IMG/VR virus record: IMGVR_UViG_3300048549_001527
DNA from: a virus
Taxonomy: Duplodnaviria > Caudoviricetes
Strand: one strand, 5' to 3'
DNA length: 64,000 nucleotides
In this document: piece after piece, positions 1 through 64,000 of the stretch
Position numbering within the stretch: the stretch's first letter is position 1
Layout of the letters: each line of letters opens with the position of its first letter
The notes under the pieces: model-generated
The model's input: the letters and a program-made list of their open reading frames with translations, nothing else
What the model was told of the DNA's origin: nothing
The model's database searches: none
Program-made: the position numbers and the translations under genes

Positions 1-2
1 CA

Positions 3-662
3 ATTTTTTCAGGCCGCATTGAAGATGCGCACTACATTAACGAAAAATACGATACAATAGAAATACTCTTTAAATCCGACGATCCTGAAGACACTAAACT
101 TTATAAACATATTATTGAAGCAGATCCTAAATCTAAGGATTTTCAAGAATTACAAGCTGATGGTTGGGGTGATAAAGAATTATTAGATGCAACCGCAGAA
201 TTTAAAAGACAACACGCAGCTACTTTCAATAATGCAGTTCAACAAAGAGCGAGCGCAATTGCTCGTGAAATGATTGGTTTAAACAATCTTAAAAGAGAAC
301 GAGATACGTTAGAAAAAGAACGAGATAAAGTTAAAAACGATATTGAGCGACACCACGGCTGGCTTGAAGAAAAAAGAACCCTTATCAAAAAGAGTGATGA
401 AAAGATTGACGAGCAGCAGGAAGAGTTAGCATACACTGAAAGCAAAATTAAAAAAACAGAGTTTCATGTTGATAATGCCTTACTTGAAATTGTTATGAAT
501 CATAACGAACAAGGCGACGAACTATTTAAATTCAAACTTTGGGCTTTGGAGCAAGAATTTGTAAAATCAGCTCCAAAGGAAGTTAAATCAAAGATCCGTA
601 GAGTAAAACGTATTACACAAGGAATTGCAATATTAGACGAGTTGATTGAGACAAACGAATAA
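3..662 (+). CDS. Hypothetical coiled-coil protein, 5'-partial
   Basis: The frame of track ORF 270..662 stays open back to base 3 (IFSGRIEDAHYINEK...), so the true start is upstream of the window. Long charged helical stretch; stop overlaps the ATG of the first radical SAM gene. Confidence 0.7.
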   Translation: MFSGRIEDAHYINEKYDTIEILFKSDDPEDTKLYKHIIEADPKSKDFQELQADGWGDKELLDATAEFKRQHAATFNNAVQQRASAIAREMIGLNNLKRERDTLEKERDKVKNDIERHHGWLEEKRTLIKKSDEKIDEQQEELAYTESKIKKTEFHVDNALLEIVMNHNEQGDELFKFKLWALEQEFVKSAPKEVKSKIRRVKRITQGIAILDELIETNE

Positions 663-1861
663 TGAAATGCATGGTTCCTGAAACGGGCATTACAATTAAT
701 CCAATAGGCGAAATGGTTTTATGCTGTGCCGGTGATAATGTTGCGGTTTCTCACATTAAAGATATTGATAACTTATCAGACTTTTTTAATGGTCCAATAT
801 ATGATAAGTTAAGAAAAGATTTCAAAGAACAAAACTTTCCAAAACAATGTGATGTATGCTGGCGTCATTATAACGCAGGTCGTATTGCGCGATTTGATTC
901 CTATAATCGTTTTAATTTTCCAACATATGAAGAAGATCTTGCGTCTGACGTAATACCAATTCGTTTTCTTGAAATTACAACAAGTAATATCTGTAACCAA
1001 ATGTGCGTTACTTGCTCAGGTAAGTATTCTTCAAAGTGGGCGCCATACGAACAGATGGCAGTTGATTATGGTTTAGATTGGAGAAACGAAAACCATAAAT
1101 TCCATACTGAAACATATAAGATGACAACGGCTGATGTTGACAAAGTACTTGAAATTGTTCCTGGGTTGCAACACTTAACTATTAAAGGTGGCGAACCTTT
1201 TGCAGATCAGAACAATATAAAAATATTAAGAAAGCTTGCAGACACAAATCCAAATTGCCGCGTTGAGATTTGTACTAATATGCAATTAGTAACAAACACA
1301 GTCATTGAATTATTACATCGCATTAATGAGGTTCATATACAAGCAAGTATAGACGGTGTTGGAGAAATATACGATTGGATTCGTGGTGGTAATTTTGCTA
1401 AGACCGCTAATAATATTAAAAGATATCACGCGCATTCAGGTCGCAAAGTGGTAATCGTATCAACCGTTTCAGTATATAATTGGATGCACTTACCTGAACT
1501 TATTGATTATTGGAGAGACGTAGATGGTGTTGATAGAATTAGTATGGCAAATATGGTAACGTTTCCAAAGTATTGCTCTCCTTTATATTTGTATAATCAT
1601 CATATTGAAGAAGGCTTAAACAAATTCTTTGAATATTTGGACAGTAAATATACAAAATCAAATGATTCTTTATATCATAGTGATAAGCTATTGGTAAGCG
1701 GTATTAACAATATGCTTAGTGTTAAGCCAGATTTTGAGGCAGATGAAAAACCAAGGTGGCAGGAACGCATGGTAAAGTGGATTGACTATTGTCATGTGGC
1801 GCGAGAAAATAACGAAGACATTTGGGAATTGGCTCCTTACTTACAGGAATATAGAAAATGA
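662..1861 (+). CDS. Radical SAM enzyme 1 with N-terminal SPASM/twitch-like Cys cluster
   Basis: CxxxCxxC (CNQMCVTC), IKGGEPF, ASIDG; N-terminal C...GEMVLCC...CDVC. Confidence 0.9.
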   Translation: MKCMVPETGITINPIGEMVLCCAGDNVAVSHIKDIDNLSDFFNGPIYDKLRKDFKEQNFPKQCDVCWRHYNAGRIARFDSYNRFNFPTYEEDLASDVIPIRFLEITTSNICNQMCVTCSGKYSSKWAPYEQMAVDYGLDWRNENHKFHTETYKMTTADVDKVLEIVPGLQHLTIKGGEPFADQNNIKILRKLADTNPNCRVEICTNMQLVTNTVIELLHRINEVHIQASIDGVGEIYDWIRGGNFAKTANNIKRYHAHSGRKVVIVSTVSVYNWMHLPELIDYWRDVDGVDRISMANMVTFPKYCSPLYLYNHHIEEGLNKFFEYLDSKYTKSNDSLYHSDKLLVSGINNMLSVKPDFEADEKPRWQERMVKWIDYCHVARENNEDIWELAPYLQEYRK

Positions 1862-3024
1862 AATACGTAGATGTTGTAAATAAGTATAGATCTGATAACT
1901 TTCCAGATATGTATAAGCCTATAACTTGCTGGTCTCCATTTCAAGCTATGCATATTAATAAAAAAGGGGATGTTCGATCGTGTCCTTTTCAAATGAAAAA
2001 AGGAAGTGATAGATATTTTACTCGTGAAGACGGAACGACATACAGAGGTGAAAATATCGCAATTGAAACTTGGTCACCTGAAAAAAGCTTGCTTGATATA
2101 TGGAATGGCAAACCTTTTGAAGCTATGAGATTAGAATCTATGGAAGGTAGCCTACATGATTTTTGTCTTTATTGTATAAACCAATGTAAACAAGATAAGC
2201 CTCCTAGTAGCTTAGATTTTGATTGGGTTGGCGGCGAAAGAAGTATTTCTCACGAATATCCACGAGAAATAGAATTAGAACTTTCAAATAGTTGCAATTA
2301 TCATTGTGCATTTTGCAGTCCTTTTCATTCATCTCAACATATGGAAGCAATGGGATTACAGGATGATCCAAGATTTAAAAGCGTTTTTGACGATACAGAA
2401 ATTAAAGAAGCTTTTATTGAAGATTTAAGAAGTATTATTCATAACATTTATAGGCTTAACTTTACAGGTGGCGAGCCATTTGCACAAAGGGTTGTATATG
2501 ATATTCTTAAAATGATTGATGAAGAACAGCCTGAAAATTTAGGCGTTCATTTTACAACTAATGGTAGTATTATGAATGGCGCCGTTCGCAAAATAGCTCA
2601 AAGAAATAATGTAAGATTTACAGTATCATTAGACTCATTAGATCCAGAAACATATCCTCAATTAAGAATTAACGGTAATTTAGAAAACGTTTTAAATAAT
2701 ATCGAAACACTTAGACAAACCCAAGCCTACATCGGTTGTTCCTTTGTGATAAGTAAGATGAACGTTAGGGAATTGCCTAATATTATTTCATGGTGTAACG
2801 AAAAACAAATTGAATTTTCTTATCATCTTATTGTTCCGATGATGAACGAAAAAAAGTTTAGAGATATTGTTTATCCTCAATCGGTTGAACTTCAATCAAA
2901 AGAATATATACAAGAACTTAAAAGTTATTTAGGAAATGCTGAAATTTATATGAATAAGAAAAATGATTACTTGTCGAATAAAAACTTGACTATGTTTAAA
3001 CAATATATTGAAAGATTAAAATGA
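1858..3024 (+). CDS. Radical SAM enzyme 2 with N-terminal SPASM/twitch-like Cys cluster
   Basis: CNYHCAFC, FTGGEPF, TTNG, VSLDS; N-terminal CWSPF...GDVRSCP...CLYC. Confidence 0.9.
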   Translation: MKYVDVVNKYRSDNFPDMYKPITCWSPFQAMHINKKGDVRSCPFQMKKGSDRYFTREDGTTYRGENIAIETWSPEKSLLDIWNGKPFEAMRLESMEGSLHDFCLYCINQCKQDKPPSSLDFDWVGGERSISHEYPREIELELSNSCNYHCAFCSPFHSSQHMEAMGLQDDPRFKSVFDDTEIKEAFIEDLRSIIHNIYRLNFTGGEPFAQRVVYDILKMIDEEQPENLGVHFTTNGSIMNGAVRKIAQRNNVRFTVSLDSLDPETYPQLRINGNLENVLNNIETLRQTQAYIGCSFVISKMNVRELPNIISWCNEKQIEFSYHLIVPMMNEKKFRDIVYPQSVELQSKEYIQELKSYLGNAEIYMNKKNDYLSNKNLTMFKQYIERLK

Positions 3025-4121
3025 TTAAAAATTGGGATAAGTTTCAGGCGAGACGAAGAATACCTGAAGAACATAAAATGATTGGTTGTTATGCTGCATT
3101 CAATCATATGAGAATTTCAAAAGACGCTTCAGTGCATCCGTGTTGTTTTAATAACAAAAGACATAATTGGTTGCATGACGGTAGTTTAAAGGAATATTGG
3201 TTTAATGGATTAAACGTAGAATACCAAGATGCATTTTTAAATCAAGAACTACATGAAGGATGTCAAATTTGTTTGCAGAGAATTGAAGCAGACTCTCATC
3301 CTGCCATTGTTGAATATGATTACAATATGGGAGATGATAGATTAGAATACGCAATGAATTCTGGTAATTATCCTAAAATTATTGAATTTGAAATATCAGA
3401 TTTGTGCAATTTAGAATGTGAGATGTGCCATGCAGGATTATCATCAAAATTGAGAATGGGAAGAGATAAGCATTTAGTTTCTAAACATCCATACTATCGC
3501 CAAACAAATGAGTTTGATAAAGAAGAAAATATGAATGAGTTAATTGAGCAACTAAAAGAATTTATCCCTCATCTTGAAGAAATTAGATTTGTTGGTGGAG
3601 AGCCTTTCGCCCATAAAGGTATGTTTAAATTAGCAAAAGTTATTTCAGAAATTAACCCATCTGTTGTATTAAGGGTTTGTACTAATGGCACAATATTCAA
3701 TAAGCAAGTAAAAAGCATATGTGAAAATAATAATTTAAAAGTAACTATCTCTTGTGATACCGTTATAGAAGAAGAATATAAGCAAATTAGAATTGGCGCA
3801 AACTACAAAAATACATATGATAATATTCAAAAATTTAAAGAAGCAATTGGTACTGAAAATGTAACAATTAACGCGACATTTATGTCAGTAAATGCCGAAA
3901 ATATGGATAAATTTTTTGAGTATGCTATTGAAAATGGTTTTAATACATTTATTAATGTCTATGTTAGAGAATGGAGAGAGCATACAAAGGATTGGAGAAT
4001 TGAAACCATGTCCGATGAGGTTAAACGATCTGCATTAAATAAAATGAAAGAACTTTTAAATAAAACCAACAAGTCTAATCACGTGGCTGAAATTAATAAA
4101 GTTATAGGATTGTTGAGTTGA
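3021..4121 (+). CDS. Radical SAM enzyme 3 with N-terminal SPASM/twitch-like Cys cluster
   Basis: CNLECEMC, FVGGEPF, CTNG; N-terminal CYAAF...VHPCC...CQIC. Confidence 0.9.
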   Translation: MIKNWDKFQARRRIPEEHKMIGCYAAFNHMRISKDASVHPCCFNNKRHNWLHDGSLKEYWFNGLNVEYQDAFLNQELHEGCQICLQRIEADSHPAIVEYDYNMGDDRLEYAMNSGNYPKIIEFEISDLCNLECEMCHAGLSSKLRMGRDKHLVSKHPYYRQTNEFDKEENMNELIEQLKEFIPHLEEIRFVGGEPFAHKGMFKLAKVISEINPSVVLRVCTNGTIFNKQVKSICENNNLKVTISCDTVIEEEYKQIRIGANYKNTYDNIQKFKEAIGTENVTINATFMSVNAENMDKFFEYAIENGFNTFINVYVREWREHTKDWRIETMSDEVKRSALNKMKELLNKTNKSNHVAEINKVIGLLS

Positions 4122-5185
4122 AACCGTGCTATTGGCCTGATCATGGAGCTGTTATAGATTCGCAGGGGTTTATCAAGCCGTGTTGCATGATGGGCGGTTA
4201 TGAGATGTTAAATAATAATCACAACGTTTTAGATGGTATACATATAGACCATACTGATTCTATAAATGAATATTTTTATAGTGATTTTTTAATCTATTTA
4301 AGAAAAAGTTTACAAGAAAACAACATTGAAGGCACACCAGAATGCCATAATTGTAAGCTGCAAATAGAAAATAACGTAGGTCGGCATTTTCAGCAATCAT
4401 ACGAGTATTCAGACTATGCGATGGATGGATCTATTAAATTTTTAGAAATTACCACGAGTAATATATGCAATCAAACATGCGTTACGTGTAACAGCTATTT
4501 TAGTTCTAAGTGGGAAACAATAGAACAACTGTTTAATGATAAATTTCAAAAACGAAAACAGTTTAATTTGTCCAATGATGCAATGGATAAAATTATTAAA
4601 GTTTTACCTGAGCTAAAAGTTCTTAATATAAAAGGTGGAGAACCTTTCGCTGATATTAGAAACGCAAAAATTTTGGAAAAATTAGTAGAAGTAAATCCAG
4701 ATTGCCAGGTTTGGATATTATCAAACGCGTCTATTATTTCTAATAGATTTATAAAAGTACTAAAAAGAATTAAAAACTTAAGCTTAACTGCTAGCTTAGA
4801 TCATATTGGTAAAAAATATGAGTGGATACGAAGTACTCCTTTTGACCAGACTCTATATACACTTAAAAGAATATATGAAGAAACTGGTATCAGATTTAGT
4901 GTTTCGCCTACAATATCATATTTTAATATATTAGATATGGAAGAAATTAAAAGCTTTTACGAAGATTTTGAGTATACAAAATGGCATATTCAAAATTATA
5001 ATGATTACAATTTTGTTCGTTGGCCAGCTGAGATGGATTGTCTTAATACGAGAACTCAAGAAGAGTTAGACTCTATAGATCGCGGACTAATATCTAAGTT
5101 TAATCCTCATAAATATAACGAGTTACAAAATAAAATTAATATTATGAATGAAATAAGAGGATTTGATTGGTCAGATGAATTATAA
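4118..5185 (+). CDS. Radical SAM enzyme 4 (paralog of enzyme 1)
   Basis: CNQTCVTC, IKGGEPF; FLEITTSNICNQ.CVTC...SSKW is shared with 662..1861; TTG start overlaps the upstream stop. Confidence 0.88.
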   Translation: MKPCYWPDHGAVIDSQGFIKPCCMMGGYEMLNNNHNVLDGIHIDHTDSINEYFYSDFLIYLRKSLQENNIEGTPECHNCKLQIENNVGRHFQQSYEYSDYAMDGSIKFLEITTSNICNQTCVTCNSYFSSKWETIEQLFNDKFQKRKQFNLSNDAMDKIIKVLPELKVLNIKGGEPFADIRNAKILEKLVEVNPDCQVWILSNASIISNRFIKVLKRIKNLSLTASLDHIGKKYEWIRSTPFDQTLYTLKRIYEETGIRFSVSPTISYFNILDMEEIKSFYEDFEYTKWHIQNYNDYNFVRWPAEMDCLNTRTQEELDSIDRGLISKFNPHKYNELQNKINIMNEIRGFDWSDEL

Positions 5186-6359
5186 GAGATGGCAATGGCA
5201 TAACTTAACGTTTGACGTTGAACTTACTACGCACTGTAATCTCAAGTGCCCACAGTGTTCAAGGACAGATCATAGGAATAATTTAAATAAGATGGAGTGG
5301 TTACCGCTTACGTCTGTTAGCCTAAAAGATTTCATGAAATGGTTTCCTCCGACTATTATACAATCAATTGGGTGTATTCATTTTTCAGGAACTTACGGCG
5401 ATCCTGGGATGTGTAAAGATCTAATGGATATTGTTAAGTATCTTGCGTTAGAAGGTACTTGCCGTATTTCTATAAATACAAATGGATCCATGAGAGATGA
5501 AGAGTTTTGGTTTAACCTTGCGGCTTGGGGTGGTTCAAGACTTCAACTTATATTTGATGTTGACGGTATTGACCAAGAAATGCATAGCTTTTATCGCCGA
5601 GGATCCGATCTCAATAAAGTATTAGATGCAATAGAAGTAACCTCAGGTACTGATGCAAATATCAAAGTACTTACTGTTTTATTTAAACACAATCAAGACT
5701 ATCTTGAAGATATTCGTAATATGGTTAACGAACGCGTACAAAAGCCAATTAAGTTTGATGAAGTAGAAGGAAATAACTTTCAGCATACTGGATCTAAATA
5801 TGAATTTTTAAACGAGAATGGCGAGACTGAAATTCTTGAGCAGGTTACACGACAAGATAGAGAACAAGGATTAGAACGTAGAACTCGTCGAGTACGTGAT
5901 CATCGCCATAAAGATATTGTTACCAATATTAAATCAAATGAATCTAATTTATTACCTATTGAGGATAAACCTATTATACCACAGGTAGTTGAGCCTGTCA
6001 AACAAAAAACGAAAGAATACGAAATAAATTGTTTAGCTGTTGGCGAGAATAATATCAAAGTACAAGCAAGTGGTATGGTATCGCCATGCTGTTATCTTTC
6101 AACATCGTTAGAGCGAGCTGCTATCTACCAAAAAGATCAAGACACTCAATATATGATTACGTCAACTGGCAAACATGCTGATCCCAAACATCCATTAATG
6201 CAAGAATATGTTGACAATTGGAAAGATTTTAATTTACATTATAGTAGTATCTATGATATAATGGAATCAACGTGGTTTAAAGAAAAGCTTCCTGAGCATT
6301 GGGAAACTCCTGAAACGGCTTGCCACGCTTGTGTTAAAGTATGCGGAAAATTAAAATGA
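5175..6359 (+). CDS. Radical SAM enzyme 5 with C-terminal SPASM/twitch domain
   Basis: CNLKCPQC, FSGTYGDP, NTNGS, FDVDG; C-terminal CLA...GMVSPCC...CHACVKVC. Start placed at ATG 5175 (track gives 5163). Confidence 0.88.
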   Translation: MNYKRWQWHNLTFDVELTTHCNLKCPQCSRTDHRNNLNKMEWLPLTSVSLKDFMKWFPPTIIQSIGCIHFSGTYGDPGMCKDLMDIVKYLALEGTCRISINTNGSMRDEEFWFNLAAWGGSRLQLIFDVDGIDQEMHSFYRRGSDLNKVLDAIEVTSGTDANIKVLTVLFKHNQDYLEDIRNMVNERVQKPIKFDEVEGNNFQHTGSKYEFLNENGETEILEQVTRQDREQGLERRTRRVRDHRHKDIVTNIKSNESNLLPIEDKPIIPQVVEPVKQKTKEYEINCLAVGENNIKVQASGMVSPCCYLSTSLERAAIYQKDQDTQYMITSTGKHADPKHPLMQEYVDNWKDFNLHYSSIYDIMESTWFKEKLPEHWETPETACHACVKVCGKLK

Positions 6360-6964
6360 ATATTATATTTGTAAAGCACGGAGATAAGTACCACGCAGGT
6401 CATGTAAATCGACTTTATTCTCAGCTTGTTCAATATTACCCAAATGCAAAATTTCATTGTTATACAGAATACCCACAAGGTATTGATGAACAAGTAAATA
6501 TCATTTGGTGTTTTAACAAGCCATCATTAAAGTATTGGTGGAACAAGCTTGCGCTGTTCAGTGAAGATCTTCCTGTAGAAGGTAAGTGTTTGTTCTTTGA
6601 TTTGGATATGGATATTAAAAGAGATCCGTCTGAGTTTATTACATGGAAAGGTCTAACAGTCATACGTGATTATTGGAAAGACGATTTGTATATGGCTCCG
6701 CATGCTTATGATGTACACATAAATAGTTCTGTAATTACATGGACTGCTGGTGAACAGCGCGATGTATGGGAACACTTTTTAGAAAATAAAGATTACTTTA
6801 TGCGTAAGTATAAAGGTATAGACAGATTTATTGTTCACGAAAAGGTACCACACAATACGTTTGAACAAGGCTTAGTGAATAGTGTTAAATCACCTGCAAC
6901 ATGGGATGCGCCAATTGATATGTATAATGGATTGAAATATGAGTTACCGCGAAAATCTTTATAA
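6356..6964 (+). CDS. GT-A fold glycosyltransferase-like protein
   Basis: VKHGDKY N-terminus, FFDLD (DxD), INSSV, GIDRFI; ATGA overlap with radical SAM 5. Confidence 0.75.
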   Translation: MNIIFVKHGDKYHAGHVNRLYSQLVQYYPNAKFHCYTEYPQGIDEQVNIIWCFNKPSLKYWWNKLALFSEDLPVEGKCLFFDLDMDIKRDPSEFITWKGLTVIRDYWKDDLYMAPHAYDVHINSSVITWTAGEQRDVWEHFLENKDYFMRKYKGIDRFIVHEKVPHNTFEQGLVNSVKSPATWDAPIDMYNGLKYELPRKSL

Positions 6965-7607
6965 AAATGCGCTTAAAATAATAGAGCAAATATACCAACA
7001 AAGTAAATACGATCCTTCCGTGGATCTTTATAGAAGCTTTGATGTTATGAATGCTGTTAACGATCCACAACTTGATAGTAAAGAATGGCTTGTTAATAAT
7101 CTCCTCCCATTCATTAATAAAAAAAGATTTTGGCCTGATACGAATGGCGAACTAAAAGACATTTTAGTTATGGGCAGCTGGTATAGTGTTATTGGGATGA
7201 TATTAAAAAATCATATAAGTCCTGATGTTAAAATACATAATGTAGATATGGATCCATTGTGTGAAGAATATTCCCATAAACTAATAAATGGTGATTACGA
7301 AAACATATGGCCTATTACTGACGACGCAATGGAATACTATTTTGAAAGAACAGATCATTTTCAGCTCATTATCAATACAAGTTGCGAGCATATGGAAAAG
7401 GATGATATTCAATTGGTATTAAGACAAAAGCCTTATAATACCTTAATATGTTTTCAAAGCAATAACTATCATGCAGAACCTGAACATATTAATACTCACG
7501 ACAGCTTAGATTCGTTTGTAAAAGAGTTAAATTTAAATGCAGTATATTGGAAAGGCGAACTAAAACCGTCTAAAGATTACACAAGATATATGGTAATTGG
7601 AAAATGA
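6939..7607 (+). CDS. Class I SAM-dependent methyltransferase-like protein
   Basis: ILVMGSWY (motif I-like), NVDMD (motif II-like), IINTSCEHM. Confidence 0.6.
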   Translation: MSYRENLYKNALKIIEQIYQQSKYDPSVDLYRSFDVMNAVNDPQLDSKEWLVNNLLPFINKKRFWPDTNGELKDILVMGSWYSVIGMILKNHISPDVKIHNVDMDPLCEEYSHKLINGDYENIWPITDDAMEYYFERTDHFQLIINTSCEHMEKDDIQLVLRQKPYNTLICFQSNNYHAEPEHINTHDSLDSFVKELNLNAVYWKGELKPSKDYTRYMVIGK

Positions 7608-9349
7608 AAAGAGTAATTTTTAGTTGTTACGATGAAATTGACGATATGGTCCATGACGAGGAACGTCATTGGATTTTTATGGCAAACGAACAGTCAGTAG
7701 AAGAATACTTTGATAGATTAGTTGAAAACAAAAAAGAGTATTGCGAAAAGATCGGTGTTGATTGGATTTTTTATCGCAACGAAATAAAAGACTTTGACGT
7801 TAAAGATGAAATGCAATTTACAAAGGTCAACTTATATAAACACCACTTGTTTGCTAAACTTGCAGAAGAATACGATGAAGTTATGTATGTTGATATGGAT
7901 GTGGTATTTAATACAGACCTAAATGTATTTGATGAATTGGATTTATCAAAAGGTATTGCAGTTAAAGATATGGATAATGAAATTCAATCAAAAGAAGTTA
8001 ATGAAGTTTTATATTCTTCTGTTGGTATGCGAAATCCGACTCTTAAATACCATATTACAAAAGACCTTTTAGATGGCGGAGATAATCACGTCATAAACAC
8101 TGGCATTATGATTGGTAAAAGCAAGCATATTAAACAAATTAAATATGTTGAAAGAATGCAAGAAGCTTACTCCAAAATACAAGAGATTAGACTTTACGAA
8201 CCCGAAGATCCTGATAATAAAGACGATAGAAATTTAGCATACTTAAGAATAAACTATTATGCTAACAACGAGTCTATCTTTTCGTATATCCTTGAAAAAT
8301 ACAAAGTACCGTATCAAATCATGGATGATAAGTGGCATTGGATTGTAGATCACAGACCTAACGATAGTAAAATAGAAGATGTAAATATAATTCATTTTAT
8401 CAATAAAAAATTTAATGCATTCTTTAACGATAAAACGACTGCTATATATTCAATACATATAGATATTCCTGATGATAAACTCGATGACCCTGTTGGTCCT
8501 GACGACGATAAAGTAAATAAAAGTAAAAGAACTAAGGATCGTCTTGGAAAATATAAAGATAGGTTAATTGAAAACCATAAGTGGTATGCAAAAGAAACAG
8601 GTTCCGAATATATTCATTTTGGGCGTGATGAACAATACGAAGAATTTTTTAATAGATTTCCTGATCTTTCAGAATACGATGTGGTTAATTTGTATAAGGT
8701 TTGGTTACTTGATAAATTAACACACGAATATGATTTAGTTTTGTATGTTGATCTTGACGTTTATTTTGCAAAACCATATAATATTTTTAATTATGTACCT
8801 GCTAGTACAACTTTTTGTTGTCAGGTTCAAACAGCAAGAAACGCAGGCGTTCGTAAAACAAGTAATGAATATTATAAATGGTATAACTTTGATTTTAGGA
8901 GTCCGCATAGTAAATTTTGGAACGCCCACGCTATGCTTGAAGAAGAAGGCTATGAACCTGACCAATACATTTTTAATACCGGTATCATGGCGGCCAGTCG
9001 TGCTGTTATGGAACAAATAGATTACTTCAGCGATATTGATGATGTTATTGAATTGATGAAAGATTTAAAGGAAGACGAGTTTTCAATGTATCTTCCTCAA
9101 ATTCGCTCCGCGTTTGGTTATGATAATGAAACTATTATGGCATATAAAACTAAAAAGAATAATGTTAAGCTATATCCATTACCAAAACGTTGGCACCACA
9201 AACATTTATATAGAAACCTAAAATCGTTTACATATGATACTAAAGAGCATGGAATGTCAAAGCGTGAATTGCAAACAGAAATAGCAGTTGAAGATATCGC
9301 AATGATCCACCTTATATCGAAAAATTTTGAATTAGTGTTTGATAAATAA
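7604..9349 (+). CDS. Tandem two-domain GT-A glycosyltransferase (GT8/GT34-like)
   Basis: Internal duplication: VNLYK...YVDMDV...INTGIM...NNESI...KWH...IIHF and VNLYK...YVDLDV...FNTGIM...DNETI...RWH...MIHL. Confidence 0.8.
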   Translation: MKRVIFSCYDEIDDMVHDEERHWIFMANEQSVEEYFDRLVENKKEYCEKIGVDWIFYRNEIKDFDVKDEMQFTKVNLYKHHLFAKLAEEYDEVMYVDMDVVFNTDLNVFDELDLSKGIAVKDMDNEIQSKEVNEVLYSSVGMRNPTLKYHITKDLLDGGDNHVINTGIMIGKSKHIKQIKYVERMQEAYSKIQEIRLYEPEDPDNKDDRNLAYLRINYYANNESIFSYILEKYKVPYQIMDDKWHWIVDHRPNDSKIEDVNIIHFINKKFNAFFNDKTTAIYSIHIDIPDDKLDDPVGPDDDKVNKSKRTKDRLGKYKDRLIENHKWYAKETGSEYIHFGRDEQYEEFFNRFPDLSEYDVVNLYKVWLLDKLTHEYDLVLYVDLDVYFAKPYNIFNYVPASTTFCCQVQTARNAGVRKTSNEYYKWYNFDFRSPHSKFWNAHAMLEEEGYEPDQYIFNTGIMAASRAVMEQIDYFSDIDDVIELMKDLKEDEFSMYLPQIRSAFGYDNETIMAYKTKKNNVKLYPLPKRWHHKHLYRNLKSFTYDTKEHGMSKRELQTEIAVEDIAMIHLISKNFELVFDK

Positions 9350-9378
9350 ATAACGTATAAACAATCGATTGGTATTTG

Positions 9379-9933
9379 ATGTCACTTGAAATAATAGATA
9401 TATTACATGATAAAGATACTTTATTTGAAGTAACAGATAGAGCTGCTGAGATTCACCCAGAAAATTTTAAAACCTTTAGAGATAGAGTAAATGGATACAG
9501 TCATTTCTTTGCAGTAAAATTAGAAGGGGAAATTGTTGCTATATCTGGAATATGGCGATACAAATATTGGCCAGATAATTATTTTAGAGTTGGTGATAGA
9601 AGTTTTTATTTTCCGTCCATACGTCAGTACAATCTAGGTAATCCGTACTATAAACCTAATAAAGCCATTAGCAGCCAAATTTTAATGCCAATGCAAACAG
9701 AAATAGTATTAAAACAAGGTGGAATTCCATTTTATAGTATGCTAAATCATATTAATGCTTTAAAAAGATCTGTTAATATTCAAAATGAAGTGGTAAAAAA
9801 CAAGTATAAAGTTATAGATGGTTTATATTGGACTTGTCCATCTAGTCCAAATAAAAATGAAAAAAGTTGTTGGCAAAACATAGCTACGTTAGAAGGGTTT
9901 AAAAATGATTTTAAATTACCAAGACTTTATTAA
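9379..9933 (+). CDS. GNAT-fold acetyltransferase-like protein
   Basis: FFAVKLEGEIVAISGI...FRVGDRSFYFPSIR resembles GNAT beta2-beta4; GATAAATA late-promoter variant at about 9341. Confidence 0.5.
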   Translation: MSLEIIDILHDKDTLFEVTDRAAEIHPENFKTFRDRVNGYSHFFAVKLEGEIVAISGIWRYKYWPDNYFRVGDRSFYFPSIRQYNLGNPYYKPNKAISSQILMPMQTEIVLKQGGIPFYSMLNHINALKRSVNIQNEVVKNKYKVIDGLYWTCPSSPNKNEKSCWQNIATLEGFKNDFKLPRLY

Positions 9934-10420
9934 TCATATAGAATTAAAATATGATAAAGAAGCTTTGATTAAAGAATTCGATTCAACTGAGCTAGTTCCT
10001 TATACACCTAGTCGCCAAACCAAAGGTGAAACGTGGTTTTCTTATCAACCAGATTGGCTGACAAGGACCATTGATGATTATCGTTTCCTTCCTGAAATGG
10101 ATAAGATTAGAGAGTATATTGCTTCTGTCTATGGTTTTGAACCTGTTGGTAAAATGTTTCAGTTATCTGAAAATATTGAAATACCACCACACAAAGATAT
10201 GGGTCATAGAGCTTGTATTAATATAGTTCTTTCTGAAGATCCTGCTCCAGTGTATTATAAAGACTTTGGAGAAATAACTTATACGTGTGCTATATTAAAC
10301 GTTGCACGAAGACATGGTGTTAAATCTGGCCCAAAAAGAAAAATGATTAAATTTCAATTAGGTAATCTATTTTATAGTGAAGCTGTAGGGATATGGAACA
10401 CAAAGCACTCTATCACATAA
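9905..10420 (+). CDS. 2OG-Fe(II) oxygenase (Asp/Asn beta-hydroxylase-like) 1
   Basis: PPHKD...RHGV...RKMIKF, an HxD...H triad with a distal basic residue. Confidence 0.75.
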   Translation: MILNYQDFINHIELKYDKEALIKEFDSTELVPYTPSRQTKGETWFSYQPDWLTRTIDDYRFLPEMDKIREYIASVYGFEPVGKMFQLSENIEIPPHKDMGHRACINIVLSEDPAPVYYKDFGEITYTCAILNVARRHGVKSGPKRKMIKFQLGNLFYSEAVGIWNTKHSIT

Positions 10421-10872
10421 ACTTTCCAATTTCAAAAGAACTATTACTTAATGAAGCCATGTCTTTTGATGATTATCAACCTTATCATGATGCAAAGAAT
10501 AATCGCTATTTGGATGATTGGTTGCAAAAACATACAAATGAAGGTTTGGCTTGGGACTTAGCACAGAAATATAAAACTGATCTTGATCTTAGTGACATAC
10601 GACCAAGATATTATATTCAGAAAAGTGGCTTTACTCTCCCTTGGCATAAAGATAGAGGAACTGGGTGCAGCTTTAACTTTGTTCTTGATGGAACATCATC
10701 AATTAGTTTTCGAGATGGCGACTTCTATTATAAGTCAGCAATATTAAACACTCAAGTAGAACACGCAGTATTCCAAACAGAAAAAGACACTGACCGAGTG
10801 CTTCTCAAATTCAGTGTCTTTGATTTATCTTTTGATGAAGTTGTAAAGAGATATCAGGTTAAGTATATGTAA
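10393..10872 (+). CDS. 2OG-Fe(II) oxygenase 2
   Basis: LPWHKD...EHAV...RVLLKFS. Confidence 0.78.
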   Translation: MEHKALYHINFPISKELLLNEAMSFDDYQPYHDAKNNRYLDDWLQKHTNEGLAWDLAQKYKTDLDLSDIRPRYYIQKSGFTLPWHKDRGTGCSFNFVLDGTSSISFRDGDFYYKSAILNTQVEHAVFQTEKDTDRVLLKFSVFDLSFDEVVKRYQVKYM

Positions 10873-11164
10873 TATCTACAGTAAAGCCAGCTTGTTCCCA
10901 AGCAGCTTTAGCAGTATCATAAAATGCTTTTACTTGATCACTATGAACTGCATCATAGGTTCTTGTGACATTAATAGTATTATTATTTGAGAAATCACGA
11001 GACCAACTTTCTGGCTGAAGAGTTTCCCAAATAAATTCCCACATTGCAACATCATCAACTTCAATGGAGTTAATCAAAACTTCAGAAGTTGCGGATATCA
11101 TATCATCCTCTTGTGCATAAGTTTCTGATGATGCAATAATTATTGTCTGTGTTTCTGTTGTCAT
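10859..11164 (-). CDS. Small acidic hypothetical protein, late-expressed
   Basis: 101 aa ORF with AAGGAG RBS and its own TATAAATA at 11183-11190 (minus). Confidence 0.75.
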   Translation of the reverse strand: MTTETQTIIIASSETYAQEDDMISATSEVLINSIEVDDVAMWEFIWETLQPESWSRDFSNNNTINVTRTYDAVHSDQVKAFYDTAKAAWEQAGFTVDITYT

Positions 11165-11182
11165 CGATAATCTCCTTTTGAT

Positions 11183-11190
11183 TATTTATA
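11183..11190 (-). promoter_or_regulatory. T4-type late promoter TATAAATA
   Basis: Plus strand reads TATTTATA, intergenic, about 20 nt upstream of the ATG at 11164. Confidence 0.7.
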
Positions 11191-11236
11191 ACAATTGTTG
11201 CTGTCTTTAAATTAATATCATAATATACTGCTTCCA

Positions 11237-11824
11237 TTATAAATCATCCTGTCCATTAATGCATAGAATTAATCGAATATCATCTGTACCACCAATATTC
11301 CAGGCACTATGCAAACAACCTGGATTTACAAACCAAGCACTACCATCTGCTTTTAAATGTCTGACTTCTGGTATTTCATCAGTCTTACTTTTCACTGCAG
11401 TCATAGCCCAAGGATTTGTTTTGAGTGGAATATAAACTCGAATACTATAGTTTGTATCATAATCAATATGTGGAAGAATCATAGCACCTGGTTCTTTTAC
11501 GATCAGTCTGCTACGAGTGATTGGTGACTTAAACATACCAATCACTTCTTCAACATATGTTCCTTTGTATTCTGGTAAGATTTCACCATAGCATCTCTCA
11601 TCTTCATTACCATTACTAAGATACGTCAGCTCACCTTTGACTCCAGTAACTGGTGTTTGCTTATACTTGTCATTCAGATAAGGACTACCACAGACCTCAC
11701 TAATTGAATCTTGTTCATGATGGAAGTTTTCAAAACACTTTAAGAGACGATCTACATCAACTTGAACGTGTTCTATTTTTTTAAAATTTGGAAGCTCATG
11801 TCTTCTCTTAAGTGTGGTGGTCAT
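11237..11824 (-). CDS. 2OG-Fe(II) oxygenase 3 (Asp/Asn beta-hydroxylase-like)
   Basis: ILPHID...LHSAWN...RLIL; start placed at ATG 11824 after an AAGGA RBS. Confidence 0.8.
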   Translation of the reverse strand: MTTTLKRRHELPNFKKIEHVQVDVDRLLKCFENFHHEQDSISEVCGSPYLNDKYKQTPVTGVKGELTYLSNGNEDERCYGEILPEYKGTYVEEVIGMFKSPITRSRLIVKEPGAMILPHIDYDTNYSIRVYIPLKTNPWAMTAVKSKTDEIPEVRHLKADGSAWFVNPGCLHSAWNIGGTDDIRLILCINGQDDL

Positions 11825-12356
11825 AATGATTTCCTTCAAAAGGTGCAAAAATATTTATCCACCATTTATTAGTTGGTCCATTTTCGTCATGTCCAAAAAA
11901 GTTTATTAGACCGAAACTAACAAATGATATGGGTAAAAGTGCTGCTAAGTAAAGCAGAACGATTGGATTTATCAAATACGCTATTAAATAAGTTACCAAT
12001 AAAATAATCCACATAAACTTGTGTAAAAACATTGCTCTAGGATTTTTGTATAAAGATTTTATAAATTTTCTAGGAATAGACTTTACTCTAAACGTTGAAA
12101 ACAAAACTGTTATCGCTCCTTTATGTTTTGGGCTGTGAGGGTCTAATTCAGTATCAGAATAAGCATGATGCATTCTATGCATAGCAGCCCAAGTCAACGG
12201 AGATCTTGCGCAACATAGCAATCCAATGTACAAAACAAAAAATTCTAAAATAGGATTTAATTTTAGTTCATTGTGCGATAAACATCTATGATAACCGATA
12301 GTTAATCCTATAGCAGCCATTATCCAATAAAATACGTACAACATTATCAAACTCAT
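11808..12356 (-). CDS. Membrane fatty-acid desaturase (delta-9/DesC-like), compact
   Basis: Three His boxes: YHRCLSH, HRMHH, HYDHH; hydrophobic segments; ATG at 12356 overlaps the upstream TGA. Confidence 0.85.
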   Translation of the reverse strand: MSLIMLYVFYWIMAAIGLTIGYHRCLSHNELKLNPILEFFVLYIGLLCCARSPLTWAAMHRMHHAYSDTELDPHSPKHKGAITVLFSTFRVKSIPRKFIKSLYKNPRAMFLHKFMWIILLVTYLIAYLINPIVLLYLAALLPISFVSFGLINFFGHDENGPTNKWWINIFAPFEGNHYDHHT

Positions 12357-13066
12357 TTTAACACCTCGTAAGCATTGACCTGAAGAGCAAAAAAGAAAGT
12401 ATATACTCTTTCCGCAGTCGAGTAAGCGTGATGCCATTTTGCTGTATCAGCCAGATATAATCTGCCTTTTTCAACGTTTTCTTCTTCTATATATTCTTGT
12501 TTTTCTTCATCCCAAAAACAAAAATGATTATTTTCTGGATCGTTAGTTCCCCATATTCTCAAATTTGCAGGAGGAATAGTTACATCAATGTGTGGTTTGA
12601 AATGTGCCCCCGTGTTCCATTTTAATATAGTACAACGTGCTAACATTCCGTCAAATATTTGCATAGGATCTAAAGATTTCATATTTTTCATTATTTCATT
12701 TGGATATTTGAAATCTGTATCAAACAATGGGTTGTCTGGATGTTCTAAACACCACACATCCATTGGCCAATTAACTGGACTTGGTTTCATATCAATTGGA
12801 TTTTCAAGGTCTGTAAGTCCAAGAGAATACCTTTCTAAGTCAGTATGAGTAGGTCCAAATTGCTCGAATAAATGGTCGTATCTTTTTATCTCTTCTTCAA
12901 ATAAATCACAATCAATTTTTATATCCAAAGGAACAAGATTTTTAGTGTGAATTTCTCTATACTTTTCTTCAGGTAATCTATCTCGAGATAAAGAAAGATT
13001 TCTAAAATGTTCCCATTCCGGCCAGTTTGATAGTTTATCATAATTAGATCCAGGTTCATAATTCAT
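12353..13066 (-). CDS. 2OG-Fe(II) oxygenase 4
   Basis: FKPHID...WHHAYS. Confidence 0.75.
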   Translation of the reverse strand: MNYEPGSNYDKLSNWPEWEHFRNLSLSRDRLPEEKYREIHTKNLVPLDIKIDCDLFEEEIKRYDHLFEQFGPTHTDLERYSLGLTDLENPIDMKPSPVNWPMDVWCLEHPDNPLFDTDFKYPNEIMKNMKSLDPMQIFDGMLARCTILKWNTGAHFKPHIDVTIPPANLRIWGTNDPENNHFCFWDEEKQEYIEEENVEKGRLYLADTAKWHHAYSTAERVYTFFFALQVNAYEVLK

Positions 13067-13599
13067 AGTAAAACTCCAACCAAATGAATTCTTTCTGATC
13101 TACTACCATTAAAGGCTGCATGCATTTTTTCTGTATTAGTAATCCACCACTCATTATAAGGAATATGAAATACCTCATTTTCTATTACCATCTTGCAGGA
13201 TTGATCTGTTTTTATTGGGTAATGCAATCTTTTACTAACATCTTTATGCCAACTAGTACAAGCAAAAGGAACACTGCGCATTAGTCTTAATCTTCCTATT
13301 GTGTATCGATCATTTAGAAGATTAAAAACTTCTTCGAAAATTGTTCCTCTAAAAACATCACACAGAACAATAAAATCTTCATCGTATAGCGGATGTTCAA
13401 ATTTTGGTAAACGAACTATGTTTCCTGCTTTATCTTTAACTACTTTATCCCAATTGTAATATAAGCTTTTACATCCTATAGTCCAGTCATGAGATTTTCC
13501 TCCCGGAGCATTCAAGCAAATTTGGTTAAGATTCCAATTTACCAAACCTTTTGATATGAGCTGTCTTAACTCGTCTTCTAAATTTTCAAAAATTGGCAA
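13063..13599 (-). CDS. 2OG-Fe(II) oxygenase 5 (Asp/Asn beta-hydroxylase-like)
   Basis: SWHKD...LHYPI...MHAAFNGS...RIHLV; TTG start. Confidence 0.8.
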   Translation of the reverse strand: MPIFENLEDELRQLISKGLVNWNLNQICLNAPGGKSHDWTIGCKSLYYNWDKVVKDKAGNIVRLPKFEHPLYDEDFIVLCDVFRGTIFEEVFNLLNDRYTIGRLRLMRSVPFACTSWHKDVSKRLHYPIKTDQSCKMVIENEVFHIPYNEWWITNTEKMHAAFNGSRSERIHLVGVLL

Positions 13600-13622
13600 G
13601 TCGTTTAATTTAGAAAAGTGTT

Positions 13623-14225
13623 CTATTTTGAAACTCCTTCCAATTGTTTATATGCCCAGATTTTTTCTCTGCATTGCCAACATTCTTTGCATTCATTAAT
13701 AGTATTTGTAAGGCAACTCATTGTATTTGATAAATCTATATTTAACTTATTTGCTAGATCTATAATGTGATATTTATATAAATGAAGAAAAGGCGCGATT
13801 AGTTTATCGTTATTTTGTATTCTCCAAGGTCTGTAAGGAGCACCGTCTTTTAAATCTGGAAAATAATGACTCGGTGGAGTATGATTTATTCCAATGTATA
13901 ATTGATCATATTTACTTTGAATGGAAGCAATGGCTTCTTTTATCCTCAAATCTGGATTTAAAGTAGTTTCTTTAAATCTATGAACTTTTTGATTTGTTAA
14001 GGACTCTACTCGAGATGGATTGTCGAATCCATCTTTTCTATCTATAGTGTACACATCTGGATTATACGACTTAATTAAATTATATAAAACTAAACTATCT
14101 ATACCGCCTGACATCATAAGAGCAATTTTTCCAGCAGGAGATATAGTAACTAATCTTCTATCCCAAGTTGGACCGACTTTATGCATGGTTTTTATATTTG
14201 GAATAGTTTCACCAACTTTAATCAT
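13623..14225 (-). CDS. QueC-like PP-loop ATPase
   Basis: MMSGGIDS PP-loop; PF.HL.K.HII motif; C-terminal SC...CKECWQC zinc motif. An alternative GTG start lies at 14237. Confidence 0.75.
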   Translation of the reverse strand: MIKVGETIPNIKTMHKVGPTWDRRLVTISPAGKIALMMSGGIDSLVLYNLIKSYNPDVYTIDRKDGFDNPSRVESLTNQKVHRFKETTLNPDLRIKEAIASIQSKYDQLYIGINHTPPSHYFPDLKDGAPYRPWRIQNNDKLIAPFLHLYKYHIIDLANKLNIDLSNTMSCLTNTINECKECWQCREKIWAYKQLEGVSK

Positions 14226-14278
14226 ATTACGAAACACCTTTTACTTTTGCGACCATACTAAAAAATAATGTATACGTA

Positions 14279-14286
14279 TATTTATA
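14279..14286 (-). promoter_or_regulatory. T4-type late promoter TATAAATA for the QueC-oxygenase-desaturase operon
   Basis: Plus strand TATTTATA in the divergent intergenic gap. Confidence 0.7.
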
Positions 14287-14299
14287 CGAAAAAAAACAG

Positions 14300-14328
14300 T
14301 TGACATATCGTTTTGCCTGTGGTATACT
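14300..14328 (+). promoter_or_regulatory. Sigma70-type early promoter
   Basis: TTGACA-17nt-TATACT with extended TG and an upstream A-tract. Confidence 0.85.
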
Positions 14329-14354
14329 GATTCTATAAACAGAAAGGATACAAG

Positions 14355-14534
14355 ATGAAAATGTGGAAAAGATTTTACGAAATAACAGTTACATCTTCTG
14401 AAGGAAAACTTCTACATAAGTCAGAAGAATATTCCGGATATTCAACATCTGAAGAACTAATGTATCTTGATAAGCAATATCCTGGTTGTAAAGTTGAAGC
14501 TGAGTTCAAAGAATATGAAATTAATTCAAATTAA
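14355..14534 (+). CDS. Small early hypothetical protein (59 aa, not in ORF track)
   Basis: MKMWKRFYEITVTSSEGK...EINSN*, AAAGGA RBS, directly downstream of the 14300 promoter. Confidence 0.7.
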   Translation: MKMWKRFYEITVTSSEGKLLHKSEEYSGYSTSEELMYLDKQYPGCKVEAEFKEYEINSN

Positions 14535-14537
14535 CTA

Positions 14538-14566
14538 TTGACATTTCGTTTAGAATCAGTTATATT
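14538..14566 (+). promoter_or_regulatory. Sigma70-type early promoter
   Basis: TTGACA-17nt-TATATT. Confidence 0.8.
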
Positions 14567-14597
14567 AATAGTATAACAAAATGAAAAGGAATCAGTA

Positions 14598-15005
14598 ATG
14601 GCTTTTACATACTCAGACGATTGTATCTCAGATCTTCATAAAGAAGTTTACGGCTACCGTCCTCGCGGTGCTTTCTTCGATGATTGGTCTAACTGTACTC
14701 CTGCTGAAAAGCAAAAGACGTGGGATGAATATTGCCGTGCTCTTGAAATTCAAATGGCTGAAACCAAATCTCAGGAAGAGCAAGACGTCGCCAAGTTTGA
14801 AGCTCGAGTTCAAGACGTAATTGGTCTTGGCGCCAACGACCGTAAAACAGCGCTTAGCTGGATTACTGGTTCTGAAACCTTTTATCACTCTCAAGATGTT
14901 GAACATTTTGTGTGGGAGCAAGGAATTTTGTTTACTCAATACGGTAAGCAGTTAGTTAAAGATCTTTTGAAGATCGTTGAATATAAGGAATATGATTATG
15001 CTTAA
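14598..15005 (+). CDS. Early hypothetical protein
   Basis: 135 aa ORF with AAGGA RBS behind the promoter. Confidence 0.8.
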   Translation: MAFTYSDDCISDLHKEVYGYRPRGAFFDDWSNCTPAEKQKTWDEYCRALEIQMAETKSQEEQDVAKFEARVQDVIGLGANDRKTALSWITGSETFYHSQDVEHFVWEQGILFTQYGKQLVKDLLKIVEYKEYDYA

Positions 15006-15171
15006 TAAGTACTTTAGAATTGAAGCTTTTTCTTTTGAAGATGGCGAATACAAGTTGCAAGAGTTCGCAACTGGTTTTGCTCATAAGCAAGCCGCTGATT
15101 ACTTTCGTCGCCTGCATGATACTAATGAATTTGCTAAGATCACTATGAAACCTGTAAAGGCAGCTGCGTAA
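14998..15171 (+). CDS. Small hypothetical protein
   Basis: ORF coupled to both neighbours; AAGGA RBS at about 14985. Confidence 0.65.
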   Translation: MLNKYFRIEAFSFEDGEYKLQEFATGFAHKQAADYFRRLHDTNEFAKITMKPVKAAA

Positions 15172-15305
15172 TGACTGAAAGATTAATATACGGAACTGCA
15201 ATTGCAATTGCTCTTGTGTTATGTGGATGGTATATAATCCACATTTGGTCTGATTGTTTAAACGAAAACTCAGTGTTTACTTGTATGCGGATGCTTAATA
15301 AATGA
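15171..15305 (+). CDS. Small membrane protein (44 aa, not in ORF track)
   Basis: MTERLIYGTAIAIALVLCGWYII...; TAATG and ATGA coupling on either side. Confidence 0.6.
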   Translation: MTERLIYGTAIAIALVLCGWYIIHIWSDCLNENSVFTCMRMLNK

Positions 15306-15553
15306 CAAAGCTAACAAACCCTCTCGAGATTTCAGAATACAAACAGCGTTGGATGCGAGAAGGATCGCATTCAGTTCAAATCCATAGTGATCTTCGTAAC
15401 AAAGCGTTAGACTATTGTAAAGTTCAAATGTTCAGACAACAGTGGGTTCATAGGAAGTATACAGATGTATATGAAGATACATTCTTTTTTGAGCAATTGC
15501 TTGACGCAAAAGCTTTTGCAAATTATTTTAAAGAATGGGTAATTAACGATTGA
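15302..15553 (+). CDS. Hypothetical protein
   Basis: 83 aa ORF, translationally coupled. Confidence 0.7.
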   Translation: MTKLTNPLEISEYKQRWMREGSHSVQIHSDLRNKALDYCKVQMFRQQWVHRKYTDVYEDTFFFEQLLDAKAFANYFKEWVIND

Positions 15554-15578
15554 CATTCGTTATGAAATAGTATAGAGT
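15550..15578 (+). promoter_or_regulatory. Sigma70-type early promoter
   Basis: TTGACA-17nt-TAGAGT. Confidence 0.65.
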
Positions 15579-15604
15579 AATTTTACAACAAAAGGAATCA
15601 CTCT

Positions 15605-15799
15605 ATGACACTATACACTAAAAAATCCGAAATTCTTTTTAACTATCTTGTACTTCCTCACTGGGAAAACCGTGAGGATTTTGGTCTTGTACATCTTGAC
15701 ACCAATGAAACAATCTATGAAGGTACCTGTTTTGAGTGCTGGACTTATCTTGCTAAAATCCAACCAAAGTGTCGTTGGTTACAAAAATATGTGAAATAA
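15605..15799 (+). CDS. Small hypothetical protein
   Basis: 64 aa, AAAGGA RBS. Confidence 0.7.
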   Translation: MTLYTKKSEILFNYLVLPHWENREDFGLVHLDTNETIYEGTCFECWTYLAKIQPKCRWLQKYVK

Positions 15800-15802
15800 C
15801 TA

Positions 15803-15831
15803 TTGACATTCCGTCGCGAATCAGATATATT
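15803..15831 (+). promoter_or_regulatory. Sigma70-type early promoter
   Basis: TTGACA-17nt-TATATT. Confidence 0.8.
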
Positions 15832-15860
15832 GTATATATCAAATGAAAAGGAACTATATC

Positions 15861-16142
15861 ATGGCTTATGTAACTTACAAAAATCGCTCATCATCAGACT
15901 ATCGTTTTACTTGTAAATCTCTTGATGATCCTGAGATTGCAAATCTTAAAGAAATACTTGTTAACCGCAACAGCTTCATTAAACGTGCCCGCAAACAAAC
16001 GGGTATGATGAGTTTTTATGGGAAACAAAAAACACAAGGACTTCGTATTCGTCCTCGTGGTCCTCGTCCGTCTCAGTGGGCAAAAGATACGCCTTGGGAA
16101 AACGCTACTCATTATGACGTTTACATCCGGGATTATTCATAA
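15861..16142 (+). CDS. Basic hypothetical protein
   Basis: ORF with AAGGA RBS; start placed at 15861. Confidence 0.7.
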   Translation: MAYVTYKNRSSSDYRFTCKSLDDPEIANLKEILVNRNSFIKRARKQTGMMSFYGKQKTQGLRIRPRGPRPSQWAKDTPWENATHYDVYIRDYS

Positions 16143-16300
16143 TGGATTATAAAGATCTTGTAAAAAAGTTTGTCTCTGAAGGCGGTTCCATTACAAAGTG
16201 TGAACCGTCAAAGAAACGTTTCAAAACATTCCGCGGCAAGGCGGGAGCCTACAATCGTGGTGCTAAGAAAATCAATTTGCAGGATAAAGGTATTGCATAA
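16142..16300 (+). CDS. Small basic hypothetical protein (52 aa, not in ORF track)
   Basis: MDYKDLVKKFVSEGGSITKCEP...; TAATG coupling at both ends. Confidence 0.65.
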   Translation: MDYKDLVKKFVSEGGSITKCEPSKKRFKTFRGKAGAYNRGAKKINLQDKGIA

Positions 16301-16833
16301 TGTGTAAATCTGCTATTAAAAATCTCGCATCTTTACTTCGCACTGAAGTCTTCGACAAAATTGATTCCTATTGGACTGAGGCTGAAACTTATAGTATTAT
16401 TGAACTCAGAGATTTAGGTAGCGGATATTACGACGAAGATCGTTATCAAGTTAATCATATTGTTGCTCCTAAAAGGAGCGGTAGATCTATTGATGCAAAT
16501 AGTGCCAAAGGCGTATACATTTGGTATCACGGAGATCAGATTATGTATGTTGGTAAAACAGACGCGCCTTCAACGAGTATTCACAAACGGCAATATGCCC
16601 ACTCGCGTAGCTTTACAACACCACACGAAAGACACGAATCTTCAGGACGTAAATATCGCGAGTTTTTAAAAGAAAATAATTTACATTCTATGGATATTGT
16701 GATAAAATATATTAATACTGATAAGTTTGATATTGAAGGTATGGCAGAACTCATTGAAACTGCAACTATTAATAATTATCAGCCATTACTTAATCGTGAA
16801 ATTAAAGGGAGAGGCCAGAGAGAATGCTATTAA
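16300..16833 (+). CDS. Single-domain GIY-YIG endonuclease (DenA/EndoII-like size)
   Basis: GVYIW...IMYVGKT...KR...LIE...I..YQPLLN. Confidence 0.8.
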   Translation: MCKSAIKNLASLLRTEVFDKIDSYWTEAETYSIIELRDLGSGYYDEDRYQVNHIVAPKRSGRSIDANSAKGVYIWYHGDQIMYVGKTDAPSTSIHKRQYAHSRSFTTPHERHESSGRKYREFLKENNLHSMDIVIKYINTDKFDIEGMAELIETATINNYQPLLNREIKGRGQRECY

Positions 16834-17378
16834 TCATTGAAGGTATGGATCGCTGTGGTAAATCCACATTGGTACAAAACCTACGTAAAAAATATTTTAA
16901 AAATCCAAACATAATGGCTCACCATTCATCTTCTCCTCCTGACTTTGAAGATCCTAATGGTTGGGAAAAAGAACATTATGAGTCTTTGTTCATTGCATCT
17001 AAACGACTTGTAAATCAAATGAATTATGATATTATCTTTGACCGTTTCCATCTCGGTGCAATCGTCTATGGCGAAAAGTATCGTGCTGCAGACGGTAAAG
17101 ACATTTATGAATTAGATCGAAGGTTTCTTAGCGGATATAAAAATGCCGCTCTAATTTTGTTGACTGATACTACTGACGGTATTATGTCTCGTGATGATGG
17201 CGATAGCCTTGAACAAAGTAAAGAAGATTTCTTATATAGTCGTAACGCGTTTTTGACTGCGTTCAACGAGTCAAGCTGTAAACATAAACTAAGCATAAAT
17301 ATAACAAAGAACGGTGGAGTGGGTAACACATATGATACCGTTGTAAATTTTTTAGATGGAGTTCGTAATGAGAATTGA
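16824..17378 (+). CDS. Thymidylate kinase-family dNMP kinase
   Basis: IIEGMDRCGKST P-loop; IIFDRFHLG. Confidence 0.85.
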   Translation: MLLIIEGMDRCGKSTLVQNLRKKYFKNPNIMAHHSSSPPDFEDPNGWEKEHYESLFIASKRLVNQMNYDIIFDRFHLGAIVYGEKYRAADGKDIYELDRRFLSGYKNAALILLTDTTDGIMSRDDGDSLEQSKEDFLYSRNAFLTAFNESSCKHKLSINITKNGGVGNTYDTVVNFLDGVRNEN

Positions 17379-18066
17379 TAGTGTACATGACATTCGTGAG
17401 TTCTTTAAAGGCGAGCTAGCCGACGAAGCATTTACAATTGATAAGACAGGCCAACGGACTATTGAATTAATTGGCGCAAACTTTCTTGCAACAGAACCTG
17501 CAATCTTTGGTGAACCAAGTCAAGCTTATATTAACTCTGAGCTTGCTTGGTATGAGTCGCAATCAACAAACATTAATGATATCTATGGACCATCCAAACC
17601 TGCTCCTGCCGCATGGCAATATTCAGCAGATCCACACGGTAATATTAATTCCAATTATGGTCATTTAGTATTCTCTAAAAAATATCATAACCAATTCCAA
17701 AATGCTTTTGATGAACTATGGAGTAACCCTGATAGCCGTCGTGCTCAAATGATTTACAATCGTCCATCTATTTGGGTTGAGTTTGACGAAGGTGGTAAGT
17801 CTGACTTTATTTGTACTAATGCACAAACGTTTTATATCCGCGATGGCATTCTGATGATGGTGTCACAAATGCGTTCTAACGACGCAATCTTTGGCTATAA
17901 AAACGACTATGCTTGGGCTCAATATCTTATGGATAAGTTTGTTGCTCAATGGAACCAACAATGTAAACTTCCTGGCAATAAGCACTTTACTATTGATAAA
18001 GGTATGCTTACATGGCAAGCTATGAATTTGCACGTGTATGAGCGCCACTTTGACTTGGTTGTATAA
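17368..18066 (+). CDS. 42: T4 gp42-like dCMP C5-modifying enzyme (thymidylate synthase superfamily; hydroxymethylase or hydroxylase)
   Basis: DKTG..TIELIGA.F, ELAWY, INSNYG, DSRRA.MIY.RPS, SDFICTN (catalytic Cys), MRSND..FGYKNDYAW (Asp at the position that selects dCMP), LHVYERHF. Confidence 0.88.
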   Translation: MRIDSVHDIREFFKGELADEAFTIDKTGQRTIELIGANFLATEPAIFGEPSQAYINSELAWYESQSTNINDIYGPSKPAPAAWQYSADPHGNINSNYGHLVFSKKYHNQFQNAFDELWSNPDSRRAQMIYNRPSIWVEFDEGGKSDFICTNAQTFYIRDGILMMVSQMRSNDAIFGYKNDYAWAQYLMDKFVAQWNQQCKLPGNKHFTIDKGMLTWQAMNLHVYERHFDLVV

Positions 18067-18071
18067 ATAAC

Positions 18072-18323
18072 ATGAGTAAACTAATTCTTATTTCTGATAT
18101 TATTGAGACGCGGCTTCGTAAAGAAAAAGAAATTGAATATTATCAGAAGCAACTTGAAAAAATACAAAACAAAATGTTCTTCCTCAAAAAGGATCTTGAT
18201 ATCACAACATTAATTATTGACATGATTGAAAAAGAAAAGGTTGTTGATTTTAAAGAACAGATGGAGGACAAAACTATTATGTTAGGAAACAATAATGTGG
18301 ACAAAACCAAGACTGAAAACTAG
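18072..18323 (+). CDS. Coiled-coil hypothetical protein
   Basis: 83 aa ORF, Lys/Glu-rich heptads. Confidence 0.7.
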   Translation: MSKLILISDIIETRLRKEKEIEYYQKQLEKIQNKMFFLKKDLDITTLIIDMIEKEKVVDFKEQMEDKTIMLGNNNVDKTKTEN

Positions 18324-18576
18324 GCTAAAAGAAGGTAAATTTCTTGTAACTTGGAATAAAAGTTCTAAGACTAATGCAAACACACCTAGCACAACAAGGT
18401 CGTGTGAAGTTACATTAAAGCCAGAATTAATTCCAGAAGATAAACGCCATCGTTTACCTAATCCCCCGGCAACTGCAGATTACAGAGTTGGTGTATGGGA
18501 TTGCGAATTAAATGTATGGCATGTCGATGGAATACCGGCAACAAGAGTTATATCTGTTGTAGAAGTAACCGATTAA
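18295..18576 (+). CDS. DUF2693/WYL_2-like small phage protein
   Basis: LKEG.FLVTW.K...R...TL...IP...VWD.E...W pattern. Confidence 0.5.
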   Translation: MWTKPRLKTRLKEGKFLVTWNKSSKTNANTPSTTRSCEVTLKPELIPEDKRHRLPNPPATADYRVGVWDCELNVWHVDGIPATRVISVVEVTD

Positions 18577-18594
18577 AAACTGAAAGATTATATT

Positions 18595-19104
18595 ATGGAA
18601 GAACGTGAGCCTTACGAGGCATACATGCGTAGGCGCAATTTAGAAGAAGACACCCGTGAATTAAAATGGGATAACCGCTTTATGGAATTGGCTAAAACAA
18701 TTTCAGGATGGAGCAAAGATCCTTCGAGTAAAATTGGTGCAGTGGCAGTAAACGATGAACGCCGCATACTTGCGACTGGATATAACGGTTTCCCAAAAGG
18801 CATTGAAGATAGTCAAGAAAGACTAAACGATAGAGAACAAAAATATCCGCTTATTGTTCACGCTGAAACAAACGCGTTGATGAATGCGCTTTATGCTGGT
18901 GTTTCTTTAAAAAATGCAACAATGTACGTTCATGGATTACCCGTGTGTCCTGACTGTACTAAGCTTATTATTCAAGCAGGCATTCGTAGAATTGTTATTA
19001 ACAAATTCGTAATGAATACTCCAGAAAAATGGGTTGAGCTATGGAATAGCAAATCAGGACCTATGTTTAAAGAGGCAGGCGTATTGGTAACACAGCTTGG
19101 CTAA
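18595..19104 (+). CDS. cd: dCMP deaminase
   Basis: SKDPSSKIGA, GYNGFP, HAE.NA, PVCPDC zinc motif. Confidence 0.92.
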   Translation: MEEREPYEAYMRRRNLEEDTRELKWDNRFMELAKTISGWSKDPSSKIGAVAVNDERRILATGYNGFPKGIEDSQERLNDREQKYPLIVHAETNALMNALYAGVSLKNATMYVHGLPVCPDCTKLIIQAGIRRIVINKFVMNTPEKWVELWNSKSGPMFKEAGVLVTQLG

Positions 19105-19759
19105 TAATTTAACTGATATATATGTTGGCGTTAAGAAAAACGATCCTAATCGTAAAAAGAATGACTTTTATCCAACTCCGCCTCTTGCCACATATGTATT
19201 GTGCAAGTATGGTAATCCTCCACAAAATTTAATTGAACCTTGTGCCGGTCGAGGTAACATAACAAGAGAATTAGTTCGTAACGGTCATAATGTTATATCG
19301 TATGACTTAAATGATTATAGTGATAAATTAGTACCTATTAAAACTACAGTTGATGCTATGGAATTACAAAAGCTTGATGGCTTTGATGGTGTAGTTACCA
19401 ATCCCCCATATCATAAAGACTTGCCGCGGAAGATGGCGGAAAAATGGATAAAAGAATATGATTACGTCGCAATGTTTTTAAGACTAACTTTCTTTGAAGG
19501 AAAAAAACGAAATAAACTATTTACAAACTACCCGCCTAGTGATATAATATTTTTATCAGATCGAGTTAGATTTGATTCTAATATTGTAGAACCAATTGAA
19601 AAGAAAGATCAGATCGGCGGCATGATTGCATATGCTTGGTTCATTTGGAACAAAAAGTATCCGCAAGGATTAACTAAAATGCGTTGGGCAATGCTTGAAG
19701 ATGAATATGACGAGTGGAGATTAAATTATGATAAATGTAGTAATACCGGCAGCAGGTGA
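19097..19759 (+). CDS. Amino-DNA methyltransferase (N6-A or N4-C)
   Basis: DFYPTP, IEPCAGRG (motif I), VTNPPY (motif IV). Confidence 0.82.
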   Translation: MANNLTDIYVGVKKNDPNRKKNDFYPTPPLATYVLCKYGNPPQNLIEPCAGRGNITRELVRNGHNVISYDLNDYSDKLVPIKTTVDAMELQKLDGFDGVVTNPPYHKDLPRKMAEKWIKEYDYVAMFLRLTFFEGKKRNKLFTNYPPSDIIFLSDRVRFDSNIVEPIEKKDQIGGMIAYAWFIWNKKYPQGLTKMRWAMLEDEYDEWRLNYDKCSNTGSR

Positions 19760-21203
19760 GGCAACAAGATTAAAGCCATTAACTGCAAATTGCTCGAAGG
19801 CAATGATACGCGTACACGGTAAACCTACTATTGAATATATTATTGAGTCAGTTCATAATAACGGCGCTGTAGTTAATCAAATCATTATAGTTGATGGCAA
19901 GCATGACGATATTCGTGAGTGGGTTGCAAAATCAAAATATAATAATATTAAATGTGTAAAACAAGGATCTCTTAACGGTCCTCGTGATGCTATTGATGTT
20001 GGTATTAACAGTTTAGAAAATCCTACGTATCCTTTAGTTGTATGGCTAGGGGATGCAATTATTCTTGAAGAAGAACTACCTTTAGGCACTGACTTTTTAT
20101 TAACCAAAGAAGTTGAAGATCACTTTGCTTGGTGTATGTGGGATGGTAAAAAATACTTTAATAAACCAAAAGAAAATATTGAACAAGCTTCAGCTCTAGT
20201 AGGTCTATACAGTTTCAGTAGAGGATACGAAGCATATCACGCTTTTCACTACTCAAAAGGTTATGACATATCAGATGCTTTGGAGTTATATGAAGAACAC
20301 GCTTCATTTAATAATATCAACACGGAAAAATGGTATGACATCGGCGACATATCTTCATATCACAAAACTTGCGCAACTCTACTAACATTCAAAGCTCGTG
20401 AATTTAATTCGTTTGAATACAATTCAGATCTTAATATGATTACTAAATGGCCGCAGTCTGATAATAAATTTGCCGTTAAGACTATTATGAATGAAAAGAA
20501 TTGGTATGAAAATCTGAGCCCACTGCAAAATATGTTTGTTCCTAAAATTTTGCCAGATCCATATGCACTAACAATGTCATATGAGTCTGGTATTTTGCTA
20601 TCTGATTTGTTTATGCATGAGGATCTAAGCCCGTCTACTATTGAATACTTAATTGAAAAGGTATTCATTATAATGAACAAGTACTTCCATAAAAAAGCAA
20701 CACTTGAATTTGTCGCAGACTTTTGGGATAACGCTGAAAAAATGTGGATTGATAAAACCAAAAATCGTGGCGCTGATGATTATTATCTTGATGTTGCAGA
20801 GCGCTGTCTTAGTAGAGCTCGCCCAGTTTCAGGTATGCACGGTGATTTGCATTTCGGTAATATTCTTTATAATCCATATAACGATAGCATTACCTTGTTA
20901 GATCCGCGTGGCTCTTATGGAGATCATGTTGGTTGCGGCGGAGATTGGATGTATGATATGTGCAAATTGTCACACGACCTTTTCCATGGATATAATGAAT
21001 TAGTTTCCGGGCATAAATACCCTCAGACAGTACGTGAAACCTTTGGCCGATTGGTACTTAAATATTACCCTGACGCATATGATGATATTATTGACGGCGG
21101 CGCTTTGTTAATTGCAACTTGTTTGCCATTACATTACGACTGTGAAGAACGCCAACAAAGAATGAGAGATTATATTAATGAATACGCAAACCTTAGTAGT
21201 TGA
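19728..21203 (+). CDS. Sugar-phosphate nucleotidyltransferase fused to an APH/choline-kinase-like domain
   Basis: N-terminal VIPAAG.ATRLKPLT...KAM..V.GKP, W.DIG; C-terminal HGDLHFGNILY and LLDPRG. Confidence 0.88.
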   Translation: MINVVIPAAGEATRLKPLTANCSKAMIRVHGKPTIEYIIESVHNNGAVVNQIIIVDGKHDDIREWVAKSKYNNIKCVKQGSLNGPRDAIDVGINSLENPTYPLVVWLGDAIILEEELPLGTDFLLTKEVEDHFAWCMWDGKKYFNKPKENIEQASALVGLYSFSRGYEAYHAFHYSKGYDISDALELYEEHASFNNINTEKWYDIGDISSYHKTCATLLTFKAREFNSFEYNSDLNMITKWPQSDNKFAVKTIMNEKNWYENLSPLQNMFVPKILPDPYALTMSYESGILLSDLFMHEDLSPSTIEYLIEKVFIIMNKYFHKKATLEFVADFWDNAEKMWIDKTKNRGADDYYLDVAERCLSRARPVSGMHGDLHFGNILYNPYNDSITLLDPRGSYGDHVGCGGDWMYDMCKLSHDLFHGYNELVSGHKYPQTVRETFGRLVLKYYPDAYDDIIDGGALLIATCLPLHYDCEERQQRMRDYINEYANLSS

Positions 21204-21537
21204 TATTGATGACACGATTTGTACTCCGTTGCATGGCAGATCTGAATCTGAAGTTAAGTACGGAATGGCAAATCCTAATCGCCCAATGATTGCAAGTTTA
21301 CAAAAAGCAAAGAAAAACGGATATCGCATTGTACTTCATACCGCGCGACGAATGCTTACTCACGATGGTGACATAAATAAAATCATTAATGACGTCGGAA
21401 AAATAACCACAGACTGGTTGGATAAGTACGAAGTACCTTATGATGAAATTGTGTGGGGTAAACCACACGGTGTTTATTACATTGATGATAAAGCAATGAC
21501 TCCTGAAGAGTTCGTTAAGATGATGGAATGGAAGTGA
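21178..21537 (+). CDS. HAD-family phosphatase (capsule-biosynthesis phosphatase type)
   Basis: VVDIDDTIC, LHTARRM, WGKP, YYIDDKA. Confidence 0.85.
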   Translation: MNTQTLVVDIDDTICTPLHGRSESEVKYGMANPNRPMIASLQKAKKNGYRIVLHTARRMLTHDGDINKIINDVGKITTDWLDKYEVPYDEIVWGKPHGVYYIDDKAMTPEEFVKMMEWK

Positions 21538-21539
21538 TT

Positions 21540-22784
21540 ATGAAAAACATTGGTTTCGCAAAGATTGGTAAATCTATTAAATTTAAAACTAACAAGTACT
21601 CTCCCATTGGTGGAGATAATGAAGCGTCTTGCACTATACGAGCAATGGCAAACAACAACCCAGACAAAACGTTTTACCTAATTGGTCGTTCTGACTTTGG
21701 TGCATTGTCTGATACTGAACGTTTAGATTTGTTCCCATATGATAATGTAATTGACTGTTGGCACGGCGTTCCTTTGGCAATGTCAGAAACATATTATAAT
21801 CATATTATTAATTATTTTAAAGACATTGAGCTTGACTTTTCTGTTATGATGATTGGGCAAATTAGTAATGTTACAATCCCAGATAAAATTTGGAAAGTAC
21901 GTGAAAGTCAACAAGACGGCAAACCTGCTGCAACTCTTGATATGACTAAGTGGTACACAACTCCTATTACCAAATGGCTAAACGAAAGTAAGCCACGATG
22001 GATAGAAATTGTTAACGATCCACGATATGTTATCAAACAACCACGTGATGTATTTCATATGCCTTTCCGTTCTCTTGGACAATACGATTATGATTATGAA
22101 ACATTTTCTATTACTGATTACGAAAACCAAGAAAGATTAGTACGGGTTGTTCATTCTGAATATGCAGGAATGGAAACTGCTTTTTGCGGCGATTATGAAT
22201 ACACTGAACAAGTAAACACGGATCGTAACACAGACTTTATGGTTGTACTTAATGAAGGCAAACCGTCACGCTATAACTTACTTAAAAGCTGGGTACTTGA
22301 TAAATTTGATAACGTTGATATATACGGTAAGTGGCTCGACGAACGTGCTGAAAGCGACGAAAGGTTTAAAGGATCATTACATATCAATGAGATCCAAGAT
22401 AAACTACAGGATGTTAAGTTTACATTTATCATTCCAATTAAAGAAGGTTGGACCACATCAAAATATATTGAAATGATTCACGCTGGTGTTATTCCTTTCC
22501 TTCATCCAACTTATGACGACCAAGGTCATTTGCCTATTCCTAACTTTCTTAGACCTAAAACGCCTGAAGAATTTTATACAAATATGCAAAGACTAATTGA
22601 CAACCCAACAGAATACGAAACGGTTCTCAATGGATTGCGTAAAGCAATTCTTAAACCAGAATATTATGATGGTAGCTTTATTAATGACAATATTATGAAA
22701 GCTGCTGACGAAAATTATAAAAGACCTGACATGTTGCAGTTTACAAAGAAAAAAGCTGCGACACTTGAAGACTTTTTTGCATAG
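21540..22784 (+). CDS. GT-B fold glycosyltransferase, probably DNA-modifying (beta-glucosyltransferase-like)
   Basis: N-terminal G.AKIGK; C-terminal YGKW...FTFIIP...TSKYIEMIHAGVIPF GT-B signature; position inside the gp42/NDP-sugar locus. Confidence 0.65.
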   Translation: MKNIGFAKIGKSIKFKTNKYSPIGGDNEASCTIRAMANNNPDKTFYLIGRSDFGALSDTERLDLFPYDNVIDCWHGVPLAMSETYYNHIINYFKDIELDFSVMMIGQISNVTIPDKIWKVRESQQDGKPAATLDMTKWYTTPITKWLNESKPRWIEIVNDPRYVIKQPRDVFHMPFRSLGQYDYDYETFSITDYENQERLVRVVHSEYAGMETAFCGDYEYTEQVNTDRNTDFMVVLNEGKPSRYNLLKSWVLDKFDNVDIYGKWLDERAESDERFKGSLHINEIQDKLQDVKFTFIIPIKEGWTTSKYIEMIHAGVIPFLHPTYDDQGHLPIPNFLRPKTPEEFYTNMQRLIDNPTEYETVLNGLRKAILKPEYYDGSFINDNIMKAADENYKRPDMLQFTKKKAATLEDFFA

Positions 22785-22794
22785 AGGATATAAA

Positions 22795-24006
22795 ATGAGC
22801 GAAATTACATGGGCCCCAATTATTCCACTAATCGGTGGACAAATGCTAGGAGCAGAAAAAGCTTTTGGAAAACCACCTGAAGCTATCTATTCATACGCGG
22901 ACTTTGAAGGAAACGATAGTCATTATGTTAACTATCAGCAAAACGTCAAAGGGCGTGACGTACAATATAAAATGATACCTGAAAGTTCAAGTCGACATAT
23001 AAGTGTTATTTCAGGCACACCACCTTGTGCGGCATTATCACAACTTAACACTGGTAAAACCGAAGCGGCAAAAGGTGCAAAATGCGAAAAGAACGAATGG
23101 ATGTACGAAGTCTTTAAAGAAGGCATTAACCGATTTTCAGCTAAAGCTATTGTTGTTGAAAACGCTCCTGCACTGTTTACTAAAAAAGGTAAAGAAGTAG
23201 CTGATAATTTGTTTGACATTTGCTCAAAAGCAGGGTATAGTTTAACTCTATATAAAACATCTACAAAATATCATGGTATCCCACAAGCTAGAGATCGTTG
23301 TTTTGCCATTGGTTGGAATTCAGAAACCGCTCCTATTATGAATTGGTACAAACGGCCTCGTAAAAAGTTTCACGAATATCTTTCGGATTTAACAGACGAT
23401 ATTCAACAAATGGATATTTTGTGTAACAAAAAACTTGATGAAGAACCTTACTATCAATACATCAAGTCACTTACAAACGAAGATCCTCGTAAGGTAATTA
23501 TGGAAAGCGGACAGATTACGGCATTTAACTATATTAATAAAAGTGGTAAATTGCCTGCTTGTAATAAATGGATGCATGATACAAATAACGAACGCGGTAT
23601 CAAAGTATCAGACCATGCTGTTAAAAAGTTTGCAATGGGTAAAGGTATTTGGGATAGCTCAACACACGTCTTTGGAGATTGTATGAATGCAGTTATCGGT
23701 CGTAACCTTGCAGATACAATTCATCCAAAGTTTGATCGTTCTTTAACTATTCGTGAAGCGTTGTATCTTATGGGTTTCCCTCATGACTTTGAGCTTGTTG
23801 GCGGATTACCTAAAATGAATCATATTGCTCAAAACGTTCCTGTTCCAACATCAAGAGATATTCATACTGAAATCGGTAAGTTTATTCGTGGCGAGTTAAC
23901 GATGTCAGATACTAATTACCATCGTCAAGATAACCATAACGAACGGATGTGGTCTGATCCGGGTGGGAAAAACAACCAAGCAACACTTGAGGAGTTCATG
24001 GCTTGA
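22795..24006 (+). CDS. Divergent DNA cytosine-C5 methyltransferase
   Basis: GTPPCAALS (motif IV), VVENAP (VI), PQARDRCF (VIII), LTIREALYLMGFP (IX), IAQNVP (X); motif I degenerate (IIPLIGG). Confidence 0.82.
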   Translation: MSEITWAPIIPLIGGQMLGAEKAFGKPPEAIYSYADFEGNDSHYVNYQQNVKGRDVQYKMIPESSSRHISVISGTPPCAALSQLNTGKTEAAKGAKCEKNEWMYEVFKEGINRFSAKAIVVENAPALFTKKGKEVADNLFDICSKAGYSLTLYKTSTKYHGIPQARDRCFAIGWNSETAPIMNWYKRPRKKFHEYLSDLTDDIQQMDILCNKKLDEEPYYQYIKSLTNEDPRKVIMESGQITAFNYINKSGKLPACNKWMHDTNNERGIKVSDHAVKKFAMGKGIWDSSTHVFGDCMNAVIGRNLADTIHPKFDRSLTIREALYLMGFPHDFELVGGLPKMNHIAQNVPVPTSRDIHTEIGKFIRGELTMSDTNYHRQDNHNERMWSDPGGKNNQATLEEFMA

Positions 24007-24638
24007 AACACGACTTTATTATAGATTTTGAGACATTCGGCAAGGATGCTCAAAAGTGCGCAGTGATTGACTGTTCGGTGATGGTATTCAGTTGGGATAA
24101 AATGATTTCAGCTGATCCATATACTCTTGCAGATATATCAAAAACAAAACGATTTAAACTATCCGTGGTAGATCAAGTTAAAAATTATGGATGGGAAATT
24201 GATAAAGGAACAGTTACATGGTGGGAATCCTTAGGACCTGAAGTTCGTAGGAACATTAAACCACTTCCAACTGATTTAACTGTTGCTGATTTTACCAAGC
24301 AATTTCATGACTTTTTAATTGACTCGCCAAAGATTAGTAAATGGTGGTCTAGGTCAAATACATTTGACCCGATTATTCTTGGTCGTTTATTTCAATCACA
24401 AGATAAACTATTACATATGGAAGAGTACTTAAAGTATTGGGCAGTCCGCGATACACGTACTTATATTGATGCAAAGTTTGATTTTAAGCAAAAGAATGGG
24501 TTTATTCCATTTGCTGACGAACAGCGTTGGGAACAGATGTTTAAAGCTCACGACAGCTCGTGGGATATTTTAGCAGATGTATTACGCATGCAAGCAATTC
24601 GTAGGGCTGAGGAAGATTTAGAACAGGTGACAACATGA
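24003..24638 (+). CDS. dexA: DexA-like DEDD 3'-5' exonuclease
   Basis: IIDFET, SRSNTFD.IIL, VRDTRT, AHDSSWD. Confidence 0.8.
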   Translation: MKHDFIIDFETFGKDAQKCAVIDCSVMVFSWDKMISADPYTLADISKTKRFKLSVVDQVKNYGWEIDKGTVTWWESLGPEVRRNIKPLPTDLTVADFTKQFHDFLIDSPKISKWWSRSNTFDPIILGRLFQSQDKLLHMEEYLKYWAVRDTRTYIDAKFDFKQKNGFIPFADEQRWEQMFKAHDSSWDILADVLRMQAIRRAEEDLEQVTT

Positions 24639-25528
24639 ATTTAAACGTAACTATTGAAGACTTACAACAATATAAAATCTTTGTTGGTACACCAATGTAT
24701 GGTGGACAATGCGCAGGCTTATTCACAAAGGCTTGTAACGATCTTGCTATGTTGTGTACGGCTAATAAAATTCCAATTAAGTTTTATTATCTTTTTAATG
24801 AAAGTTTGGTACAAAGAGCTCGTAACTATATTGTTGATGAATTCCTACGCTCAGACTCAACGCATTTAATGTTTATTGATTCCGACATTGGTTTCAATCC
24901 AAGAGATGTTATTTCACTTATGGCAATATATCATTCAGATCCTGATAAGTATGACATTTTGACCGGACCTTATCCTAAAAAGACTATTGCGTGGGAAAAA
25001 GTTCATATGGCCGCAAAGGCAGGTAAAGGCGATGAAAATCCTTTTGAGCTTAACGAATTTACTGGAGACTTTGTATTTAATCCAGTAGGTGGAGTTACTA
25101 GTTTTAAAATGGATGCACCACTTGAAGTTGGTGAAGCAGGTACAGGATTTATGTTAATACCTCGTAAAGTATTTGAAGATTACCGAGCTGCATACCCTGA
25201 ATTGTCATATAAGCCAGACCACGCAAGAACTGAAAACTTTGACGGAGAACGTGATATTACAGCATTCTTTGATTGTATAATTGATCCAAAAACACGGCGG
25301 TATTTGTCTGAGGATTACTTCTTTTGTCAAAAGGCAAGAGCAATACAAAAAAGAGTTTGGATGTGTCCATGGATGAGAATGACTCATGTTGGTTCTTATA
25401 TGTTTAACGGTAATATGTCTGCTCTTGGATCTTTAGGAGCGTCTCCAACCGCAAATAAACAAAGCAATTCTAAGAACTATAAAAAACCATTGACAAAAAC
25501 CAAAAAACGTAATAAAATAAACAAATGA
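24635..25528 (+). CDS. GT-A fold glycosyltransferase-like protein
   Basis: GTPMYGG, LVQRARN, FIDSDIGF (DxD), GTGFMLI, LSEDY.FC. Confidence 0.7.
   Translation: MNLNVTIEDLQQYKIFVGTPMYGGQCAGLFTKACNDLAMLCTANKIPIKFYYLFNESLVQRARNYIVDEFLRSDSTHLMFIDSDIGFNPRDVISLMAIYHSDPDKYDILTGPYPKKTIAWEKVHMAAKAGKGDENPFELNEFTGDFVFNPVGGVTSFKMDAPLEVGEAGTGFMLIPRKVFEDYRAAYPELSYKPDHARTENFDGERDITAFFDCIIDPKTRRYLSEDYFFCQKARAIQKRVWMCPWMRMTHVGSYMFNGNMSALGSLGASPTANKQSNSKNYKKPLTKTKKRNKINK
25490..25518 (+). promoter_or_regulatory. Sigma70-type promoter for the clamp/loader operon
   Basis: TTGACA-17nt-TAAAAT within the 3' end of the upstream gene. Confidence 0.7.
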
Positions 25529-25550
25529 TGATTAACCTAGGAGCTATATA

Positions 25551-26216
25551 ATGAAATTTTCTGAACGCACTCTTACTATTCTTAAGAGTTTCTCTACTAT
25601 CAACAAATCAATCCAAATGAAGCAAGGGAATACCCTTCGTACCATTACACCTGAAAAAACACTGATTGCATCCGCAACAATCCCAGATCAGTTTCCATCA
25701 GAAGCATGTATTTACGATTTGTCAAGATTTTTATCAATTTTGTCACTTCATACTGCGCCAGACGTAGAGTTTCATGATAAATACTTTGTAATCACAGAAG
25801 GTAAACAGCGTACTCGTTACGCCTTTGCCGACGTTTCCATGATACACGCAGCGCCTGAAAAAACCATTGAATTGCCGTCGGCTGATGTGGTTGTTGATGT
25901 ATCTTGGAATGATTTGCAATCTGTTCAAAAAGCGGCAGGTGTTCTTCAGTTTAATGAAGTTGCATTTGTTGGCCAGGATGGAAAGTGTTACTTAAAGGCC
26001 ATTGATAGTTCGTCTGCGGCAGCGGATGACTACGGTGTAGAAATTGGCGATACTGCCGATGAGTTTAAAATTATTATTAAAACTGATAATTTGAAGCTCT
26101 TACCTCAAGATTACAGAGTTACGCTGTCAAGTAAAGGTATCTCTGAATTTAAAGGTGAAGACGTCACGTATTTCGTGGCTATTGATACAAAGTCGACTTA
26201 TAAGAAAGGATCCTAA
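25551..26216 (+). CDS. 45: Sliding clamp
   Basis: MKFSERTLTILKSFSTINKSI, IYDLSRFL, NLKLLPQDY.V; operon with the clamp loader. Confidence 0.92.
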   Translation: MKFSERTLTILKSFSTINKSIQMKQGNTLRTITPEKTLIASATIPDQFPSEACIYDLSRFLSILSLHTAPDVEFHDKYFVITEGKQRTRYAFADVSMIHAAPEKTIELPSADVVVDVSWNDLQSVQKAAGVLQFNEVAFVGQDGKCYLKAIDSSSAAADDYGVEIGDTADEFKIIIKTDNLKLLPQDYRVTLSSKGISEFKGEDVTYFVAIDTKSTYKKGS

Positions 26217-26218
26217 TT

Positions 26219-26476
26219 ATGGATGAAAATCAACAACCTGAAAATCCAGGTGGAATTAACCTACAAGATATGGCAACAGTTGTTCAAATCATTGACATTG
26301 CCTCGCGTCGTGGTGCTTTTGAAGGCCGTGAACTGCAAGGTGTTGGCATGCTTCGGAATAAAATTGAAGCGTTCTTACGTGCACAACAGCAACAGCCTGA
26401 AGGTATGATGCCGCCACCTGACGCAGCAGCAGATGTCCCTCAAGATGCACCACTTGCAGATAAAGTGACAAACTAA
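26219..26476 (+). CDS. Hypothetical protein
   Basis: 85 aa ORF between gp45 and gp44 (IIDIASRRGAFEG). Confidence 0.75.
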   Translation: MDENQQPENPGGINLQDMATVVQIIDIASRRGAFEGRELQGVGMLRNKIEAFLRAQQQQPEGMMPPPDAAADVPQDAPLADKVTN

Positions 26477-26544
26477 TTGTTGAAACGAACGCGGGCAATC
26501 GTTGTAAAACAAACCCGCACCTTATTTTATATTATGGAGACAAT

Positions 26545-27498
26545 ATGTCTATTGATGCTAAACAAAATGAAGTGCTCTGGGTTGAGCGCTATCGGCCGCA
26601 ACTTATCGCGGATACTATACTTCCTGAAAAAACTAAATCTATGTTCACAAAGTTTGTTACGGATAACAGCGTACCAAACTTATTGCTAACTGGCGGCCCA
26701 GGCGTTGGCAAAACTACAATTGCGAAAGCAATGCTCGAAGAACTCGGCTGTGATTATATTGTAAAGAACGGCTCTTTGAATGTTAACATCGATACTCTTC
26801 GTTATGATATATCAACATATGCCTCTGCTGTATCGCTACAAGGTGGTCGCAAATATGTAATCTTTGACGAAGCTGATTACCTTAATGCTGCAAATGTTCA
26901 ACCAGCTTTGCGTAATTTTATTGAAGAATATTCTTCAAACTGTGGCTTTATTTTTACTTGTAACTTTAAGAATAGAATTATTCAGCCATTACGTTCTCGG
27001 TTGTCTGAAGTTGACTTTACAATTGAAACATCTGACCGTCCTAAACTTGCAATGCAGTTTATGAAACGAGTTACGCAAATCCTCGAACAAGAACAAGTAG
27101 AATATGACCAATCTGTTGTTGCAAAGGTTATTCAAAAACACTTCCCTGATTTCCGTCGTGTACTAACTGAACTGCAATCCTACTCAGCATCAGGTAAAAT
27201 TGACGAAGGTATCTTTATCAATTTGAAGCAAGAGTCCATGGATGAATTGTTTCGTTTGTTAAAAGCTAAAGACTTTACTAATATGCGTAAATGGGTTGCA
27301 AAGAATAGCGATCAAGATATGAATGAAATGTTCCGTCGCATTTATGATATGGGATCTGATAAAGTTTTAATGAAATCATTACCTGGGTTTGTTGTAACTC
27401 TGGCAGATTATATGTATAAGGCAAACTTTGTTGCAGATCTTGAAGTCAATATGGTTGCATTCTTAACTGAAGTAATGATTGAAGCCGAATATAAATGA
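26545..27498 (+). CDS. 44: Clamp loader large subunit (AAA+)
   Basis: WVERYRP, GGPGVGKTT, IFDEAD, ALR..IEE, LRSR. Confidence 0.95.
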   Translation: MSIDAKQNEVLWVERYRPQLIADTILPEKTKSMFTKFVTDNSVPNLLLTGGPGVGKTTIAKAMLEELGCDYIVKNGSLNVNIDTLRYDISTYASAVSLQGGRKYVIFDEADYLNAANVQPALRNFIEEYSSNCGFIFTCNFKNRIIQPLRSRLSEVDFTIETSDRPKLAMQFMKRVTQILEQEQVEYDQSVVAKVIQKHFPDFRRVLTELQSYSASGKIDEGIFINLKQESMDELFRLLKAKDFTNMRKWVAKNSDQDMNEMFRRIYDMGSDKVLMKSLPGFVVTLADYMYKANFVADLEVNMVAFLTEVMIEAEYK

Positions 27499-27701
27499 GT
27501 GAATGGATAAAAAAACTAATAGGTGTCCACACTTGTTTCAATTGTGAAAAATATATTGATAAGAAAGATATATACAATGTAGATCTTGATACGCTTGATG
27601 GAGTACTACACCTAAAGCTATGCCCAACTTGTGCTAAAGATTTTGATGATATGATGAAAGAATTGGAGGAAGTAATTGCCGAAAGAGATAACACCATTTG
27701 A
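27495..27701 (+). CDS. Small zinc-finger protein
   Basis: CFNC...CPTC; coupled to gp44 and gp62. Confidence 0.65.
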   Translation: MSEWIKKLIGVHTCFNCEKYIDKKDIYNVDLDTLDGVLHLKLCPTCAKDFDDMMKELEEVIAERDNTI

Positions 27702-28092
27702 TTTTATGAATGCAGTATCCTTTACTAAAGAGGATCTGATTGGTAACCACGAAAACCCAGACCAAGCTGAAAAGCTATATGTTCCTTACATGGTCAATCG
27801 TGGCTTTGCAAACTTTGAAGATACCATACTCCATGCAAACGAATTGAATCAACGTGCTCATTTATTTGACCGTGCTCAATTTGACTATTATCGTGGAGCA
27901 TTACGTAAACGTAAACGTTTTTCAAAATGGCCAAAAGCTGATAAAAACATAGACTTAGACGCTATTCAGGAAGTGTATCAATGTAATAGAACCATAGCAA
28001 AGCTTTACCTTAAGGCGTTAACAGTTGAAGATTTAAAGACTATCCATACGAAGCTTGAGACAGGCGGTGTTGGCACCAAATCAAAGAAATGA
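27676..28092 (+). CDS. 62: Clamp loader small subunit
   Basis: PFDFMNAV, YVPYMVNRG, RKRKRFSKW; TTG start. Confidence 0.88.
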   Translation: MPKEITPFDFMNAVSFTKEDLIGNHENPDQAEKLYVPYMVNRGFANFEDTILHANELNQRAHLFDRAQFDYYRGALRKRKRFSKWPKADKNIDLDAIQEVYQCNRTIAKLYLKALTVEDLKTIHTKLETGGVGTKSKK

Positions 28093-28154
28093 TAAATATT
28101 GAGAATCGCAATTGAGCGTTCAGTGATAATAATAATAAAAAAGGTGCTGTCGTT

Positions 28155-28562
28155 ATGCAATCTGAAGAAAACATTTTTAAAGGTGTTGGTATTGAGGTAT
28201 CCCTCCCAACACAGGATAGTTTTTTAAAAATTAAAGAAACTCTCACGCGTATTGGTATTTCATCCCGCAAAGAAAAGAAGCTGTATCAGTCTTGCCATAT
28301 ATTACACAAGCAAGGTCGATATTCAATTTTACACTTTAAAGAACTATTTATTTTAGATGGTAAAAAAGATACATTTGCTGATGAAGACAAAGCAAGGCGT
28401 AACACAATTGTTAACCTACTTGAAGAATGGGGATTAGTTAATGTTATTGACACAGATAACGCACAAGACCCAATTGCCCCATTAAACCAAATTAAAATAT
28501 TATCTCATAAAGAAAAAGGTAATTGGATATTAGAGGCAAAATATAACATAGGAAAAAAATAA
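28155..28562 (+). CDS. regA: Translational repressor RegA
   Basis: FLKIKETLTRIGI, LYQSCHILHKQGRY.I.HFKELF.LDG. Confidence 0.95.
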   Translation: MQSEENIFKGVGIEVSLPTQDSFLKIKETLTRIGISSRKEKKLYQSCHILHKQGRYSILHFKELFILDGKKDTFADEDKARRNTIVNLLEEWGLVNVIDTDNAQDPIAPLNQIKILSHKEKGNWILEAKYNIGKK

Positions 28563-28565
28563 ATT

Positions 28566-29075
28566 ATGAATGTATATAAAGTGAATGAAAATGCTGAGTT
28601 GCCGGCATATGCAACAGATGGCTCAGCTTGTTTTGATATTAAAGCATGTTTTAAACGTGGTGATAAACTTTTAGCCTATAATAATTGGAATAAAGAAACA
28701 CACGTGGCGGTTAAAGGTGTTGGGCGAGTTGCTGACGCGTTTCAAATTCCCCCGGATACTAGAGTCTTAATACCAACTGGCCTCGTGTTTGATATACCTG
28801 AAAACCACGTAATGAAAATGTACGTACGTTCAGGCGTTGCACTAAAAAAAGGATTGACATTAGCAAATAATGTTGGTATAATAGATTCAGACTATGTGGA
28901 ACAGACTTTCATTATGATGATTAATCAAACTGATAGTCTTGTTATGATTGAAAACGGTGAGAGACTGGCGCAGTGTCTTATTGAAAAGACTACAAAAATT
29001 GAAATTAATGAAACTGCTGAACCAATTGTTTCTAAGACAGATCGTGATGGAGGTTTTGGTAGTACAGGAGATTAA
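28566..29075 (+). CDS. dut: Trimeric dUTPase
   Basis: SACFDI, RSG.A.K, GIIDSDY, RLAQ, RDGGFGSTG. Confidence 0.93.
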   Translation: MNVYKVNENAELPAYATDGSACFDIKACFKRGDKLLAYNNWNKETHVAVKGVGRVADAFQIPPDTRVLIPTGLVFDIPENHVMKMYVRSGVALKKGLTLANNVGIIDSDYVEQTFIMMINQTDSLVMIENGERLAQCLIEKTTKIEINETAEPIVSKTDRDGGFGSTGD

Positions 29076-29076
29076 A

Positions 29077-29412
29077 ATGTTAAAATACATTACTTTAGGA
29101 CTACTTGCTGCGAGCTCTGCTGTGGCACAAGAACAAGGTGATATCACACGACATCCTTGTGGATCGTTTGAAGAAGCTGGAGCAATTTTAAAATCAACAG
29201 GGCAAGATATGCTTTGGAAAGGCCGCGGCACAACATTCCATATTAGCGGTGAGCAACAAACACCTGAAGTGGTATTCCATGTTAATCAGAAAACCGGTGC
29301 ATGGAGTTTAGTATCGTTATATCCAGGAAACATAGCTTGTTTAGTAATGGCGGGATGGGGGTTTGAGCCTTATTCAATTCCAACAAAAAAAATTGAAAAA
29401 AAATCCCCATAA
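29077..29412 (+). CDS. Secreted/periplasmic hypothetical protein
   Basis: Signal peptide MLKYITLGLLAASSAVA; GGAG RBS; two Cys. Confidence 0.7.
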   Translation: MLKYITLGLLAASSAVAQEQGDITRHPCGSFEEAGAILKSTGQDMLWKGRGTTFHISGEQQTPEVVFHVNQKTGAWSLVSLYPGNIACLVMAGWGFEPYSIPTKKIEKKSP

Positions 29413-29415
29413 CTA

Positions 29416-29443
29416 TTGACATTTAACTAAAAAGTATTATATA
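29416..29443 (+). promoter_or_regulatory. Putative promoter of hsp20
   Basis: TAACTATTGACATT identical to two early promoters; the -10 box is only a weak match (TATATA). Confidence 0.5.
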
Positions 29444-29447
29444 TAGA

Positions 29448-29508
29448 TAGTAGACGCTCAACAGAGGTCTATTAAAATTAACTCGCTTATTTAAGGAGAA
29501 CAAAAATG
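29448..29508 (+). promoter_or_regulatory. ROSE-like RNA thermometer in the hsp20 5' UTR
   Basis: Hairpin 1 TAGAC-G-CTC/GAG-GTCTA; hairpin 2 CTC-G-CTT/AAG-GAG sequesters the SD with a bulged G; contains UCGCU (ROSE consensus UYGCU). Confidence 0.7.
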
Positions 29509-29964
29509 ACTAGAACTAAATTTAATGCGGCAGCGCTAAACGATCCATTGTTTATCGGATTTGACAGAATGTTAGAAAGAATGAATTCTGTTGATACAGT
29601 GCATCGCAACACGTCCAATTATCCCCCATATAATATTGTAAAAGTAGACGAAGATAATTTTACTATAGAACTGGCATTAGCTGGTTTTAAAGATGAAGAT
29701 ATTGACGTTACACTAAAAGATGGAGTATTATATGTTGAAGGTAACCAAGGTGATAACGATGAAAAAACATATTTGCATCGTGGGCTATCGGCTCGTTCCT
29801 TCCGTAGATCTTTTACAATAGCTGATACCATTGTTGTTAATGGAGCAGATTTTGTAAATGGCATTCTAACCATTTCGTTAGAAAATGTAATTCCTGAAGA
29901 AAAGAAACCTCGAAAGATTGCTATCAACAACGGAAATCATAAGGCTGAACTTCTCAACGGGTAA
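29506..29964 (+). CDS. hsp20: Small heat-shock protein Hsp20 (IbpA-like)
   Basis: FIGFDRM, NYPPYNI, ELALAGF, YLHRGLS.RSF.RSF, NGILTI.LE..IPEEKKPRKI. Confidence 0.95.
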   Translation: MTRTKFNAAALNDPLFIGFDRMLERMNSVDTVHRNTSNYPPYNIVKVDEDNFTIELALAGFKDEDIDVTLKDGVLYVEGNQGDNDEKTYLHRGLSARSFRRSFTIADTIVVNGADFVNGILTISLENVIPEEKKPRKIAINNGNHKAELLNG

Positions 29965-29970
29965 GTACTA

Positions 29971-29998
29971 TTGACAAAATAATAAACTATGTTATATT
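29971..29998 (+). promoter_or_regulatory. Sigma70-type promoter
   Basis: TTGACA-16nt-TATATT with extended TG. Confidence 0.7.
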
Positions 29999-30011
29999 GA
30001 TTCTAATAACG

Positions 30012-30035
30012 GTCAAACCCTATACTGGGTTTGAC
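30012..30035 (+). repeat. Perfect 9-bp inverted repeat (5' leader hairpin)
   Basis: GTCAAACCC-TATACT-GGGTTTGAC followed by TTTT. Confidence 0.75.
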
Positions 30036-30058
30036 TTTTAACACACACGGAGAGTAAT

Positions 30059-30418
30059 ATGAAAAAGGTAAAACCCATTGGATGGGCAACCACATTGACT
30101 GAAATTGCAAGTATTCCTAAAGATATGTGGGATAGCGTAATGACAGTAGAAAAATCCCCACTACAAAATTTAGACCCTATGGTAGGACACATGATCTTTC
30201 AGTGTCTATTCTTTATTTGGTCTGGTATTTTTGCATTAATGGTAGGAAGTTATTTGGCATTTGGAATTAGTGCTGCGTTTCACCTATTGCTTATTAGCGG
30301 TATTACAATTACAGTTGTGACATTTCGTCAAGCAGAAAACAATCCCGAGTCTCTTAACAATCTTTTAAAATCAGGTCGTAAATATAATGGCCGTGCAAAT
30401 GGTGGTGAGCATGAGTGA
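30059..30418 (+). CDS. Membrane hypothetical protein
   Basis: Two hydrophobic helices; GGAG RBS. Confidence 0.75.
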   Translation: MKKVKPIGWATTLTEIASIPKDMWDSVMTVEKSPLQNLDPMVGHMIFQCLFFIWSGIFALMVGSYLAFGISAAFHLLLISGITITVVTFRQAENNPESLNNLLKSGRKYNGRANGGEHE

Positions 30419-30569
30419 GCAAACACAATATTGCACAACCAAAGGCTTAGGCTGGGCATTCTTGATTATTATTATTATGATGGTAGGTTTACCTATTCTT
30501 GGTTCAGCAATTGCTTACCCAGATAATTGTAAGCAATCTATTCTTATTCCGTGTATAGGTTTAGAGTAA
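30411..30569 (+). CDS. Small single-TM protein
   Basis: GLGWAFLIIIIMMVGLPILG; two Cys in the C-terminal tail. Confidence 0.65.
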   Translation: MSEQTQYCTTKGLGWAFLIIIIMMVGLPILGSAIAYPDNCKQSILIPCIGLE

Positions 30570-30748
30570 TGCATATTGTTAGAAAAAAATCTGGTGAAAT
30601 AATTGCAATCGCATCACGTTTAGAAGATGCGATTTCAATTGCAGATGGTGCAAAAGTTGATAAAGAAGATTATGTTGTTCAAGAGTCAACTGACCAACAA
30701 GAACTCGCAGAAGTTTATCGTTCTTATTATGGGACAAGATCACTATGA
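30569..30748 (+). CDS. Small hypothetical protein
   Basis: TAATG-coupled ORF. Confidence 0.6.
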   Translation: MHIVRKKSGEIIAIASRLEDAISIADGAKVDKEDYVVQESTDQQELAEVYRSYYGTRSL

Positions 30749-30951
30749 CTGATGATGAAGTACGTGCAGCCGCTCAGAAAGAAGCGGAAAAAACCTTTGA
30801 TGGCTTCATCTTATGGTCTAAACGAACTACCTATGCTTCGATTGCATTTTTATTGATTGTAGCATCGTGTAACTTTGGGGTAGAGGACGACACCTATCCT
30901 GCCTATAATGGCGAACAATATAATCCGTCCAATCTTAATGTAAAGAAATAA
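30745..30951 (+). CDS. aa3-type cytochrome c oxidase subunit IV-like membrane peptide
   Basis: EAEKTFDGFILW followed by a TM helix, matching the E.TF.GF..W pattern of alphaproteobacterial CtaH/CoxIV. Confidence 0.55.
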   Translation: MTDDEVRAAAQKEAEKTFDGFILWSKRTTYASIAFLLIVASCNFGVEDDTYPAYNGEQYNPSNLNVKK

Positions 30952-30966
30952 AGATAGGAAACAAAT

Positions 30967-31395
30967 ATGAAAAATTTAATTACCGCTAGTATTATGGCGC
31001 TTTTTGCAACAACGGCATATGCTGAAGATATGACTGTTGAAATGTTGAACAAACGTGATGATGGCGCTAAGATGGTATATAGTGAAGATATCGCACGTAT
31101 TGACGTAGGTGATACAATCACATGGGTACCAACATCAAAAGGTCACAATGTAGAATTTATTGCGGGCCCAGACGGATGGAAAGCACCAAAGAAATCAAAA
31201 CTTAACAAAGAAGTGGCGATTACATTTGATACACCAGGCGTATATCTATATCAGTGTTCGCCACACAAAACAATGGGCATGATTGCCATTGTGGTTGTAG
31301 GTAAGCCAGAAGGTGAAGCTAAAGATCGTTTGAAAGATGTCAAAGTAAAAGGCAAGTCAAAGAAGAAGTTCAAAGAGTTACTGGCTGATCTATAA
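30967..31395 (+). CDS. Pseudoazurin (periplasmic type-1 copper protein)
   Basis: Signal peptide; VEMLNK..DG.KMV; GHNVEF; Y.Y.CSPH..MGM (His, Cys, His, Met ligands). Confidence 0.92.
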   Translation: MKNLITASIMALFATTAYAEDMTVEMLNKRDDGAKMVYSEDIARIDVGDTITWVPTSKGHNVEFIAGPDGWKAPKKSKLNKEVAITFDTPGVYLYQCSPHKTMGMIAIVVVGKPEGEAKDRLKDVKVKGKSKKKFKELLADL

Positions 31396-31685
31396 TGTGT
31401 CCAGCATGTTACATTAACGGACTTCTGTTGCTTATATTTGGAGCAACAGGGGCGCAATTAGCCAGCAACCCTTGGATTATTGCACTCAGTACAGTGCTTA
31501 CTATTGGCGGCTTTTGGTGGATGTGGCGAGCATACAAACGCAGCAAAGGCAAAGGCGGACTAAAAAAGAATCTTAAGATTACGGCTTTGGTTTTATTTGC
31601 ATTTGCGGCAGGCTATGTTACGGCAGCATATCAAACACATGAGTATTGGCAAGAAGCATATGGTGCTGAGGATCATTTAGAATGA
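31395..31685 (+). CDS. Membrane protein with N-terminal MCPAC motif
   Basis: CxxC followed by three hydrophobic segments. Confidence 0.7.
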   Translation: MCPACYINGLLLLIFGATGAQLASNPWIIALSTVLTIGGFWWMWRAYKRSKGKGGLKKNLKITALVLFAFAAGYVTAAYQTHEYWQEAYGAEDHLE

Positions 31686-31695
31686 GCAAGCCGAA

Positions 31696-32097
31696 ATGAA
31701 AAGTTTAGTTGATAAAATACCAGAGTTTTGTATGAGCCATTGGTTACTTCGTATTCCATTGGCCATCGTATTCCTTCAACAGGGCCTTGATAAATGGCCC
31801 GTTGATGCTGGAACAGCAGAGTCCTTTGCACTACCACTAATTGTTTGGGTCTTTGTTGTTTATGGTGAAATTGGTTCAGGAGTCGGATTACTCGTTGGCG
31901 GAGTACTTGCCAATTGGTTTAAAGAATTGGGCGATCTAACTACGCGGTTTAGTGGTATTACAATCTGTAGTATTATGACAGGCGTTATTTGGATCGGCGA
32001 ACCTGAAAGCTTTATGGATGTAATTCTATATGATAACTTTCATGTTTTATTATGGGTAGGTGGAATGTTTTTTGCACTAAGAGGTAATAGAACGTAA
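31696..32097 (+). CDS. DoxX-family membrane protein
   Basis: LLRIPLAIVFLQQGLDK, GEIGSGVGLLVGG, four TM segments. Confidence 0.75.
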   Translation: MKSLVDKIPEFCMSHWLLRIPLAIVFLQQGLDKWPVDAGTAESFALPLIVWVFVVYGEIGSGVGLLVGGVLANWFKELGDLTTRFSGITICSIMTGVIWIGEPESFMDVILYDNFHVLLWVGGMFFALRGNRT

Positions 32098-32291
32098 TGG
32101 TAAAACCTAATACCAGTTTCAACTTAGATGTTGATGATATAAATATGATTGATGAAGCGTTGATTGTATTACAACATCAGCGTACCGGCGTTGTAGGATT
32201 TGAAATAGAAGCTATTACAAATCTTAGAGCCAAAATTTTTCATCAAAAGAATTGGTATAAACCAAAGGACCGCTTCGCAGGAGGCGGATAA
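32097..32291 (+). CDS. Small hypothetical protein
   Basis: 64 aa coupled ORF. Confidence 0.65.
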   Translation: MVKPNTSFNLDVDDINMIDEALIVLQHQRTGVVGFEIEAITNLRAKIFHQKNWYKPKDRFAGGG

Positions 32292-32313
32292 CACAACACA
32301 CAGGAGAACAAAA

Positions 32314-32523
32314 ATGTTTAACGACTTTACAACTAACTACTTTATCGACCATATTCAATCTACAAAGAAAACAATGGTTGATACATTGGTAAAAGACGAA
32401 AAATTGTCTGCGCCACTACATGCTTTTATTGAAGCGCAAACATCTTTTACTAAAGTGGCAATGAAATCTATGACTGATTTTATGAATGCATCTGGTGAAA
32501 CCGCAGCAAAGGTAATGAAATAA
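32314..32523 (+). CDS. Small helical hypothetical protein
   Basis: AGGAG RBS; amphipathic helices. Confidence 0.75.
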   Translation: MFNDFTTNYFIDHIQSTKKTMVDTLVKDEKLSAPLHAFIEAQTSFTKVAMKSMTDFMNASGETAAKVMK

Positions 32524-32741
32524 TGAGTAAAAACCCTTTTGAAATTCGTGCAGATATGTTGCAGATGGCTAAAGAGTATATGGATCAAATCCATGAAACT
32601 AACCATATCTATGCAGCCAAAATGATGGAATTAGGTCAAATTCAATTTGAAGAATATCAAAAGATGACTGAACTATATTCAGTCGAGGAGCTCACGAAAA
32701 AAGCTACAGAAATGTATTCGTTTGTTTCAAATAAAGATTAA
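32523..32741 (+). CDS. Small hypothetical protein
   Basis: MSKNPFEIRADMLQMAKEY; coupled; followed by a terminator. Confidence 0.75.
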   Translation: MSKNPFEIRADMLQMAKEYMDQIHETNHIYAAKMMELGQIQFEEYQKMTELYSVEELTKKATEMYSFVSNKD

Positions 32742-32743
32742 GG

Positions 32744-32772
32744 AAAAGGGGATCTTCGGGTCCCCTTTTTTT
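32744..32772. terminator. Bidirectional intrinsic terminator with cUUCGg tetraloop
   Basis: AAAA-GGGGATC-TTCG-GGTCCCC-TTTTTTT between convergent genes. Confidence 0.9.
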
Positions 32773-32774
32773 AA

Positions 32775-34766
32775 TTAATCATACACGGTACCAGGATACG
32801 GACCTGATGCGTAAGTGTTCATATTTTTATCCATATGACCACCGATAATGGTAGGAGCTTCAACAAATGCATCACCGCCTTTTTGTGTTATAACTGGTGA
32901 AACAGTTTGATCCCCACCTTTAATAATAACAGTGTTACCATTTTGAAGAGCTAGATCCGCAATCGCGTCTAAAGCATTAGTTTCAAACCCTGGCGCAACA
33001 TTCACAATTCTTCTTGCTTGAGCGCTGCTCAACCTTGCATTTGGATAAACCCTACCCGATCCTACTCCCATTCCAGATATAGCTGCGGCTGGCACGTCAA
33101 ATAGACCTAGGCCGCCAGTACCCGGAGGTCCATAGTTTGCAGATGTAGTAGTTTGCCCACCACCTCCATATTTTGCTGCAGCTTCTGCCATCAGTTGTGA
33201 AGTGCCAAGAGCATCATTAATTTGAGATTGAACTTTGTTAATTTCACTTTGTGGCGGTGTTTCACCCAATGCCCATTCCACAATTTTAAGGCCAAGATAA
33301 TCTCCAGCAAGACCGCCAAGAATTGCGCCAGCAATTCCACCTGCAGGAACTGTAAGCCACGCAAGTGGTCCGCCGAGCAGTCCAGCAGCGCCGCCAGCTA
33401 AACCGCCACCACCAGCACCAATAAAGCCGCCAAGCCATGTTCCTAATAGTTTTGTTCTCTGTGATTCTTCAGTCTGTTCCAACGCGCTTAAAATCATAAT
33501 TAAGTCAACTACTTTAAATGCTACGTTTACTCTATTCAAATAATCAAAGATTTTCATTAAAACATTACGCCATTTTGCAGGAATTTTATCATTGTAATCT
33601 TGCAACAATTTTTGTAGGTCGCTTTTTGTGGCTCTTCTATTAGTATTTGCAGGAGCTGCTTTTACAGCAGCAGTTGGTTTAAACGTGGTAGCGCCTTGGG
33701 GTTTTCCGATCTGCGTAGGACTATTATTAAAACCAGTCAATGGCTTGTCTATTGAAGGCACAATAGGTTTATTTTGATTAGCAGTTTGAAACCCTGCTAC
33801 AGACATTCTGTCAGGCAAATACCCCGGGCCTTCTGGTGTAAATGTTGACAATTCTGGGGTAAACTGAGATACCATATTGGCTCTTCTGAATCTTTCGGTT
33901 TCTATTTTTCTGGCATCCTCTATTGCCTTAACTCTTTCGACCTCGGCCAGTCTTACTCTTTCAGCTTCAGCAGCTCTATTTAATGATTCTCCATAATTTG
34001 CGTATTTACTTCCTCGGCCTTTTTCGTCGAGCATCGGATCAATGTTAGGTGTTCTTCTTGCTATTCTTTTATCGTTTATTTCATCTAATGTTTGTGCTAA
34101 TTTTCTTGTAGCATTAATAAGAAACGGGGCACCAATCACTGAAGTAATCGCCCCCACCCAAAAACCAAAGCTTGTAATATCTTCTTTAAATTTTTCAATG
34201 TCTTCTTGCAATCCTGCTACTGTTGAATTAAGATTAGCGATTGTTTTATCCATATTACCGATAGTAGTTTTTAAATTAGTGAATGTTTCTTGTATAACTG
34301 CAGGATTAAATTCACTGATACCTTTTTCCATATTTGAAAATGCGCCATTAAACTGTTCGTCAATAGCACCTTTTAATAGATTATATCCTAGGAAAGCGCC
34401 ACCTGCCCCTAATGCCAAATTCTTTAAAGAAAACGCATTTCGCATTCCATCTATCATTTTTGCATCACGTTCTTCTTGTGCAGCTCGGTCATTCTTTTTT
34501 TCAACAATTTCCTGTTCAGCTTTTAAATTTTCAAAGTCTTCTTGACGCTTTCGATTTTCAGCTGCAGCTTCTTGAATACCCGCTTGCTGTCTGAGTATTT
34601 GAGTTTGCTCTGCTACGTTTGTTTGAATTGATGTAAACAAACCATCGAAACGGTCTAATTTGATTTTCACAGATCGTATTGAGTTGGTTCCGCTATTACG
34701 AACCAAATCGCCTTCTGCTCTTAATCTTTCTACTATCGCTGTTGTTTCAGCTGAGAGCTCTGCCAT
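32775..34766 (-). CDS. Tape measure / baseplate hub protein (gp29-like)
   Basis: 663 aa; coiled-coil N-terminus and Gly/Ala zipper; follows gp26-gp51. Confidence 0.6.
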   Translation of the reverse strand: MAELSAETTAIVERLRAEGDLVRNSGTNSIRSVKIKLDRFDGLFTSIQTNVAEQTQILRQQAGIQEAAAENRKRQEDFENLKAEQEIVEKKNDRAAQEERDAKMIDGMRNAFSLKNLALGAGGAFLGYNLLKGAIDEQFNGAFSNMEKGISEFNPAVIQETFTNLKTTIGNMDKTIANLNSTVAGLQEDIEKFKEDITSFGFWVGAITSVIGAPFLINATRKLAQTLDEINDKRIARRTPNIDPMLDEKGRGSKYANYGESLNRAAEAERVRLAEVERVKAIEDARKIETERFRRANMVSQFTPELSTFTPEGPGYLPDRMSVAGFQTANQNKPIVPSIDKPLTGFNNSPTQIGKPQGATTFKPTAAVKAAPANTNRRATKSDLQKLLQDYNDKIPAKWRNVLMKIFDYLNRVNVAFKVVDLIMILSALEQTEESQRTKLLGTWLGGFIGAGGGGLAGGAAGLLGGPLAWLTVPAGGIAGAILGGLAGDYLGLKIVEWALGETPPQSEINKVQSQINDALGTSQLMAEAAAKYGGGGQTTTSANYGPPGTGGLGLFDVPAAAISGMGVGSGRVYPNARLSSAQARRIVNVAPGFETNALDAIADLALQNGNTVIIKGGDQTVSPVITQKGGDAFVEAPTIIGGHMDKNMNTYASGPYPGTVYD

Positions 34767-34939
34767 TACGCAACCCCATTCTTTTCGTTTTGTTTCTGTA
34801 TAAAGTCACTTAACATACCAAAATACAAATCTCTTTCAAAAGGTAATAAATTTTCAATCTCTGTTATCGAATATTTATGGTGCTGAGCCAAACTAAATAT
34901 CATTTGATAATAATTAGCGAGAGTTATATGACTCAGCAC
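34766..34939 (-). CDS. 51: Baseplate hub assembly protein gp51-like (57 aa, not in ORF track)
   Basis: GTG start; LANYYQMIFSLAQHHKYSITEIENLLPFERDLY. Confidence 0.8.
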   Translation of the reverse strand: MLSHITLANYYQMIFSLAQHHKYSITEIENLLPFERDLYFGMLSDFIQKQNEKNGVA

Positions 34940-35640
34940 TAGACGAAAAAAGATTTCATTCCTTCTATTACGAATGTTTTTTCATTACCTTCTTTATTTG
35001 TATATTTCATTTCATGGCGTAGCTTTGGCATTGTTTCAAAGAAGTTTTGTATTCCCCTGATAACTCCACCTTGAATATTTTCCATAAATTGGTCAACTTC
35101 ATCACTAGTATAATCTTTAAACTCGTGCACCTCATCTTCTGATGCTATTTTATCTAAACAAGATATTAAAATCATATAGTTTATTAAAGGATCTTCAAGA
35201 TCCGATTCAGCAATTTTAATAAATTCGTCAATAGATGGATACTTTAGGTATAACATAAAATCATCATTAATTTTTATTTCATTAGTATGACCTTCAGGTG
35301 TAAGTAGTTTAATTTCTTCAATGTCCATAGTTAATTCAACCGGTTCATCTGTGTCAGGATCCACGATACCAAACGTGATTGTATTATCAACAGATCTCGA
35401 TCTTAATAATAAGAAAACGTATTCAAGATCAAACATTGCAAGTTCAGTTATGTCCATATCTATAAGACAGTTATTTACTACTTGTTTTGTCGCAACCATT
35501 TCTTGCGAAGGATCTTCATCCTCTTGCGCAATCAGCATAATCTTTTCTTCTTTTACCGTAAAAGGTCTATATTGTATAGTCCGTCCGGTAGATGGAAGTT
35601 TTGCTTCAAAAATAGGTAAATCAATTTTTGGTAAAGCCAT
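34939..35640 (-). CDS. 26: Baseplate hub subunit gp26
   Basis: MALPKI..P, YRPFTVKEEKI.L, DLEY.FL.LRSRSV, FFETMPKL. Confidence 0.9.
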   Translation of the reverse strand: MALPKIDLPIFEAKLPSTGRTIQYRPFTVKEEKIMLIAQEDEDPSQEMVATKQVVNNCLIDMDITELAMFDLEYVFLLLRSRSVDNTITFGIVDPDTDEPVELTMDIEEIKLLTPEGHTNEIKINDDFMLYLKYPSIDEFIKIAESDLEDPLINYMILISCLDKIASEDEVHEFKDYTSDEVDQFMENIQGGVIRGIQNFFETMPKLRHEMKYTNKEGNEKTFVIEGMKSFFV

Positions 35641-35654
35641 AATTTATATCTCCA

Positions 35655-36422
35655 TTATCTAAAAAAGTTTGTTATATTATCCCACGAGTTTCTAAATTTT
35701 AACAAGCGGTTTGCGGCATCTTGTACACTATTAAATTTCAATCCTTGACCTACTACATTAGCCAAAGAGCCTACTGAATTTAAGAATGATAGTAAACCAG
35801 TTCCGCGATTAAATCTTGTGGTTGGAGATCCTTGTACTTCCCCTGTAAATCTAATTTTATCATAAGAAAACGATACAGGCAACGTTGCATAGCTATCGTT
35901 GTTTTCCCATGATAAATCTATTTCACCAATTGCAGTTGGAAATGCTCCTTCCAATACTGTTTCATAATAAGTGTTGTTAGTTCCTGTAGGATGCGGGTTA
36001 TAAAATTTAATTATGATCGTTGCCGCATAATCTTCTCGGTACGCAACCTCAAACGGTAGCATACCATTTACTTCAGCCAATTCACCGCCAGCAGTACTAT
36101 AATTAACAACGTTCTGAGCCCAAGAATGGAAAAACTTTAATATTTCATGACTTGAGTCAACTAAAAATATTCCATTGACTGGATTATTAGCAATACCTGT
36201 TGGCATTTCTCGTGGCAGTTTTGCAGTTACATCGTAAGTGGCCGTGTTAATTGTAATTCCTGGGATAGACATTGTCTTACAGAAAAATGTTAATTGTCTC
36301 GGAGTAATTTGGGATGAGTTTCTAGCTCTTCCTTGTATAGTCACTTCGAATAAACCAGCGTGGGATAATCCACCAAATTGGCTCATTGTAGATTTAAATT
36401 CTGTGATGTTAAATGCCATCAT
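35655..36422 (-). CDS. 54: Baseplate tail-tube initiator gp54-like (gp19 fold)
   Basis: GGLSHAGLFEV, FFCKT..IPG, AFPT.IGEI.LSW, V.FSY. Confidence 0.7.
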   Translation of the reverse strand: MMAFNITEFKSTMSQFGGLSHAGLFEVTIQGRARNSSQITPRQLTFFCKTMSIPGITINTATYDVTAKLPREMPTGIANNPVNGIFLVDSSHEILKFFHSWAQNVVNYSTAGGELAEVNGMLPFEVAYREDYAATIIIKFYNPHPTGTNNTYYETVLEGAFPTAIGEIDLSWENNDSYATLPVSFSYDKIRFTGEVQGSPTTRFNRGTGLLSFLNSVGSLANVVGQGLKFNSVQDAANRLLKFRNSWDNITNFFR

Positions 36423-37021
36423 CTTCCTCTTATAATTTTTCTCGAGTCGGCATAAACTTGACGCTTACTTGCACCGACAAACGCAGGACTTGGTAAAAAC
36501 AACGCGATGTCCCATTCCGATGGAGCAACATAAGTCAATTTTGTTTTCAATTGTTTGGCGAGATAATGTTTTACTGTTGGCCTAAACTCTTTAAATTTTG
36601 CAGTACCATTCAATAAATCATAGCTTGCTCTTAATCGTGTATTTTCATTATATGTTTTATTTGTTGTTATAGTATAAAGTTGATCCATTAATTTTGCTCG
36701 TAGTACAGGAGGTAAGTAATGAAAGTTAATTCCTAAAAACCCGCCATCTGCTTTATTTATTGGAAACACGAGGGGAAACCTATCATAATATGGTAATGTT
36801 GCTTTATGCTTTGGATCATAACCAAACATATACATATTACCTAGTCTAAACCGGTTTTCGTATCGGTCTGAACCCATTTCTCGTATAACGCGATCTTGTC
36901 TTACTCCGCGCATCTGCCCTGCTTGGTTACGATACCAATCGCGTGCTTCCTGTGTCCGTGCCGGTATTTGCCCTTCACGAACTCCTCTCAATAGAATATC
37001 ATCAAATACTTTTGCTGCCAT
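36419..37021 (-). CDS. 2: DNA end protector protein
   Basis: G.MYMF.YDPKHK.TLPYYD.FPL, G.NFHYLPP, W..ALFLP. Confidence 0.92.
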   Translation of the reverse strand: MAAKVFDDILLRGVREGQIPARTQEARDWYRNQAGQMRGVRQDRVIREMGSDRYENRFRLGNMYMFGYDPKHKATLPYYDRFPLVFPINKADGGFLGINFHYLPPVLRAKLMDQLYTITTNKTYNENTRLRASYDLLNGTAKFKEFRPTVKHYLAKQLKTKLTYVAPSEWDIALFLPSPAFVGASKRQVYADSRKIIRGR

Positions 37022-37486
37022 TTATTTTATCCCTAAATGATCTTCTGTCATAATTACAAATTCCCAACCACGGTCTGCGCAAAAACCACGCGCTGCTTTC
37101 CATTTTGCTTCGTTAATACCGTATGTCTTAACCTCATTTATATAACGCCTTGAAACTGCACCCGTTTTGGTTTGATTTTTTTTTCTTGGGTCAGGCGGTC
37201 TTGTTTGTGCTTTCGGTTTTATTTCAATCATCACTGTTTTTGTTACTGGTCCAACGCGTTTATTAATAATTACATCTGGAAAATATCTATGTCTTTTTCC
37301 GTCAATTGGCGAATAATAAGGTACTATCACTTCTTCAGATTGCCACCAAATAATATCAGGGTGCATGTCCACATATCTAAAGAATTTAAACTCCCACAGC
37401 GACCTATAAATAATGTTACTAGGATCACCCTTGTATTTAGCAGGATTTTTAGGCCTAAACCTACCTTTGTGCCCTCTAGTTGTCAT
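37022..37486 (-). CDS. 4: Head completion nuclease (TnsA-like PD-(D/E)xK)
   Basis: GRF.PKNP.KYKGD, YRSLWE, HRYFPD, IEIKP, NEAKW.AA. Confidence 0.93.
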   Translation of the reverse strand: MTTRGHKGRFRPKNPAKYKGDPSNIIYRSLWEFKFFRYVDMHPDIIWWQSEEVIVPYYSPIDGKRHRYFPDVIINKRVGPVTKTVMIEIKPKAQTRPPDPRKKNQTKTGAVSRRYINEVKTYGINEAKWKAARGFCADRGWEFVIMTEDHLGIK

Positions 37487-37505
37487 ATCATCACTCGCAT
37501 TTCCA

Positions 37506-37513
37506 TATAAATA
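37506..37513 (+). promoter_or_regulatory. Late promoter TATAAATA (towards gp48)
   Basis: Exact consensus in the divergent gp4/gp48 gap. Confidence 0.8.
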
Positions 37514-37521
37514 AGTAATAA

Positions 37522-37529
37522 TATTTATA
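37522..37529 (-). promoter_or_regulatory. Late promoter TATAAATA (towards gp4)
   Basis: Plus strand TATTTATA; faces the opposite-strand late promoter. Confidence 0.8.
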
Positions 37530-37547
37530 AGAAAAAGGTAAGCCCAT

Positions 37548-38573
37548 ATGCCAATTCAGGACCAAGGTTTAGGCCATAGGCCGCAAACTAAAAAGGCAAT
37601 GAGTAGTAGCCGCGGCGCAATTGGAAATTTATCTTTCCCTGCAACCGGTTTAGCTCATAGCATCATGTTTGTATTTAAAGAATATTCTTATGAAGGCTTA
37701 AATGCTGGTTTTGATTTATTGACAGGATCTATTGGACAAACTGGTAGAGCTCGCGGTAGTTCAATCAAAGGAATATCGTCTATTCAGTTACCGTTTCCGC
37801 GGACTTTGACTGATAGTACTGGCGTTGTTATTCAAGGTTTTGAAAGAGATAAAACAACTGAAGCAATTAGCCGTGCTGCGTCGAATTTAATGTCAGGCGG
37901 CGCGGCTGGAATGACTATTTCAAATATTCCTGAGCTACTTCAACAAATAGGCGCAGGCGGTTCAAGTCTGTTAACTGGTAGTGGCGACGACAGTGGAAGC
38001 GGTGTTGGTAGATTAGTAAAAAGTATCCTAGGAACAGAATTAGGAGATGCGACAACTGGCGCTCAATATCTTTTAAGATCAAAACTTCCAGGAGATATTG
38101 GCAGATCTATTGATATTACAACAGGGCAAACTGTTAACCCAAGAGAAACATTATCTTTTGATGGAGTTGAATTACGCACTCATACATTTAACTGGGATTT
38201 ATATCCTGAAAGTCAAGAAGACTCGCGCTTAATTAAAGAAGTCGTAAACGGATTTAAAAAACAAATATTGCCACACACTCGTGATATTGAAGGAATTCCA
38301 AGAGCATTCCTTACTTACCCAGCTACTGTTGATACTTATTTACTAGGAGTTAATCCTGAACACTTTATCAAATTTAAAACATCACTTGTTAGAAGCATTG
38401 ATGTTGATTATGGCGCAGGAGGTGGTGTAACTATGATGAAAGGCGGCAAGCCTGGAGGAGTTTCATTATCAATTTCAATGCAGGAACTGGAAATCCAAAC
38501 TGCGGACGAATATGGTGGAACTTACCAAGAAGATCCTGCGGAATTTGTTATACCAAACTCAGGGGCGCAATAA
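37548..38573 (+). CDS. 48: Baseplate tail-tube cap gp48-like
   Basis: IQLPFP, VNP...LSFDGV.LRTH.FNW.LYP.S..DS, FL.YP. Confidence 0.82.
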   Translation: MPIQDQGLGHRPQTKKAMSSSRGAIGNLSFPATGLAHSIMFVFKEYSYEGLNAGFDLLTGSIGQTGRARGSSIKGISSIQLPFPRTLTDSTGVVIQGFERDKTTEAISRAASNLMSGGAAGMTISNIPELLQQIGAGGSSLLTGSGDDSGSGVGRLVKSILGTELGDATTGAQYLLRSKLPGDIGRSIDITTGQTVNPRETLSFDGVELRTHTFNWDLYPESQEDSRLIKEVVNGFKKQILPHTRDIEGIPRAFLTYPATVDTYLLGVNPEHFIKFKTSLVRSIDVDYGAGGGVTMMKGGKPGGVSLSISMQELEIQTADEYGGTYQEDPAEFVIPNSGAQ

Positions 38574-38948
38574 ATGAAATACTTTGAAAATTTTCCAGAA
38601 GTAGTTTATGACGGTAAGCGAGTTAAAGATATTACTCGGCGAAACCGTTTTGTAAGAGGACTACAAAACAACCCGCTTCTTTATATGCCATACACAGTTG
38701 AGGAAGGCGAAAGAGCTGAAGATATTGCAAATTTTTATTATGGCTCAGTAGATTACGTTTGGCTCATCTATATGGCAAATAATATTATAGACCCGTATCA
38801 TGAATGGCCATTAAACACAATAGAGTTTAACGATATGTTAATTGAAAAATATGCGGAAGCTTCAGGACTTACAGGTCAAGATGTTCTTGATTGGACAAGA
38901 ACCGATGATACTGAAGATAACATTGTGTATTATTACAGGGAGGTTTAA
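38574..38948 (+). CDS. 53: Baseplate wedge gp53, N-terminal part (LysM-like)
   Basis: MKYFENFP, YTVEEGERAEDIA.FYYGS..Y.WLI..AN.I..PY.EWPL. Confidence 0.85.
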   Translation: MKYFENFPEVVYDGKRVKDITRRNRFVRGLQNNPLLYMPYTVEEGERAEDIANFYYGSVDYVWLIYMANNIIDPYHEWPLNTIEFNDMLIEKYAEASGLTGQDVLDWTRTDDTEDNIVYYYREV

Positions 38949-38951
38949 TAA

Positions 38952-39206
38952 ATGGCTGTTGATATTATTAAACTTACACCGGATAGTTTTTTAACAATCT
39001 ATTTAAGAAGAGAAGACCGTGTTATTTTGCGTACAGAGCAAGGACGTAAAATTGTTATCAAACGCATCATTCCTGAAGAATGGAAAGCATGGCGTATATA
39101 TGATAACGAAAACGCAATTAATGAAAACAAGCGCGAAATATATCTATTTGATAATAGGTACTTACCACAGTTAACTCGTGAATTTAAGAGTAAGATAAGA
39201 ATTTAA
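38952..39206 (+). CDS. Separate ORF carrying the gp53 C-terminal motif
   Basis: YDNE...NENKREIYL....YL.QL..EF; same frame as gp53-N, after TAA TAA, with its own GGAGGT RBS. Confidence 0.7.
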   Translation: MAVDIIKLTPDSFLTIYLRREDRVILRTEQGRKIVIKRIIPEEWKAWRIYDNENAINENKREIYLFDNRYLPQLTREFKSKIRI

Positions 39207-39209
39207 CAA

Positions 39210-40571
39210 ATGGCAGAGTCTTTTAATCCGGCAGGCTACGAAATATCCAGGGCGCTCATAACTACTATGAACGGCACGACTGTTGATATGAAAGAGTTTG
39301 TTATAGGTCTTGAAATTTCTCAATCTATTAATTCAAACTATTCTGGCTCTATGACCGTTCTTGAAAATTTGAATTACCTTGAAGGGACTCCTTTACGAGG
39401 TGAAGAAAAACTTGACTTAGAAATAGAATTATTTGATACTGGGCAAAAGGTTGAACTAAAACTACAAGTATTTTCAATTTCAAGAGTATCACCAAATAGA
39501 ATGAACACTGGTACAACATATACGTTATCTTTTATTTCAAGAACAAGTTATGATGGTGGAAATCGCAGAGTAAAAAGTTCCTATAAAAATAAATCAGTGA
39601 AGCAAATTGTTCAAGAGGTGTTTGAAGATTATGTTTCTGATTTGGATAAAGCTGATTACTTAGATGAACAAGATAAAACAAGAGTATTAACATTTGGTAC
39701 TGCCCGGCATAAAATACTTAATGATAGAGATAGAAGTCTTTATATTCAACCGACCGAAGGACTTATTGATATTATTATGCCAAGTATTATGCCTGACGAT
39801 GCATTTAGATTTTTATCTAAACGAGCAATGAATACTGATACTCCGTCGCATACGTTTAGATGGTTTGAAACAATATATGGTTATTACTTTGTGACTGACG
39901 AGTTTTTAATTAAAGAAGCAATTGAAGCTGAAGACAAAGGTAACCTAAAAGAATTGTTTTATGCGCCGAACGCAAGTAACTTACCGGATGATGCGGGCTT
40001 ATCAATTAATAGAATTAATAATTTTTCAATTGGCGAAAGAGGTACTAACTCTGCAAAATCAATGCTGTCAGGCGCATATAGAGTTAAGACAACAGAATTA
40101 GATCTTGTGAACGGAAAGGTTTACGAAAATAGTTGGAAAGTTGAAGATGCGAAATTTATTGATATGTCAGGAAAAACTGTTTCTATTGACAGGTTACCGC
40201 ATTCACAACAATATATCAATGAAAAATTTACAGATGAAAACGCTCGTGACTTTTTGGTTTTAAAAGATACACAAGGTCCTAACGATAGAGCTACAAGTTT
40301 AAGGTCTGACGCAAATAATGGTGAAATAGCAGCAATGCGTACTTTTTACGATCAACATTTAAATTCAACTTCTGTTGGAGTTAGCTTGAGTGGTAGAATT
40401 GATTTATCGCCAGGAACCATCCTTAATTTAAATATTCCAGTCTTCGCAGCTACTGATAAAGTTGAAGATAATAACCTCTCAGGAAAGTATATGATTAAAT
40501 CTTCAAGCCACACATTCAAAGATGGAAAAGCCGGCGCAACTCTCAATTTAATTAAATTTGGGTGGTCATAA
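39210..40571 (+). CDS. Baseplate hub protein (gp27 / late control D-like)
   Basis: Lies between gp53 and gp5; FRWFET..GY.F; G...LSPG.ILNL.IP...SGKYMI....HTF. Confidence 0.7.
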   Translation: MAESFNPAGYEISRALITTMNGTTVDMKEFVIGLEISQSINSNYSGSMTVLENLNYLEGTPLRGEEKLDLEIELFDTGQKVELKLQVFSISRVSPNRMNTGTTYTLSFISRTSYDGGNRRVKSSYKNKSVKQIVQEVFEDYVSDLDKADYLDEQDKTRVLTFGTARHKILNDRDRSLYIQPTEGLIDIIMPSIMPDDAFRFLSKRAMNTDTPSHTFRWFETIYGYYFVTDEFLIKEAIEAEDKGNLKELFYAPNASNLPDDAGLSINRINNFSIGERGTNSAKSMLSGAYRVKTTELDLVNGKVYENSWKVEDAKFIDMSGKTVSIDRLPHSQQYINEKFTDENARDFLVLKDTQGPNDRATSLRSDANNGEIAAMRTFYDQHLNSTSVGVSLSGRIDLSPGTILNLNIPVFAATDKVEDNNLSGKYMIKSSSHTFKDGKAGATLNLIKFGWS

Positions 40572-42676
40572 TGGCAGCTATTGGTATTGATAATCCTTTA
40601 TTCTTTGTTGGCGTTGTTGAAGATATTGTAGACCCTCGCTTTGAAGGACGTGTAAAAGTTAGAGCGTTTGGAATACATGGAAATAACCAAGACGTACCAA
40701 CAGAGGACTTACCTTGGGCAATTGTTTGCCGTGGCGATTATGATCCTAGTAATTGGATTCCTCGTGAAAACTATTGGGTATTTGGAATGTTCCTTGACGG
40801 CAGGGAAGCTCAATCACCAATGGTCTTGGGCCTTATACCTACTATCAATAATGGTCCTGATCCAAAATCTGATGGATATGGCGTCATTCCTACACACGGC
40901 CCTGATGACGGATATAGAACGGCGGCCGGTTCTACTCCTGAAGATCACAACCAGCCGCGTATGAGTAGATTAGCGCGTGGAGAAAATCTCGAAGAAACTT
41001 ATGTGTTGGCTCAGGAAATGGCTCGTAACGTTGAAATTACTGTAGCCGCAGGACAAGGTGAAGATAATGAAACATTAGAAGAACCGCCAACTGCATACAA
41101 TACGAGGTATCCGCACAATAGAGTTATTTCGTCTGCAACGCATTCTATTGAGTTAGATGATACACCTGGTTCAGAAAGAATTATGATATATCATAAAGAT
41201 GGTTCTTTTTATCAAATATCACAAGGTGGTTTGGTTGTAGAAAAAGCATCCGGTAACAAGTGGGAAATTACAGACCTAAACGAAGTAAAGGTTGTTAAAG
41301 GTCAAAGCACTGTTACGATTAATGGTGATGCAAGGATCCGCGTTGAAGGAAATAAAATTGAAGAAATCATGGGAGACTATCAACAAATTGTACATGGTAA
41401 TAGCTATATCACGTCAGGCGGAGAAATGACACTTAATGCTTCAGACCGCCTACAGGCAAGAGGTGGAGACATCAGGCTTGATGCAAACGTTGGAACTTTT
41501 TCTTATTATGCTGAAAAAGAAATTCAATTTGAAGCTGGTGTTGGAATGTATTTTAAATCGCCATTCATGTGGTTAGAAGCTCCGTCAAATATGAACATCC
41601 GCGCTAACAATTTAAATATGTCAGCGGTTACAGATTTAAACATTCGTGCAAATGGTGGAGATTTAAATCTTTATGGTTCTGCAGACGTAAGTATAAAATC
41701 TAACGCACAACTCAAAGCTGATGCAAATGGAAACATTTCAATTACAACAGTTAGCGGCTCTACTGTGTTTATTAACGATAATGTAGATATGGCAAACGGT
41801 GGTGGTGCTTCTGCAACTGATGCAGTATATGCCGAACAATCAATATCTTCTGAAAGAGTTGAATCGCCTGAGCCACCAGCAAAAGCAATGCCGATTAGAA
41901 AGTCACAAGATACGGCTTCAGGTAAACCGCACGGCGATGTCGGTTCAACGCACGGAGTTGCATCAGGAGACGATCAAGTAGAAGGTGGAGTTGGCGGACA
42001 AAGTGGAGTTGATAATACCGTAAGTACTTCCGTTCCAACATCACCTATTAGTTCTGCGGTTGGCGGTATGCTTGGCCCACTTCTTGATCTTATTGGTAAT
42101 GCTGAATCAGGGGCAGGCGGATATGACGCTATTTGGGGCAGCCAAGGAATTCCTGATAATAGTGGTTACGTTCCAACTTTTCAAAAGTACCCGAAAGGAA
42201 TTTCTTTTTCAGATTATCCTGATAAACGTTTAACTTTAATGACTATTCAAGAAGTATTGAATTGGCAAGAAAGCATAGATAGAAAATATAATTCCGAAGC
42301 GAGTGGAAGATATCAGTTTATGGAAGACACTTTACGCGGTTATAATAACGATAATAATACGCCTGCTCGTGATTCGCTGGCAGAACAAGCAGGCCTTTCA
42401 TTAAGTGATAAATTTAGTCCAGAAAATCAAGATAAAATGGCTACTGTTTTATTACAGTTTGCTGGGCTTAATGCGTTTCTTAATGGTTCAAAATCCCTCG
42501 AATCATTTGGGAATGGAATTTCTGGTATTTGGGCAAGAGTACCGAGAATTAGCGGACCAGGAGCTGGCACTGGTTCATACGATAACGATGGGCAAAACAA
42601 AGCAGATCCTAACTTAGGTGGTCCGCTTAGAACAATTCTTACTACGTTAAAAGCAACGTATGATGCAAGTATTTAG
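40571..42676 (+). CDS. 5: Baseplate spike gp5 with C-terminal muramidase domain
   Basis: FVGVVED..DP...GRVKVR.FG.H OB fold; YP.N.V..S...H.IE.DDTPG.ERI; beta-helix repeats; C-terminal IGNAES...ASGRYQF...FSPENQD. Confidence 0.9.
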   Translation: MAAIGIDNPLFFVGVVEDIVDPRFEGRVKVRAFGIHGNNQDVPTEDLPWAIVCRGDYDPSNWIPRENYWVFGMFLDGREAQSPMVLGLIPTINNGPDPKSDGYGVIPTHGPDDGYRTAAGSTPEDHNQPRMSRLARGENLEETYVLAQEMARNVEITVAAGQGEDNETLEEPPTAYNTRYPHNRVISSATHSIELDDTPGSERIMIYHKDGSFYQISQGGLVVEKASGNKWEITDLNEVKVVKGQSTVTINGDARIRVEGNKIEEIMGDYQQIVHGNSYITSGGEMTLNASDRLQARGGDIRLDANVGTFSYYAEKEIQFEAGVGMYFKSPFMWLEAPSNMNIRANNLNMSAVTDLNIRANGGDLNLYGSADVSIKSNAQLKADANGNISITTVSGSTVFINDNVDMANGGGASATDAVYAEQSISSERVESPEPPAKAMPIRKSQDTASGKPHGDVGSTHGVASGDDQVEGGVGGQSGVDNTVSTSVPTSPISSAVGGMLGPLLDLIGNAESGAGGYDAIWGSQGIPDNSGYVPTFQKYPKGISFSDYPDKRLTLMTIQEVLNWQESIDRKYNSEASGRYQFMEDTLRGYNNDNNTPARDSLAEQAGLSLSDKFSPENQDKMATVLLQFAGLNAFLNGSKSLESFGNGISGIWARVPRISGPGAGTGSYDNDGQNKADPNLGGPLRTILTTLKATYDASI

Positions 42677-42684
42677 AGGACAAT

Positions 42685-44226
42685 ATGGCAGCAATTTGTA
42701 AACCTGAAGACGCGGTTGTAACGCAGTTAGTAAGCACCCAAACGTTTACTGACACAAATGGATATTACACACAAAACCAAATTTCTTTATTTCAAAATGA
42801 ATATGTAAATGCATTAAATTCTGGAATACAAACTGATCCTTTGCTTTATATGACTGATAAGTACGGGTCTGACGCATTTTTTACAACGGTAGGTAATATA
42901 AACGAATATACTGCAAAACCGTATATCCAAGATCTACTAATAGAAACTCCTGATTTAAATACTTTATATCAACGAGTCAGTCAAGGACCTATCACTCCGT
43001 TTGAAGCGGCAGACTTTATGAAAGAATATAATTATGATCCTTTGACTCTTAACGAGCAGCTTAAATCACCTACAGTTATTTACCAACTACAAGACTATTA
43101 TACAAATGGTTTTGCTAACAGTTTTCTTGGAGGACTTTGTAGCTTGATGCCAAAGGTTTTTGCTGGTGTTGGAGCTTTCTTTGGTCTTATTGGTCTAGCA
43201 GGTCAAGCTATTGCAGACATTGCTGGTTTTTTAAATAAAATTAAAAATATTGAAAATCCATTAGAAGCAATTTTTGAAAAACTAAAAGTAGCAGCATTAA
43301 TTGAAAGTTTTAAAAATAAAATTACTTCAATGATTGAAAAAACAATTAATAAAGTTAAAGATGCAATTAAGAATTTTAATATAGGTAATATTATGAGTGA
43401 CGTGGCAACGTTTGTAAATGAAAATGTTATCAGACAAATTCATAATCTTAAAGAAAACATTTTAGGATTTTTTAGCGAAGAAAACATTCAGCAAATTATT
43501 AACAAAGCTAAAGGATTATTTGACTATGGAGTTGGTCTATTTGCCAATCCAAGTTTGGAAGAAATTCAATTTCTTATTTCGCGATTTTGCGCAATGGCAG
43601 CTGGAATTGAAGATGCAATCCAAGCATTAAAAAATCCACTTGATAGTTTTGCAAATAGATTTACTTATGCCTTGCAAAGAATTACTGCGGCTGGAAATTT
43701 AAATGCCGCAAAGGCTGTGATTGAAGGTCGCCCAGTTCAATCACCACAGGCAAGGAATAATGAGATAAATAATCAAAGACAGAGGTGGCTCGCCGCAGGT
43801 AATCGCAAACCAATTACTCCAGATGATTATGCCGAGCTCCCAAGTTATGAAGATTTGTTGGCTGGTGGCGCAGGAACTGGATTATATGTTGATAAAAGTT
43901 TAACATCATGGCCGTCATACGATGGAGCAGACGGGTGGAAAAACGCAAACCGTGATTTAAGAGTTATTCTTATGAGAACGGCGCAAAAATTTGAAGCTGA
44001 TTTGCATATCAATAGCGCATGGAGAAGTACAACTCATAATAACCGAGTTGGTGGTTCTTCAGGATCATATCATTTAAGCGGCAACGCATTTGACATATCA
44101 TGGAAAGGTTATCCAGAAAGGCGTGATAAATTTTTGAAAATAGCATATGCTGAAGGCTTTACTGGACACGGAATATATCCGGGCTTTGTCCATGTAGATT
44201 TAGGGAATAGGGTGTTCACACCTTGA
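42685..44226 (+). CDS. Virion-region protein with C-terminal peptidase M15A domain
   Basis: INSAWRS..HN..VGG...SYHLSGNAFDI...GIY..FVHVD (H-x6-D...H zinc triad). Confidence 0.82.
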   Translation: MAAICKPEDAVVTQLVSTQTFTDTNGYYTQNQISLFQNEYVNALNSGIQTDPLLYMTDKYGSDAFFTTVGNINEYTAKPYIQDLLIETPDLNTLYQRVSQGPITPFEAADFMKEYNYDPLTLNEQLKSPTVIYQLQDYYTNGFANSFLGGLCSLMPKVFAGVGAFFGLIGLAGQAIADIAGFLNKIKNIENPLEAIFEKLKVAALIESFKNKITSMIEKTINKVKDAIKNFNIGNIMSDVATFVNENVIRQIHNLKENILGFFSEENIQQIINKAKGLFDYGVGLFANPSLEEIQFLISRFCAMAAGIEDAIQALKNPLDSFANRFTYALQRITAAGNLNAAKAVIEGRPVQSPQARNNEINNQRQRWLAAGNRKPITPDDYAELPSYEDLLAGGAGTGLYVDKSLTSWPSYDGADGWKNANRDLRVILMRTAQKFEADLHINSAWRSTTHNNRVGGSSGSYHLSGNAFDISWKGYPERRDKFLKIAYAEGFTGHGIYPGFVHVDLGNRVFTP

Positions 44227-44241
44227 TAAAGGAAAAAAATT

Positions 44242-44658
44242 ATGGTAGTTAGCTTAGTAACACCAAGAAATAAAAAGTTTACAGTCTTTACTGACTTTAA
44301 AATGGATTTGGAAAAAAGTCCTGTGTCTAGCGACCTAACCTTAAATAAAAATGAAGAAGCCGTTAAACAAGCAATAAAAAACCTTATCTTAACTGATAAA
44401 GGTGAAAGACTAATGCAACCAAACCTCGGTGGAAATATCAAGGCGATGTTGTTTGAAACAATTACACCAGCAACACTTAAATTAATTGAAGAGCAAGTAA
44501 GAGCCACAATTAATTTACATGAGCCAAGAGCTGATCTTATTGATGTTCTTGTTTCTTCAGAAATAGATGACAATACTGTTGTCGTTAAAATAGTATTTTA
44601 CATATCAAATAACCAACAGCCAATATCGCTGAGTGTAATATTAGAGAGGACACGATAA
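44242..44658 (+). CDS. 25: Baseplate wedge gp25
   Basis: AVKQAIKNLILT.KGERLMQP.LG.....LFE, EPRA. Confidence 0.92.
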   Translation: MVVSLVTPRNKKFTVFTDFKMDLEKSPVSSDLTLNKNEEAVKQAIKNLILTDKGERLMQPNLGGNIKAMLFETITPATLKLIEEQVRATINLHEPRADLIDVLVSSEIDDNTVVVKIVFYISNNQQPISLSVILERTR

Positions 44659-44659
44659 G

Positions 44660-46456
44660 ATGGCTACGAAGCTGAACATAACAGAATTAGATTTCGCTAG
44701 CAACAAGCAGCAACTGATTAATTATTTAAAAAGTCAATCGCAATTTAAAGATTATGATTTCGAAGGTTCCAACTTAAATGTTCTTTTAGATGTGTTATCA
44801 TATAATACATATCAGAATAACTTTTATACCAATATGGCAATCAATGAAATGTTTCTTGACTCTGCGGTATTACCAAACTCGGTTGTATCACACGCAAAAG
44901 AATTAAATTATTTGCCAAGCTCAAGGAAATCTGCAAGGGCTTCAGTAAGAGTTACTATCCGTGATACTACAATTACAGGACAAACAATTACAATCCCTCA
45001 GTTCGCAGCATTCAAGGCTTCTTTCCAAGGGGAGAATTATGAATTCGTTACGGACAAAGCATATGTTGCAAAGAAAACAGAAACTGGTGTATTCGTTGCA
45101 GACAATATTGAACTCTTTGAAGGACAAATGCTAACAAGCTTTGAACGTGAAGGGTATTTTGTTGACGAAGATGGCATTCTTACAGTTATTCTTTCAAACG
45201 AAAACGCTGATATTGATTCTCTCGAGGTATTTGTTGATGCCGAGTTTACAGAAGACGCAAATATATTTACTCGCAAAAATGATATCTTTGGAGTTGGACC
45301 TGAAGATAAAGTATTTTACGTAGAACCATATTATGATGGCAGGTATAAAATTTATTTTGGTAACAACGTGTTTGGCATACAGCCTGATGAATACGAAGAT
45401 ATTCGTGTTAAGTATAGAATTTGTTCAGGTGCCGAACCAAATGGTGCAAGTGTTTTTACAATTCAAATTACTTCAACAGGTACAACTGAAGTTGAAACAA
45501 TACAGGCGGCACTTGGCGGCGCAGACGCAGAGTCATTAGAAAAAATCCGTTACTTTGCCCCTAAGGCTTTACAAATTCAGGAGAGAGCTATAACAACTTC
45601 TGATTATGAAGTATTACTTAAACAACAATTTCCAGAAATTAAAGCCGTGTCAGCATACGGTGGAGAAAATTTAAATCCTCCGCAATTTGGACGCGTTGCG
45701 ATATCAGTTTATTTAGGAGAAGCTGAAGAAACCTTATCAAATACTTTGGTAAATACATATCTTGATTATTTGGCAGATAAGACTCCATTAGCTATTGAGC
45801 CAACATTCGTTCCATCCGAATTTGTGTATGGCAAAATTACAGTTCGTGTTAATTATAATCCAAAGCTTACTACAAAAAATTCTGATTTTATTGCGCAGTT
45901 GGTTAGAGACACGGTACAAGCATACTCAGAAGGAACGTTAGATAACTTTAATACTACCCTAAGGTTATCAAACCTGTCCTCTAACATCGACGCAGCTGAC
46001 GTATCTATAACTTCAAATGCCATGACGGCAAAGCCGATTATTGAATACACACCAGATCTTAATATCAAATCTAATCCTATATTTAAATTTGGTACACCAT
46101 TAGTAAAGCCGTACCCGTTCCGTGAAACGAATGGATTTTCAGAATATAAACCATCTATTGTAAGTGGACAATTTTCAGTAGATAATGTTTGTGTATACTT
46201 ACAAGATGATGGCATCGGAAACATGCAATTAGTTACTAGCGATCTTTCTAATCCACAAATTATTGATCCAACGGCAGGCACTGTTGACTATGACGCAGGC
46301 GATGTAAAACTAATTAATTTTAGAACCGATGGATTTTCTGGCTCTGCTATTCAATTTATTGCCACAACTGTTTACGATGACATTGCTGCTCCAAAAGGTA
46401 GAATTTTTGCAATCCGCGACGACGATGTAGAAGTAACATTAAGAGAGACTGAATAA
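44660..46456 (+). CDS. 6: Baseplate wedge gp6
   Basis: ELDF...K..L..YLK.Q..F.DYDFEGSNL.VLLDVL.YN, Q.RAIT..DY, P.FG.V.I. Confidence 0.93.
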   Translation: MATKLNITELDFASNKQQLINYLKSQSQFKDYDFEGSNLNVLLDVLSYNTYQNNFYTNMAINEMFLDSAVLPNSVVSHAKELNYLPSSRKSARASVRVTIRDTTITGQTITIPQFAAFKASFQGENYEFVTDKAYVAKKTETGVFVADNIELFEGQMLTSFEREGYFVDEDGILTVILSNENADIDSLEVFVDAEFTEDANIFTRKNDIFGVGPEDKVFYVEPYYDGRYKIYFGNNVFGIQPDEYEDIRVKYRICSGAEPNGASVFTIQITSTGTTEVETIQAALGGADAESLEKIRYFAPKALQIQERAITTSDYEVLLKQQFPEIKAVSAYGGENLNPPQFGRVAISVYLGEAEETLSNTLVNTYLDYLADKTPLAIEPTFVPSEFVYGKITVRVNYNPKLTTKNSDFIAQLVRDTVQAYSEGTLDNFNTTLRLSNLSSNIDAADVSITSNAMTAKPIIEYTPDLNIKSNPIFKFGTPLVKPYPFRETNGFSEYKPSIVSGQFSVDNVCVYLQDDGIGNMQLVTSDLSNPQIIDPTAGTVDYDAGDVKLINFRTDGFSGSAIQFIATTVYDDIAAPKGRIFAIRDDDVEVTLRETE

Positions 46457-46457
46457 A

Positions 46458-49055
46458 ATGGTCGGTTATAATAATCAAAAAGAGTTAATTGAAAAAAAGA
46501 TTGCCTTCAAGGTTAATAGTATGTGGCCTGCGATTTATCGTGATGAAGGCGCTGAACTTGTTCAACTTGTAAAAGATTATTATGAATTCTTAGAAACAGA
46601 ATACAACCAAAGCCATTATAACAATCGGCGAATGTACGAATACCGTGACATATCAACTACGTTAGCGAGTATGATTATACATTTCCAAAAAGCATTTCTT
46701 GCGGACTTGCCATTGTTAGATGATACAACAGTAAGAATTGTAATTAAAAATATCATGGACCTTTATAGAAGAAAAGGTACTCGTGGTGGTATTATTGTAT
46801 TCTTTAGACTATTTTATCAAGAGTATGCCGAAGTTGTATATCCATCTAAATATATGTTTAAGCCGTCTGACTCAACGTGGAAAACTGGTTCGTATTTAGA
46901 AATGTTTCCAAACGATAACGTTTTTGTATCAAACAGCGGTCTTAGCTATACTTATGAAAATTTACTTTCACGAAATATTAAAGGTTCTGTGTCAGGTGCC
47001 AAAGCAGTTGTTGATAAAATTAACTTTATTATTAAAAACAAAACTATCTATCCGGTTATTTACTTAAATAACATAAAAGGACAGTTTCAAAAATTCGATG
47101 ATATCCTGGCGAGAATTGCTGGTGAAGATGTTAGCTTTGGAAAAATTGGTGGATCGTTAAATGCAATTACCCCAATTGATGAAGCCTATGGTGGTACAAC
47201 AGGAAATGAAATTGGAGACGTTTATAACGTAAAAAGTAAATACGGATCAGGTGGTAAAGTTTTAGTAACTGATGTATCTGCGCAGCAAACTGGTATAATA
47301 AAATATGAATTGCTAGACGGCGGATTTGGTTATACAATAGAAGGCACAAGGCTTATAGTTTCAAATCAAGTAATTGTTTTTGATAACCCAAATTTTATAT
47401 TTAACACTGACTTAAGAATTGAACAGCCATCTACTTCTGCAATAGCAACAGTTATTGGACAGAACTCTGTTGTGGCTGGAGTTAAATTAGATATTGGCTC
47501 AGCAGAATTTGAAGACTCTTCGTTTATCCAAACAGTTCAAGCTACAGATCCTCTTAAATCAGTAAAGCTTATTCCTGCTTCTCAAACTGCGTTATATAAC
47601 TCAACATATACAATAATAGAAGGTATGCAACGCGCCGCGGATGGGCAAGAACCAGAACTTACAAACTTTACCCCAATTGTTGGAACACGTCAACTCGGGG
47701 ATGTAAACAATGACTCTTTCGTTAACCAATTAGATGTAGATAATATAACAGCATATTTTGATGGCACATTAACAGATGAAGCTACAATTGAATGGATTGA
47801 GCGAGACTTTAAAATAAGACTTACGCAGAATCCTCTTTACGATGCTTATCCTGCATATAAAGCATATTTTAACGCAGTGTCTGCAAAAAATGACAGTTCT
47901 CCTGGTCCACTATATCCTGACACTAATGACACTGATGACGTTAAAGTAGAAAGTTTATCCAATATTCAAAACATAAGTTTAATTACTGATGTGATAAGTA
48001 ATTTTGTGAATGTTCCTTTAAACTCAGCAGACTATAATACAGTGCCGCCAGCGTTAATTCCAATGACAGGTACTGCTAGCCCAGTAACTCTTGCGACTCC
48101 GTTAGATGAAGCGTTTGATTTAACGCCGTTTAATATTGGAGTAATTGACGCGTTTGAAAATGTGAATCCAGGAAATGATTACGTTAACGACGTGTTTGCT
48201 TTAGTACAAGATTCAACGATGATTCCGTTTGCAAGATATGAGCAAATTATTATTCTTTCAAATATAACCGCTGCATTTTCAGTTGGCGATATCATTACAC
48301 AAGAAACGTCTGGCGTGGTTGGTAAAATTACCGGAGTTAATAGTGGAGAAAAGTTTATTAAAGTAACACCGTATGCTTATTACGGATTTAACTCTACAAA
48401 CGATATTTTATTCAGAGGAAATAATTATCCTATCCTTGCATCAGAACGAGATTACACTTCTGAAGTAATTGGTGCTAATGCTGATATGAGTGCTAAAACT
48501 ATATTTGAAGATGGTAGGATTACCGGCGTAAAGGTTATTAATTCAGGATTTGCATATCCGGATGGGGAAGTAATCTTAATAGTAGATGATAATGATAACA
48601 TTCAAGCAAGAGGTACGGCCCAAGCTGTAACAGAAGGAATTACAGAAGGTTTCTGGGGACAACTTAATTCTCATATTAATGGCTACACAAGTACAGTAGC
48701 TGAAAACGGTGCTGATGTTTACTACGAAGGTCAAATGAGAATACAAGATAGTGATTTCTATCAAGAGTACTCGTATGATATTAAATCTTCAGTATCACAA
48801 GAAAGATATCGTGGTGCATTGCATAAAAATGTTCACCTTGCAGGTACAAAGCAATTTGGATCATTTTTATATCAGAAAAAACAAAACAGCGGTATTGCAC
48901 AAAGATTTTATCATAATGTTAAAAATGATTATACGTCCGGCGGGATTGATGTCGTTGGGCCAGGACAGGATACAGGTCAAAGTGGAACAATTACAATGGA
49001 TACTACTGGGTATACTGCTGATAGTACGATTTTGCGTGCAGACATTGTGAGATAA
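46458..49055 (+). CDS. 7: Baseplate wedge gp7-like
   Basis: FV.L..YYEFL, LYRRKGT..GI..FFRLF, IQDSDFYQEYSY.IKS, HLAGTK.FG. Confidence 0.8.
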   Translation: MVGYNNQKELIEKKIAFKVNSMWPAIYRDEGAELVQLVKDYYEFLETEYNQSHYNNRRMYEYRDISTTLASMIIHFQKAFLADLPLLDDTTVRIVIKNIMDLYRRKGTRGGIIVFFRLFYQEYAEVVYPSKYMFKPSDSTWKTGSYLEMFPNDNVFVSNSGLSYTYENLLSRNIKGSVSGAKAVVDKINFIIKNKTIYPVIYLNNIKGQFQKFDDILARIAGEDVSFGKIGGSLNAITPIDEAYGGTTGNEIGDVYNVKSKYGSGGKVLVTDVSAQQTGIIKYELLDGGFGYTIEGTRLIVSNQVIVFDNPNFIFNTDLRIEQPSTSAIATVIGQNSVVAGVKLDIGSAEFEDSSFIQTVQATDPLKSVKLIPASQTALYNSTYTIIEGMQRAADGQEPELTNFTPIVGTRQLGDVNNDSFVNQLDVDNITAYFDGTLTDEATIEWIERDFKIRLTQNPLYDAYPAYKAYFNAVSAKNDSSPGPLYPDTNDTDDVKVESLSNIQNISLITDVISNFVNVPLNSADYNTVPPALIPMTGTASPVTLATPLDEAFDLTPFNIGVIDAFENVNPGNDYVNDVFALVQDSTMIPFARYEQIIILSNITAAFSVGDIITQETSGVVGKITGVNSGEKFIKVTPYAYYGFNSTNDILFRGNNYPILASERDYTSEVIGANADMSAKTIFEDGRITGVKVINSGFAYPDGEVILIVDDNDNIQARGTAQAVTEGITEGFWGQLNSHINGYTSTVAENGADVYYEGQMRIQDSDFYQEYSYDIKSSVSQERYRGALHKNVHLAGTKQFGSFLYQKKQNSGIAQRFYHNVKNDYTSGGIDVVGPGQDTGQSGTITMDTTGYTADSTILRADIVR

Positions 49056-49096
49056 AATAAACGGATAAATAACTAAAACACTTAGGAGCTATAATA

Positions 49097-50470
49097 ATGG
49101 CAAAGCAGACAATTGGTGTAGGACTAGCGGCTAATGATGGCGGTGGTGATCCGTTACGTTCTGCGTTCGTTAAAGTCAACGAAAACTTCACAGAACTTTA
49201 TAACGCTAGTGTAACAACACTTACAGATTTAGGAATTTCTGACGGAACTAACGGTCAAGTACTTACAACTGACGGTAATGGTGCATTTACTTTTACTACT
49301 GTGTCAGGCGGAGGTGGAACCACATTAGGCGCGTTAACTGATGTTAGCGCTGTAGCAGCTACGACAGGTCAAGTATTAAAATGGGATGGTGCCCAATGGG
49401 CGCCAGGAACAGACTCAGGCGGCGGTAGCGGAATTGCTTTAACTGATTTGAGTGTTGCAGCTGAACCAGCGGCATCAGGAGATGGCGGTCTTGCTTACGA
49501 TAGTGGTACAGGTGCATTTACATATACTCCTCCAGTTATTCCAGCTGACTTAAACGATTTAGGAATATCAGATGGAACTAACGGTCAAGTACTTACAACT
49601 GACGGCGCAGGCGGTTATACATTTGAAGATGCGTCAGGCGGCGGCGGTGGAGGATCCTCGACCTTTAGTGGTTTAACAGAAATTTCAACAGCTGATGTTG
49701 ATGCTCATGATATTGCGTTACAAGCTAAAACAACACACATTATGACTCCTAACGGTTCTTCAGCATACCGTTCAGATATTTATGGCACGGTAGATAATCC
49801 AACAATCCATGTAAGAGCAGGCGAAACAATCGCGTTTGACTTAACAGATGTAACAGGTTCGCACCCGTTCCAAATTGAAACATCAGGTGGATCAGCATAT
49901 AATGACGGCTTAATTCATATTGCAACTAATGGTACTAGAACTACTGGTGCAAGCGCTCAAGGTAAAACCTCTGGTACATTGTATTGGAAAGTCCCAGGAA
50001 CAATCAGTGGTACTTATAAGTATATTTGTACTGTTCATGGTTCAATGATTGGTGATATTGAAATTGAAGCTGCGGCAGGTGCATCAGGTGGAAGTGGACT
50101 AAATACACGTACTTCAACCAATACTCTTAACAGCGGGATGGCAAATGGTGCTACTGCAAACTTTGATCTTTCTGCGGCTAAAACATTTGTTTTATATTCA
50201 ATTGAAGTATCAGGCGCAGCTTGGGTAAGATTGTATATTGATACTGCGTCGAGAACCGCCGATGCTTCAAGATTAAGAGGTAATGACCCGGCACCTGATG
50301 CAGGAGTAATTGCCGAAGTAATTACAACAGGAAGTGAAACTGTTAAATTTGGCCCTGCGGTCATTGGTTATTGTAGTACTGGTAACACAATTCCAGCTGC
50401 AGTTACAAACGATACCGGTGGAACTGCTAATATTGATGTTACAATAACGCACTTAAGCTTAGAGGCCTAG
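49097..50470 (+). CDS. Fibre-like virion protein with repeats and a cupredoxin-like domain
   Basis: MAKQTI.VG.AANDG.GD.LR.AF.K.NENFTELY N-terminus; GQVL repeats; SHPFQI...YICTVHGSM. Confidence 0.75.
   Translation: MAKQTIGVGLAANDGGGDPLRSAFVKVNENFTELYNASVTTLTDLGISDGTNGQVLTTDGNGAFTFTTVSGGGGTTLGALTDVSAVAATTGQVLKWDGAQWAPGTDSGGGSGIALTDLSVAAEPAASGDGGLAYDSGTGAFTYTPPVIPADLNDLGISDGTNGQVLTTDGAGGYTFEDASGGGGGGSSTFSGLTEISTADVDAHDIALQAKTTHIMTPNGSSAYRSDIYGTVDNPTIHVRAGETIAFDLTDVTGSHPFQIETSGGSAYNDGLIHIATNGTRTTGASAQGKTSGTLYWKVPGTISGTYKYICTVHGSMIGDIEIEAAAGASGGSGLNTRTSTNTLNSGMANGATANFDLSAAKTFVLYSIEVSGAAWVRLYIDTASRTADASRLRGNDPAPDAGVIAEVITTGSETVKFGPAVIGYCSTGNTIPAAVTNDTGGTANIDVTITHLSLEA
49244..49605 (+). repeat. 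32-nt exact direct repeat within the fibre gene
   Basis: GGAACTAACGGTCAAGTACTTACAACTGACGG at 49244-49275 and 49574-49605 (peptide DLGISDGTNGQVLTTDG twice). Confidence 0.9.
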
Positions 50471-50471
50471 A

Positions 50472-53126
50472 ATGCCAGATCAAACTCTTGAATGGATTAT
50501 CACTCTTCATAATCATGAGGACCTAGAAGATTTCTACAATGATATGGAAACTCCTGGCGGAAATCTGTTTATTCCAGACAGAGCAGTTGGTGTTGAAAAA
50601 AGAAGATCAATTAGTCGTAACACTCATTATATGTTAACTCCAGCAGAAGCGGCACTTATCAAACAAGACGAACGTGTTTGGGATGTGGATATGGCAGATA
50701 TGATTGTAAATGTTCCAACATATGAGTTTAACGGTGATTTTGATAAAACAACTTCAGGCGATGCAGATCATATCAATTGGGGTATATTAAGACATACGAT
50801 AGAAGATAATTTGTCAAATTGGGGTCTTCCTGGTACATCAGGTTATACACGTGATGTGAATATAACAGCGTCAGGAAAACATGTTGATGTTGTAATATTT
50901 GACGGACATTTTGATCCAGCGCATCCAGAGTTTGCAACAATTGGAACTGAGACAGATTATTCAGATGGTGCACTTGTAAGTGACTCATCTAACGGAGCAG
51001 TATTTGATAGATCAATTACAGTTCGTGGAGTTAAATGTGTTATTGCTGGCGCAGTAGGTGGACAAACTGCAGTACCAGACGCTTGGGCATATAAAACTGC
51101 AAAATTTATTACATTACTTATTAATCCACAAGATCCTTTAATTAATTTAGAACACCAAGCCAATTTAATTAAAACATTAAAAGGTGATTCGGGAACTACA
51201 CATGCAGGCTTACCTACGGCACAAAGAGTTGCTTGGGGTGGTGGTGCTTCATATACACCAAACTTTTTAACAGACGCAGGTGCGGCACAATACGCAGGAT
51301 ACCAAACTTTTTTAGATAATAACGCTATGGACGATATGGTATGGTATAGAAATTCATCAGGAGCAAATCCGCCAACAAGCGATAGAGACATCGAAGAGTT
51401 AGCAGAACACTTGTTCCATACAATTCATAACTTTGGTATTCCAGGTGCAGTTCCTGGAAGTGCTACAGAAGTTCCTATGCAATCTTTAGGACCGATACTC
51501 GAAGGCAATCCTAGTTTTGATTGGCAAAATACAGAATTACATCTTGCAATGAAAGAAGCAATTGACGCCAGCCTATACGATCCATCTGGTTATTCTACAG
51601 ATTGGGCAACAGATGCTGAAGCAGCTACAGTTGCATACAAAGAATATACTTATTTAGTTAATTGGTCAATGTGGGATATGAGTCAATTCTGGGATGGAGA
51701 AAGTCTTGCGCCAGAATGGTCTGATACGTTAAAAACACCAGCAGGTATGTTAGCAAATAACCCGTTGGGTCATGCTATGTTTAAAAAATACTTTGAGCCA
51801 GTTTTAAGTAAACCAGACTTTGATGTTTTAAGAGATATTTTTAGGGATAATGATCTCGGTCCTTCATATTATACACCAGCATCAAACGGTGCTCCAAGAG
51901 TTAATCAATACAATTGGTTTCAAAACGATATCGGTTCAGGAACTGACACTTACGTCTATACTCCATATATTGACGCTGCTTACGCAGATAACAACGGTGA
52001 CGGAATTCCAGATCGTACTGATGATAACAATCATGGTGCTCATGTCGCTGGTACAGTTGCCGGAAATAAACAAGGATGGGCTCGTGACGCAAATATTTAC
52101 AACATCAGTATTTATGGCACAAACCAAAACTTCGGAACAAACGGTTTAAGTTCATCTACTTATTGGGATTATGTACGTGCATGGCACAATGCTAAATCGG
52201 TAAACCCTGCAACTGGTAGAAAAAACCCTACAATCACAAATCATAGTTACGGATCAACCGTAACACTTCAAGCATATACCGCAAGTAGCGGTGCTGTTTA
52301 TACCGCACCTGAAAAAATCAACTATAGAGGAACAGAATATGATAAAGGAAGTGCTTTAGTTGAGTCTGATTATACATCTCGTGGTATATACACAACTGAT
52401 GATACACCAACGGTTCAAGCATATTTTACATCAAGGTTTGCAGATATTCAAGATGCTATAGATGATGGAATTATTGTTGTAGCCGCCGCCGGAAACGATA
52501 GGTGTAAAATTACTAATAGCACTGACCAAGATTATAATAACATAGTGTATTGGCCTTATACGTTTTTTGGATTTGACTACGAGCAAACAGTCTATACTCA
52601 TAGAGGTACTGGTTCTGCAGCTGGTAAAGCAGAAGTAATTGTTGTTGGCGCACTAAGTAACGATACTGATGAAAAGAAAGCTGGTTTTTCAAACACAGGT
52701 TCACAAGTTGATATTTACGCGGCCGGCGAAACAATTCAAAGCTCGCTAAATACAAATCAGTACGCAACCGTCGGGCCATTTACCGACTCAAGAGATAGTA
52801 ATTATGAAGGCGCAAAATATTACGGAACATCTATGGCTAGCCCACAAGTGGCAGGCGTTTTGGCTATCTTGGCTGAAAGTTGGCCGAATATGACTCAAGC
52901 CGAAGCGCAGCAATGGATAATTGATAACGCATCAGACAATAAGATGTATGATAGCGCAGCCGATGACCCAATGGACACAACAAGTTTACAAGGCGGTCCA
53001 AATAAAATACTGAGATGGATTAACCAAAGACCTGAAGAAGGTTTTGCATATCCACAAAGAAATTTTAAACCACGCCCAACCACAGGCGCAGTTTATCCTC
53101 GAGCTAAAATTAGAAAAAGAGGCTAA
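50472..53126 (+). CDS. Subtilisin-like (S8) virion protease with large internal insertion
   Basis: VVIFDG (Asp), NHGAHVAG (His), AAGND (oxyanion Asn), GTSMASPQVAG (Ser). Confidence 0.9.
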   Translation: MPDQTLEWIITLHNHEDLEDFYNDMETPGGNLFIPDRAVGVEKRRSISRNTHYMLTPAEAALIKQDERVWDVDMADMIVNVPTYEFNGDFDKTTSGDADHINWGILRHTIEDNLSNWGLPGTSGYTRDVNITASGKHVDVVIFDGHFDPAHPEFATIGTETDYSDGALVSDSSNGAVFDRSITVRGVKCVIAGAVGGQTAVPDAWAYKTAKFITLLINPQDPLINLEHQANLIKTLKGDSGTTHAGLPTAQRVAWGGGASYTPNFLTDAGAAQYAGYQTFLDNNAMDDMVWYRNSSGANPPTSDRDIEELAEHLFHTIHNFGIPGAVPGSATEVPMQSLGPILEGNPSFDWQNTELHLAMKEAIDASLYDPSGYSTDWATDAEAATVAYKEYTYLVNWSMWDMSQFWDGESLAPEWSDTLKTPAGMLANNPLGHAMFKKYFEPVLSKPDFDVLRDIFRDNDLGPSYYTPASNGAPRVNQYNWFQNDIGSGTDTYVYTPYIDAAYADNNGDGIPDRTDDNNHGAHVAGTVAGNKQGWARDANIYNISIYGTNQNFGTNGLSSSTYWDYVRAWHNAKSVNPATGRKNPTITNHSYGSTVTLQAYTASSGAVYTAPEKINYRGTEYDKGSALVESDYTSRGIYTTDDTPTVQAYFTSRFADIQDAIDDGIIVVAAAGNDRCKITNSTDQDYNNIVYWPYTFFGFDYEQTVYTHRGTGSAAGKAEVIVVGALSNDTDEKKAGFSNTGSQVDIYAAGETIQSSLNTNQYATVGPFTDSRDSNYEGAKYYGTSMASPQVAGVLAILAESWPNMTQAEAQQWIIDNASDNKMYDSAADDPMDTTSLQGGPNKILRWINQRPEEGFAYPQRNFKPRPTTGAVYPRAKIRKRG

Positions 53127-53133
53127 AATTGTA

Positions 53134-53141
53134 TATAAATA
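53134..53141 (+). promoter_or_regulatory. Late promoter TATAAATA
   Basis: Exact consensus upstream of gp8. Confidence 0.8.
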
Positions 53142-53162
53142 TTAAGAAAGAGTGGAAGTGAC

Positions 53163-54815
53163 ATGACAGAAATTCTAACTACAAAATATAAAACAGATTT
53201 GCTAAGATTATTTTATAATGATTTAGCATCTAATGAATTCTATGTTTTTGTTTCTTCGCTTACAACAGACCCAACTTCACGGGTTTCAGCGGCTAATACT
53301 AAAGTTTCAGAAATACAATTTTTAGATAACGTTTTATTCGGTAAAAAGATTTTAACATCTGATACCAAATTTATGATTAAATATTATCCGTGGCAAGAAG
53401 GCCAAGTGTTTGTTCAATATGACGACGCTACCGATTTAGAAGACCAAAAGTTTTTTGCGGCTGTCGGACCTAATGTTAACGACACTGGCGACTATAGAAT
53501 TTATAAATGTTTAAATAATAACAATGGTAAGAAAGTTACAAGTCCTCCACCCTTTGTTGCATCAGACGCAGATCAAATTTATGAAACCGCGGATGGTTAT
53601 GTTTGGAAGTATATGTTTGCTTTAACTCAATCGGATTTTGAAGCATACAATGCTATTGGCTATATTCCAATCGGCGGTTCTTTTGAGGTAGATCCAGTTG
53701 CGGCTAACCCGTCTAATTTTACAGGGTCTGTAGTTGACCAAATCTTAATTACAAACACAGAAGCCAATCAAGGATATTTTAGTGTTACAGGAATGAATGT
53801 TGCCGAAGCGCCTGATAACGCCGGTTTAATTATTTGCGATGATAATTCTTTGTCTGAAATTGCAAACTATTACGCAGGGATGACCTTGTATGTAACTGAT
53901 GGAAACGGTGAGTCGTATGTTAGAAAAATTACTTCATATAGTTATAATTCCATTGACGAGACTGGCGAATTTACTGTTGTGTTAGACACCGATAATCCAC
54001 GCCTTCCTGGCGCTGCGAAAAACGGAACTGCGGCCGTGTATCCTAGAATTGAAGTTACAGGTGATGGAACAGGAGCAACCGCTATCCCGGTAATAAACAA
54101 TAATGGAACCATTACAAAAATTAGAATGATTAACGCAGGTAGTGATTATACTCGTGCAAGCGCTGAAATTATAGATCCACTATACGATTTTGATCCTGAG
54201 TCAGAAGCGAGCATTGAAGTACGCGCAACCCTTCGACCGATATTATCCCCAAGGGGTGGTCACGGATCAAACCCAGTGGATGAATTTAAATGTAAACACA
54301 TTCTTCTTTACGGTTATGTTACAGAAGCAGATAATAACGCAATTGGTGCAACAGGTAGTTATTCACAACTTGGTATTATTAAAGATCCAGATTTTGATGC
54401 TGTTTTATATCCTACAACCGGCCCTAACATTTTTGACAACAGACTTGCGATTGTTACTAACGATATCGCAAAGGCTGTATCGGCAGGAACAGTATTACAG
54501 CAAATAGATGTCAATAACGAAGTAATATTTAGTGCTACCGTTCACGAACTTGATTACACTGCAAACACAATATATCTTGACGGGTATATGGGACCTTATG
54601 CAAATCAGCCTGGATCTGATATTGCGCTTAGCGAACTTTATCCGCTAACAACTCCAACAGGTCAGACAATTAATATAAATACACCAGTAGCAGATAATAT
54701 AACCGAATCACCGTATAAACAAAGAACCGGAGAAGTGTACTTTATGGAAGATTTATTTCCTCTTACACGTAACAACTCCTCCCGTGAAGAGTACAAACTC
54801 GTGCTAGAATTTTAA
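53163..54815 (+). CDS. 8: Baseplate wedge gp8
   Basis: Y.W..G.V...YDD, YRIYKCL.NNNG..VT.PP, DGY.WKYMF, PRGGHGS.PV.E, TGEVYF.E...P..R....REE.KLVLEF. Confidence 0.9.
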   Translation: MTEILTTKYKTDLLRLFYNDLASNEFYVFVSSLTTDPTSRVSAANTKVSEIQFLDNVLFGKKILTSDTKFMIKYYPWQEGQVFVQYDDATDLEDQKFFAAVGPNVNDTGDYRIYKCLNNNNGKKVTSPPPFVASDADQIYETADGYVWKYMFALTQSDFEAYNAIGYIPIGGSFEVDPVAANPSNFTGSVVDQILITNTEANQGYFSVTGMNVAEAPDNAGLIICDDNSLSEIANYYAGMTLYVTDGNGESYVRKITSYSYNSIDETGEFTVVLDTDNPRLPGAAKNGTAAVYPRIEVTGDGTGATAIPVINNNGTITKIRMINAGSDYTRASAEIIDPLYDFDPESEASIEVRATLRPILSPRGGHGSNPVDEFKCKHILLYGYVTEADNNAIGATGSYSQLGIIKDPDFDAVLYPTTGPNIFDNRLAIVTNDIAKAVSAGTVLQQIDVNNEVIFSATVHELDYTANTIYLDGYMGPYANQPGSDIALSELYPLTTPTGQTININTPVADNITESPYKQRTGEVYFMEDLFPLTRNNSSREEYKLVLEF

Positions 54816-54828
54816 GGAATTAAGATAG

Positions 54829-57800
54829 ATGCCTATTAACACAGATTTAAATATATCACCTTATTATGATGACTATGATATAGAAAATCAATTCTATAAG
54901 GTTTTGTTTAAACCGGCGTATGCGGTTCAGGCTCGTGAGCTTACACAATTGCAAACGATATTACAAAACCAAATTGAACAGTTTGGCGATAATATATTTA
55001 AAGAAGGTAGCATCATTAAAGGTTCTACTTTTACAAATCTTAATGATTTAAAATATGTTAAGCTAAATAACAAAACCGGATTTGATCCTGAGTTATATAA
55101 ACCAGTAACAGTTATTGAAGAAATAAGTGGTGTTGATACTGAGGTTGATATTGTTTATTGGGTGGAAGGTTTAATTAACAATCTTAAAGCTAGCATTGTT
55201 TCAGCGCAAATCGGTTATGAAACAAGGCCACCTGATCTTAATACTTTCTGGGTTAACTATTTAAATGCCAATGAATCCGTTTCAAATGTATCTTATAGAA
55301 AATCGTTTCAGGAAGGTGAAGAACTAAACATTATTCAGTATAAATTTGTTGGCGGACAACCACACCCAACAGCTCCTGGACCGACTATCGTTCAAACTTG
55401 CAACGTTACAGATCAAGTAAACGCAACAGGGAATGCTTTTGGTATACAAAGTGCGCCTGGTATTATTTTTCAAAAAGGTCATTTTCTTTTTACAAGTACG
55501 CAAACTTTAATTGTTGAAAAATATTCAAACGCTCCTGACGGTGTTTCAGTTGGATATAAAGTTAAAGAAGAGCTTATTGATTCATTAGGTGATAGTAATC
55601 TTTTTGATAACGCATTAGGATCTAAAAACTATAATGCTCCTGGCGCAGATAGATTAAAGTTAACTCCAATTCTTACAGTACTTTCAACTGCTAACGCTGA
55701 TAGCGATAAAGACTTCTTTACTCTTATACGTTACCAAAATGGTGACGCAGTACTTCTCAGAGACGTATCACAATATAACGTCCTCGGCGAAGAAATGGCT
55801 AAACGCACGTTTGAAGAATCAGGTAATTACGTTGTAGAAAAATTTAATGTTGTTCCTGACCGTAGAGACGGCGATCTTAAGATGCTCGTCAACCCTGGTG
55901 TTGCATATGTTAAAGGTCACCGTGTAGAAAATAAAGGTCAACGAGATTTTACTATTGATCCAATTGCAACAACTGCAACAGTAGAAGCACAACCTATTAA
56001 CCAATCTTATGGTGGATACGTAGATATTGTTGCGTTTGGCGGTACAAATACAAGTATCCCTGATATTGATAACGCAACATATGATTTACAAGATTCTTCT
56101 AATGTTGACATTGGCACAGCGTGGGTTAGAAACATAACTCCTACTAAAATATATCTTTCAGGTATTAACATGGTTACTCCTGGAAAAACGTTTGCCGATG
56201 TAAAATATATTCAAACTGGTAGCGGTAATGGAGACCATATTGAAATTGCCGAAGGATCTACTTTCAAAGATACTGACCGGTATCCAGCAATTTTTAATTC
56301 TGGGGCATATAGTTTAGAATCAACTGATAATATCACTATTGTGAAACGACTAAAAGAATTAAAATCACCTGCAACTACAACATCTATGCAGATTACAATT
56401 CTTAATACTGCCGACGAAAACTTTGTATGTAACAACGACGATGTTCTTATTATTCAAAGTGATGGTACATTGCACACAGTAACAGGTACAGCAGTAAACG
56501 TTAATAATAGCGTTCTTACAATTACTACGTCTACGAATATGACTAACACTTGTTATGTTTATTATAACAAAAGAGTTGTTGCGGCTCCTTATGCAAAAAC
56601 AGTAGCAACGCCATATATTAAAACAACATATAACCCACTATCTTCAACTCAAAAATGGAAAATAGGTTTCCCTGATGTATTTGAAATCATAAGCATTGTT
56701 GACGTAAATGGTAAAGAATGGAAAAACAGCTTTCGTTTAAAAACAAACCAAAAAGATACTCATTATGGTTTGAGTTATTATGAACATGTTACAGGTCGCC
56801 CAAAACCTGCAGCAGGTACATTAACTGTTCAAATAAAAGTATTTGAAGTTAATCCTAATGATGATTATTTCTTTACTATTGATAGTTACCCAATTGATGA
56901 CACGGCAACACCCGCGGCAGGAACAATTCCAACAAATAAAATTCCGGTTTACACGTCAACAAGCGGTAAGCGTTTCAATTTAAGAGAATGTTTTGATTTT
57001 AGGCCATACGTAAATAAAGATGCAGGTGTTGATTATACTGATACTGCCGGCACGGCCGAAACTTTTAGTATCCATACTGAAACTGCTATAGGTTTAAACG
57101 ACCTTACTCTTGGAACTCTTATTACTCCAGCAAATGATAATACCGCTGAAGCAGACATAGATTATTATCTTTCAAGAATGGACCATATTACAGTAGATAC
57201 ATATGGCACATATTCAGTAGTTAAAGGTAGTGAAGAAGAAAATCCACGGCCTGCTAAAATTGAATCAAACCAACTAGTTATTTCAACTGTTGCAATTCCG
57301 GGTTTCCCAGCTTTAACTCCTAGAGAAGCTGCACAGCAAGGAAAAAACCATTATGCAATTACAGCAAAATCGTCTGGCGTTAAAAATTATACTATGAAAG
57401 ATATTCAAAGAATTGATAACAAAATTCAAGCTTTGGAATATGAAGTATTACTCAACAGGTTAGAAACAGAAGTACAAAATCTAAACATCCTTGATGAAAA
57501 TGGATTGACAAGATTTAAAAATGGTTATATAGTTGAACCATTCAAAGATCTTCAACTTGCAAACTTGGAAGATGCTAACTTCAATTCATCAGTGCCATTT
57601 GATAAAGAAATATTAGCGCCAGCTGTGCGTACATTTCCGTTGGATCTTAAATTAAAATCAAATACAAATGCAACTATTTTTCCTGATACTGCAAACCCAG
57701 AAATTGCAACATTGAGCAGAAACTCTCATGTTTCTTTAATATCTCAAACGTTTGCAACAGGATTTAGAAATGCTGTAAGTAACTTTTATAAGTACAGTGG

Positions 57801-60264
57801 TGTTGGAAGATTATCGCCAGATCATGACAGTGTGCACGATACTGTTGCCGATCCAATCAACATTGTTAGTGATCTTACAGCACCGTTTAATAACTTTTTA
57901 GAAAACCTACAAGAGTTCTTACCATTAACTGGTACAGAAGTAACAACATTCCAAAAACAAATTGGTAATGCCGCGCAATGGTTTCCAACTACTGTAACAA
58001 ATACTAAAACATCCACTTTAGTTATGACTGAAGGTTCTACTTCTACCGTTAATGCTGGCGAAATGGTTTCTAATGTTCACTTTGAACCATATATGAGATC
58101 ACGTGATGTTAACGTATATATGTCAGGTCTACGGCCTAGCACAAGGCACTATTTCTTCTTTGATGGAATATCTGTTGATGCGCACGTAATGCCGGGCACA
58201 GAAGTTGATACGGCGAGAGAAGTAGAAAGATTTGGCGTAAAAGGTGCAGAAGTTACAACAGACGCAAATGGAGTACTAAGAGCAGTATTTAATGTGCCTG
58301 CAGAAACATTCTTTGTTGGTGATAGAGAATTAGAAGTTGTTGACGTAAGTCAATATGCAAGTATTAGTTCGGCATCCACATCTTACGGCTCTTTAATGTA
58401 TCACGCATTTAATATCGATATTGAAAAAACAAGCCTAACAGGTACTGTTCGTATTCCTTCGTTTGATATTAACACAACTACAACTGAAAGAAATGGCCCA
58501 AGACGAGCACGGCCGCAGCCAAGAGATAGAGGAAATGATAATGGAGATCCTTTAGCGCAAACATTCTTTATCAAACAAGGAATGGGAAAAGGCTCAGGAT
58601 CAGTATTTGCTTCAAAAGTTGATTTATACTTTAAAAAGAAAAGTACAACAAATGGCGTTAACATTGAATTAAGAGAAGTGGTTAATGGATATCCTTCAGC
58701 GCATATTATACCGTTTTCACAAGTTCACTTAACACCTTCGCAAGTAAGTGCAACTGACGATGCTTCAGCCGCAACGACGATTGACTTTGAAGCGCCAATT
58801 AGACTTGACGTAGAAAAAGAATATGCTATTGTGATTAAACCTGATGCAAACGATCCAAATTATTTAGTATTTACATCAAAGGTTGGAGGAACTGATATTA
58901 CTCCAGGAAATGTTGGGGCCGCGGTAGTTCAAGATTGGGGTGATGGCGTATTGTTTACTTCAACAAATAATCGTGCTTGGAAATCTTATCAAGATGAAGA
59001 TATTAAATTTGCGTTGTACCGTCATGATTTTAATGCTTCAACCGGTTCGGTAACACTTTCTCCTGAAGATCTTGAGTTCTTTAGTATTTCAACTCGTGAC
59101 GGTGATTTCCAAAGTGGTGAACAAGTATATCAAGAGAAGGCATTAACAGGTGCTACTATTGCAACGGTAAGCGGCGTACTTGGAAATAATTTTGTAACAG
59201 GCACTGCGCTTAACGAAACTTACGCAGCTGGGATGTCTGTTATTATTAAAGATAGCACAAACACACTTAGAGATATATTTACAATTGCATCAGTTGACAG
59301 CGCAACGCAAGTTACTTTAAATAAAAAGCTACCTTTTGTTGTTACAAGCGGAACAATGTATCCTTGTGTTAACGGCTCAATCAATTACTTTAATATTTTT
59401 TCAGACGAAGTATTATATTTAAGAAAAAGTACTGCTGACGCAACATTACAATTTGCGGGTGTTGATGTAACATTAAATGCATCACTTAGCGGAATTGAAG
59501 GTCTAGACAGTCGTGCAACAGCGGTCATTGAATCTGTTGATAATATTAACGTTAGTTATATCCAACCAATGATATTAAAATCTAATGATGCAATCACAAC
59601 AACCGCATTGTCAGGCCAGTTTAACGATCCTGCAAATACACTACAAAATTATAGTCTTCCTATGAAGTTTGCAGACAACAACTATTTCAATAAAAAAGGT
59701 AATTTGCTTTATAGTAAATCAAATGATACTCTTAATACAAAACCGTTTGATCTTACAATTAATATGGCAAATAAAGCCAACTCAACATCAACACCTATAA
59801 TTGATTTAGAAACTGCTTCATTAATTGCATATCAATATAAGAGCACAAATGCAGCGGATACGACTTGTAAATATATTTCAAAAACTATAGAATTAAAAGA
59901 AAGCTTAGACGCTGAAGATTTTAACGTAATCTTAACAGGATATAGGCCAAATGGAACAGATATTAAAGTTTACATTAGACCTATTAATGCTCATGATTAT
60001 ACGGACGAATCATCAATTGACTGGATTGAATTAGAATTGTATGAAGGTCTAAATTTATTTTCATCGTCTGCAAACATCGATGATTATAAAGAATTTAGTT
60101 ACAGAGTACCTTCAACTAATTTAGATAGTGGAGTGCTTACGTATTCTACTACGCTTGGCGAATTTTTAGGATTTAGAAAATTTGCTGTTAGGATTGATCT
60201 CTTGTCTGCAAATACATATCAAGTACCGTATGTCGCAGACTATAGAGGGATTGCTCTAACATGA
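54829..60264 (+). CDS. Large virion structural protein (VrlC / DUF4815-like)
   Basis: TDLNISPYYDDYD..N.FYKVLFKP..AVQARELTQLQ.ILQNQ.E.FG, APGADRLK, RFKNG..V.PF, DPLAQTF. Confidence 0.85.
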   Translation: MPINTDLNISPYYDDYDIENQFYKVLFKPAYAVQARELTQLQTILQNQIEQFGDNIFKEGSIIKGSTFTNLNDLKYVKLNNKTGFDPELYKPVTVIEEISGVDTEVDIVYWVEGLINNLKASIVSAQIGYETRPPDLNTFWVNYLNANESVSNVSYRKSFQEGEELNIIQYKFVGGQPHPTAPGPTIVQTCNVTDQVNATGNAFGIQSAPGIIFQKGHFLFTSTQTLIVEKYSNAPDGVSVGYKVKEELIDSLGDSNLFDNALGSKNYNAPGADRLKLTPILTVLSTANADSDKDFFTLIRYQNGDAVLLRDVSQYNVLGEEMAKRTFEESGNYVVEKFNVVPDRRDGDLKMLVNPGVAYVKGHRVENKGQRDFTIDPIATTATVEAQPINQSYGGYVDIVAFGGTNTSIPDIDNATYDLQDSSNVDIGTAWVRNITPTKIYLSGINMVTPGKTFADVKYIQTGSGNGDHIEIAEGSTFKDTDRYPAIFNSGAYSLESTDNITIVKRLKELKSPATTTSMQITILNTADENFVCNNDDVLIIQSDGTLHTVTGTAVNVNNSVLTITTSTNMTNTCYVYYNKRVVAAPYAKTVATPYIKTTYNPLSSTQKWKIGFPDVFEIISIVDVNGKEWKNSFRLKTNQKDTHYGLSYYEHVTGRPKPAAGTLTVQIKVFEVNPNDDYFFTIDSYPIDDTATPAAGTIPTNKIPVYTSTSGKRFNLRECFDFRPYVNKDAGVDYTDTAGTAETFSIHTETAIGLNDLTLGTLITPANDNTAEADIDYYLSRMDHITVDTYGTYSVVKGSEEENPRPAKIESNQLVISTVAIPGFPALTPREAAQQGKNHYAITAKSSGVKNYTMKDIQRIDNKIQALEYEVLLNRLETEVQNLNILDENGLTRFKNGYIVEPFKDLQLANLEDANFNSSVPFDKEILAPAVRTFPLDLKLKSNTNATIFPDTANPEIATLSRNSHVSLISQTFATGFRNAVSNFYKYSGVGRLSPDHDSVHDTVADPINIVSDLTAPFNNFLENLQEFLPLTGTEVTTFQKQIGNAAQWFPTTVTNTKTSTLVMTEGSTSTVNAGEMVSNVHFEPYMRSRDVNVYMSGLRPSTRHYFFFDGISVDAHVMPGTEVDTAREVERFGVKGAEVTTDANGVLRAVFNVPAETFFVGDRELEVVDVSQYASISSASTSYGSLMYHAFNIDIEKTSLTGTVRIPSFDINTTTTERNGPRRARPQPRDRGNDNGDPLAQTFFIKQGMGKGSGSVFASKVDLYFKKKSTTNGVNIELREVVNGYPSAHIIPFSQVHLTPSQVSATDDASAATTIDFEAPIRLDVEKEYAIVIKPDANDPNYLVFTSKVGGTDITPGNVGAAVVQDWGDGVLFTSTNNRAWKSYQDEDIKFALYRHDFNASTGSVTLSPEDLEFFSISTRDGDFQSGEQVYQEKALTGATIATVSGVLGNNFVTGTALNETYAAGMSVIIKDSTNTLRDIFTIASVDSATQVTLNKKLPFVVTSGTMYPCVNGSINYFNIFSDEVLYLRKSTADATLQFAGVDVTLNASLSGIEGLDSRATAVIESVDNINVSYIQPMILKSNDAITTTALSGQFNDPANTLQNYSLPMKFADNNYFNKKGNLLYSKSNDTLNTKPFDLTINMANKANSTSTPIIDLETASLIAYQYKSTNAADTTCKYISKTIELKESLDAEDFNVILTGYRPNGTDIKVYIRPINAHDYTDESSIDWIELELYEGLNLFSSSANIDDYKEFSYRVPSTNLDSGVLTYSTTLGEFLGFRKFAVRIDLLSANTYQVPYVADYRGIALT

Positions 60265-60443
60265 TGCTACAACGTGATAAACACTCCAATGCAATCATAA
60301 ATACAGATGTAACTGCTCTTAATAAATATAAACAAGAAAGAGCTTTACACAGAAAAGTTGATGCACTATCAAAAGAAGTTGCAGAAATTAAACAAACTCT
60401 TACACGCGTTTGTGAGACGTTAGACAAAACAGAGAATTGGTAA
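60261..60443 (+). CDS. Small coiled-coil protein
   Basis: 60 aa coupled ORF after the VrlC-like gene. Confidence 0.7.
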   Translation: MMLQRDKHSNAIINTDVTALNKYKQERALHRKVDALSKEVAEIKQTLTRVCETLDKTENW

Positions 60444-60444
60444 T

Positions 60445-61281
60445 ATGGCAAAACCTGGATTAGTACAAATAAACACCACGCAAACATTTCAAAATTGGTT
60501 TGATAAAACCAACGAAATGGTTGACTTGTTTCAAACATCGGTAGTTACGGCGTCGGCATTAGGTGATACTACTGTAGGGGATGCTGCATTAGCAGGAGAC
60601 TTTACTGCTGCTAACATTATTGCTGATACTCAAATGAAAACAGATAGTTTGGCACCATATTCGGCAGGAGCAGTTATTGGAATTGCAGGCGAAATTAATA
60701 TAGTTTCCCCAACAGAAAAAGTAACCGCTACTCTTACTCATGCGGCCGACGGACCAAGTTTACGATTTACTGATTCTACAATATCGTGGGACATTGGATT
60801 TGAAGATAACAATACTAATAACTTTCTTATTAATACAGGAATAGGAGCGTCAAAGTTTCAGTTAACTCCAACTGGTACTCTTACGGTTCCAAACCTAAAT
60901 GTGACTGAAAGTTTTTCAACAACTGGAGACGTTACTGCGAATAACGTCTTTGCAACGAATGACGTTATAACTAAATACTCCACATCTGATGAAAGATTAA
61001 AAGATAACATAATCAAGATTAAAAATCCATTAGAAAAAATGGATGAAATAAATGGGTATACATTTAACTATAAAGATAGCGGAGAAGTTGCAACCGGAGT
61101 TATTGCACAAGAAATAGAAAAAGTACTACCGGGCGTTGTTTATGACGTTAATTCTGAAAACGGAGAAACATATAAAGCTGTAAGATATGGTAATATTGTT
61201 GGGCTTTTAATCGAAGCGATTAAAGAATTAAAAGCTGAAGTAAAGGATTTAAAAGATGGTAGACTGGTCGACCCTTCCTAA
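60445..61281 (+). CDS. Short tail-fibre protein with C-terminal intramolecular chaperone (peptidase S74)
   Basis: STSDERLKDNI, GVIAQEIE..LP, VRYGNIVGLLIEAIKELKAEV. Confidence 0.88.
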   Translation: MAKPGLVQINTTQTFQNWFDKTNEMVDLFQTSVVTASALGDTTVGDAALAGDFTAANIIADTQMKTDSLAPYSAGAVIGIAGEINIVSPTEKVTATLTHAADGPSLRFTDSTISWDIGFEDNNTNNFLINTGIGASKFQLTPTGTLTVPNLNVTESFSTTGDVTANNVFATNDVITKYSTSDERLKDNIIKIKNPLEKMDEINGYTFNYKDSGEVATGVIAQEIEKVLPGVVYDVNSENGETYKAVRYGNIVGLLIEAIKELKAEVKDLKDGRLVDPS

Positions 61282-62113
61282 TGCAGGTACGAATAACAGC
61301 GCATCAATGTCTCTACAAGACATCGAAGATGAGTTCGGTGGAGATGGCGGCGACATTGAATTAAGTTATTATTATCGCCAAGGGGCATACGTTCCTGAGG
61401 TTGCATGGAATTATCGCATCCCAGATCTTTATAACCAATTATCTGGCAACATTAAAGATCCCCCTACTCCTTTATCCCTTAATGCCTTTTACGGTGCTGT
61501 TTGGGGAACTTTTGTAAATTTTCAAATGGTTGGCGGTGGTGGCGGCGGCGGTGCTGGGTCTTCAAGCGGGCGTGGCTCTAATAACGTAGGTAATGGTGCT
61601 GCGGGAAACGCATCTAATCTTTCAATGGACACAGATTCAAATTTTGGTGGCACAGCTGCTGGTGGCGCTGGTGGTTTACACGGTGATTCAACAAATTATC
61701 AAGGTACAGCTGGCGGTGGTAGTGTTTTTGGAACTGGAGGAGGCGTAACTGCGCAAAACACTAACGGGGCTAACGGATCTGGTTTTGGTTCTGGCGGAGC
61801 CGGCGGAGGAGGCGATCAAGACAGTGGAAAAGGTGATAATCTTGGGTATGGCGGAACTGGCGGAACTGGCGGTACATTATTAGAAGGTGGATCACCAAAT
61901 CCACCGGATATCAATAATAACAGATACAAATATAATAGCGTCATTACCTTTGCTCGTGGAAACCAAGGAGGCGGCGGGTCAGGTAGCTTTTCCACCGGAG
62001 GCAATGGAACCAGAGGCCGTGTTGGGATAACTTATGATGGCGACACATTTTATTTTGATGGGAATGTTGACCATATTTTAGGTTCGTTGGCGACGCTAGA
62101 TGATGTCCCTTAA
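61256..62113 (+). CDS. Glycine-rich adhesin-like protein
   Basis: SLQDI.DEFGG...LSYYYR N-terminus; many GGGGG and GAGGAGG tracts. Confidence 0.7.
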   Translation: MVDWSTLPNAGTNNSASMSLQDIEDEFGGDGGDIELSYYYRQGAYVPEVAWNYRIPDLYNQLSGNIKDPPTPLSLNAFYGAVWGTFVNFQMVGGGGGGGAGSSSGRGSNNVGNGAAGNASNLSMDTDSNFGGTAAGGAGGLHGDSTNYQGTAGGGSVFGTGGGVTAQNTNGANGSGFGSGGAGGGGDQDSGKGDNLGYGGTGGTGGTLLEGGSPNPPDINNNRYKYNSVITFARGNQGGGGSGSFSTGGNGTRGRVGITYDGDTFYFDGNVDHILGSLATLDDVP

Positions 62114-62134
62114 ACATTATGGAGAATTTTTTTA

Positions 62135-62944
62135 ATGACATATTCAAGTAATTATTTAAGAAGATGGGTTGAAGATGTAGTTGGCGACACTACAACTATT
62201 ATTGCTGACGATGTTGAAGACGCATGCTATTTGTGTATTGTTAGAAAAACTAACGGTGTTGATAAAAAAACATGGGGCTATGTAACAGCTGGATCTAATG
62301 TGGATATGTTCCATAAATTTTTAACAGATAATGGTGTTACGTTAACAACCACTATTAGAAATTTTATTAATCAATGCGCGGCGCCAAGAGGTGCTAGGAT
62401 TGTTATTGATACAAAGACATTTGAAGGTGATAAAACTCAACTGTGCTGGGGTGTTACTTTTAGACGGCAAGAAGATATCTTTTTTTATGATAGGTGGAAT
62501 TACTCTCCACACATTACAGATGAAAATGTTCCATTGCGCGGTGGTATTAAATTCATATATGATTTAACACAAGATAAGTTTGTCACTCTTAAAGTTTATG
62601 AAGGGGCGGCAACCGACGGCGTTGAAAATCCAAATGTTATTTTTAGTATTGCTGACGATGATAGCTTAACGATTGTTGATGAGCAAATGTGTGGTCACTT
62701 GAGCCTAGAACACGATCTTGAGTCTATAACAGAAATTCCTACGCCTTACAATTCTCGTTTTGCAAATGAAATACCAATTGCAATTGCTTTAAGAGACGAG
62801 GCGAAAAATGCGAATGGTACAACATTAGCATTAAAATTAGCTGAAAGAGGTTCAAGAACGCAAGGATATTTTTATTCTGGGTTTTTAAGAAGGAAAATTC
62901 ACCCTGACGAAAACAAGCAACCACTTTTTCCTCCCTTATCATAA
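62135..62944 (+). CDS. Hypothetical protein
   Basis: 269 aa ORF with GGAG RBS; no motif recognised. Confidence 0.75.
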   Translation: MTYSSNYLRRWVEDVVGDTTTIIADDVEDACYLCIVRKTNGVDKKTWGYVTAGSNVDMFHKFLTDNGVTLTTTIRNFINQCAAPRGARIVIDTKTFEGDKTQLCWGVTFRRQEDIFFYDRWNYSPHITDENVPLRGGIKFIYDLTQDKFVTLKVYEGAATDGVENPNVIFSIADDDSLTIVDEQMCGHLSLEHDLESITEIPTPYNSRFANEIPIAIALRDEAKNANGTTLALKLAERGSRTQGYFYSGFLRRKIHPDENKQPLFPPLS

Positions 62945-62982
62945 CAAAAAGGCTTTTCGGATAAATAGGTTCGAAGTACCTT

Positions 62983-62990
62983 TATAAATA
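62983..62990 (+). promoter_or_regulatory. Late promoter TATAAATA
   Basis: Exact consensus about 30 nt before the ATG at 63020. Confidence 0.8.
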
Positions 62991-63019
62991 AAAATAAAAG
63001 AAAAGTAGGATAATCTCGA

Positions 63020-64000
63020 ATGTCAAAGATTTCAGAATTAGGTCCAATTACCGGCTCCAATACCAGAACTGAAGACCTTTTTGTTATTGTTAACTTAGTG
63101 CAAGGTGACGATGGTACAAAAAATATTACTCGTTACGAACTCGTAGAAGCAATCCAATATGAAGTGTTTACAAGGATAAACATTACAGGCGGCACGATTT
63201 CAGGTACTATTCAGACAAATAACGTCATGAATAACAATACCATGAACGACAACGAATTTAACGACGGTACGATTAACGATTCAACATTATTTGATGTTAC
63301 AATAATTGGTGCAACCGCCAATGCAATGATAATCACCGCGTCTGAATTTAATGATAGTACCGGTAATAACGACGTATTTACATATTCTACAATTGATAAT
63401 TCGCAAATCATAAACAGTACTGCAAATAACATAACTATGACTGCGTCTGCAATTACAGGTTCTGATTTCTCAGACGGAACTGGTAACAACAACGTCTTTA
63501 CTAACACAACAGTCGAAAACATTACTATTGAAGGTGGTACCGCAAACAATCTTACGATGACTGCCATCACTTTGGATAACGTTGTAATGACTGACGCGTT
63601 GATTTCAAACAGTGATATCCGCGATACAGATTTAGATAACGTTGTTATTACAAACTCAGAATATGCAAATGGTACAGTTTATGATACTGCAATATCTAAC
63701 TCGACCATTGAAAATTCAAATATGATAAACGGCACAGGCAGTAACATTGTCTTTACCGATCTTACAATTTCTAATTCTGCAATTTCAACATCAGACTTTA
63801 GTGATGGTACTGGTAATAATAACATCTTTACCAATACAACTGTTGACCAAAGTTTAATTCAAAACTCAGTGATTGCCAATACAACATTTGAAGGCGCGCT
63901 AAACGATGTTGATATTACTAATGCAAGAATTTCAAGTACAACAGCAGACGGTCTTGGCCAAATTAAGTCAACGATTGAAGACTCTATTGTTTCAAACTCA
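63020..64000 (+). CDS. Pentapeptide-repeat beta-helix virion/fibre protein, 3'-partial (not in ORF track)
   Basis: MSKISELGPITG...; 327 codons open to the window end; AGGA RBS; 5-residue periodicity (SDFSD GTGNN NVFTN TTVEN...). Confidence 0.85.
   Translation, partial: MSKISELGPITGSNTRTEDLFVIVNLVQGDDGTKNITRYELVEAIQYEVFTRINITGGTISGTIQTNNVMNNNTMNDNEFNDGTINDSTLFDVTIIGATANAMIITASEFNDSTGNNDVFTYSTIDNSQIINSTANNITMTASAITGSDFSDGTGNNNVFTNTTVENITIEGGTANNLTMTAITLDNVVMTDALISNSDIRDTDLDNVVITNSEYANGTVYDTAISNSTIENSNMINGTGSNIVFTDLTISNSAISTSDFSDGTGNNNIFTNTTVDQSLIQNSVIANTTFEGALNDVDITNARISSTTADGLGQIKSTIEDSIVSNS

What the first reader, a model, noticed from the sequence alone, without database searches (positions are those of the whole stretch)
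16300..24006. Self-contained cytosine hypermodification locus with its own NDP-sugar pathway
Seen: nuclease, dNMP kinase, gp42-like enzyme with catalytic Cys and the dCMP-selecting Asp (KNDYAW), nucleotidyltransferase-kinase fusion, HAD phosphatase, GT-B and two MTases, all co-oriented. Known: T4 uses gp42 plus glucosyltransferases with host UDP-glucose, whereas RB69-type arabinosylating phages add a kinase, NTP transferase, phosphatase, sugar-phosphate isomerase and a U32-family protein. Here the isomerase and U32 gene are not in the window, and a C5-MTase is present. Inference: a glycosylated 5-substituted cytosine with a phage-made, probably non-glucose sugar, possibly a new base, in a marine alphaproteobacterial phage.
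Basis: partly seen in the sequence, partly recalled or inferred. Interest (0 to 1): 0.88.

Follow-up and report, generated by a model that had tools for sequence, protein, structure and literature searches.

The report
Sugar-coated hydroxymethylcytosine module, marine T4-like phage
An uncultured marine T4-like phage carries one tight gene block that should replace cytosine by 5-hydroxymethylcytosine and then attach a sugar the phage activates itself. The sugar-adding enzyme and a puzzling cytosine methylase both end in the tail that this lineage's DNA polymerase uses where T4-type polymerases grip the sliding clamp.

Summary
The genes are real, co-oriented and packed without gaps from 16300 to 24006.

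- **The thymidylate-synthase homolog (17356-18066) is a T4 gp42-type dCMP hydroxymethylase.** It is not the RB69-type 5-hydroxycytosine synthase. It keeps the catalytic Cys, Asp at the ThyA L143, D169 and N177 positions, and groups with T4 gp42.
- **The sugar genes are homologs of a known phage sugar-activation route.** The fused nucleotidyltransferase-kinase (19728-21203) and the HAD phosphatase (21178-21537) are distant but true homologs of AfhE and AfhF. These enzymes make UDP-arabinose in RB69-type phages.
- **The 418-aa protein is a GT-B glycosyltransferase.** Its nearest solved fold is T4 beta-glucosyltransferase.
- **No arabinose-5-phosphate isomerase, U32 protein or gp56-type dCTPase was found.** This holds for the window and for four near-complete relatives.
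- **The sugar is unresolved.** Nothing computed here shows it is not glucose.
- **New detail on the clamp.** The glycosyltransferase and the C5-methyltransferase end in ATLE(D/E)F(F/M)A, the same tail as the lineage's DNA polymerases. A complex model supports docking on gp45.

The module is common in marine viromes. It also occurs in Pseudoalteromonas phage XG4 and Enterococcus Denvervirus phages. This scan has already reported the same module on another genome (e1-5335966). I rate it a new variant of a known kind. The chemistry is untested.

The parts
15803..15831 (+). Best sigma-70-like promoter match upstream of the gene block (TTGACA-17-TATATT)
   Evidence: This is a consensus match only. 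No gap longer than about 20 nt follows until 25551.
16300..16833 (+). Putative GIY-YIG nuclease (weak assignment)
   Evidence: Pfam Eco29kI E 3.8e-5, below the cut-off. GVYIWY...YVGKT motif visible. No PDB match. 47-93% identical homologs occur in some relatives.
16824..17378 (+). Thymidylate-kinase-like P-loop nucleotide kinase. Its end overlaps the start of the hydroxymethylase gene.
   Evidence: PF02223 E 1e-7, phrog_761 E 1e-9. P-loop GMDRCGKST. The nearest PDB sequence is YorR, the same top hit as the cluster kinase of DLP3 in PMC13326640.
17356..18066 (+). gp42-type dCMP hydroxymethylase (5hmdCMP synthase)
   Evidence: PDB 1b49/1b5e E 8.7e-57. 44% identity to T4 gp42 against 22-24% to 5hoC synthases. 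Asp/Cys/Asp/Asp at the ThyA L143/C146/D169/N177 positions. Groups with T4 gp42, support 94/97.
18072..18576 (+). Two small overlapping ORFs of unknown function (83 and 93 aa)
   Evidence: No family hits. Conserved in a subset of relatives.
18595..19104 (+). dCMP deaminase
   Evidence: PF00383 E 3e-21, phrog_174 E 3e-45. HAE and PCxxC zinc motifs. Syntenic in nearly all relatives.
19097..19759 (+). Small amino-methyltransferase with an NPPY motif (probably m6A)
   Evidence: phrog_799 E 2e-43. Motifs EPCAGRGN and TNPPY. Absent from some relatives.
19728..21203 (+). AfhE-like bifunctional enzyme: N-terminal sugar-1-phosphate nucleotidyltransferase, C-terminal APH-type sugar kinase
   Evidence: PF00483 E 6e-14. 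AF2 pLDDT 91, N-terminal domain like GalU/RmlA. Kinase motif HGDLHFGN...DPRG. hhalign against the RB69-type AfhE homolog gives probability 98.6%, E 8e-16, over residues 3-430.
21178..21537 (+). AfhF-like HAD phosphatase
   Evidence: TIGR01689 EcbF-BcbF E 4e-23. PDB 1xpj E 4e-19 and 9iqw E 1.7e-4. 9iqw is titled 'Capsule biosynthesis protein', and I take it to be HY126 AfhF from its entry series. DIDDT motif.
21528..22784 (+). GT-B glycosyltransferase, nearest fold T4 beta-glucosyltransferase, with the C-terminal tail ATLEDFFA
   Evidence: AF2 pLDDT 90.9. Foldseek top hit 1qkj, E 6e-9. VIA-align Z 22.0, rmsd 3.4, 308 residues aligned to 1c3j. Tail seen and nearly invariant in the family.
22795..24006 (+). 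C5-cytosine methyltransferase family protein with an unusual motif I (IIPLIGG) and the C-terminal tail ATLEEFMA. The ORF opens at a TTG at 22765; the likely ATG start is at 22795.
   Evidence: PF00145 86.8 bits. Motifs IV, VI, VIII, IX and X align to Dnmt1. The N-terminus and tail are conserved in 41 distinct homologs, with a variable middle. Complex model with gp45.
25551..26216 (+). gp45 sliding clamp, proposed docking platform for the two tailed enzymes
   Evidence: PF09116 E 9e-18. Complex prediction score 0.61 against a best control of 0.01.

Best explanation
The block is a two-stage cytosine hypermodification system of the T4 type, joined to a sugar-activation kit of the kind recently described for RB69-type phages.

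**Stage 1, before replication (inferred from family membership).**
- The gp42-type enzyme converts dCMP and methylene-tetrahydrofolate to 5-hydroxymethyl-dCMP.
- The translationally coupled thymidylate-kinase-like kinase probably makes the diphosphate.
- Host enzymes make the triphosphate, and the phage polymerase incorporates it.
- The dCMP deaminase diverts part of the dCMP pool to dUMP for the separate canonical ThyA that relatives encode elsewhere.

**Stage 2, on DNA (inferred).**
- The AfhE-like kinase domain phosphorylates C1 of a sugar phosphate taken from host metabolism.
- The HAD phosphatase removes the distal phosphate.
- The AfhE-like N-terminal domain makes the NDP-sugar.
- The beta-glucosyltransferase-like GT-B transfers the sugar to the hydroxymethyl group of hmC in newly made DNA.

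**Clamp tethering.** The glycosyltransferase and the C5-methyltransferase both end in the peptide that ends this lineage's DNA polymerases. They most likely ride on the gp45 clamp behind the fork.

**Methylation.** The NPPY methyltransferase adds a further methylation layer, and the C5 enzyme may add another.

**Still open:**
- The sugar is not identified.
- No gp56-type dCTPase was found, so replacement of C may be incomplete. That would leave ordinary C as substrate for the C5-methyltransferase.
For: **The hydroxymethylase**
- It matches T4 dCMP hydroxymethylase at E 8.7e-57.
- It has Asp, not Asn, at the ThyA D169 position, plus Asp at the L143 and N177 positions. RB69-like, Thanatos and Acinetobacter homologs have Asn at D169. 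PMC13326640 gives this residue as the diagnostic.
- It groups with T4 gp42, support 94/97.
- Three relatives also carry a full-length ThyA elsewhere, so the gp42 homolog is not their thymidylate synthase.

**The sugar kit**
- The AfhE-like protein is homologous to an RB69-type AfhE homolog over both domains (hhalign probability 98.6%). Its nucleotidyltransferase and kinase motifs are intact.
- The HAD matches 1xpj and 9iqw, which I take to be HY126 AfhF.

**The glycosyltransferase**
- The model is confident (pLDDT 90.9).
- T4 beta-glucosyltransferase is the top match in two independent structure searches.
- T4 alpha-glucosyltransferase and the HY126 DNA glycosyltransferase also rank high.

**Linkage of the parts**
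- The order TS, deaminase, kit, GT, C5-MTase, exonuclease, gp45 is conserved in dozens of IMG/VR loci.
- A kinase-TS-HAD-AfhE-like-GT set recurs in Enterococcus phage 9183. A TS-HAD-AfhE-like-GT-MTase-dCTPase set recurs in Pseudoalteromonas phage XG4.

**The clamp tail**
- Only the glycosyltransferase and the methyltransferase, out of 330 open frames in the window, end in the motif.
- DNA polymerases of four relatives end in TLEDFFG, TLESFFV or SLESFFM.
- The complex model of gp45 with the methyltransferase tail scored 0.61 against a best control of 0.01. In calibration that mark was reached by 51 of 78 solved complexes and 2 of 108 mismatched pairs. The runs agree in at least 47% of contacts. 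The partner's pLDDT is at least 41, so its own fold is uncertain. The interface falls on residues 405-413.
Against: - No enzyme activity or DNA composition was measured, so every chemical step is inferred.
- No gp56-type dCTPase or MazG was found in four near-complete relatives. T4-style full replacement of C is therefore unsupported.
- A conserved C5-methyltransferase is hard to reconcile with a base already substituted at C5. XG4 keeps both the methyltransferase and a dCTPase.
- The glycosyltransferase shares only 10-13% identity with T4 beta-glucosyltransferase and matches no Pfam family. Its acceptor is inferred from fold, synteny and the tail.
- A complex of RB69 gp45 with a polymerase C-terminal peptide has been solved (my recollection). 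The complex pass may therefore reflect likeness rather than binding by this copy.
- The kit is only 22-25% identical to RB69-type AfhE/AfhF homologs.
Confidence: 0.68

Rival explanations
1. This is the same pathway, but the sugar is plain glucose. The kinase/phosphatase/nucleotidyltransferase kit only makes UDP-glucose, for example from glucose-6-phosphate, for a host that supplies little of it. The base would then be the already known glucosyl-hmC of T-even phages.
For: - The nearest fold of the glycosyltransferase is the UDP-glucose-dependent T4 beta-glucosyltransferase.
- The N-terminal domain of the AfhE-like protein is nearest to GalU and RmlA, which are glucose-1-phosphate nucleotidyltransferases.
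- No isomerase or other sugar-tailoring gene occurs in the window or in complete relatives.
Against: - The characterised homologs of the kit make UDP-arabinose (PMC13326640).
- Fold-level likeness at 10-20% identity does not fix donor specificity.
- Relatives swap the kit for a non-homologous one (APH kinase, a 305-aa protein and a cytidylyltransferase-like enzyme). That is easier to explain if the donor is unusual.
Confidence: 0.2
2. This is an RB69-type system. The thymidylate-synthase homolog would be a flavin-dependent 5-hydroxy-dCMP synthase, and the DNA would carry arabinosyl-5-hydroxycytosine.
For: Component for component, the cluster resembles the DLP3 and RB69 clusters: Tmk-like kinase, TS homolog, AfhE, AfhF and GT-B.
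Against: - The diagnostic D169N change is absent here and in every marine relative examined.
- The enzyme is 44% identical to T4 gp42 but 22-24% to 5hoC synthases, and falls in the gp42 clade.
- The arabinose-5-phosphate isomerase is absent here, while the same search finds it in the RB69-like control.
Confidence: 0.05
3. The sugar kit and the glycosyltransferase do not act on DNA. They would decorate host lipopolysaccharide or a virion protein, as was assumed for pelagimyophage glycosyltransferases. The DNA would then carry only hmC plus methyl marks.
For: - PMC7029224 interprets pelagimyophage glycosyltransferases as LPS-related.
- The window holds other glycosyltransferase-like genes, for example the GT-A-like 24635-25528.
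Against: - The glycosyltransferase ends in the polymerase-type clamp tail.
- Its best structural matches are the DNA glycosyltransferases of T4 and HY126.
- It is linked to a dCMP-specific TS homolog in three unrelated phage lineages.
Confidence: 0.07

Closest known systems
T4 hmC glucosylation system (gp42 dCMP hydroxymethylase, gp1 dNMP kinase, gp56 dCTPase, alpha- and beta-glucosyltransferases, host UDP-glucose)
   Same: - A gp42-class enzyme with the same active-site signature.
- A dCMP deaminase, and in relatives a separate thymidylate synthase.
- A GT-B whose nearest fold is T4 beta-glucosyltransferase.
- A link between a glucosyltransferase and gp45. From my own recollection, not checked here, T4 alpha-glucosyltransferase was reported to interact with gp45 (Sommer et al. 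2004).
   Different: - The phage brings its own NDP-sugar route.
- The kinase is thymidylate-kinase-like, not gp1-like.
- No gp56-type dCTPase was found in relatives.
- A C5-methyltransferase is part of the conserved block.
- The glycosyltransferase is not a sequence-level member of the T4 families (no Pfam hit).
Afh-type arabosyl-5-hydroxycytosine clusters of RB69, HY126 and Acinetobacter phage DLP3 (PMC13326640)
   Same: - Tmk-like kinase next to a TS homolog.
- A bifunctional AfhE (kinase plus NDP-sugar pyrophosphorylase).
- An AfhF HAD phosphatase.
- One or more GT-B DNA glycosyltransferases.
   Different: - The TS homolog here is the hydroxymethylase class (Asp at D169), so the attachment point is CH2OH and not OH.
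- No arabinose-5-phosphate isomerase and no U32-like gene.
- A single GT-B.
- The kit proteins are only 22-29% identical.
Pseudoalteromonas phage vB_Psh_XG4 (PP712099, unannotated) and Enterococcus Denvervirus phage 9183
   Same: - XG4: hmC-class TS (34% identical), HAD (42%), AfhE-like (25%), glycosyltransferase (44%) and C5-methyltransferase (50%) in one block.
- 9183: Tmk, dCMP-type TS, HAD, AfhE-like (29%) and glycosyltransferase (30%).
   Different: - XG4 also has a gp56-type dCTPase in the block. Its enzymes lack the clamp-type tail.
- The 9183 region examined lists no annotated C5-methyltransferase, and phage 9183 was not among the tblastn hits of the window's C5-methyltransferase.
- The papers I searched report no DNA chemistry for either phage.

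Membership tests
T4 gp42-type dCMP hydroxymethylase (5hmdCMP synthase) | Thymidylate-synthase fold with the catalytic cysteine | tested here: met
   PF00303 E 6.7e-11, above the cut-off. Cys lies in DFICTN, aligned to T4 Cys148.
T4 gp42-type dCMP hydroxymethylase (5hmdCMP synthase) | Asp at the ThyA N177 position (dCMP selection) and an acidic residue at the L143 position (water access) | tested here: met
   KNDYAW and SDFIC. The criteria come from PMC13326640.
T4 gp42-type dCMP hydroxymethylase (5hmdCMP synthase) | Groups with experimentally proven gp42 rather than with other TS classes | tested here: met
   44% identity to T4 gp42. Clade support 94/97, separate from ThyA and from 5hoC synthases.
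T4 gp42-type dCMP hydroxymethylase (5hmdCMP synthase) | Produces 5hmdCMP from dCMP and methylene-tetrahydrofolate | not testable with these tools
   Needs an enzyme assay or the in vivo assay of PMC13326640.
5hodCMP synthase (RB69 gp48 / DLP3 gp80 class) | Asn in place of Asp at the ThyA D169 position | tested here: not met
   The window has RSND. RB69-like, Thanatos and Acinetobacter enzymes have RSQN or RSEN.
Afh-type NDP-sugar kit (AfhE + AfhF) | Bifunctional protein with an N-terminal sugar-1-phosphate nucleotidyltransferase and a C-terminal APH-type kinase, homologous to AfhE | tested here: met
   hhalign probability 98.6%, E 8e-16, residues 3-430. Motifs. Domain folds. APH-family look-alikes.
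Afh-type NDP-sugar kit (AfhE + AfhF) | Small HAD phosphatase homologous to AfhF | tested here: met
   PDB 1xpj E 4e-19 and 9iqw E 1.7e-4. tblastn to the RB69-like homolog E 4e-7.
Afh-type NDP-sugar kit (AfhE + AfhF) | Phage arabinose-5-phosphate isomerase (SIS domain) supplying the substrate | tested here: not met
   No SIS domain in the window or in four near-complete relatives. The same search finds it in the RB69-like control.
Afh-type NDP-sugar kit (AfhE + AfhF) | Substrate is arabinose-5-phosphate and product is UDP-arabinose | not testable with these tools
   Substrate specificity cannot be read from 22-29% identical homologs.
T4 beta-glucosyltransferase-like DNA glycosyltransferase | GT-B fold closest to the T4 DNA glucosyltransferases | tested here: met
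   1c3j Z 22.0, rmsd 3.4, 308 residues aligned. 1y6f Z 18.1. 9iqz Z 17.3. Foldseek top hit 1qkj, E 6e-9.
T4 beta-glucosyltransferase-like DNA glycosyltransferase | Sequence-level membership in a curated glycosyltransferase family | tested here: not met
   No Pfam, NCBIfam or PHROG family at the thresholds used. One distant homolog carries PF13524.
C5 DNA cytosine methyltransferase (PF00145) | Score above the family cut-off, with catalytic motifs IV (PC), VI (ENV-like), VIII (QxRxR) and X | tested here: met
   86.8 bits against a cut-off of 22. GTPPCAALS, VVENAP, PQARDR and AQNVPVP align to Dnmt1.
C5 DNA cytosine methyltransferase (PF00145) | Canonical SAM-binding motif I (FxGxG) | tested here: inconclusive
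   It is replaced by IIPLIGG, which is nearly invariant across 41 distinct homologs. The Pfam match starts at profile position 10. Cofactor use cannot be computed here.
gp45 clamp-binding C-terminal peptide | Extreme C-terminal motif shared with the lineage's own DNA polymerase | tested here: met
   The glycosyltransferase ends in ATLEDFFA and the methyltransferase in ATLEEFMA. Polymerases of relatives end in TLEDFFG, TLESFFV or SLESFFM. Only 2 of 330 frames in the window carry the motif.
gp45 clamp-binding C-terminal peptide | Physical binding to gp45 | tested here: inconclusive
   The complex model passes (0.61 against a best control of 0.01), but a like complex has been solved (my recollection), so the pass shows likeness only. 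A pull-down is needed.

The most novel reading that the evidence does not exclude
Abundant marine T4-like phages, possibly pelagimyophages, would make a base not yet described: 5-hydroxymethylcytosine carrying a non-glucose sugar, such as a pentose activated from a sugar phosphate by the AfhE/AfhF-like kit. The sugar would be installed at the replication fork by a clamp-tethered glycosyltransferase. The always-adjacent, clamp-tethered C5-methyltransferase look-alike, with its altered motif I, would take part in the hypermodification instead of simply methylating leftover cytosine.
Probability: 0.3. Interest if true: 0.8.

Novelty: new variant of a known kind. Interest (0 to 1): 0.62.

Why it matters
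- **A third combination.** Phage cytosine hypermodification was known in two forms: hmC with host UDP-glucose (T-even phages) and 5-hydroxycytosine with phage-made UDP-arabinose (RB69 type). This locus joins the hmC entry point to an RB69-type sugar kit, so the parts look interchangeable.
- **It is common.** The glycosyltransferase family has more than 340 protein clusters and 251 IMG/VR loci, mostly marine. A published pelagimyophage survey read the two TS-family genes simply as thymidylate synthases.
- **Consequences if the DNA is glycosylated.**
  - It would affect how marine viromes are sequenced and quantified.
  - It would bear on how these phages evade host nucleases.
- **A testable way to couple modification to replication.** The shared polymerase-type tail on the glycosyltransferase and the C5-methyltransferase suggests both work at the fork.
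- **Two cultured carriers make the chemistry directly testable:** Pseudoalteromonas phage XG4 and Enterococcus phage 9183.

Tried and rejected
- **Ordinary thymidylate synthase:** rejected. The enzyme has Asp at the N177 position, and relatives carry a canonical ThyA elsewhere.
- **5-hydroxycytosine synthase:** rejected on the D169 residue and the tree.
- **dCTPase, isomerase and U32:**
  - Searched with MazG, T4 gp56 protein and phrog_173.
  - Searched with SIS and U32.
  - Nothing was found in four relatives that are at least 91% complete.
  - phrog_173 and SIS do ring in control phages.
  - The window itself was searched by tblastn with the RB69-type proteins and T4 gp56, without hits.
- **dUTPase-fold gene at 28566-29075 as a substitute dCTPase:** it scores as an ordinary dUTPase equivalog, so I did not claim that role.
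- **Cyanophage origin:** suggested by plastocyanin and Hsp20 genes, but complete relatives lack psbA.
- **Searches that led nowhere:**
  - DNA-level search of phage records gave only short patches.
  - PDB sequence searches for the nuclease and the NPPY methyltransferase gave nothing useful.
  - No solved full-length AfhE appeared in the Foldseek list, which the N-terminal domain filled.
  - The kinase domain was not searched separately by fold.
  - No tRNA genes were found for host inference.
  - No whole genome is held for this window.
  - One literature search failed on a term that was too short, so the reported T4 alpha-glucosyltransferase-gp45 interaction rests on my recollection only.

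Full report
**What is there**

The window is a 64-kb piece of a T4-like myophage. It carries gp45, gp44, gp62 and RegA at 25551-28562 and baseplate genes further on. No whole genome is held for it.

The genes from 16300 to 25528 lie on the + strand and overlap or abut. The best sigma-70-like promoter matches sit in the intergenic gaps just upstream, at 14300, 14538 and 15803.

**The entry enzyme**

The protein from 17356-18066 matches T4 dCMP hydroxymethylase in the PDB at E 8.7e-57.

This needed care. A 2026 paper (PMC13326640) showed that the gp42-like enzymes of RB69, DLP3 and Thanatos make 5-hydroxy-dCMP, not 5-hydroxymethyl-dCMP. It gave Asn at the E. coli ThyA D169 position as the diagnostic residue.

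- In my alignment the window enzyme, T4 gp42 and the Pseudoalteromonas phage XG4 enzyme have Asp there (RSND or RSCD).
- The RB69-like, Thanatos and Acinetobacter enzymes have Asn.
- Every marine relative examined has Asp/Cys/Asp/Asp at the L143, C146, D169 and N177 positions.
- In a maximum-likelihood tree the window enzyme falls with T4 gp42, support 94/97. It sits apart from the 5hoC synthases and from canonical ThyA.
- Three relatives carry a full-length ThyA elsewhere.

This gene is therefore the hydroxymethylase and not the phage's thymidylate synthase.

**The sugar kit**

The 491-aa protein has an intact nucleotidyltransferase motif (AAGEATRLKPLT...K) and an APH-type kinase motif (HGDLHFGN...DPRG).

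- Its model is confident (pLDDT 91), with a GalU/RmlA-like N-terminal domain.
- A profile comparison with the AfhE homolog of an RB69-like phage gives probability 98.6%, E 8e-16, over both domains.
- The 119-aa HAD protein has the DxDxT motif.
- The HAD matches PDB 1xpj (E 4e-19) and 9iqw (E 1.7e-4). I take 9iqw to be HY126 AfhF from its entry series.
- The HAD also matches the EcbF-BcbF capsule phosphatase subfamily.

In HY126, AfhE phosphorylates arabinose-5-phosphate at C1, AfhF removes the 5-phosphate, and AfhE then makes UDP-arabinose. The same kinase, phosphatase and transferase logic is the natural reading here.

The substrate is open.

- No SIS isomerase or U32 gene is in the window (and the Pfam scans) or in four relatives that are at least 91% complete. 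The same search finds the isomerase in the RB69-like control.
- The kit is closer to that of Enterococcus phage 9183 (29% identity, E 7e-31) than to RB69-type kits (22-24%).
- Enterococci are Gram-positive and have no KDO pathway (general knowledge), so they are not expected to supply arabinose-5-phosphate. Phage 9183 has no isomerase either.

This argues for a widely available sugar phosphate as precursor. It leaves both pentose and hexose possible.

**The transferase**

The 418-aa protein has no Pfam hit. Its AlphaFold model (pLDDT 90.9) is a GT-B.

- T4 beta-glucosyltransferase is the top match by Foldseek (E 6e-9).
- It is also the top match by an independent all-against-representatives alignment (Z 22.0, rmsd 3.4, 308 residues aligned).
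- T4 alpha-glucosyltransferase (Z 18.1) and the HY126 DNA glycosyltransferase (Z 17.3) follow.

**Conservation**

- The glycosyltransferase family has 344 protein clusters at E up to 0.001, mostly from marine metagenomes including Tara and GOS. It has 251 confirmed IMG/VR loci.
- The order TS, deaminase, kit, GT, C5-MTase, exonuclease, 297-aa protein, gp45 is kept in dozens of loci and on a 182-kb JGI contig.
- One subgroup replaces the AfhE-like gene with an APH-type kinase, a 305-aa protein and a cytidylyltransferase-like enzyme. The donor-making genes therefore behave as a swappable cassette beside a conserved transferase.
- The same set of parts occurs in Pseudoalteromonas phage XG4 and in Enterococcus phage 9183. 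Both have dCMP-type TS homologs with Asp at the D169 position.

**Clamp tails**

I checked this.

- They end in ATLEDFFA and ATLEEFMA.
- They are the only two of 330 open frames in the window with such an end.
- The tail is nearly invariant in both families.
- The DNA polymerases of four relatives end in TLEDFFG, TLESFFV or SLESFFM.
- The C-terminus is where T4 and RB69 polymerases carry their clamp-binding peptide (my recollection of those structures).

A complex model of gp45 with the last 45 residues of the methyltransferase scored 0.61 against a best control of 0.01.

- In calibration that mark was reached by 51 of 78 solved complexes and 2 of 108 mismatched pairs.
- The runs agree in at least 47% of their contacts.
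- The partner's pLDDT is at least 41, so its own fold is uncertain.
- The interface falls on residues 405-413.

A like complex has been solved (my recollection), so this pass shows likeness and not proof of binding. XG4's enzymes lack the tail, so the tail is specific to this lineage.

**The methyltransferase puzzle**

The protein is a clear PF00145 member with motifs IV, VI, VIII, IX and X. Motif I reads IIPLIGG and is conserved. The middle of the protein, where the target-recognition domain lies, varies as it does in ordinary sequence-specific enzymes.

A base already substituted at C5 cannot be methylated there.

- No gp56-type dCTPase was found in relatives, while the same profile rings in the RB69-like phage and in XG4.
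- The simplest reading is therefore partial replacement of C, with methylation of what is left.
- XG4 keeps both a dCTPase and this methyltransferase in one block, which this reading does not explain well.

**Host**

- Relatives lack psbA, so they are not typical cyanophages.
- The baseplate gp6 is nearest to Sinorhizobium and Caulobacter phages. The clamp loader is nearest to Stenotrophomonas and Methylophilales phages.
- The window also carries radical-SAM cassettes and Asp/Asn hydroxylases. Relatives carry two TS-family genes plus a dCMP deaminase. This matches the description of pelagimyophage group C in PMC7029224.

An alphaproteobacterial host is plausible but not shown.

**Verdict**

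It is an hmC-based, phage-supplied glycosylation system, but 'non-glucose', 'self-contained' and the host are not established.
- This scan already reported the same kind of module on another genome (e1-5335966). My results agree with that report.

Noticed in passing
window 662-6359 (+): Five tandem radical SAM genes. The first two carry SPASM domains at their N-terminal ends. They are followed by unannotated ORFs up to 10872.
   Followed up: no
window 11237-14237 (-): A minus-strand block: two Asp/Asn beta-hydroxylase-like proteins, a fatty-acid desaturase-like protein and a protein with a QueC-like C-terminal segment (PF06508, E 7e-10 over residues 143-198 only).
   Followed up: no
window 24635-25528 (+): A 297-aa protein with a DSD motif and GT-A-like (GT2/Anp1) look-alikes, phrog_1574. 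It lies between the exonuclease and gp45. It is 55% identical to Stenotrophomonas phage DLP6 AAY80_034. It might be a second glycosyltransferase of the module or unrelated to it.
   Followed up: partly
L064:7605-9976 (and L042, L053, L060-L085): In a subgroup of relatives the AfhE-like gene is replaced by an APH-type kinase (346 aa), an unassigned 305-aa protein and a cytidylyltransferase-like protein (PF01467). The flanking deaminase and glycosyltransferase stay conserved.
   Followed up: partly
L007:11299-13540: On a 182-kb relative, a GIY-YIG/NUMOD3 homing-endonuclease-like gene sits between the glycosyltransferase and the C5-methyltransferase. The methyltransferase matches in two pieces separated by about 250 bp.
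   Followed up: no
L001:7649-9641 (Stenotrophomonas phage DLP6, KU682439): DLP6 has an unannotated HAD gene (48% identical to the window's) directly upstream of an AfhE-like gene (AAY80_029). The DLP6 paper called that gene ModA. No TS homolog lies in the 17.5-kb region examined.
   Followed up: partly
L101/L102 (relative G002, 170447-172835): The DNA polymerase B of this complete 201-kb relative is read as two open frames (499 and 369 aa), not one of about 850 aa.
   Followed up: no
window 29506-32097 (+): Hsp20, a plastocyanin/azurin-family copper protein and a DoxX-like protein follow the replication genes. These look like cyanophage auxiliary genes, yet relatives lack psbA.
   Followed up: partly
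window 42685-44226, 50472-53126 and 60445-61281 (+): Structural-region proteins carry a Peptidase_M15 domain, a subtilase S8 domain (884-aa protein) and an S74 intramolecular chaperone domain.
   Followed up: no
L002:7001-7549 (Pseudoalteromonas phage XG4): XG4 encodes a gp56-type dCTPase immediately after its C5-methyltransferase. In that phage the whole set (TS, kit, glycosyltransferase, methyltransferase, dCTPase) lies within the first 8 kb of the record.
   Followed up: partly

What the first reader, a model, noticed from the sequence alone, without database searches (positions are those of the whole stretch)
22795..24006. C5-cytosine MTase with degenerate SAM motif I next to an enzyme that already occupies C5
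Seen: motifs IV, VI, VIII, IX and X are intact, but FxGxG is replaced by IIPLIGG. Known: a 5-substituted cytosine cannot be C5-methylated, and C5-MTases can in vitro remove or exchange hydroxymethyl groups on hmC. Inference: it either methylates residual unmodified C as a back-up layer, or has been repurposed to act on the gp42-derived base.
Basis: partly seen in the sequence, partly recalled or inferred. Interest (0 to 1): 0.7.

Follow-up and report, generated by a model that had tools for sequence, protein, structure and literature searches.

The report
Odd cytosine methylase in hmC phage
A marine T4-like phage that already builds its DNA with 5-hydroxymethylcytosine also carries a conserved enzyme with the cytosine-5 methylase fold, a rebuilt cofactor site and a likely sliding-clamp-binding tail. 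It belongs to a large uncharacterised family found almost only in such phages, so its reaction is worth testing.

Summary
The gene (22795-24006, +, 403 aa) is real and encodes a complete C5-cytosine DNA-methylase fold. The catalytic Cys78, the motif VI Glu and the motif VIII RxR are present. IIPLIGG is there, but it is not degenerate. P-L-x-G-G is nearly invariant across 150 cluster representatives of a large clade, together with PC(A/S)(G/A)LS, ENAP and QNVP, and the motif II acid is not conserved.

The gene lies in one + strand module: dNMP kinase, gp42-type dCMP hydroxymethylase, dCMP deaminase, sugar-nucleotide genes, a T4 beta-GT-like DNA glycosyltransferase, this gene, gp45.

In 11 of the 12 family contexts I could assess (30-72% identity), a dCMP-type thymidylate synthase homologue (Asp at ThyA-169 and -177) accompanies it. 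No TET was found in nine related records. The gene follows whichever hmC-tailoring enzyme is present (beta-GT, alpha-GT or an HMUDK-like kinase).

In T4-like members it and the tailoring enzymes end in the same tail as a relative's DNA polymerase, which points to gp45 clamp tethering.

Best reading (0.45): a clamp-tethered enzyme that gives a C5 substituent to cytosines left unmodified in new phage DNA. The donor (SAM or not) is unresolved. Main rival (0.25): it acts on 5hmC itself. The family is uncharacterised. A lead on the shared tail came from earlier scan notes on this same stretch.

The parts
22795..24006 (+). C5-cytosine DNA-methylase-fold gene (403 aa), member of the 'PLxGG / PCAGLS / ENAP / QNVP' clade
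   Evidence: PF00145 E 2.2e-24. AF2 pLDDT 95. VIA Z 25.8 to M.HaeIII 1dct and 24.6 to M.HhaI 2i9k. TIGR00675 scores 59.2 bits, below its cut-off of 100.65.
22819..22839 (+). Motif I variant IIPLIGG (residues 9-15)
   Evidence: Aligned to F-x-G-x-G-G by hhalign. P-L-x-G-G is nearly invariant in 150 representatives.
23017..23040 (+). Motif IV TPPCAALS with catalytic Cys78 (23026-23028)
   Evidence: Cys is present in all 143 ungapped rows. PCQ is replaced by PC(A/S)(G/A)LS.
23158..23169 (+). Motif VI ENAP (Glu122)
   Evidence: E150/151, N148, A147, P145.
23272..23298 (+). Motif VIII HGIPQARDR (Arg166, Arg168)
   Evidence: R166 and R168 are each 150/151.
23722..23841 (+). Motifs IX (HP..DRSLTIRE..LMGFP) and X (QNVP)
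23980..24003 (+). C-terminal tail ATLEEFMA, a putative gp45 clamp-binding (PIP-like) peptide
   Evidence: Only this ORF and the upstream GT end this way in the 64 kb window. The gp43 polymerase of a relative ends NTIEDFFS. 109/120 close homologues carry the tail. Complex test gave weak support.
21528..22784 (+). GT-B DNA glycosyltransferase ('GT418'), T4 beta-glucosyltransferase-like, with tail ATLEDFFA (22758-22781)
   Evidence: AF2 pLDDT 91.8. The top six Foldseek matches are T4 beta-GT entries. It lies directly upstream of the methylase-like gene in 62/62 loci with enough flank.
17356..18066 (+). gp42-type dCMP hydroxymethylase (5hmdCMP synthase)
   Evidence: E 8.7e-57 to T4 gp42 1b49/1b5e. 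Catalytic Cys is kept, and Asp is at ThyA-169 and -177.
16824..17378 (+). dNMP kinase-like gene overlapping the start of gp42
   Evidence: Weak Thymidylate_kin hit. It is syntenic with gp42 in relatives.
18595..19104 (+). dCMP deaminase
   Evidence: PF00383 E 3e-21.
19097..19759 (+). N6-adenine-type DNA methyltransferase (NPPY), present only in the closest relatives
   Evidence: phrog_799 E 2.1e-43. Found in loci L004, L008, L010 and L080.
19728..21203 (+). Bifunctional sugar-1-P nucleotidyltransferase (N-terminal) and kinase-like (C-terminal) protein, AfhE-like architecture
   Evidence: PF00483 plus weak ABC1. NCBIfam sugar-1-P nucleotidyltransferases. Architecture as in RB69/DLP3/HY126 (PMC13326640).
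21178..21537 (+). Small HAD phosphatase (AfhF-like position)
   Evidence: HAD_PNKP, weak. phrog_1238 E 3.9e-22.
24003..24638 (+). Rv2179c-like 3'-5' exonuclease
   Evidence: PF16473 E 3.4e-14.
24635..25528 (+). Second putative glycosyltransferase ('GT297'), conserved beside gp45
   Evidence: phrog_1574 E 3.2e-58. Weak Anp1 hit. Synteny.
25551..26216 (+). gp45 sliding clamp
   Evidence: Conserved position. Homologues in L116-L118 hit PF09116 gp45-slide_C. Used.

Best explanation
The gene encodes a catalytically equipped enzyme with the full C5-cytosine DNA-methylase fold. It belongs to a large, uncharacterised phage clade that travels with pre-replicative cytosine replacement (a gp42-type dCMP hydroxymethylase).

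Proposed mechanism:
- Its C-terminal tail matches the DNA polymerase tail of a related phage of the same T4-like group, and it shares that tail with the adjacent beta-GT-like glycosyltransferase. The tail tethers the enzyme to the gp45 sliding clamp on newly replicated phage DNA.
- The enzyme flips out a cytosine-type base. Cys78 attacks C6, Glu122 and Arg166/168 hold the base, and C5 receives a one-carbon unit.
- Its role is to finish what gp42 starts. Cytosines that entered nascent DNA unmodified are given a C5 substituent after replication, so no bare C remains.

The donor is the open step. The adenosine-binding elements of the SAM pocket (motif I Phe and Gly, motif II acid) are replaced by other conserved residues. 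Small residues (PCA, ENA) replace PCQ and ENV, which in canonical enzymes lie near the target C5. I therefore split this explanation about evenly: SAM giving 5mC, or a formaldehyde-level donor giving 5hmC that the neighbouring transferase can then decorate.

Shown: fold, catalytic residues, motif conservation, synteny, co-occurrence, shared tail.
Inferred: substrate, donor, clamp binding in vivo.
For: Fold and catalytic residues:
- PF00145 hit, AF2 pLDDT 95, Z 25.8/24.6 to M.HaeIII/M.HhaI over residues 1-367.
- Cys78, Glu122, Arg166 and Arg168 are essentially invariant in 150 representatives.

Link to C5-substituted genomes:
- gp42 is present in 19/19 long-flank relatives.
- A dCMP-type thymidylate synthase homologue (Asp169/Asp177) accompanies the family in XG4, L083, L087, S-TIM5, L100/106, L101/102, L103, L104/105, L116 and L118.
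- No Tet_JBP was found in 9 related records.
- Co-location of a dCMP-type thymidylate synthase homologue with a dCMP deaminase marks contigs experimentally enriched for modified C (bioRxiv 2024.12.05.627091).

A role independent of the tailoring chemistry:
- The gene follows a beta-GT-like GT (window, XG4, L083), an alpha-GT TAGT (L118), an HMUDK-like kinase (L116), or heptose-type activation genes (L087/L088).

Acts on C rather than hmC:
- One siphovirus contig, rated 87% complete, has the enzyme and a GT418 homologue but no thymidylate synthase homologue and no TET.
- Long fused forms on short marine metagenome contigs, one with a CXXC finger, also have no known hmC source.

Clamp tether:
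- The tail is unique to this gene and GT418 in the window.
- The gp43 polymerase of a relative ends NTIEDFFS.
- In L116 the kinase, a 354-aa protein and the methylase-like protein all carry such tails.
- 109/120 and 105/120 homologues of the two genes keep it.
- In T4/RB69 the polymerase C-terminal PIP peptide binds gp45 (PMC3012046).
- Complex test of gp45 x3 with residues 355-403: weak support, score 0.46 against a best control of 0.00. The mark was reached by 51 of 78 solved complexes and 2 of 108 mismatched pairs, but at 0.60 or under by only 5 of those 78 and by all 4 mismatches that passed. Runs agree in at least 47% of contacts, and partner pLDDT is at least 39. A like complex (1b8h) is solved, so the pass may come from memory.
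Against: - Relatives carry a PRA-PH/MazG-like candidate dCTPase near the module. Little unmodified C may therefore be left to patch.
- T4 itself needs no such enzyme.
- The rebuilt cofactor pocket is unexpected for a plain SAM-dependent patch enzyme.
- No natural non-SAM donor is known for this fold.
- The TRD region is variable (22% pairwise identity against 43% for the catalytic core), and two intact tandem paralogues occur in L100/L106. This suggests site-specific rather than global action.
- No biochemical data exist for any member that I could find.
Confidence: 0.45

Rival explanations
1. The enzyme acts on the gp42-derived base itself. Cys78 adds to C6 of 5hmC (or of phosphorylated or glycosylated 5hmC). 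The 5-CH2-O-X group leaves to give an exocyclic methylene intermediate, and a nucleophile adds. This makes it a cofactor-free tailoring enzyme, the natural counterpart of the atypical reactions reported for C5-methylases in vitro (hydroxymethyl removal, thiol/selenol exchange; recalled from the literature, not checked here).
For: - C5 is already occupied in the phage's DNA (gp42 type), and relatives have a candidate dCTPase.
- The SAM adenosine-binding elements are replaced, and small residues (PCA, ENA) replace PCQ and ENV next to the target C5 position.
- In L116 the gene follows an HMUDK-like DNA kinase that would create a leaving group on the hydroxymethyl.
- The gene always sits among the tailoring enzymes and shares their tail.
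Against: - It is equally present where the tailoring enzyme is a beta-GT or alpha-GT, which needs no such partner.
- It is present in a siphovirus contig with no thymidylate synthase homologue or TET.
- It is present in cyanophage S-TIM5, whose ThyA-like dCMP-type enzyme may make 5mdCMP rather than 5hmdCMP (inference).
- Some fused relatives carry a CXXC finger, a domain known to read unmethylated CpG.
Confidence: 0.25
2. It is an ordinary sequence-specific SAM-dependent 5mC writer kept for anti-restriction or regulation. Its motif I is just a lineage quirk, and its position in the hmC module is synteny without functional coupling.
For: - Nearly all PF00145 members are SAM methylases.
- The motif X Asn and the GG of motif I are kept.
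- The variable TRD and the tandem paralogues look like ordinary specificity diversification.
- Phage MT+GT clusters with active SAM methylases are known (PMC8256090).
Against: - Co-occurrence with a dCMP-type thymidylate synthase homologue in 11 of 12 assessable contexts at 30-72% identity, in different genome backgrounds, is not expected by chance.
- The known MT+GT clusters need a TET, and none was found.
- A methylase cannot methylate 5hmC.
- The motif I and II replacements are conserved, not drifting.
Confidence: 0.12
3. The thymidylate synthase homologue and the adjacent deaminase together make 5hmdUMP (dCMP -> 5hmdCMP -> 5hmdUMP). Thymine rather than cytosine is then replaced and glycosylated, cytosine stays free, and this enzyme is the phage's main cytosine modifier (5mC).
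For: - The thymidylate synthase homologue and deaminase genes are adjacent or overlapping in most contexts.
- Some phage deaminases of this kind deaminate 5hmdC or 5mdC nucleotides.
- An HMUDK-type kinase domain, named for 5hmdU DNA, occurs in L116.
Against: - The enzyme is 50%-identity class to T4 gp42, which serves 5hmC DNA.
- GT418's best structural matches are T4 beta-GT, an hmC enzyme.
- In the cited screen only 7 of 90 candidate deaminases gave 5hmdU, and all seven had linked thymidylate synthases predicted to make 5mdCMP (five confirmed).
- The route is roundabout compared with known dUMP hydroxymethylases.
Confidence: 0.08
4. The protein is catalytically silent and serves as a clamp-bound, base-flipping DNA-binding adaptor or shield for the tailoring enzymes.
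For: The clamp-type tail is shared with the GT, and the cofactor site is remodelled.
Against: The catalytic Cys, Glu and both Arg are invariant across about 150 diverged representatives, which argues for retained chemistry.
Confidence: 0.05

Closest known systems
Bacterial and phage C5-cytosine DNA methyltransferases (M.HaeIII, M.HhaI; PF00145)
   Same: The whole two-domain fold (Z 25.8/24.6). The catalytic PC cysteine, the motif VI Glu, the motif VIII RxR, and motifs IX and X are recognisable.
   Different: F-x-G-x-G-G is replaced by (I/V)-P-L-x-G-G. The motif II acid is not conserved. PCQ becomes PCA, ENV becomes ENA and GN becomes QN. There is a conserved extension after motif X (residues 361-387) and a clamp-type tail. 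It scores below the TIGR00675 cut-off. It lives in genomes whose cytosine C5 is already substituted.
Phage C5-MT / 5mYOX (TET) / glycosyltransferase clusters (PMC8256090; bioRxiv 2023.12.21.572611)
   Same: A methylase-fold gene sits beside DNA glycosyltransferases and sugar-activation genes, including the HAD-APH plus cytidylyltransferase plus GT-B heptose-type sets.
   Different: No TET/JBP gene was found in nine related records. The hydroxymethyl comes from a gp42-type enzyme before replication, so the methylase step of that pathway has no obvious place.
CmoX, DNA cytosine C5-carboxymethyltransferase of Synechococcus phage S-B43 (PDB 8yf3; PMC12783734)
   Same: It is a phage C5-methylase-fold enzyme that transfers something other than methyl and creates a handle for hypermodification. 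The structural match is Z 22.6.
   Different: CmoX keeps SAM-type binding (Cx-SAM) and is defined by an SPPC motif, Arg350 and a neighbouring CmoA. Here the motif is TPPC, motif X reads QNVP, and no CmoA was noticed in the module.
T4 hmC pathway (gp42, gp1, gp56, alpha/beta-GT) and the RB69/DLP3 arabinosyl-5hoC cluster (PMC13326640)
   Same: gp42-type enzyme, dNMP kinase, beta-GT-like transferase, a bifunctional nucleotidyltransferase/kinase and a HAD phosphatase.
   Different: Neither T4 nor the RB69/DLP3 cluster is described with a methylase-fold member; the term 'methyltransferase' occurs 0 times in PMC13326640. The thymidylate synthase homologue here keeps Asp169, so it is not of the 5hoC type.
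DNMT1-PCNA and T4 gp43-gp45 PIP-box tethering
   Same: A short terminal hydrophobic/acidic peptide is used to ride the sliding clamp behind the fork (PMC3012046). The tail here matches the polymerase tail of a related phage.
   Different: Clamp tethering of phage DNA-modifying enzymes (GT, kinase, methylase-like) has not, to my knowledge, been described. Binding here rests on sequence likeness and a weak complex prediction.

Membership tests
C5-cytosine DNA methyltransferase (PF00145 / TIGR00675) | Two-domain C5-MTase fold | tested here: met
   AF2 pLDDT 95. Z 25.8 with 1dct, rmsd 2.8 over 273 residues. Z 24.6 with 2i9k, rmsd 3.0 over 287 residues.
C5-cytosine DNA methyltransferase (PF00145 / TIGR00675) | Profile score over the curated cut-off | tested here: inconclusive
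   Pfam PF00145 scores 86.9 bits, above its cut-off of 22. NCBIfam TIGR00675 scores 59.2 bits, below its cut-off of 100.65.
C5-cytosine DNA methyltransferase (PF00145 / TIGR00675) | Motif IV Pro-Cys nucleophile, motif VI Glu, motif VIII Arg-x-Arg | tested here: met
   Cys78, Glu122 and Arg166/168 are invariant or nearly so in 150 representatives.
C5-cytosine DNA methyltransferase (PF00145 / TIGR00675) | Motif I F-x-G-x-G SAM-binding loop | tested here: not met
   IIPLIGG. Phe becomes Ile (family I/V/Q) and the first Gly becomes Leu (134/138); the GG is kept.
C5-cytosine DNA methyltransferase (PF00145 / TIGR00675) | Motif II acidic residue at the end of strand 2 (binds the SAM ribose) | tested here: not met
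   hhalign puts it on Tyr34 (Y92/F22/W10). The adjacent position 35 is variable, with D+E in 38 rows among its six commonest residues. The alignment could be off by one residue; neither position is a conserved acid.
C5-cytosine DNA methyltransferase (PF00145 / TIGR00675) | SAM-dependent methyl transfer to cytosine C5 | not testable with these tools
   Needs binding and activity assays.
CmoX carboxymethyltransferase system | SPPC motif, Arg350 contacting the carboxylate, neighbouring CmoA | tested here: inconclusive
   The motif here is TPPC (family V/T-P/C-P-C), and motif X is QNVP without Arg/Lys. CmoA was not searched for systematically, and none was seen in the module.
Phage C5-MT / TET / GT post-replicative pathway | A TET/JBP (5mYOX) dioxygenase beside the methylase | tested here: not met
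   No PF12851 match at E<=0.1 in 9 related records: G001-G007, XG4 and S-TIM5. No such hit appeared among the window ORFs scanned.
gp42-type pre-replicative 5hmC pathway | dCMP hydroxymethylase with Cys148, Asp at ThyA-177 (dCMP specificity) and Asp at ThyA-169 (not 5hoC) | tested here: met
   E 8.7e-57 to T4 gp42. The motif is RSNDAIFGYKND. The rule comes from PMC13326640.
gp45 clamp-binding (PIP-like) clients of T4-like phages | Terminal peptide like that of the cognate DNA polymerase, binding the clamp pocket | tested here: inconclusive
   Tail ATLEEFMA compared with relative gp43 NTIEDFFS. Complex test gave weak support: 0.46 against a best control of 0.00, with the calibration counts as.

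The most novel reading that the evidence does not exclude
This clade is a natural C5-methylase-fold enzyme that no longer uses SAM. Riding the sliding clamp, it performs hydroxymethyl-level chemistry on DNA. It either installs 5hmC on leftover cytosines from a formaldehyde-level donor, or exchanges the group on 5-CH2-X of 5hmC derivatives. In effect it makes the 'atypical' in vitro reactions of C5-methylases a physiological step of phage DNA hypermodification.
Probability: 0.4. Interest if true: 0.9.

Novelty: new variant of a known kind. Interest (0 to 1): 0.72.

Why it matters
If the clade has a non-methyl reaction, it would be a new enzymatic route to modified cytosine in DNA and a candidate tool for site-directed DNA labelling or epigenome mapping. 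It would also explain why hundreds of marine phage lineages that already replace cytosine keep a methylase-fold gene.

Even if it is a SAM-dependent patch enzyme, two points are new and testable. The first is post-replicative completion of a pre-replicative base replacement. The second is that DNA-tailoring enzymes (glycosyltransferase, kinase, methylase-like) carry a polymerase-type clamp-binding tail. Isolated phages exist for these tests (Pseudoalteromonas phage vB_Psh_XG4, cyanophage S-TIM5).

Tried and rejected
- No whole genome is held for the window. Genome-wide absence of ThyA, dCTPase, TET or an arabinose-5-P isomerase in this phage could therefore not be tested, and relatives' records were used instead.
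- A profile scan of IMG/VR with distant members failed because no stretch was conserved enough. The single-protein scan with P0198 found nothing.
- I first thought the enzyme was a specific partner of the beta-GT-like GT418. I rejected this. No GT418 homologue was detected in S-TIM5, G004, G006, G007 or G010 (an empty answer, so weak). More decisively, the gene follows other tailoring enzymes in L116 and L118.
- I considered that a conserved TRD would imply non-specific action. I rejected this because the TRD is the least conserved part.
- CmoX-type carboxymethyl transfer: the defining motifs are not seen.
- 5-hydroxycytosine (RB69 type): rejected by Asp169.
- A PRA-PH/MazG-like dCTPase candidate found in relatives has no tblastn match in the window. 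MazG PF03819 gave nothing.
- The protein Atlas search returned only generic methylase clusters.
- Literature searches found no paper on this clade.
- I could not obtain model coordinates. The SAM pocket was judged from alignments only.
Full report
**Observation.**
The ORF at 22795-24006 (+) starts with ATG, ten bases after the stop of the upstream gene. It encodes 403 aa that match PF00145 (E 2.2e-24). IIPLIGG is at residues 9-15. Profile-profile alignment with four canonical phage C5-methylases, which all read F-x-G-x-G-G, puts Ile10 on the Phe and Leu12 on the first Gly.

**The motif is conserved, not decayed.**
An exhaustive HMMER search found 1542 cluster representatives (260 at E<=1e-30), nearly all full-length at about 400 aa. 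In the best 150, at 30-72% identity, the pattern is as follows:
- Motif I: P-L-x-G-G is almost invariant (P 130/138, L 134/138, G 138/138, G 137/138).
- Motif IV: Cys78 is present in every ungapped row, and PCQ is replaced by PC(A/S)(G/A)LS.
- Motif VI: ENV is replaced by ENAP.
- Motif X: GN is replaced by QNVP.
- Motif II: the acidic residue has no conserved counterpart.

The protein scores below NCBI's dcm superfamily cut-off, 59 against 100.65 bits. This is therefore a distinct clade under purifying selection.

**Fold.**
An AlphaFold2 model from 92 sequences (pLDDT 95) superposes over residues 1-367 on M.HaeIII (Z 25.8), DNMT1, M.HhaI (Z 24.6) and CmoX (Z 22.6). The catalytic apparatus for covalent attack on a flipped cytosine is intact. 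What has changed are the elements that hold the adenosine of SAM in canonical enzymes, and two residues that flank the target C5 in M.HhaI. The latter assignment is from my knowledge of M.HhaI and was not tested here.

**Neighbourhood.**
All genes from 16.8 to 29 kb are on the + strand, in this order:
- a dNMP kinase-like gene;
- a gp42-type dCMP hydroxymethylase (E 8.7e-57 to T4 gp42, with Cys and both diagnostic Asp kept);
- dCMP deaminase;
- an N6-methylase;
- a bifunctional nucleotidyltransferase/kinase and a small HAD phosphatase, with the architecture of the AfhE/AfhF sugar-activation pair of RB69, DLP3 and HY126;
- a 418-aa protein whose model best matches T4 beta-glucosyltransferase;
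- the methylase-like gene;
- an exonuclease;
- a second putative glycosyltransferase;
- gp45 and gp44.

By the published rule, Asn at ThyA-169 marks 5-hydroxycytosine synthases (PMC13326640). The enzyme here keeps Asp, so it is of the hydroxymethyl type.

**Co-occurrence.**
- In 80 IMG/VR loci of the same T4-like lineage the order is fixed. GT418 is directly upstream in 62/62 loci with enough flank, and gp42 is present in 19/19 with at least 7 kb upstream.
- More tellingly, family members at 30-50% identity in other genome backgrounds sit in equivalent modules. These are Pseudoalteromonas phage XG4, the L083 group, L087, jumbo-size contigs L100-L106, L116 and L118, and cyanophage S-TIM5.
- Every thymidylate synthase homologue involved has Asp at positions 169 and 177.
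- No TET/JBP gene was found in nine records.
- The one exception is a 27.7 kb siphovirus contig rated 87% complete. It has the enzyme, a GT418 homologue and CMP-sugar genes, but no thymidylate synthase homologue and no TET.
- The gene follows whichever tailoring enzyme is present. That can be a beta-GT-like enzyme, a T4 alpha-GT-type TAGT, an HMUDK-like DNA kinase plus a 354-aa protein, or heptose-type activation genes.
- Relatives also carry a PRA-PH/MazG-like candidate dCTPase near the module. This is part of the gene set that marks experimentally modified-cytosine contigs.

**Clamp tail.**
This followed a lead from earlier notes of this scan on the same stretch.
- Only GT418 and the methylase-like protein end in ATLE(D/E)F(F/M)A among all ORFs of the window.
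- The gp43 polymerase of a related phage ends in NTIEDFFS.
- 109/120 and 105/120 close homologues of the two genes keep such a tail.
- In L116 the kinase, the 354-aa protein and the methylase-like protein all carry one. In L118 the alpha-GT does, and in L083 both enzymes do.
- In T4 and RB69 the polymerase's C-terminal PIP peptide binds a pocket on gp45 (PMC3012046).
- A complex prediction of three gp45 copies with residues 355-403 gave weak support: 0.46 against a best control of 0.00, with the calibration counts and caveats. A similar complex is solved, so the pass may reflect memory.

I take the tail as good sequence evidence, not proof, that these enzymes work on clamp-loaded, newly made phage DNA.

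**Interpretation.**
The enzyme is a working part of cytosine-replacement modules and acts on the phage's own nascent DNA. Its role does not depend on the tailoring chemistry. It also occurs where no hydroxymethyl source is detectable: the siphovirus, and long fused forms (one with a CXXC finger) on short marine contigs.

These facts fit best with action on cytosines that are still unsubstituted, a post-replicative completion of the gp42 pathway (0.45). The donor is unresolved, for two opposing reasons:
- Parsimony favours SAM.
- The conserved loss of the Phe/Gly of motif I and of the motif II acid, together with the PCA and ENA changes, favours a different donor or none.

The main rival is action on 5hmC or its activated forms by covalent catalysis (0.25). 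The HMUDK-kinase context fits this well, but the glycosyltransferase-only and thymidylate-synthase-free contexts fit it poorly. Lesser rivals are:
- an unrelated ordinary methylase (0.12), which is hard to square with the co-occurrence;
- a 5hmU route that leaves cytosine free (0.08);
- a silent adaptor (0.05).

**Limits.**
- No genome is held for the window.
- Most contigs are fragments.
- The lineages were sampled, not enumerated.
- The pocket was judged from alignments, not coordinates.
- Nothing here measures chemistry.

Noticed in passing
window 662-6359 (+), continuing to 10872: Five tandem paralogous radical SAM/SPASM genes. They are followed by a glycosyltransferase-like ORF (6341-6964, phrog_1962) and several ORFs with no family. 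This may be a second modification or maturation cassette.
   Followed up: partly
window 11237-14237 (-): A minus-strand block with two Asp/Arg-hydroxylase-like 2OG oxygenases, a fatty-acid-desaturase-like protein and a QueC-like C-terminal fragment match.
   Followed up: no
window 29506-29964 and 30967-31395 (+): An Hsp20-like small heat-shock protein (by eye from the translation) and a plastocyanin (PF00127). These are cyanophage-style auxiliary genes in a gp42-bearing T4-like phage.
   Followed up: no
L002/L091 (cyanophage S-TIM5, NC_019516.2 140905-141741): The annotated 'thymidylate synthase' gp076 has Asp at the ThyA-N177 position (RSNDMATGVPLD) with a ThyA-like PPCH active site. It is therefore predicted to modify dCMP (possibly to 5mdCMP). 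S-TIM5 also has the methylase-like gp080.
   Followed up: partly
L100 6822-9253; L106 9929-12398: Two tandem methylase-like paralogues, both with all clade motifs intact. They end in a different short tail (..STCLF / ..SKTLF).
   Followed up: partly
L116 4482-11209 (also L117): An hmC-type thymidylate synthase homologue and deaminase, followed by a 2OG oxygenase, an inositol-1-phosphate synthase, an HMUDK_hel kinase, a 354-aa protein and the methylase-like gene. This suggests an undescribed 5hmC hypermodification that goes through a phosphorylated intermediate.
   Followed up: partly
P0183 (L120), P0152 (L086), P0159 (L121): Long fused forms of the clade (598-1462 aa) on short marine metagenome contigs. 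One has a C-terminal CXXC zinc finger. They may be eukaryotic or giant-virus proteins.
   Followed up: partly
window 23875-23955 (residues 361-387 of the protein): A conserved extension after motif X, with Gln378 and Asn380 nearly invariant, that canonical C5-methylases lack. In the model it forms a beta-hairpin. It could close the former cofactor pocket.
   Followed up: no
window 19097-19759 (+): An NPPY N6-adenine-type DNA methylase is inserted in the module only in the closest relatives.
   Followed up: no

Follow-up and report, generated by a model that had tools for sequence, protein, structure and literature searches.

The closest described relatives of the RNA element studied here precede bacterial genes for small heat-shock proteins (sHsp). 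Krajewski et al. (2013) described the leader of Pseudomonas ibpA as a 5' UTR of about 61 nt with two hairpins, the second of which pairs the Shine-Dalgarno (SD) sequence imperfectly with a U(U/C)GCU motif, while the AUG stays free (PMC3669281). The gene is read from a sigma-32 promoter (PMC3669281). In validated elements of the ROSE type, deletion of the bulged residue abolishes induction and opening of the flanking G-C pairs de-represses (PMC3669281; PMC4152365). Cimdins et al. (2014) described the hsp17-type thermometers of cyanobacteria and the 'avalong' element of Anabaena (PMC4152365). There is also a second kind of control on the same leaders. E. coli IbpA binds the stem-loops of its own RNA thermometer and represses translation until aggregates titrate the protein away (Miwa et al., bioRxiv 10.1101/2020.04.20.050740). 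This self-repression requires R93, positive charge at R97/K98 and the aromatic Y34, and IbpB, with Q at position 93, is incapable of it (PMC10474464).

In phages the situation is different. Our full-text searches of the literature found no description of a ROSE-type element in a phage, and the work on cyanophage sHsps makes no mention of a thermometer or of the UTR. Lambda cIII is a phage RNA thermometer. Another is the fourU element of SPbeta blyA (PMC10586365). A 2024 review merely speculates that viral RNAs might behave in a thermometer-like way (PMC10884466). The hsp20 gene is a core gene of the marine T4-like cyanophages, which are very abundant phages (Sullivan et al., 2010; PMC3037559). 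Here we describe the leader of an hsp20 gene found in a viral sequence of 64,000 nt. This whole stretch of DNA is referred to below as the window.

The hsp20 locus

The gene codes for an IbpA-like sHsp that is 43% identical to IbpA of Salmonella and 41% identical to IbpA of P. aeruginosa:

29506-29964, + strand: hsp20, 152 aa (Pfam HSP20 PF00011, E 1.6e-19)

Upstream are found the gp45 clamp, the gp44/gp62 clamp loader, RegA and a dUTPase, in a block gp45-gp44-gp62-regA-dUTPase-x-hsp20, and downstream come small ORFs, a plastocyanin-like gene and the baseplate genes. The order gp62-regA-...-hsp20-...-gp43 is the same in Synechococcus phage S-PM2 and in phage C48C1, both Kyanoviridae, and the window therefore comes from a T4-like marine myovirus. 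Seawater metagenomes from several studies, over and above the samples that it may have come from, contain its DNA almost in full. Two genes flanking hsp20 in this early region deserve a comment. The ORF at 30967-31395 (+) codes for a copper protein of the plastocyanin/azurin family with an N-terminal signal-like segment, and the small ORF at 29075-29412 (+) has a signal-peptide-like start, MLKYITLGLLAASSAVA. Judging from their sequences, both products are candidate auxiliary or periplasm-directed phage proteins.

Architecture of the leader

The gap between the end of this small signal-peptide ORF (29412) and the hsp20 start (29506) is 93 nt. Positions 29448-29508 (+), directly 5' of the gene, make up a two-hairpin RNA leader according to the sequence and its fold, and on the hsp20 mRNA this leader would be 58-61 nt long. 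The elements are the following:

29448-29474, + strand: hairpin 1, with an 8-bp outer stem, a bulged G29456, an apical CUC/GAG stem and an AACA tetraloop (MFE and centroid fold)
29448-29455 with 29467-29474, + strand: outer stem of hairpin 1, 5' arm UAGUAGAC and 3' arm GUCUAUUA (predicted pairing)
29457-29459 with 29464-29466, + strand: apical part of hairpin 1, CUC and GAG around the loop AACA (predicted pairing)
29482-29498, + strand: hairpin 2, the proposed thermosensor, with anti-SD CUC-G-CUU, loop AUUU and SD AAGGAG (MFE and centroid fold)

The two hairpins are separated by 7 nt of A and U. The MFE structure and the centroid computed with RNAfold both consist of exactly these two hairpins, with -14.3 kcal/mol (z = -3.78); 200 dinucleotide shuffles of the leader all gave less stable folds. 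Within hairpin 2, CUC (29482-84) and CUU (29486-88) pair with the GAG and AAG of the SD (29493-98). G29485, which belongs to the UCGCU motif (29483-87), is left unpaired in the predicted fold, and the same column is the bulge in the Rfam families ROSE_3 (RF02523, the Pseudomonas ibpA type) and ROSE_2 (RF01832, enterobacterial). The hsp20 AUG (29506-08) is located 7 nt 3' of the SD and is unpaired. A preliminary description of this DNA, made from the letters alone, had proposed a two-hairpin leader with the SD AAGGAG opposite CUC-G-CUU and a bulged G29485 in UCGCU, and both sequence and folds agree with it to the base.

The features that define ROSE_3 were found one after the other. The SD is in the 3'-most hairpin and its pairing with the anti-SD is imperfect in the predicted fold, with a bulged G opposite the SD; the anti-SD contains U(U/C)GCU in the form UCGCU; and the element is the 5' UTR of an sHsp gene (the ORF with the Pfam HSP20 domain), with a stabilising 5' hairpin that covaries (see below). 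In the same way, all the defining features given in PMC3669281 were present in the sequence and predicted fold. The predicted promoter is not the sigma-32 heat-shock promoter of the usual bacterial context, which is typical of these RNAs but does not define them.

When all 4,227 Rfam families were searched for in the 64 kb of the window, a single match had E < 0.1, namely ROSE_3 at 29448-29511 (37.6 bits, E 3.9e-4). The alignment spans the full model, 1-69, with hairpin 1 aligned to positions 1-27 and with both hairpins, UCGCU, SD and AUG aligned to the model's own. The score was 5.4 bits short of the gathering score of 43, and Rfam-based annotation would therefore not report the leader. Thus, the covariance search that had been proposed as a check returned a full-length match with a low E-value, but one below the curated cutoff. 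The core of hairpin 2 also matched positions 41-57 of ROSE_2 almost letter for letter. The bare motif YYGCU...AGGAG...start occurred four times in the window against 0.9 expected. The bare anti-SD/SD motif has no specificity; it is the complete arrangement of two hairpins preceding hsp20 that is significant. One false positive of such a simple motif search is the perfect palindrome GCTCCT-AAAA-AGGAGC at 16463-16481 (both strands), inside the ORF 16300-16833.

Related phage leaders and covariation

A blastn search with the locus as query found nothing in 50,697 phage records, and relatives were reached via the protein. Scanning IMG/VR with the Hsp20 protein yielded 80 loci, 95% to 41% identical, and the 90 nt 5' of each start were inspected. 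Nearly all of them share one layout. There is a 5' hairpin with an outer stem that is always paired although its sequence varies freely, followed within hairpin 1 by a bulged G, then CC, CUC or CCC and then a tetraloop; hairpin 2 has Y-Y-G-C-U-U opposite the SD. In some clades an extra middle hairpin is present, so that the phage leaders range over two- and three-hairpin forms, as bacterial ROSE elements do. In the three-hairpin variants L009, L012, L015 and L021 (perhaps also L019) the insertion between the conserved two is a GCCGG...CGGC hairpin. A scan of contigs with the single Hsp20 protein recovered only two MAG loci (51% and 30% identity), neither of them with a leader match at E <= 0.01.

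One subclade (L009, L010, L012, L014, L019, L022, L023, L028 and L084) has a conserved GAUAGCAA(A) between SD and AUG, in the last ~12 nt. The motif is complementary to the anti-SD UUGCU, and the MFE structure of several leaders of this subclade pairs CUUGC with GCAAA and not with the SD. On the model folds, GAUAGCAA(A) may form a competing 'anti-anti-SD' helix that frees the SD in these phages. The leader of the window does not contain it.

A first MAFFT alignment of 34 leaders (A1) put the 2-bp and 3-bp apical stems out of register, RNAalifold detected next to nothing in it, and it was dropped. The alignment used instead (A2, also MAFFT) contains 23 viral leaders of a single geometry, leaves out the clade of the window and has the structure written explicitly. 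In A2, 96.7% of the cells were paired, compared to 81% in shuffles and 40-66% when the partner was slid. The covariation score was 0.513 against 0.218 in shuffles, and none of 500 shuffles scored as high. All six outer pairs of hairpin 1 had compensatory changes on both sides. An alignment of 47 leaders repeated the result, this alignment being itself fitted to the model R1 described below. Covariation among phage hsp20 leaders, the evidence that the preliminary description had called for, does exist in hairpin 1. Hairpin 2 barely varies, as is expected of a helix in which one arm is the SD and must be kept, and its conservation therefore adds little independent evidence. Across the 47 viral leaders GCUU and the bulged G are invariant and are preceded by Y-Y, and the sole changes in hairpin 2 are from U-G to C-G.

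From A2 we built a covariance model, R1, which was thus trained without the clade of the window. In the window it matched 29449-29508 with 35.1 bits (E ~1e-6). Over 319 kb of loci it gave exactly one match per locus (E <= 0.01), in 47 of the 50 sources, and all the matches ended on the hsp20 ATG. By contrast, ROSE_3 judged by E-value on 16 viral loci found three of the 16 leaders, every one sub-threshold, and its scores on the relatives went from 12.7 to 34.1 bits when they were detected. Cultured relatives, too, either stayed under the gathering score or went undetected with ROSE_3. The cultured phages with an R1 match adjoining hsp20 are these:

Pelagibacter phage Mosig, 49.4 bits
Methylophilales phage Melnitz, 39.9 bits
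Synechococcus phage S-CAM3, 26.5 bits
phage C48C1, 25.7 bits
Synechococcus phage S-PM2, 23.7 bits
Pelagibacter podovirus HTVC103P, 22.1 bits

In the five complete cultured phage genomes (141-198 kb) the best R1 match was always the hsp20 leader, and in four of them it was the sole match. Phage S-CAM3 (KU686198.1) has a second, weak one at 194045-194085 (-), with 20.9 bits and E 0.007, distant from hsp20. In this phage (L086) the hsp20 CDS is annotated from locus position 1564, while an in-frame ATG at 1489-91 closes the ROSE-like leader and the match to the protein sets in at 1501. Judging from the sequence, the deposited CDS probably lacks 25 codons at its start.

None of the inspected records of cultured relatives had the leader annotated, which bears out the expectation that gene annotation would miss this cis-regulatory RNA. 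Being sub-threshold in Rfam and unannotated in the inspected records, the phage copies are missed by standard pipelines; a covariance model trained on phages recovers them cleanly.

Comparison with bacterial thermometers

As positive controls we used bacterial sequences present within the phage collection, a P. aeruginosa fragment filed as 'phage Y7' and a Salmonella contig. On ROSE_3 the leader of P. aeruginosa ibpA reached 69.2 bits, and on ROSE_2 that of Salmonella ibpA reached 95.2 bits. In the opposite direction, the phage-trained R1 matched two bacterial leaders, that of P. aeruginosa ibpA with 17.4 bits (E 0.003) and that of Salmonella ibpB with 22 bits (E 1.7e-4). The core of the latter, ACUCGCUU...AAGGAGAA, is identical to that of the window. 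Besides, the bulged G followed by C(C/U) in hairpin 1 is common to the phage leaders, P. aeruginosa ibpA and Salmonella ibpB. The reciprocal matching and the shared hairpin 1 motif argue that the phage leaders are a divergent, AU-rich branch of ROSE-like elements and not a look-alike. Together with the full-length (sub-threshold) ROSE_3 alignment, the covariation of hairpin 1 and the invariant anti-SD core with its bulged G, this sequence evidence supports the original proposal of a ROSE-like, SD-sequestering element on a phage hsp20. What these analyses show is the predicted structure of the leader, its likeness to the ROSE family, its conservation together with the covariation, and its constant place in front of hsp20.

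The likeness to Pseudomonas ibpA is extensive. Both are leaders of about 60 nt with two hairpins and a free AUG on an IbpA-type sHsp gene; in both, hairpin 1 carries a bulged G and, above it, a tetraloop on a short apical stem rich in GC, and hairpin 2 pairs the SD with U(U/C)GCU around a bulged G. They differ in the ROSE_3 score (37.6 bits in the phage, under the gathering score of 43, against 69.2 in P. aeruginosa), in GC content (33% against 52%) and in hairpin 2, which is shorter and weaker in the phage (6 bp; dG37 -2.8 against -4.7). The predicted promoter is of an early, sigma-70-like type instead of sigma-32, and the carrier is a lytic T4-like marine phage. With the enterobacterial ibpA/ibpB leaders (ROSE_2) the window shares the core ACUCGCU...AGGAG, and with Salmonella ibpB also the two-hairpin layout and the ACUCGCUU/AAGGAGAA core by R1 alignment. 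The enterobacterial ibpA leader, however, is longer and has more hairpins, the match of the window to ROSE_2 is local only (13.9 bits), and the bacterial genes form an operon transcribed from a sigma-32 promoter.

The cyanobacterial hsp17-type and avalong thermometers are similar in that the SD of a small heat-shock gene is held in a weak hairpin, and the anti-SD of avalong is ROSE-like. Yet the bulged residue of avalong is a U and its hairpin 1 is long, whereas the phage leader, with its bulged G, conforms to the ROSE pattern of proteobacteria, and the hsp17 thermometer of Synechocystis forms a separate class. Lambda cIII and the blyA fourU are likewise phage-borne structures in the region of the ribosome binding site through which temperature alters translation, but they are unrelated in sequence and architecture, have no ROSE motif, are not on chaperone genes and belong to temperate phages. 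What was known is the architecture, the gene family and the presumed mechanism of short ROSE-like thermometers; what is new is the phage carrier, the promoter, the AU-rich composition and the sub-threshold Rfam score.

Some of the records used as controls showed irregularities. In the Salmonella contig AGRM01000003.1 (L093) the ibpB CDS is annotated from 1657, while its ROSE-like two-hairpin leader (1627-1704) ends on the ATG at 1702-04, which gives the expected IbpB of 142 aa; ibpA is annotated from 1174 and the ROSE_2 model puts its AUG at 1180. The record OQ572409.1, 'UNVERIFIED Pseudomonas phage Y7' (L092), has an ibpA locus of bacterial type with a full-score ROSE_3 leader, and ibpA loci of bacterial type are also found in the records of Campylobacter phages A11a and A18a (H5/H6). 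The ibpA loci of Y7, A11a and A18a may be host DNA filed as phage.

Promoter and transcript

Immediately 5' of hairpin 1 there is a predicted promoter:

29416-29421, + strand: -35 hexamer TTGACA (sequence; conserved in the closest relatives L001-L008)
29438-29445, + strand: -10 region TATATA(TA), 16 nt after the -35, also matching 7 of 8 positions of the T4-type late box TATAAATA

Sequences of the form TTGACAT...N16-17...TATA(T/A/C)T are found before small early-region ORFs, at 14300, 14538, 15803, 23213, 28854 and 29971, and before hsp20 itself at 29416 (+). Exact TATAAATA late boxes precede structural genes, for example at 37506, 53134, 62983 and 11190(-). It appears, therefore, that hsp20 is read from an early promoter of the host sigma-70 type, TTGACA-N16-TATATA, and not from a heat-shock promoter. 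Many relatives have a TATA(A/T)ATA box whose last base is 3-5 nt 5' of hairpin 1, often with TTGACA 16-17 nt upstream of the box. The -10 region of the window, TATATATA, is one mismatch off the late box TATAAATA, and with the combined boxes of the relatives this makes a dual early and late use of the promoter possible.

From the promoter, the predicted transcription start site (TSS) is at ~29449-29452, about 30 nt upstream of the anti-SD. A start downstream of the anti-SD had been named beforehand as something that would speak against a thermometer, and as far as prediction goes the start lies on the other side. An internal promoter-like sequence at 29451-78, TAGACG-N16-TAAAAT, which would start transcription within the anti-SD, was discarded: its match of 9/12 is at chance level (16 such matches were found in the region against 8.4 expected) and its -10 is not kept in L001 and L002. 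Metatranscriptome contigs from two or three studies cover coding parts of hsp20 only (29536-29985 and 29583-29975) and show neither transcription nor the 5' end.

No terminator was found between the upstream ORF and the leader, and transcripts reading through would therefore carry the whole leader too. Hairpin 1 was considered as a terminator of that ORF and rejected; no U run follows it and the promoter is immediately 5'. At the other end of the gene a further hairpin is found:

30011-30039, + strand: 10-bp GC-containing hairpin plus UUUU, GGUCAAACCC / GGGUUUGACU (fold and sequence)

It is located 3' of the hsp20 stop and of the promoter-like site 29971-98, and the next ORF is 30059-30418. 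This is probably the terminator of the hsp20 transcript, the alternative being a 5' leader hairpin of ORF 30059-30418. The scan for consensus terminators missed it because its T run has only four T.

Hairpin stability and the proposed thermometer

Nearest-neighbour energies of hairpin 2 were compared among the window, the phage leaders and the bacterial controls:

Window: -5.8 (15 C), -2.8 (37 C) and -1.0 (50 C) kcal/mol
Median of 47 phage leaders: -3.9 kcal/mol (37 C)
P. aeruginosa ibpA: -4.7 kcal/mol (37 C)
Salmonella ibpB: -5.1 kcal/mol (37 C)
Salmonella ibpA: -6.0 kcal/mol (37 C)

At 15-25 C hairpin 2 of the window is about as stable as the bacterial control leaders at 37 C (-4.7 to -6.0). 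The modelled energies fit a thermometer tuned to seawater temperatures, with a set point below that of mesophilic bacteria. In the nearest-neighbour model the SD of the leader alone was free with a probability of 0.0001 (15 C), 0.0016 (30 C) and 0.0077 (37 C). When 22 nt of the coding region were included, alternative pairings appeared and the change was smaller, with values of 0.026, 0.057 and 0.086 for these temperatures. The modelled effect is thus modest within an ocean-like range, in models that omit the non-canonical pairs known in ROSE RNA.

We favour, and consider likely, a reading in which the hsp20 leader belongs to the short ROSE-like elements with two hairpins known from Pseudomonas ibpA (ROSE_3) and opens with temperature. 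Transcription would start at ~29449-29452 from the sigma-70-like early promoter, and read-through from upstream promoters would also supply the whole leader. Hairpin 1 would form at the extreme 5' end of the hsp20 mRNA. Hairpin 2 when closed, a weak and imperfect helix over the SD, would hinder 30S binding, and upon warming it would open gradually and the translation of Hsp20 would rise. We infer the lowering of translation by SD occlusion, the temperature-dependent opening and the lower set point. For the leader of the window, temperature sensing is suggested by homology to the validated bacterial thermometers and by the predicted stability of the hairpin.

Alternative readings

The precedent of E. 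coli IbpA, which represses itself through the thermometer stem-loops (bioRxiv 10.1101/2020.04.20.050740), invites a different reading of the same leader. Its main function could be that of an operator through which the phage Hsp20 exerts feedback, the oligomeric protein repressing its own translation with temperature at most modulating, and the repression would lift when aggregating or unassembled proteins draw Hsp20 off, for instance during the mass synthesis of virion proteins. Leader and gene are both of the kind seen with IbpA, and the arginine and the aromatic residue needed for mRNA binding are retained in the phage Hsp20. Y39, R97 and R100/R101 are found at the aligned IbpA positions in the window (Salmonella IbpB has Q in the R93 column), and the arginine is kept in nine of ten aligned phage Hsp20s. 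This arginine is nevertheless widespread in proteobacterial IbpAs, so the residues are compatible with feedback without discriminating it. Self-repression has been demonstrated only for gamma-proteobacterial IbpAs, the phage side of the comparison consisting of residues identified by alignment. Feedback would also explain the conserved bulged G and C(C/U) motif of hairpin 1, for which masking of the SD gives no reason, and the retention of the element in a thermally stable habitat, since an ocean phage meets little thermal change and the case for a pure thermometer is weakened by that. Against it, the published mechanism acts on top of the thermometer and not in its place, and feedback alone leaves unexplained the bulged G of the anti-SD, which weakens the helix. 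As the main role of the leader we find feedback rather unlikely.

Both kinds of control could be combined, and we put this forward tentatively. Phages would have acquired a dual sensor along with the ibpA-like gene, in which Hsp20 binds both G-bulged hairpins and shuts off its own translation, aggregation of virion or host proteins releases it and temperature only shifts the set point.

Another way to look at the leader is as a constitutive structure with no sensing at all. The 5' hairpin, which almost all relatives have at the very 5' terminus of the predicted transcript, would block 5'-end-dependent mRNA decay, and the SD hairpin, weak enough (dG37 -2.8) for the ribosome to open it at any temperature, would damp the translation of an early gene, the ROSE shape having been inherited with the gene from a proteobacterial ibpA. 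The small temperature effect modelled once the coding sequence is included agrees with this. However, the bulged G and GCUU are invariant across hsp20 genes whose products are 41-95% identical to that of the window, including a myovirus family and a podovirus, which argues for selection on a precise thermosensor geometry rather than on any hairpin, and bacterial leaders of ROSE-like kind have been validated as thermometers (PMC3669281). We regard a purely constitutive role as very unlikely. As for a resemblance by chance, with hairpins that have no role, the score under the curated Rfam threshold and the four occurrences of the bare motif in the window can be cited for it, but the window-wide E of 3.9e-4 at the one site where a ROSE element is expected, the E of ~1e-6 with the independent model R1 and the 47 homologous leaders with compensatory changes and conserved position contradict it and reduce it to a negligible option.

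Significance for marine phages

Besides cyanophages, phages that infect SAR11 and OM43 also have the hsp20 gene. With a conserved switch acting on it after transcription, phages would control their chaperone without the heat-shock sigma factor of the host, and the leader would be a concrete and readily testable link from seawater temperature, or from the load of protein folding, to phage gene expression. Being weak and AU-rich, the hairpins might also find use as parts for low-temperature thermosensors. If the dual sensor is true, it would be the first known chaperone-mRNA feedback loop in a virus; the supply of chaperone would track the assembly load in infection, and this would explain a 'thermometer' on a core gene in phages of a thermally stable ocean.
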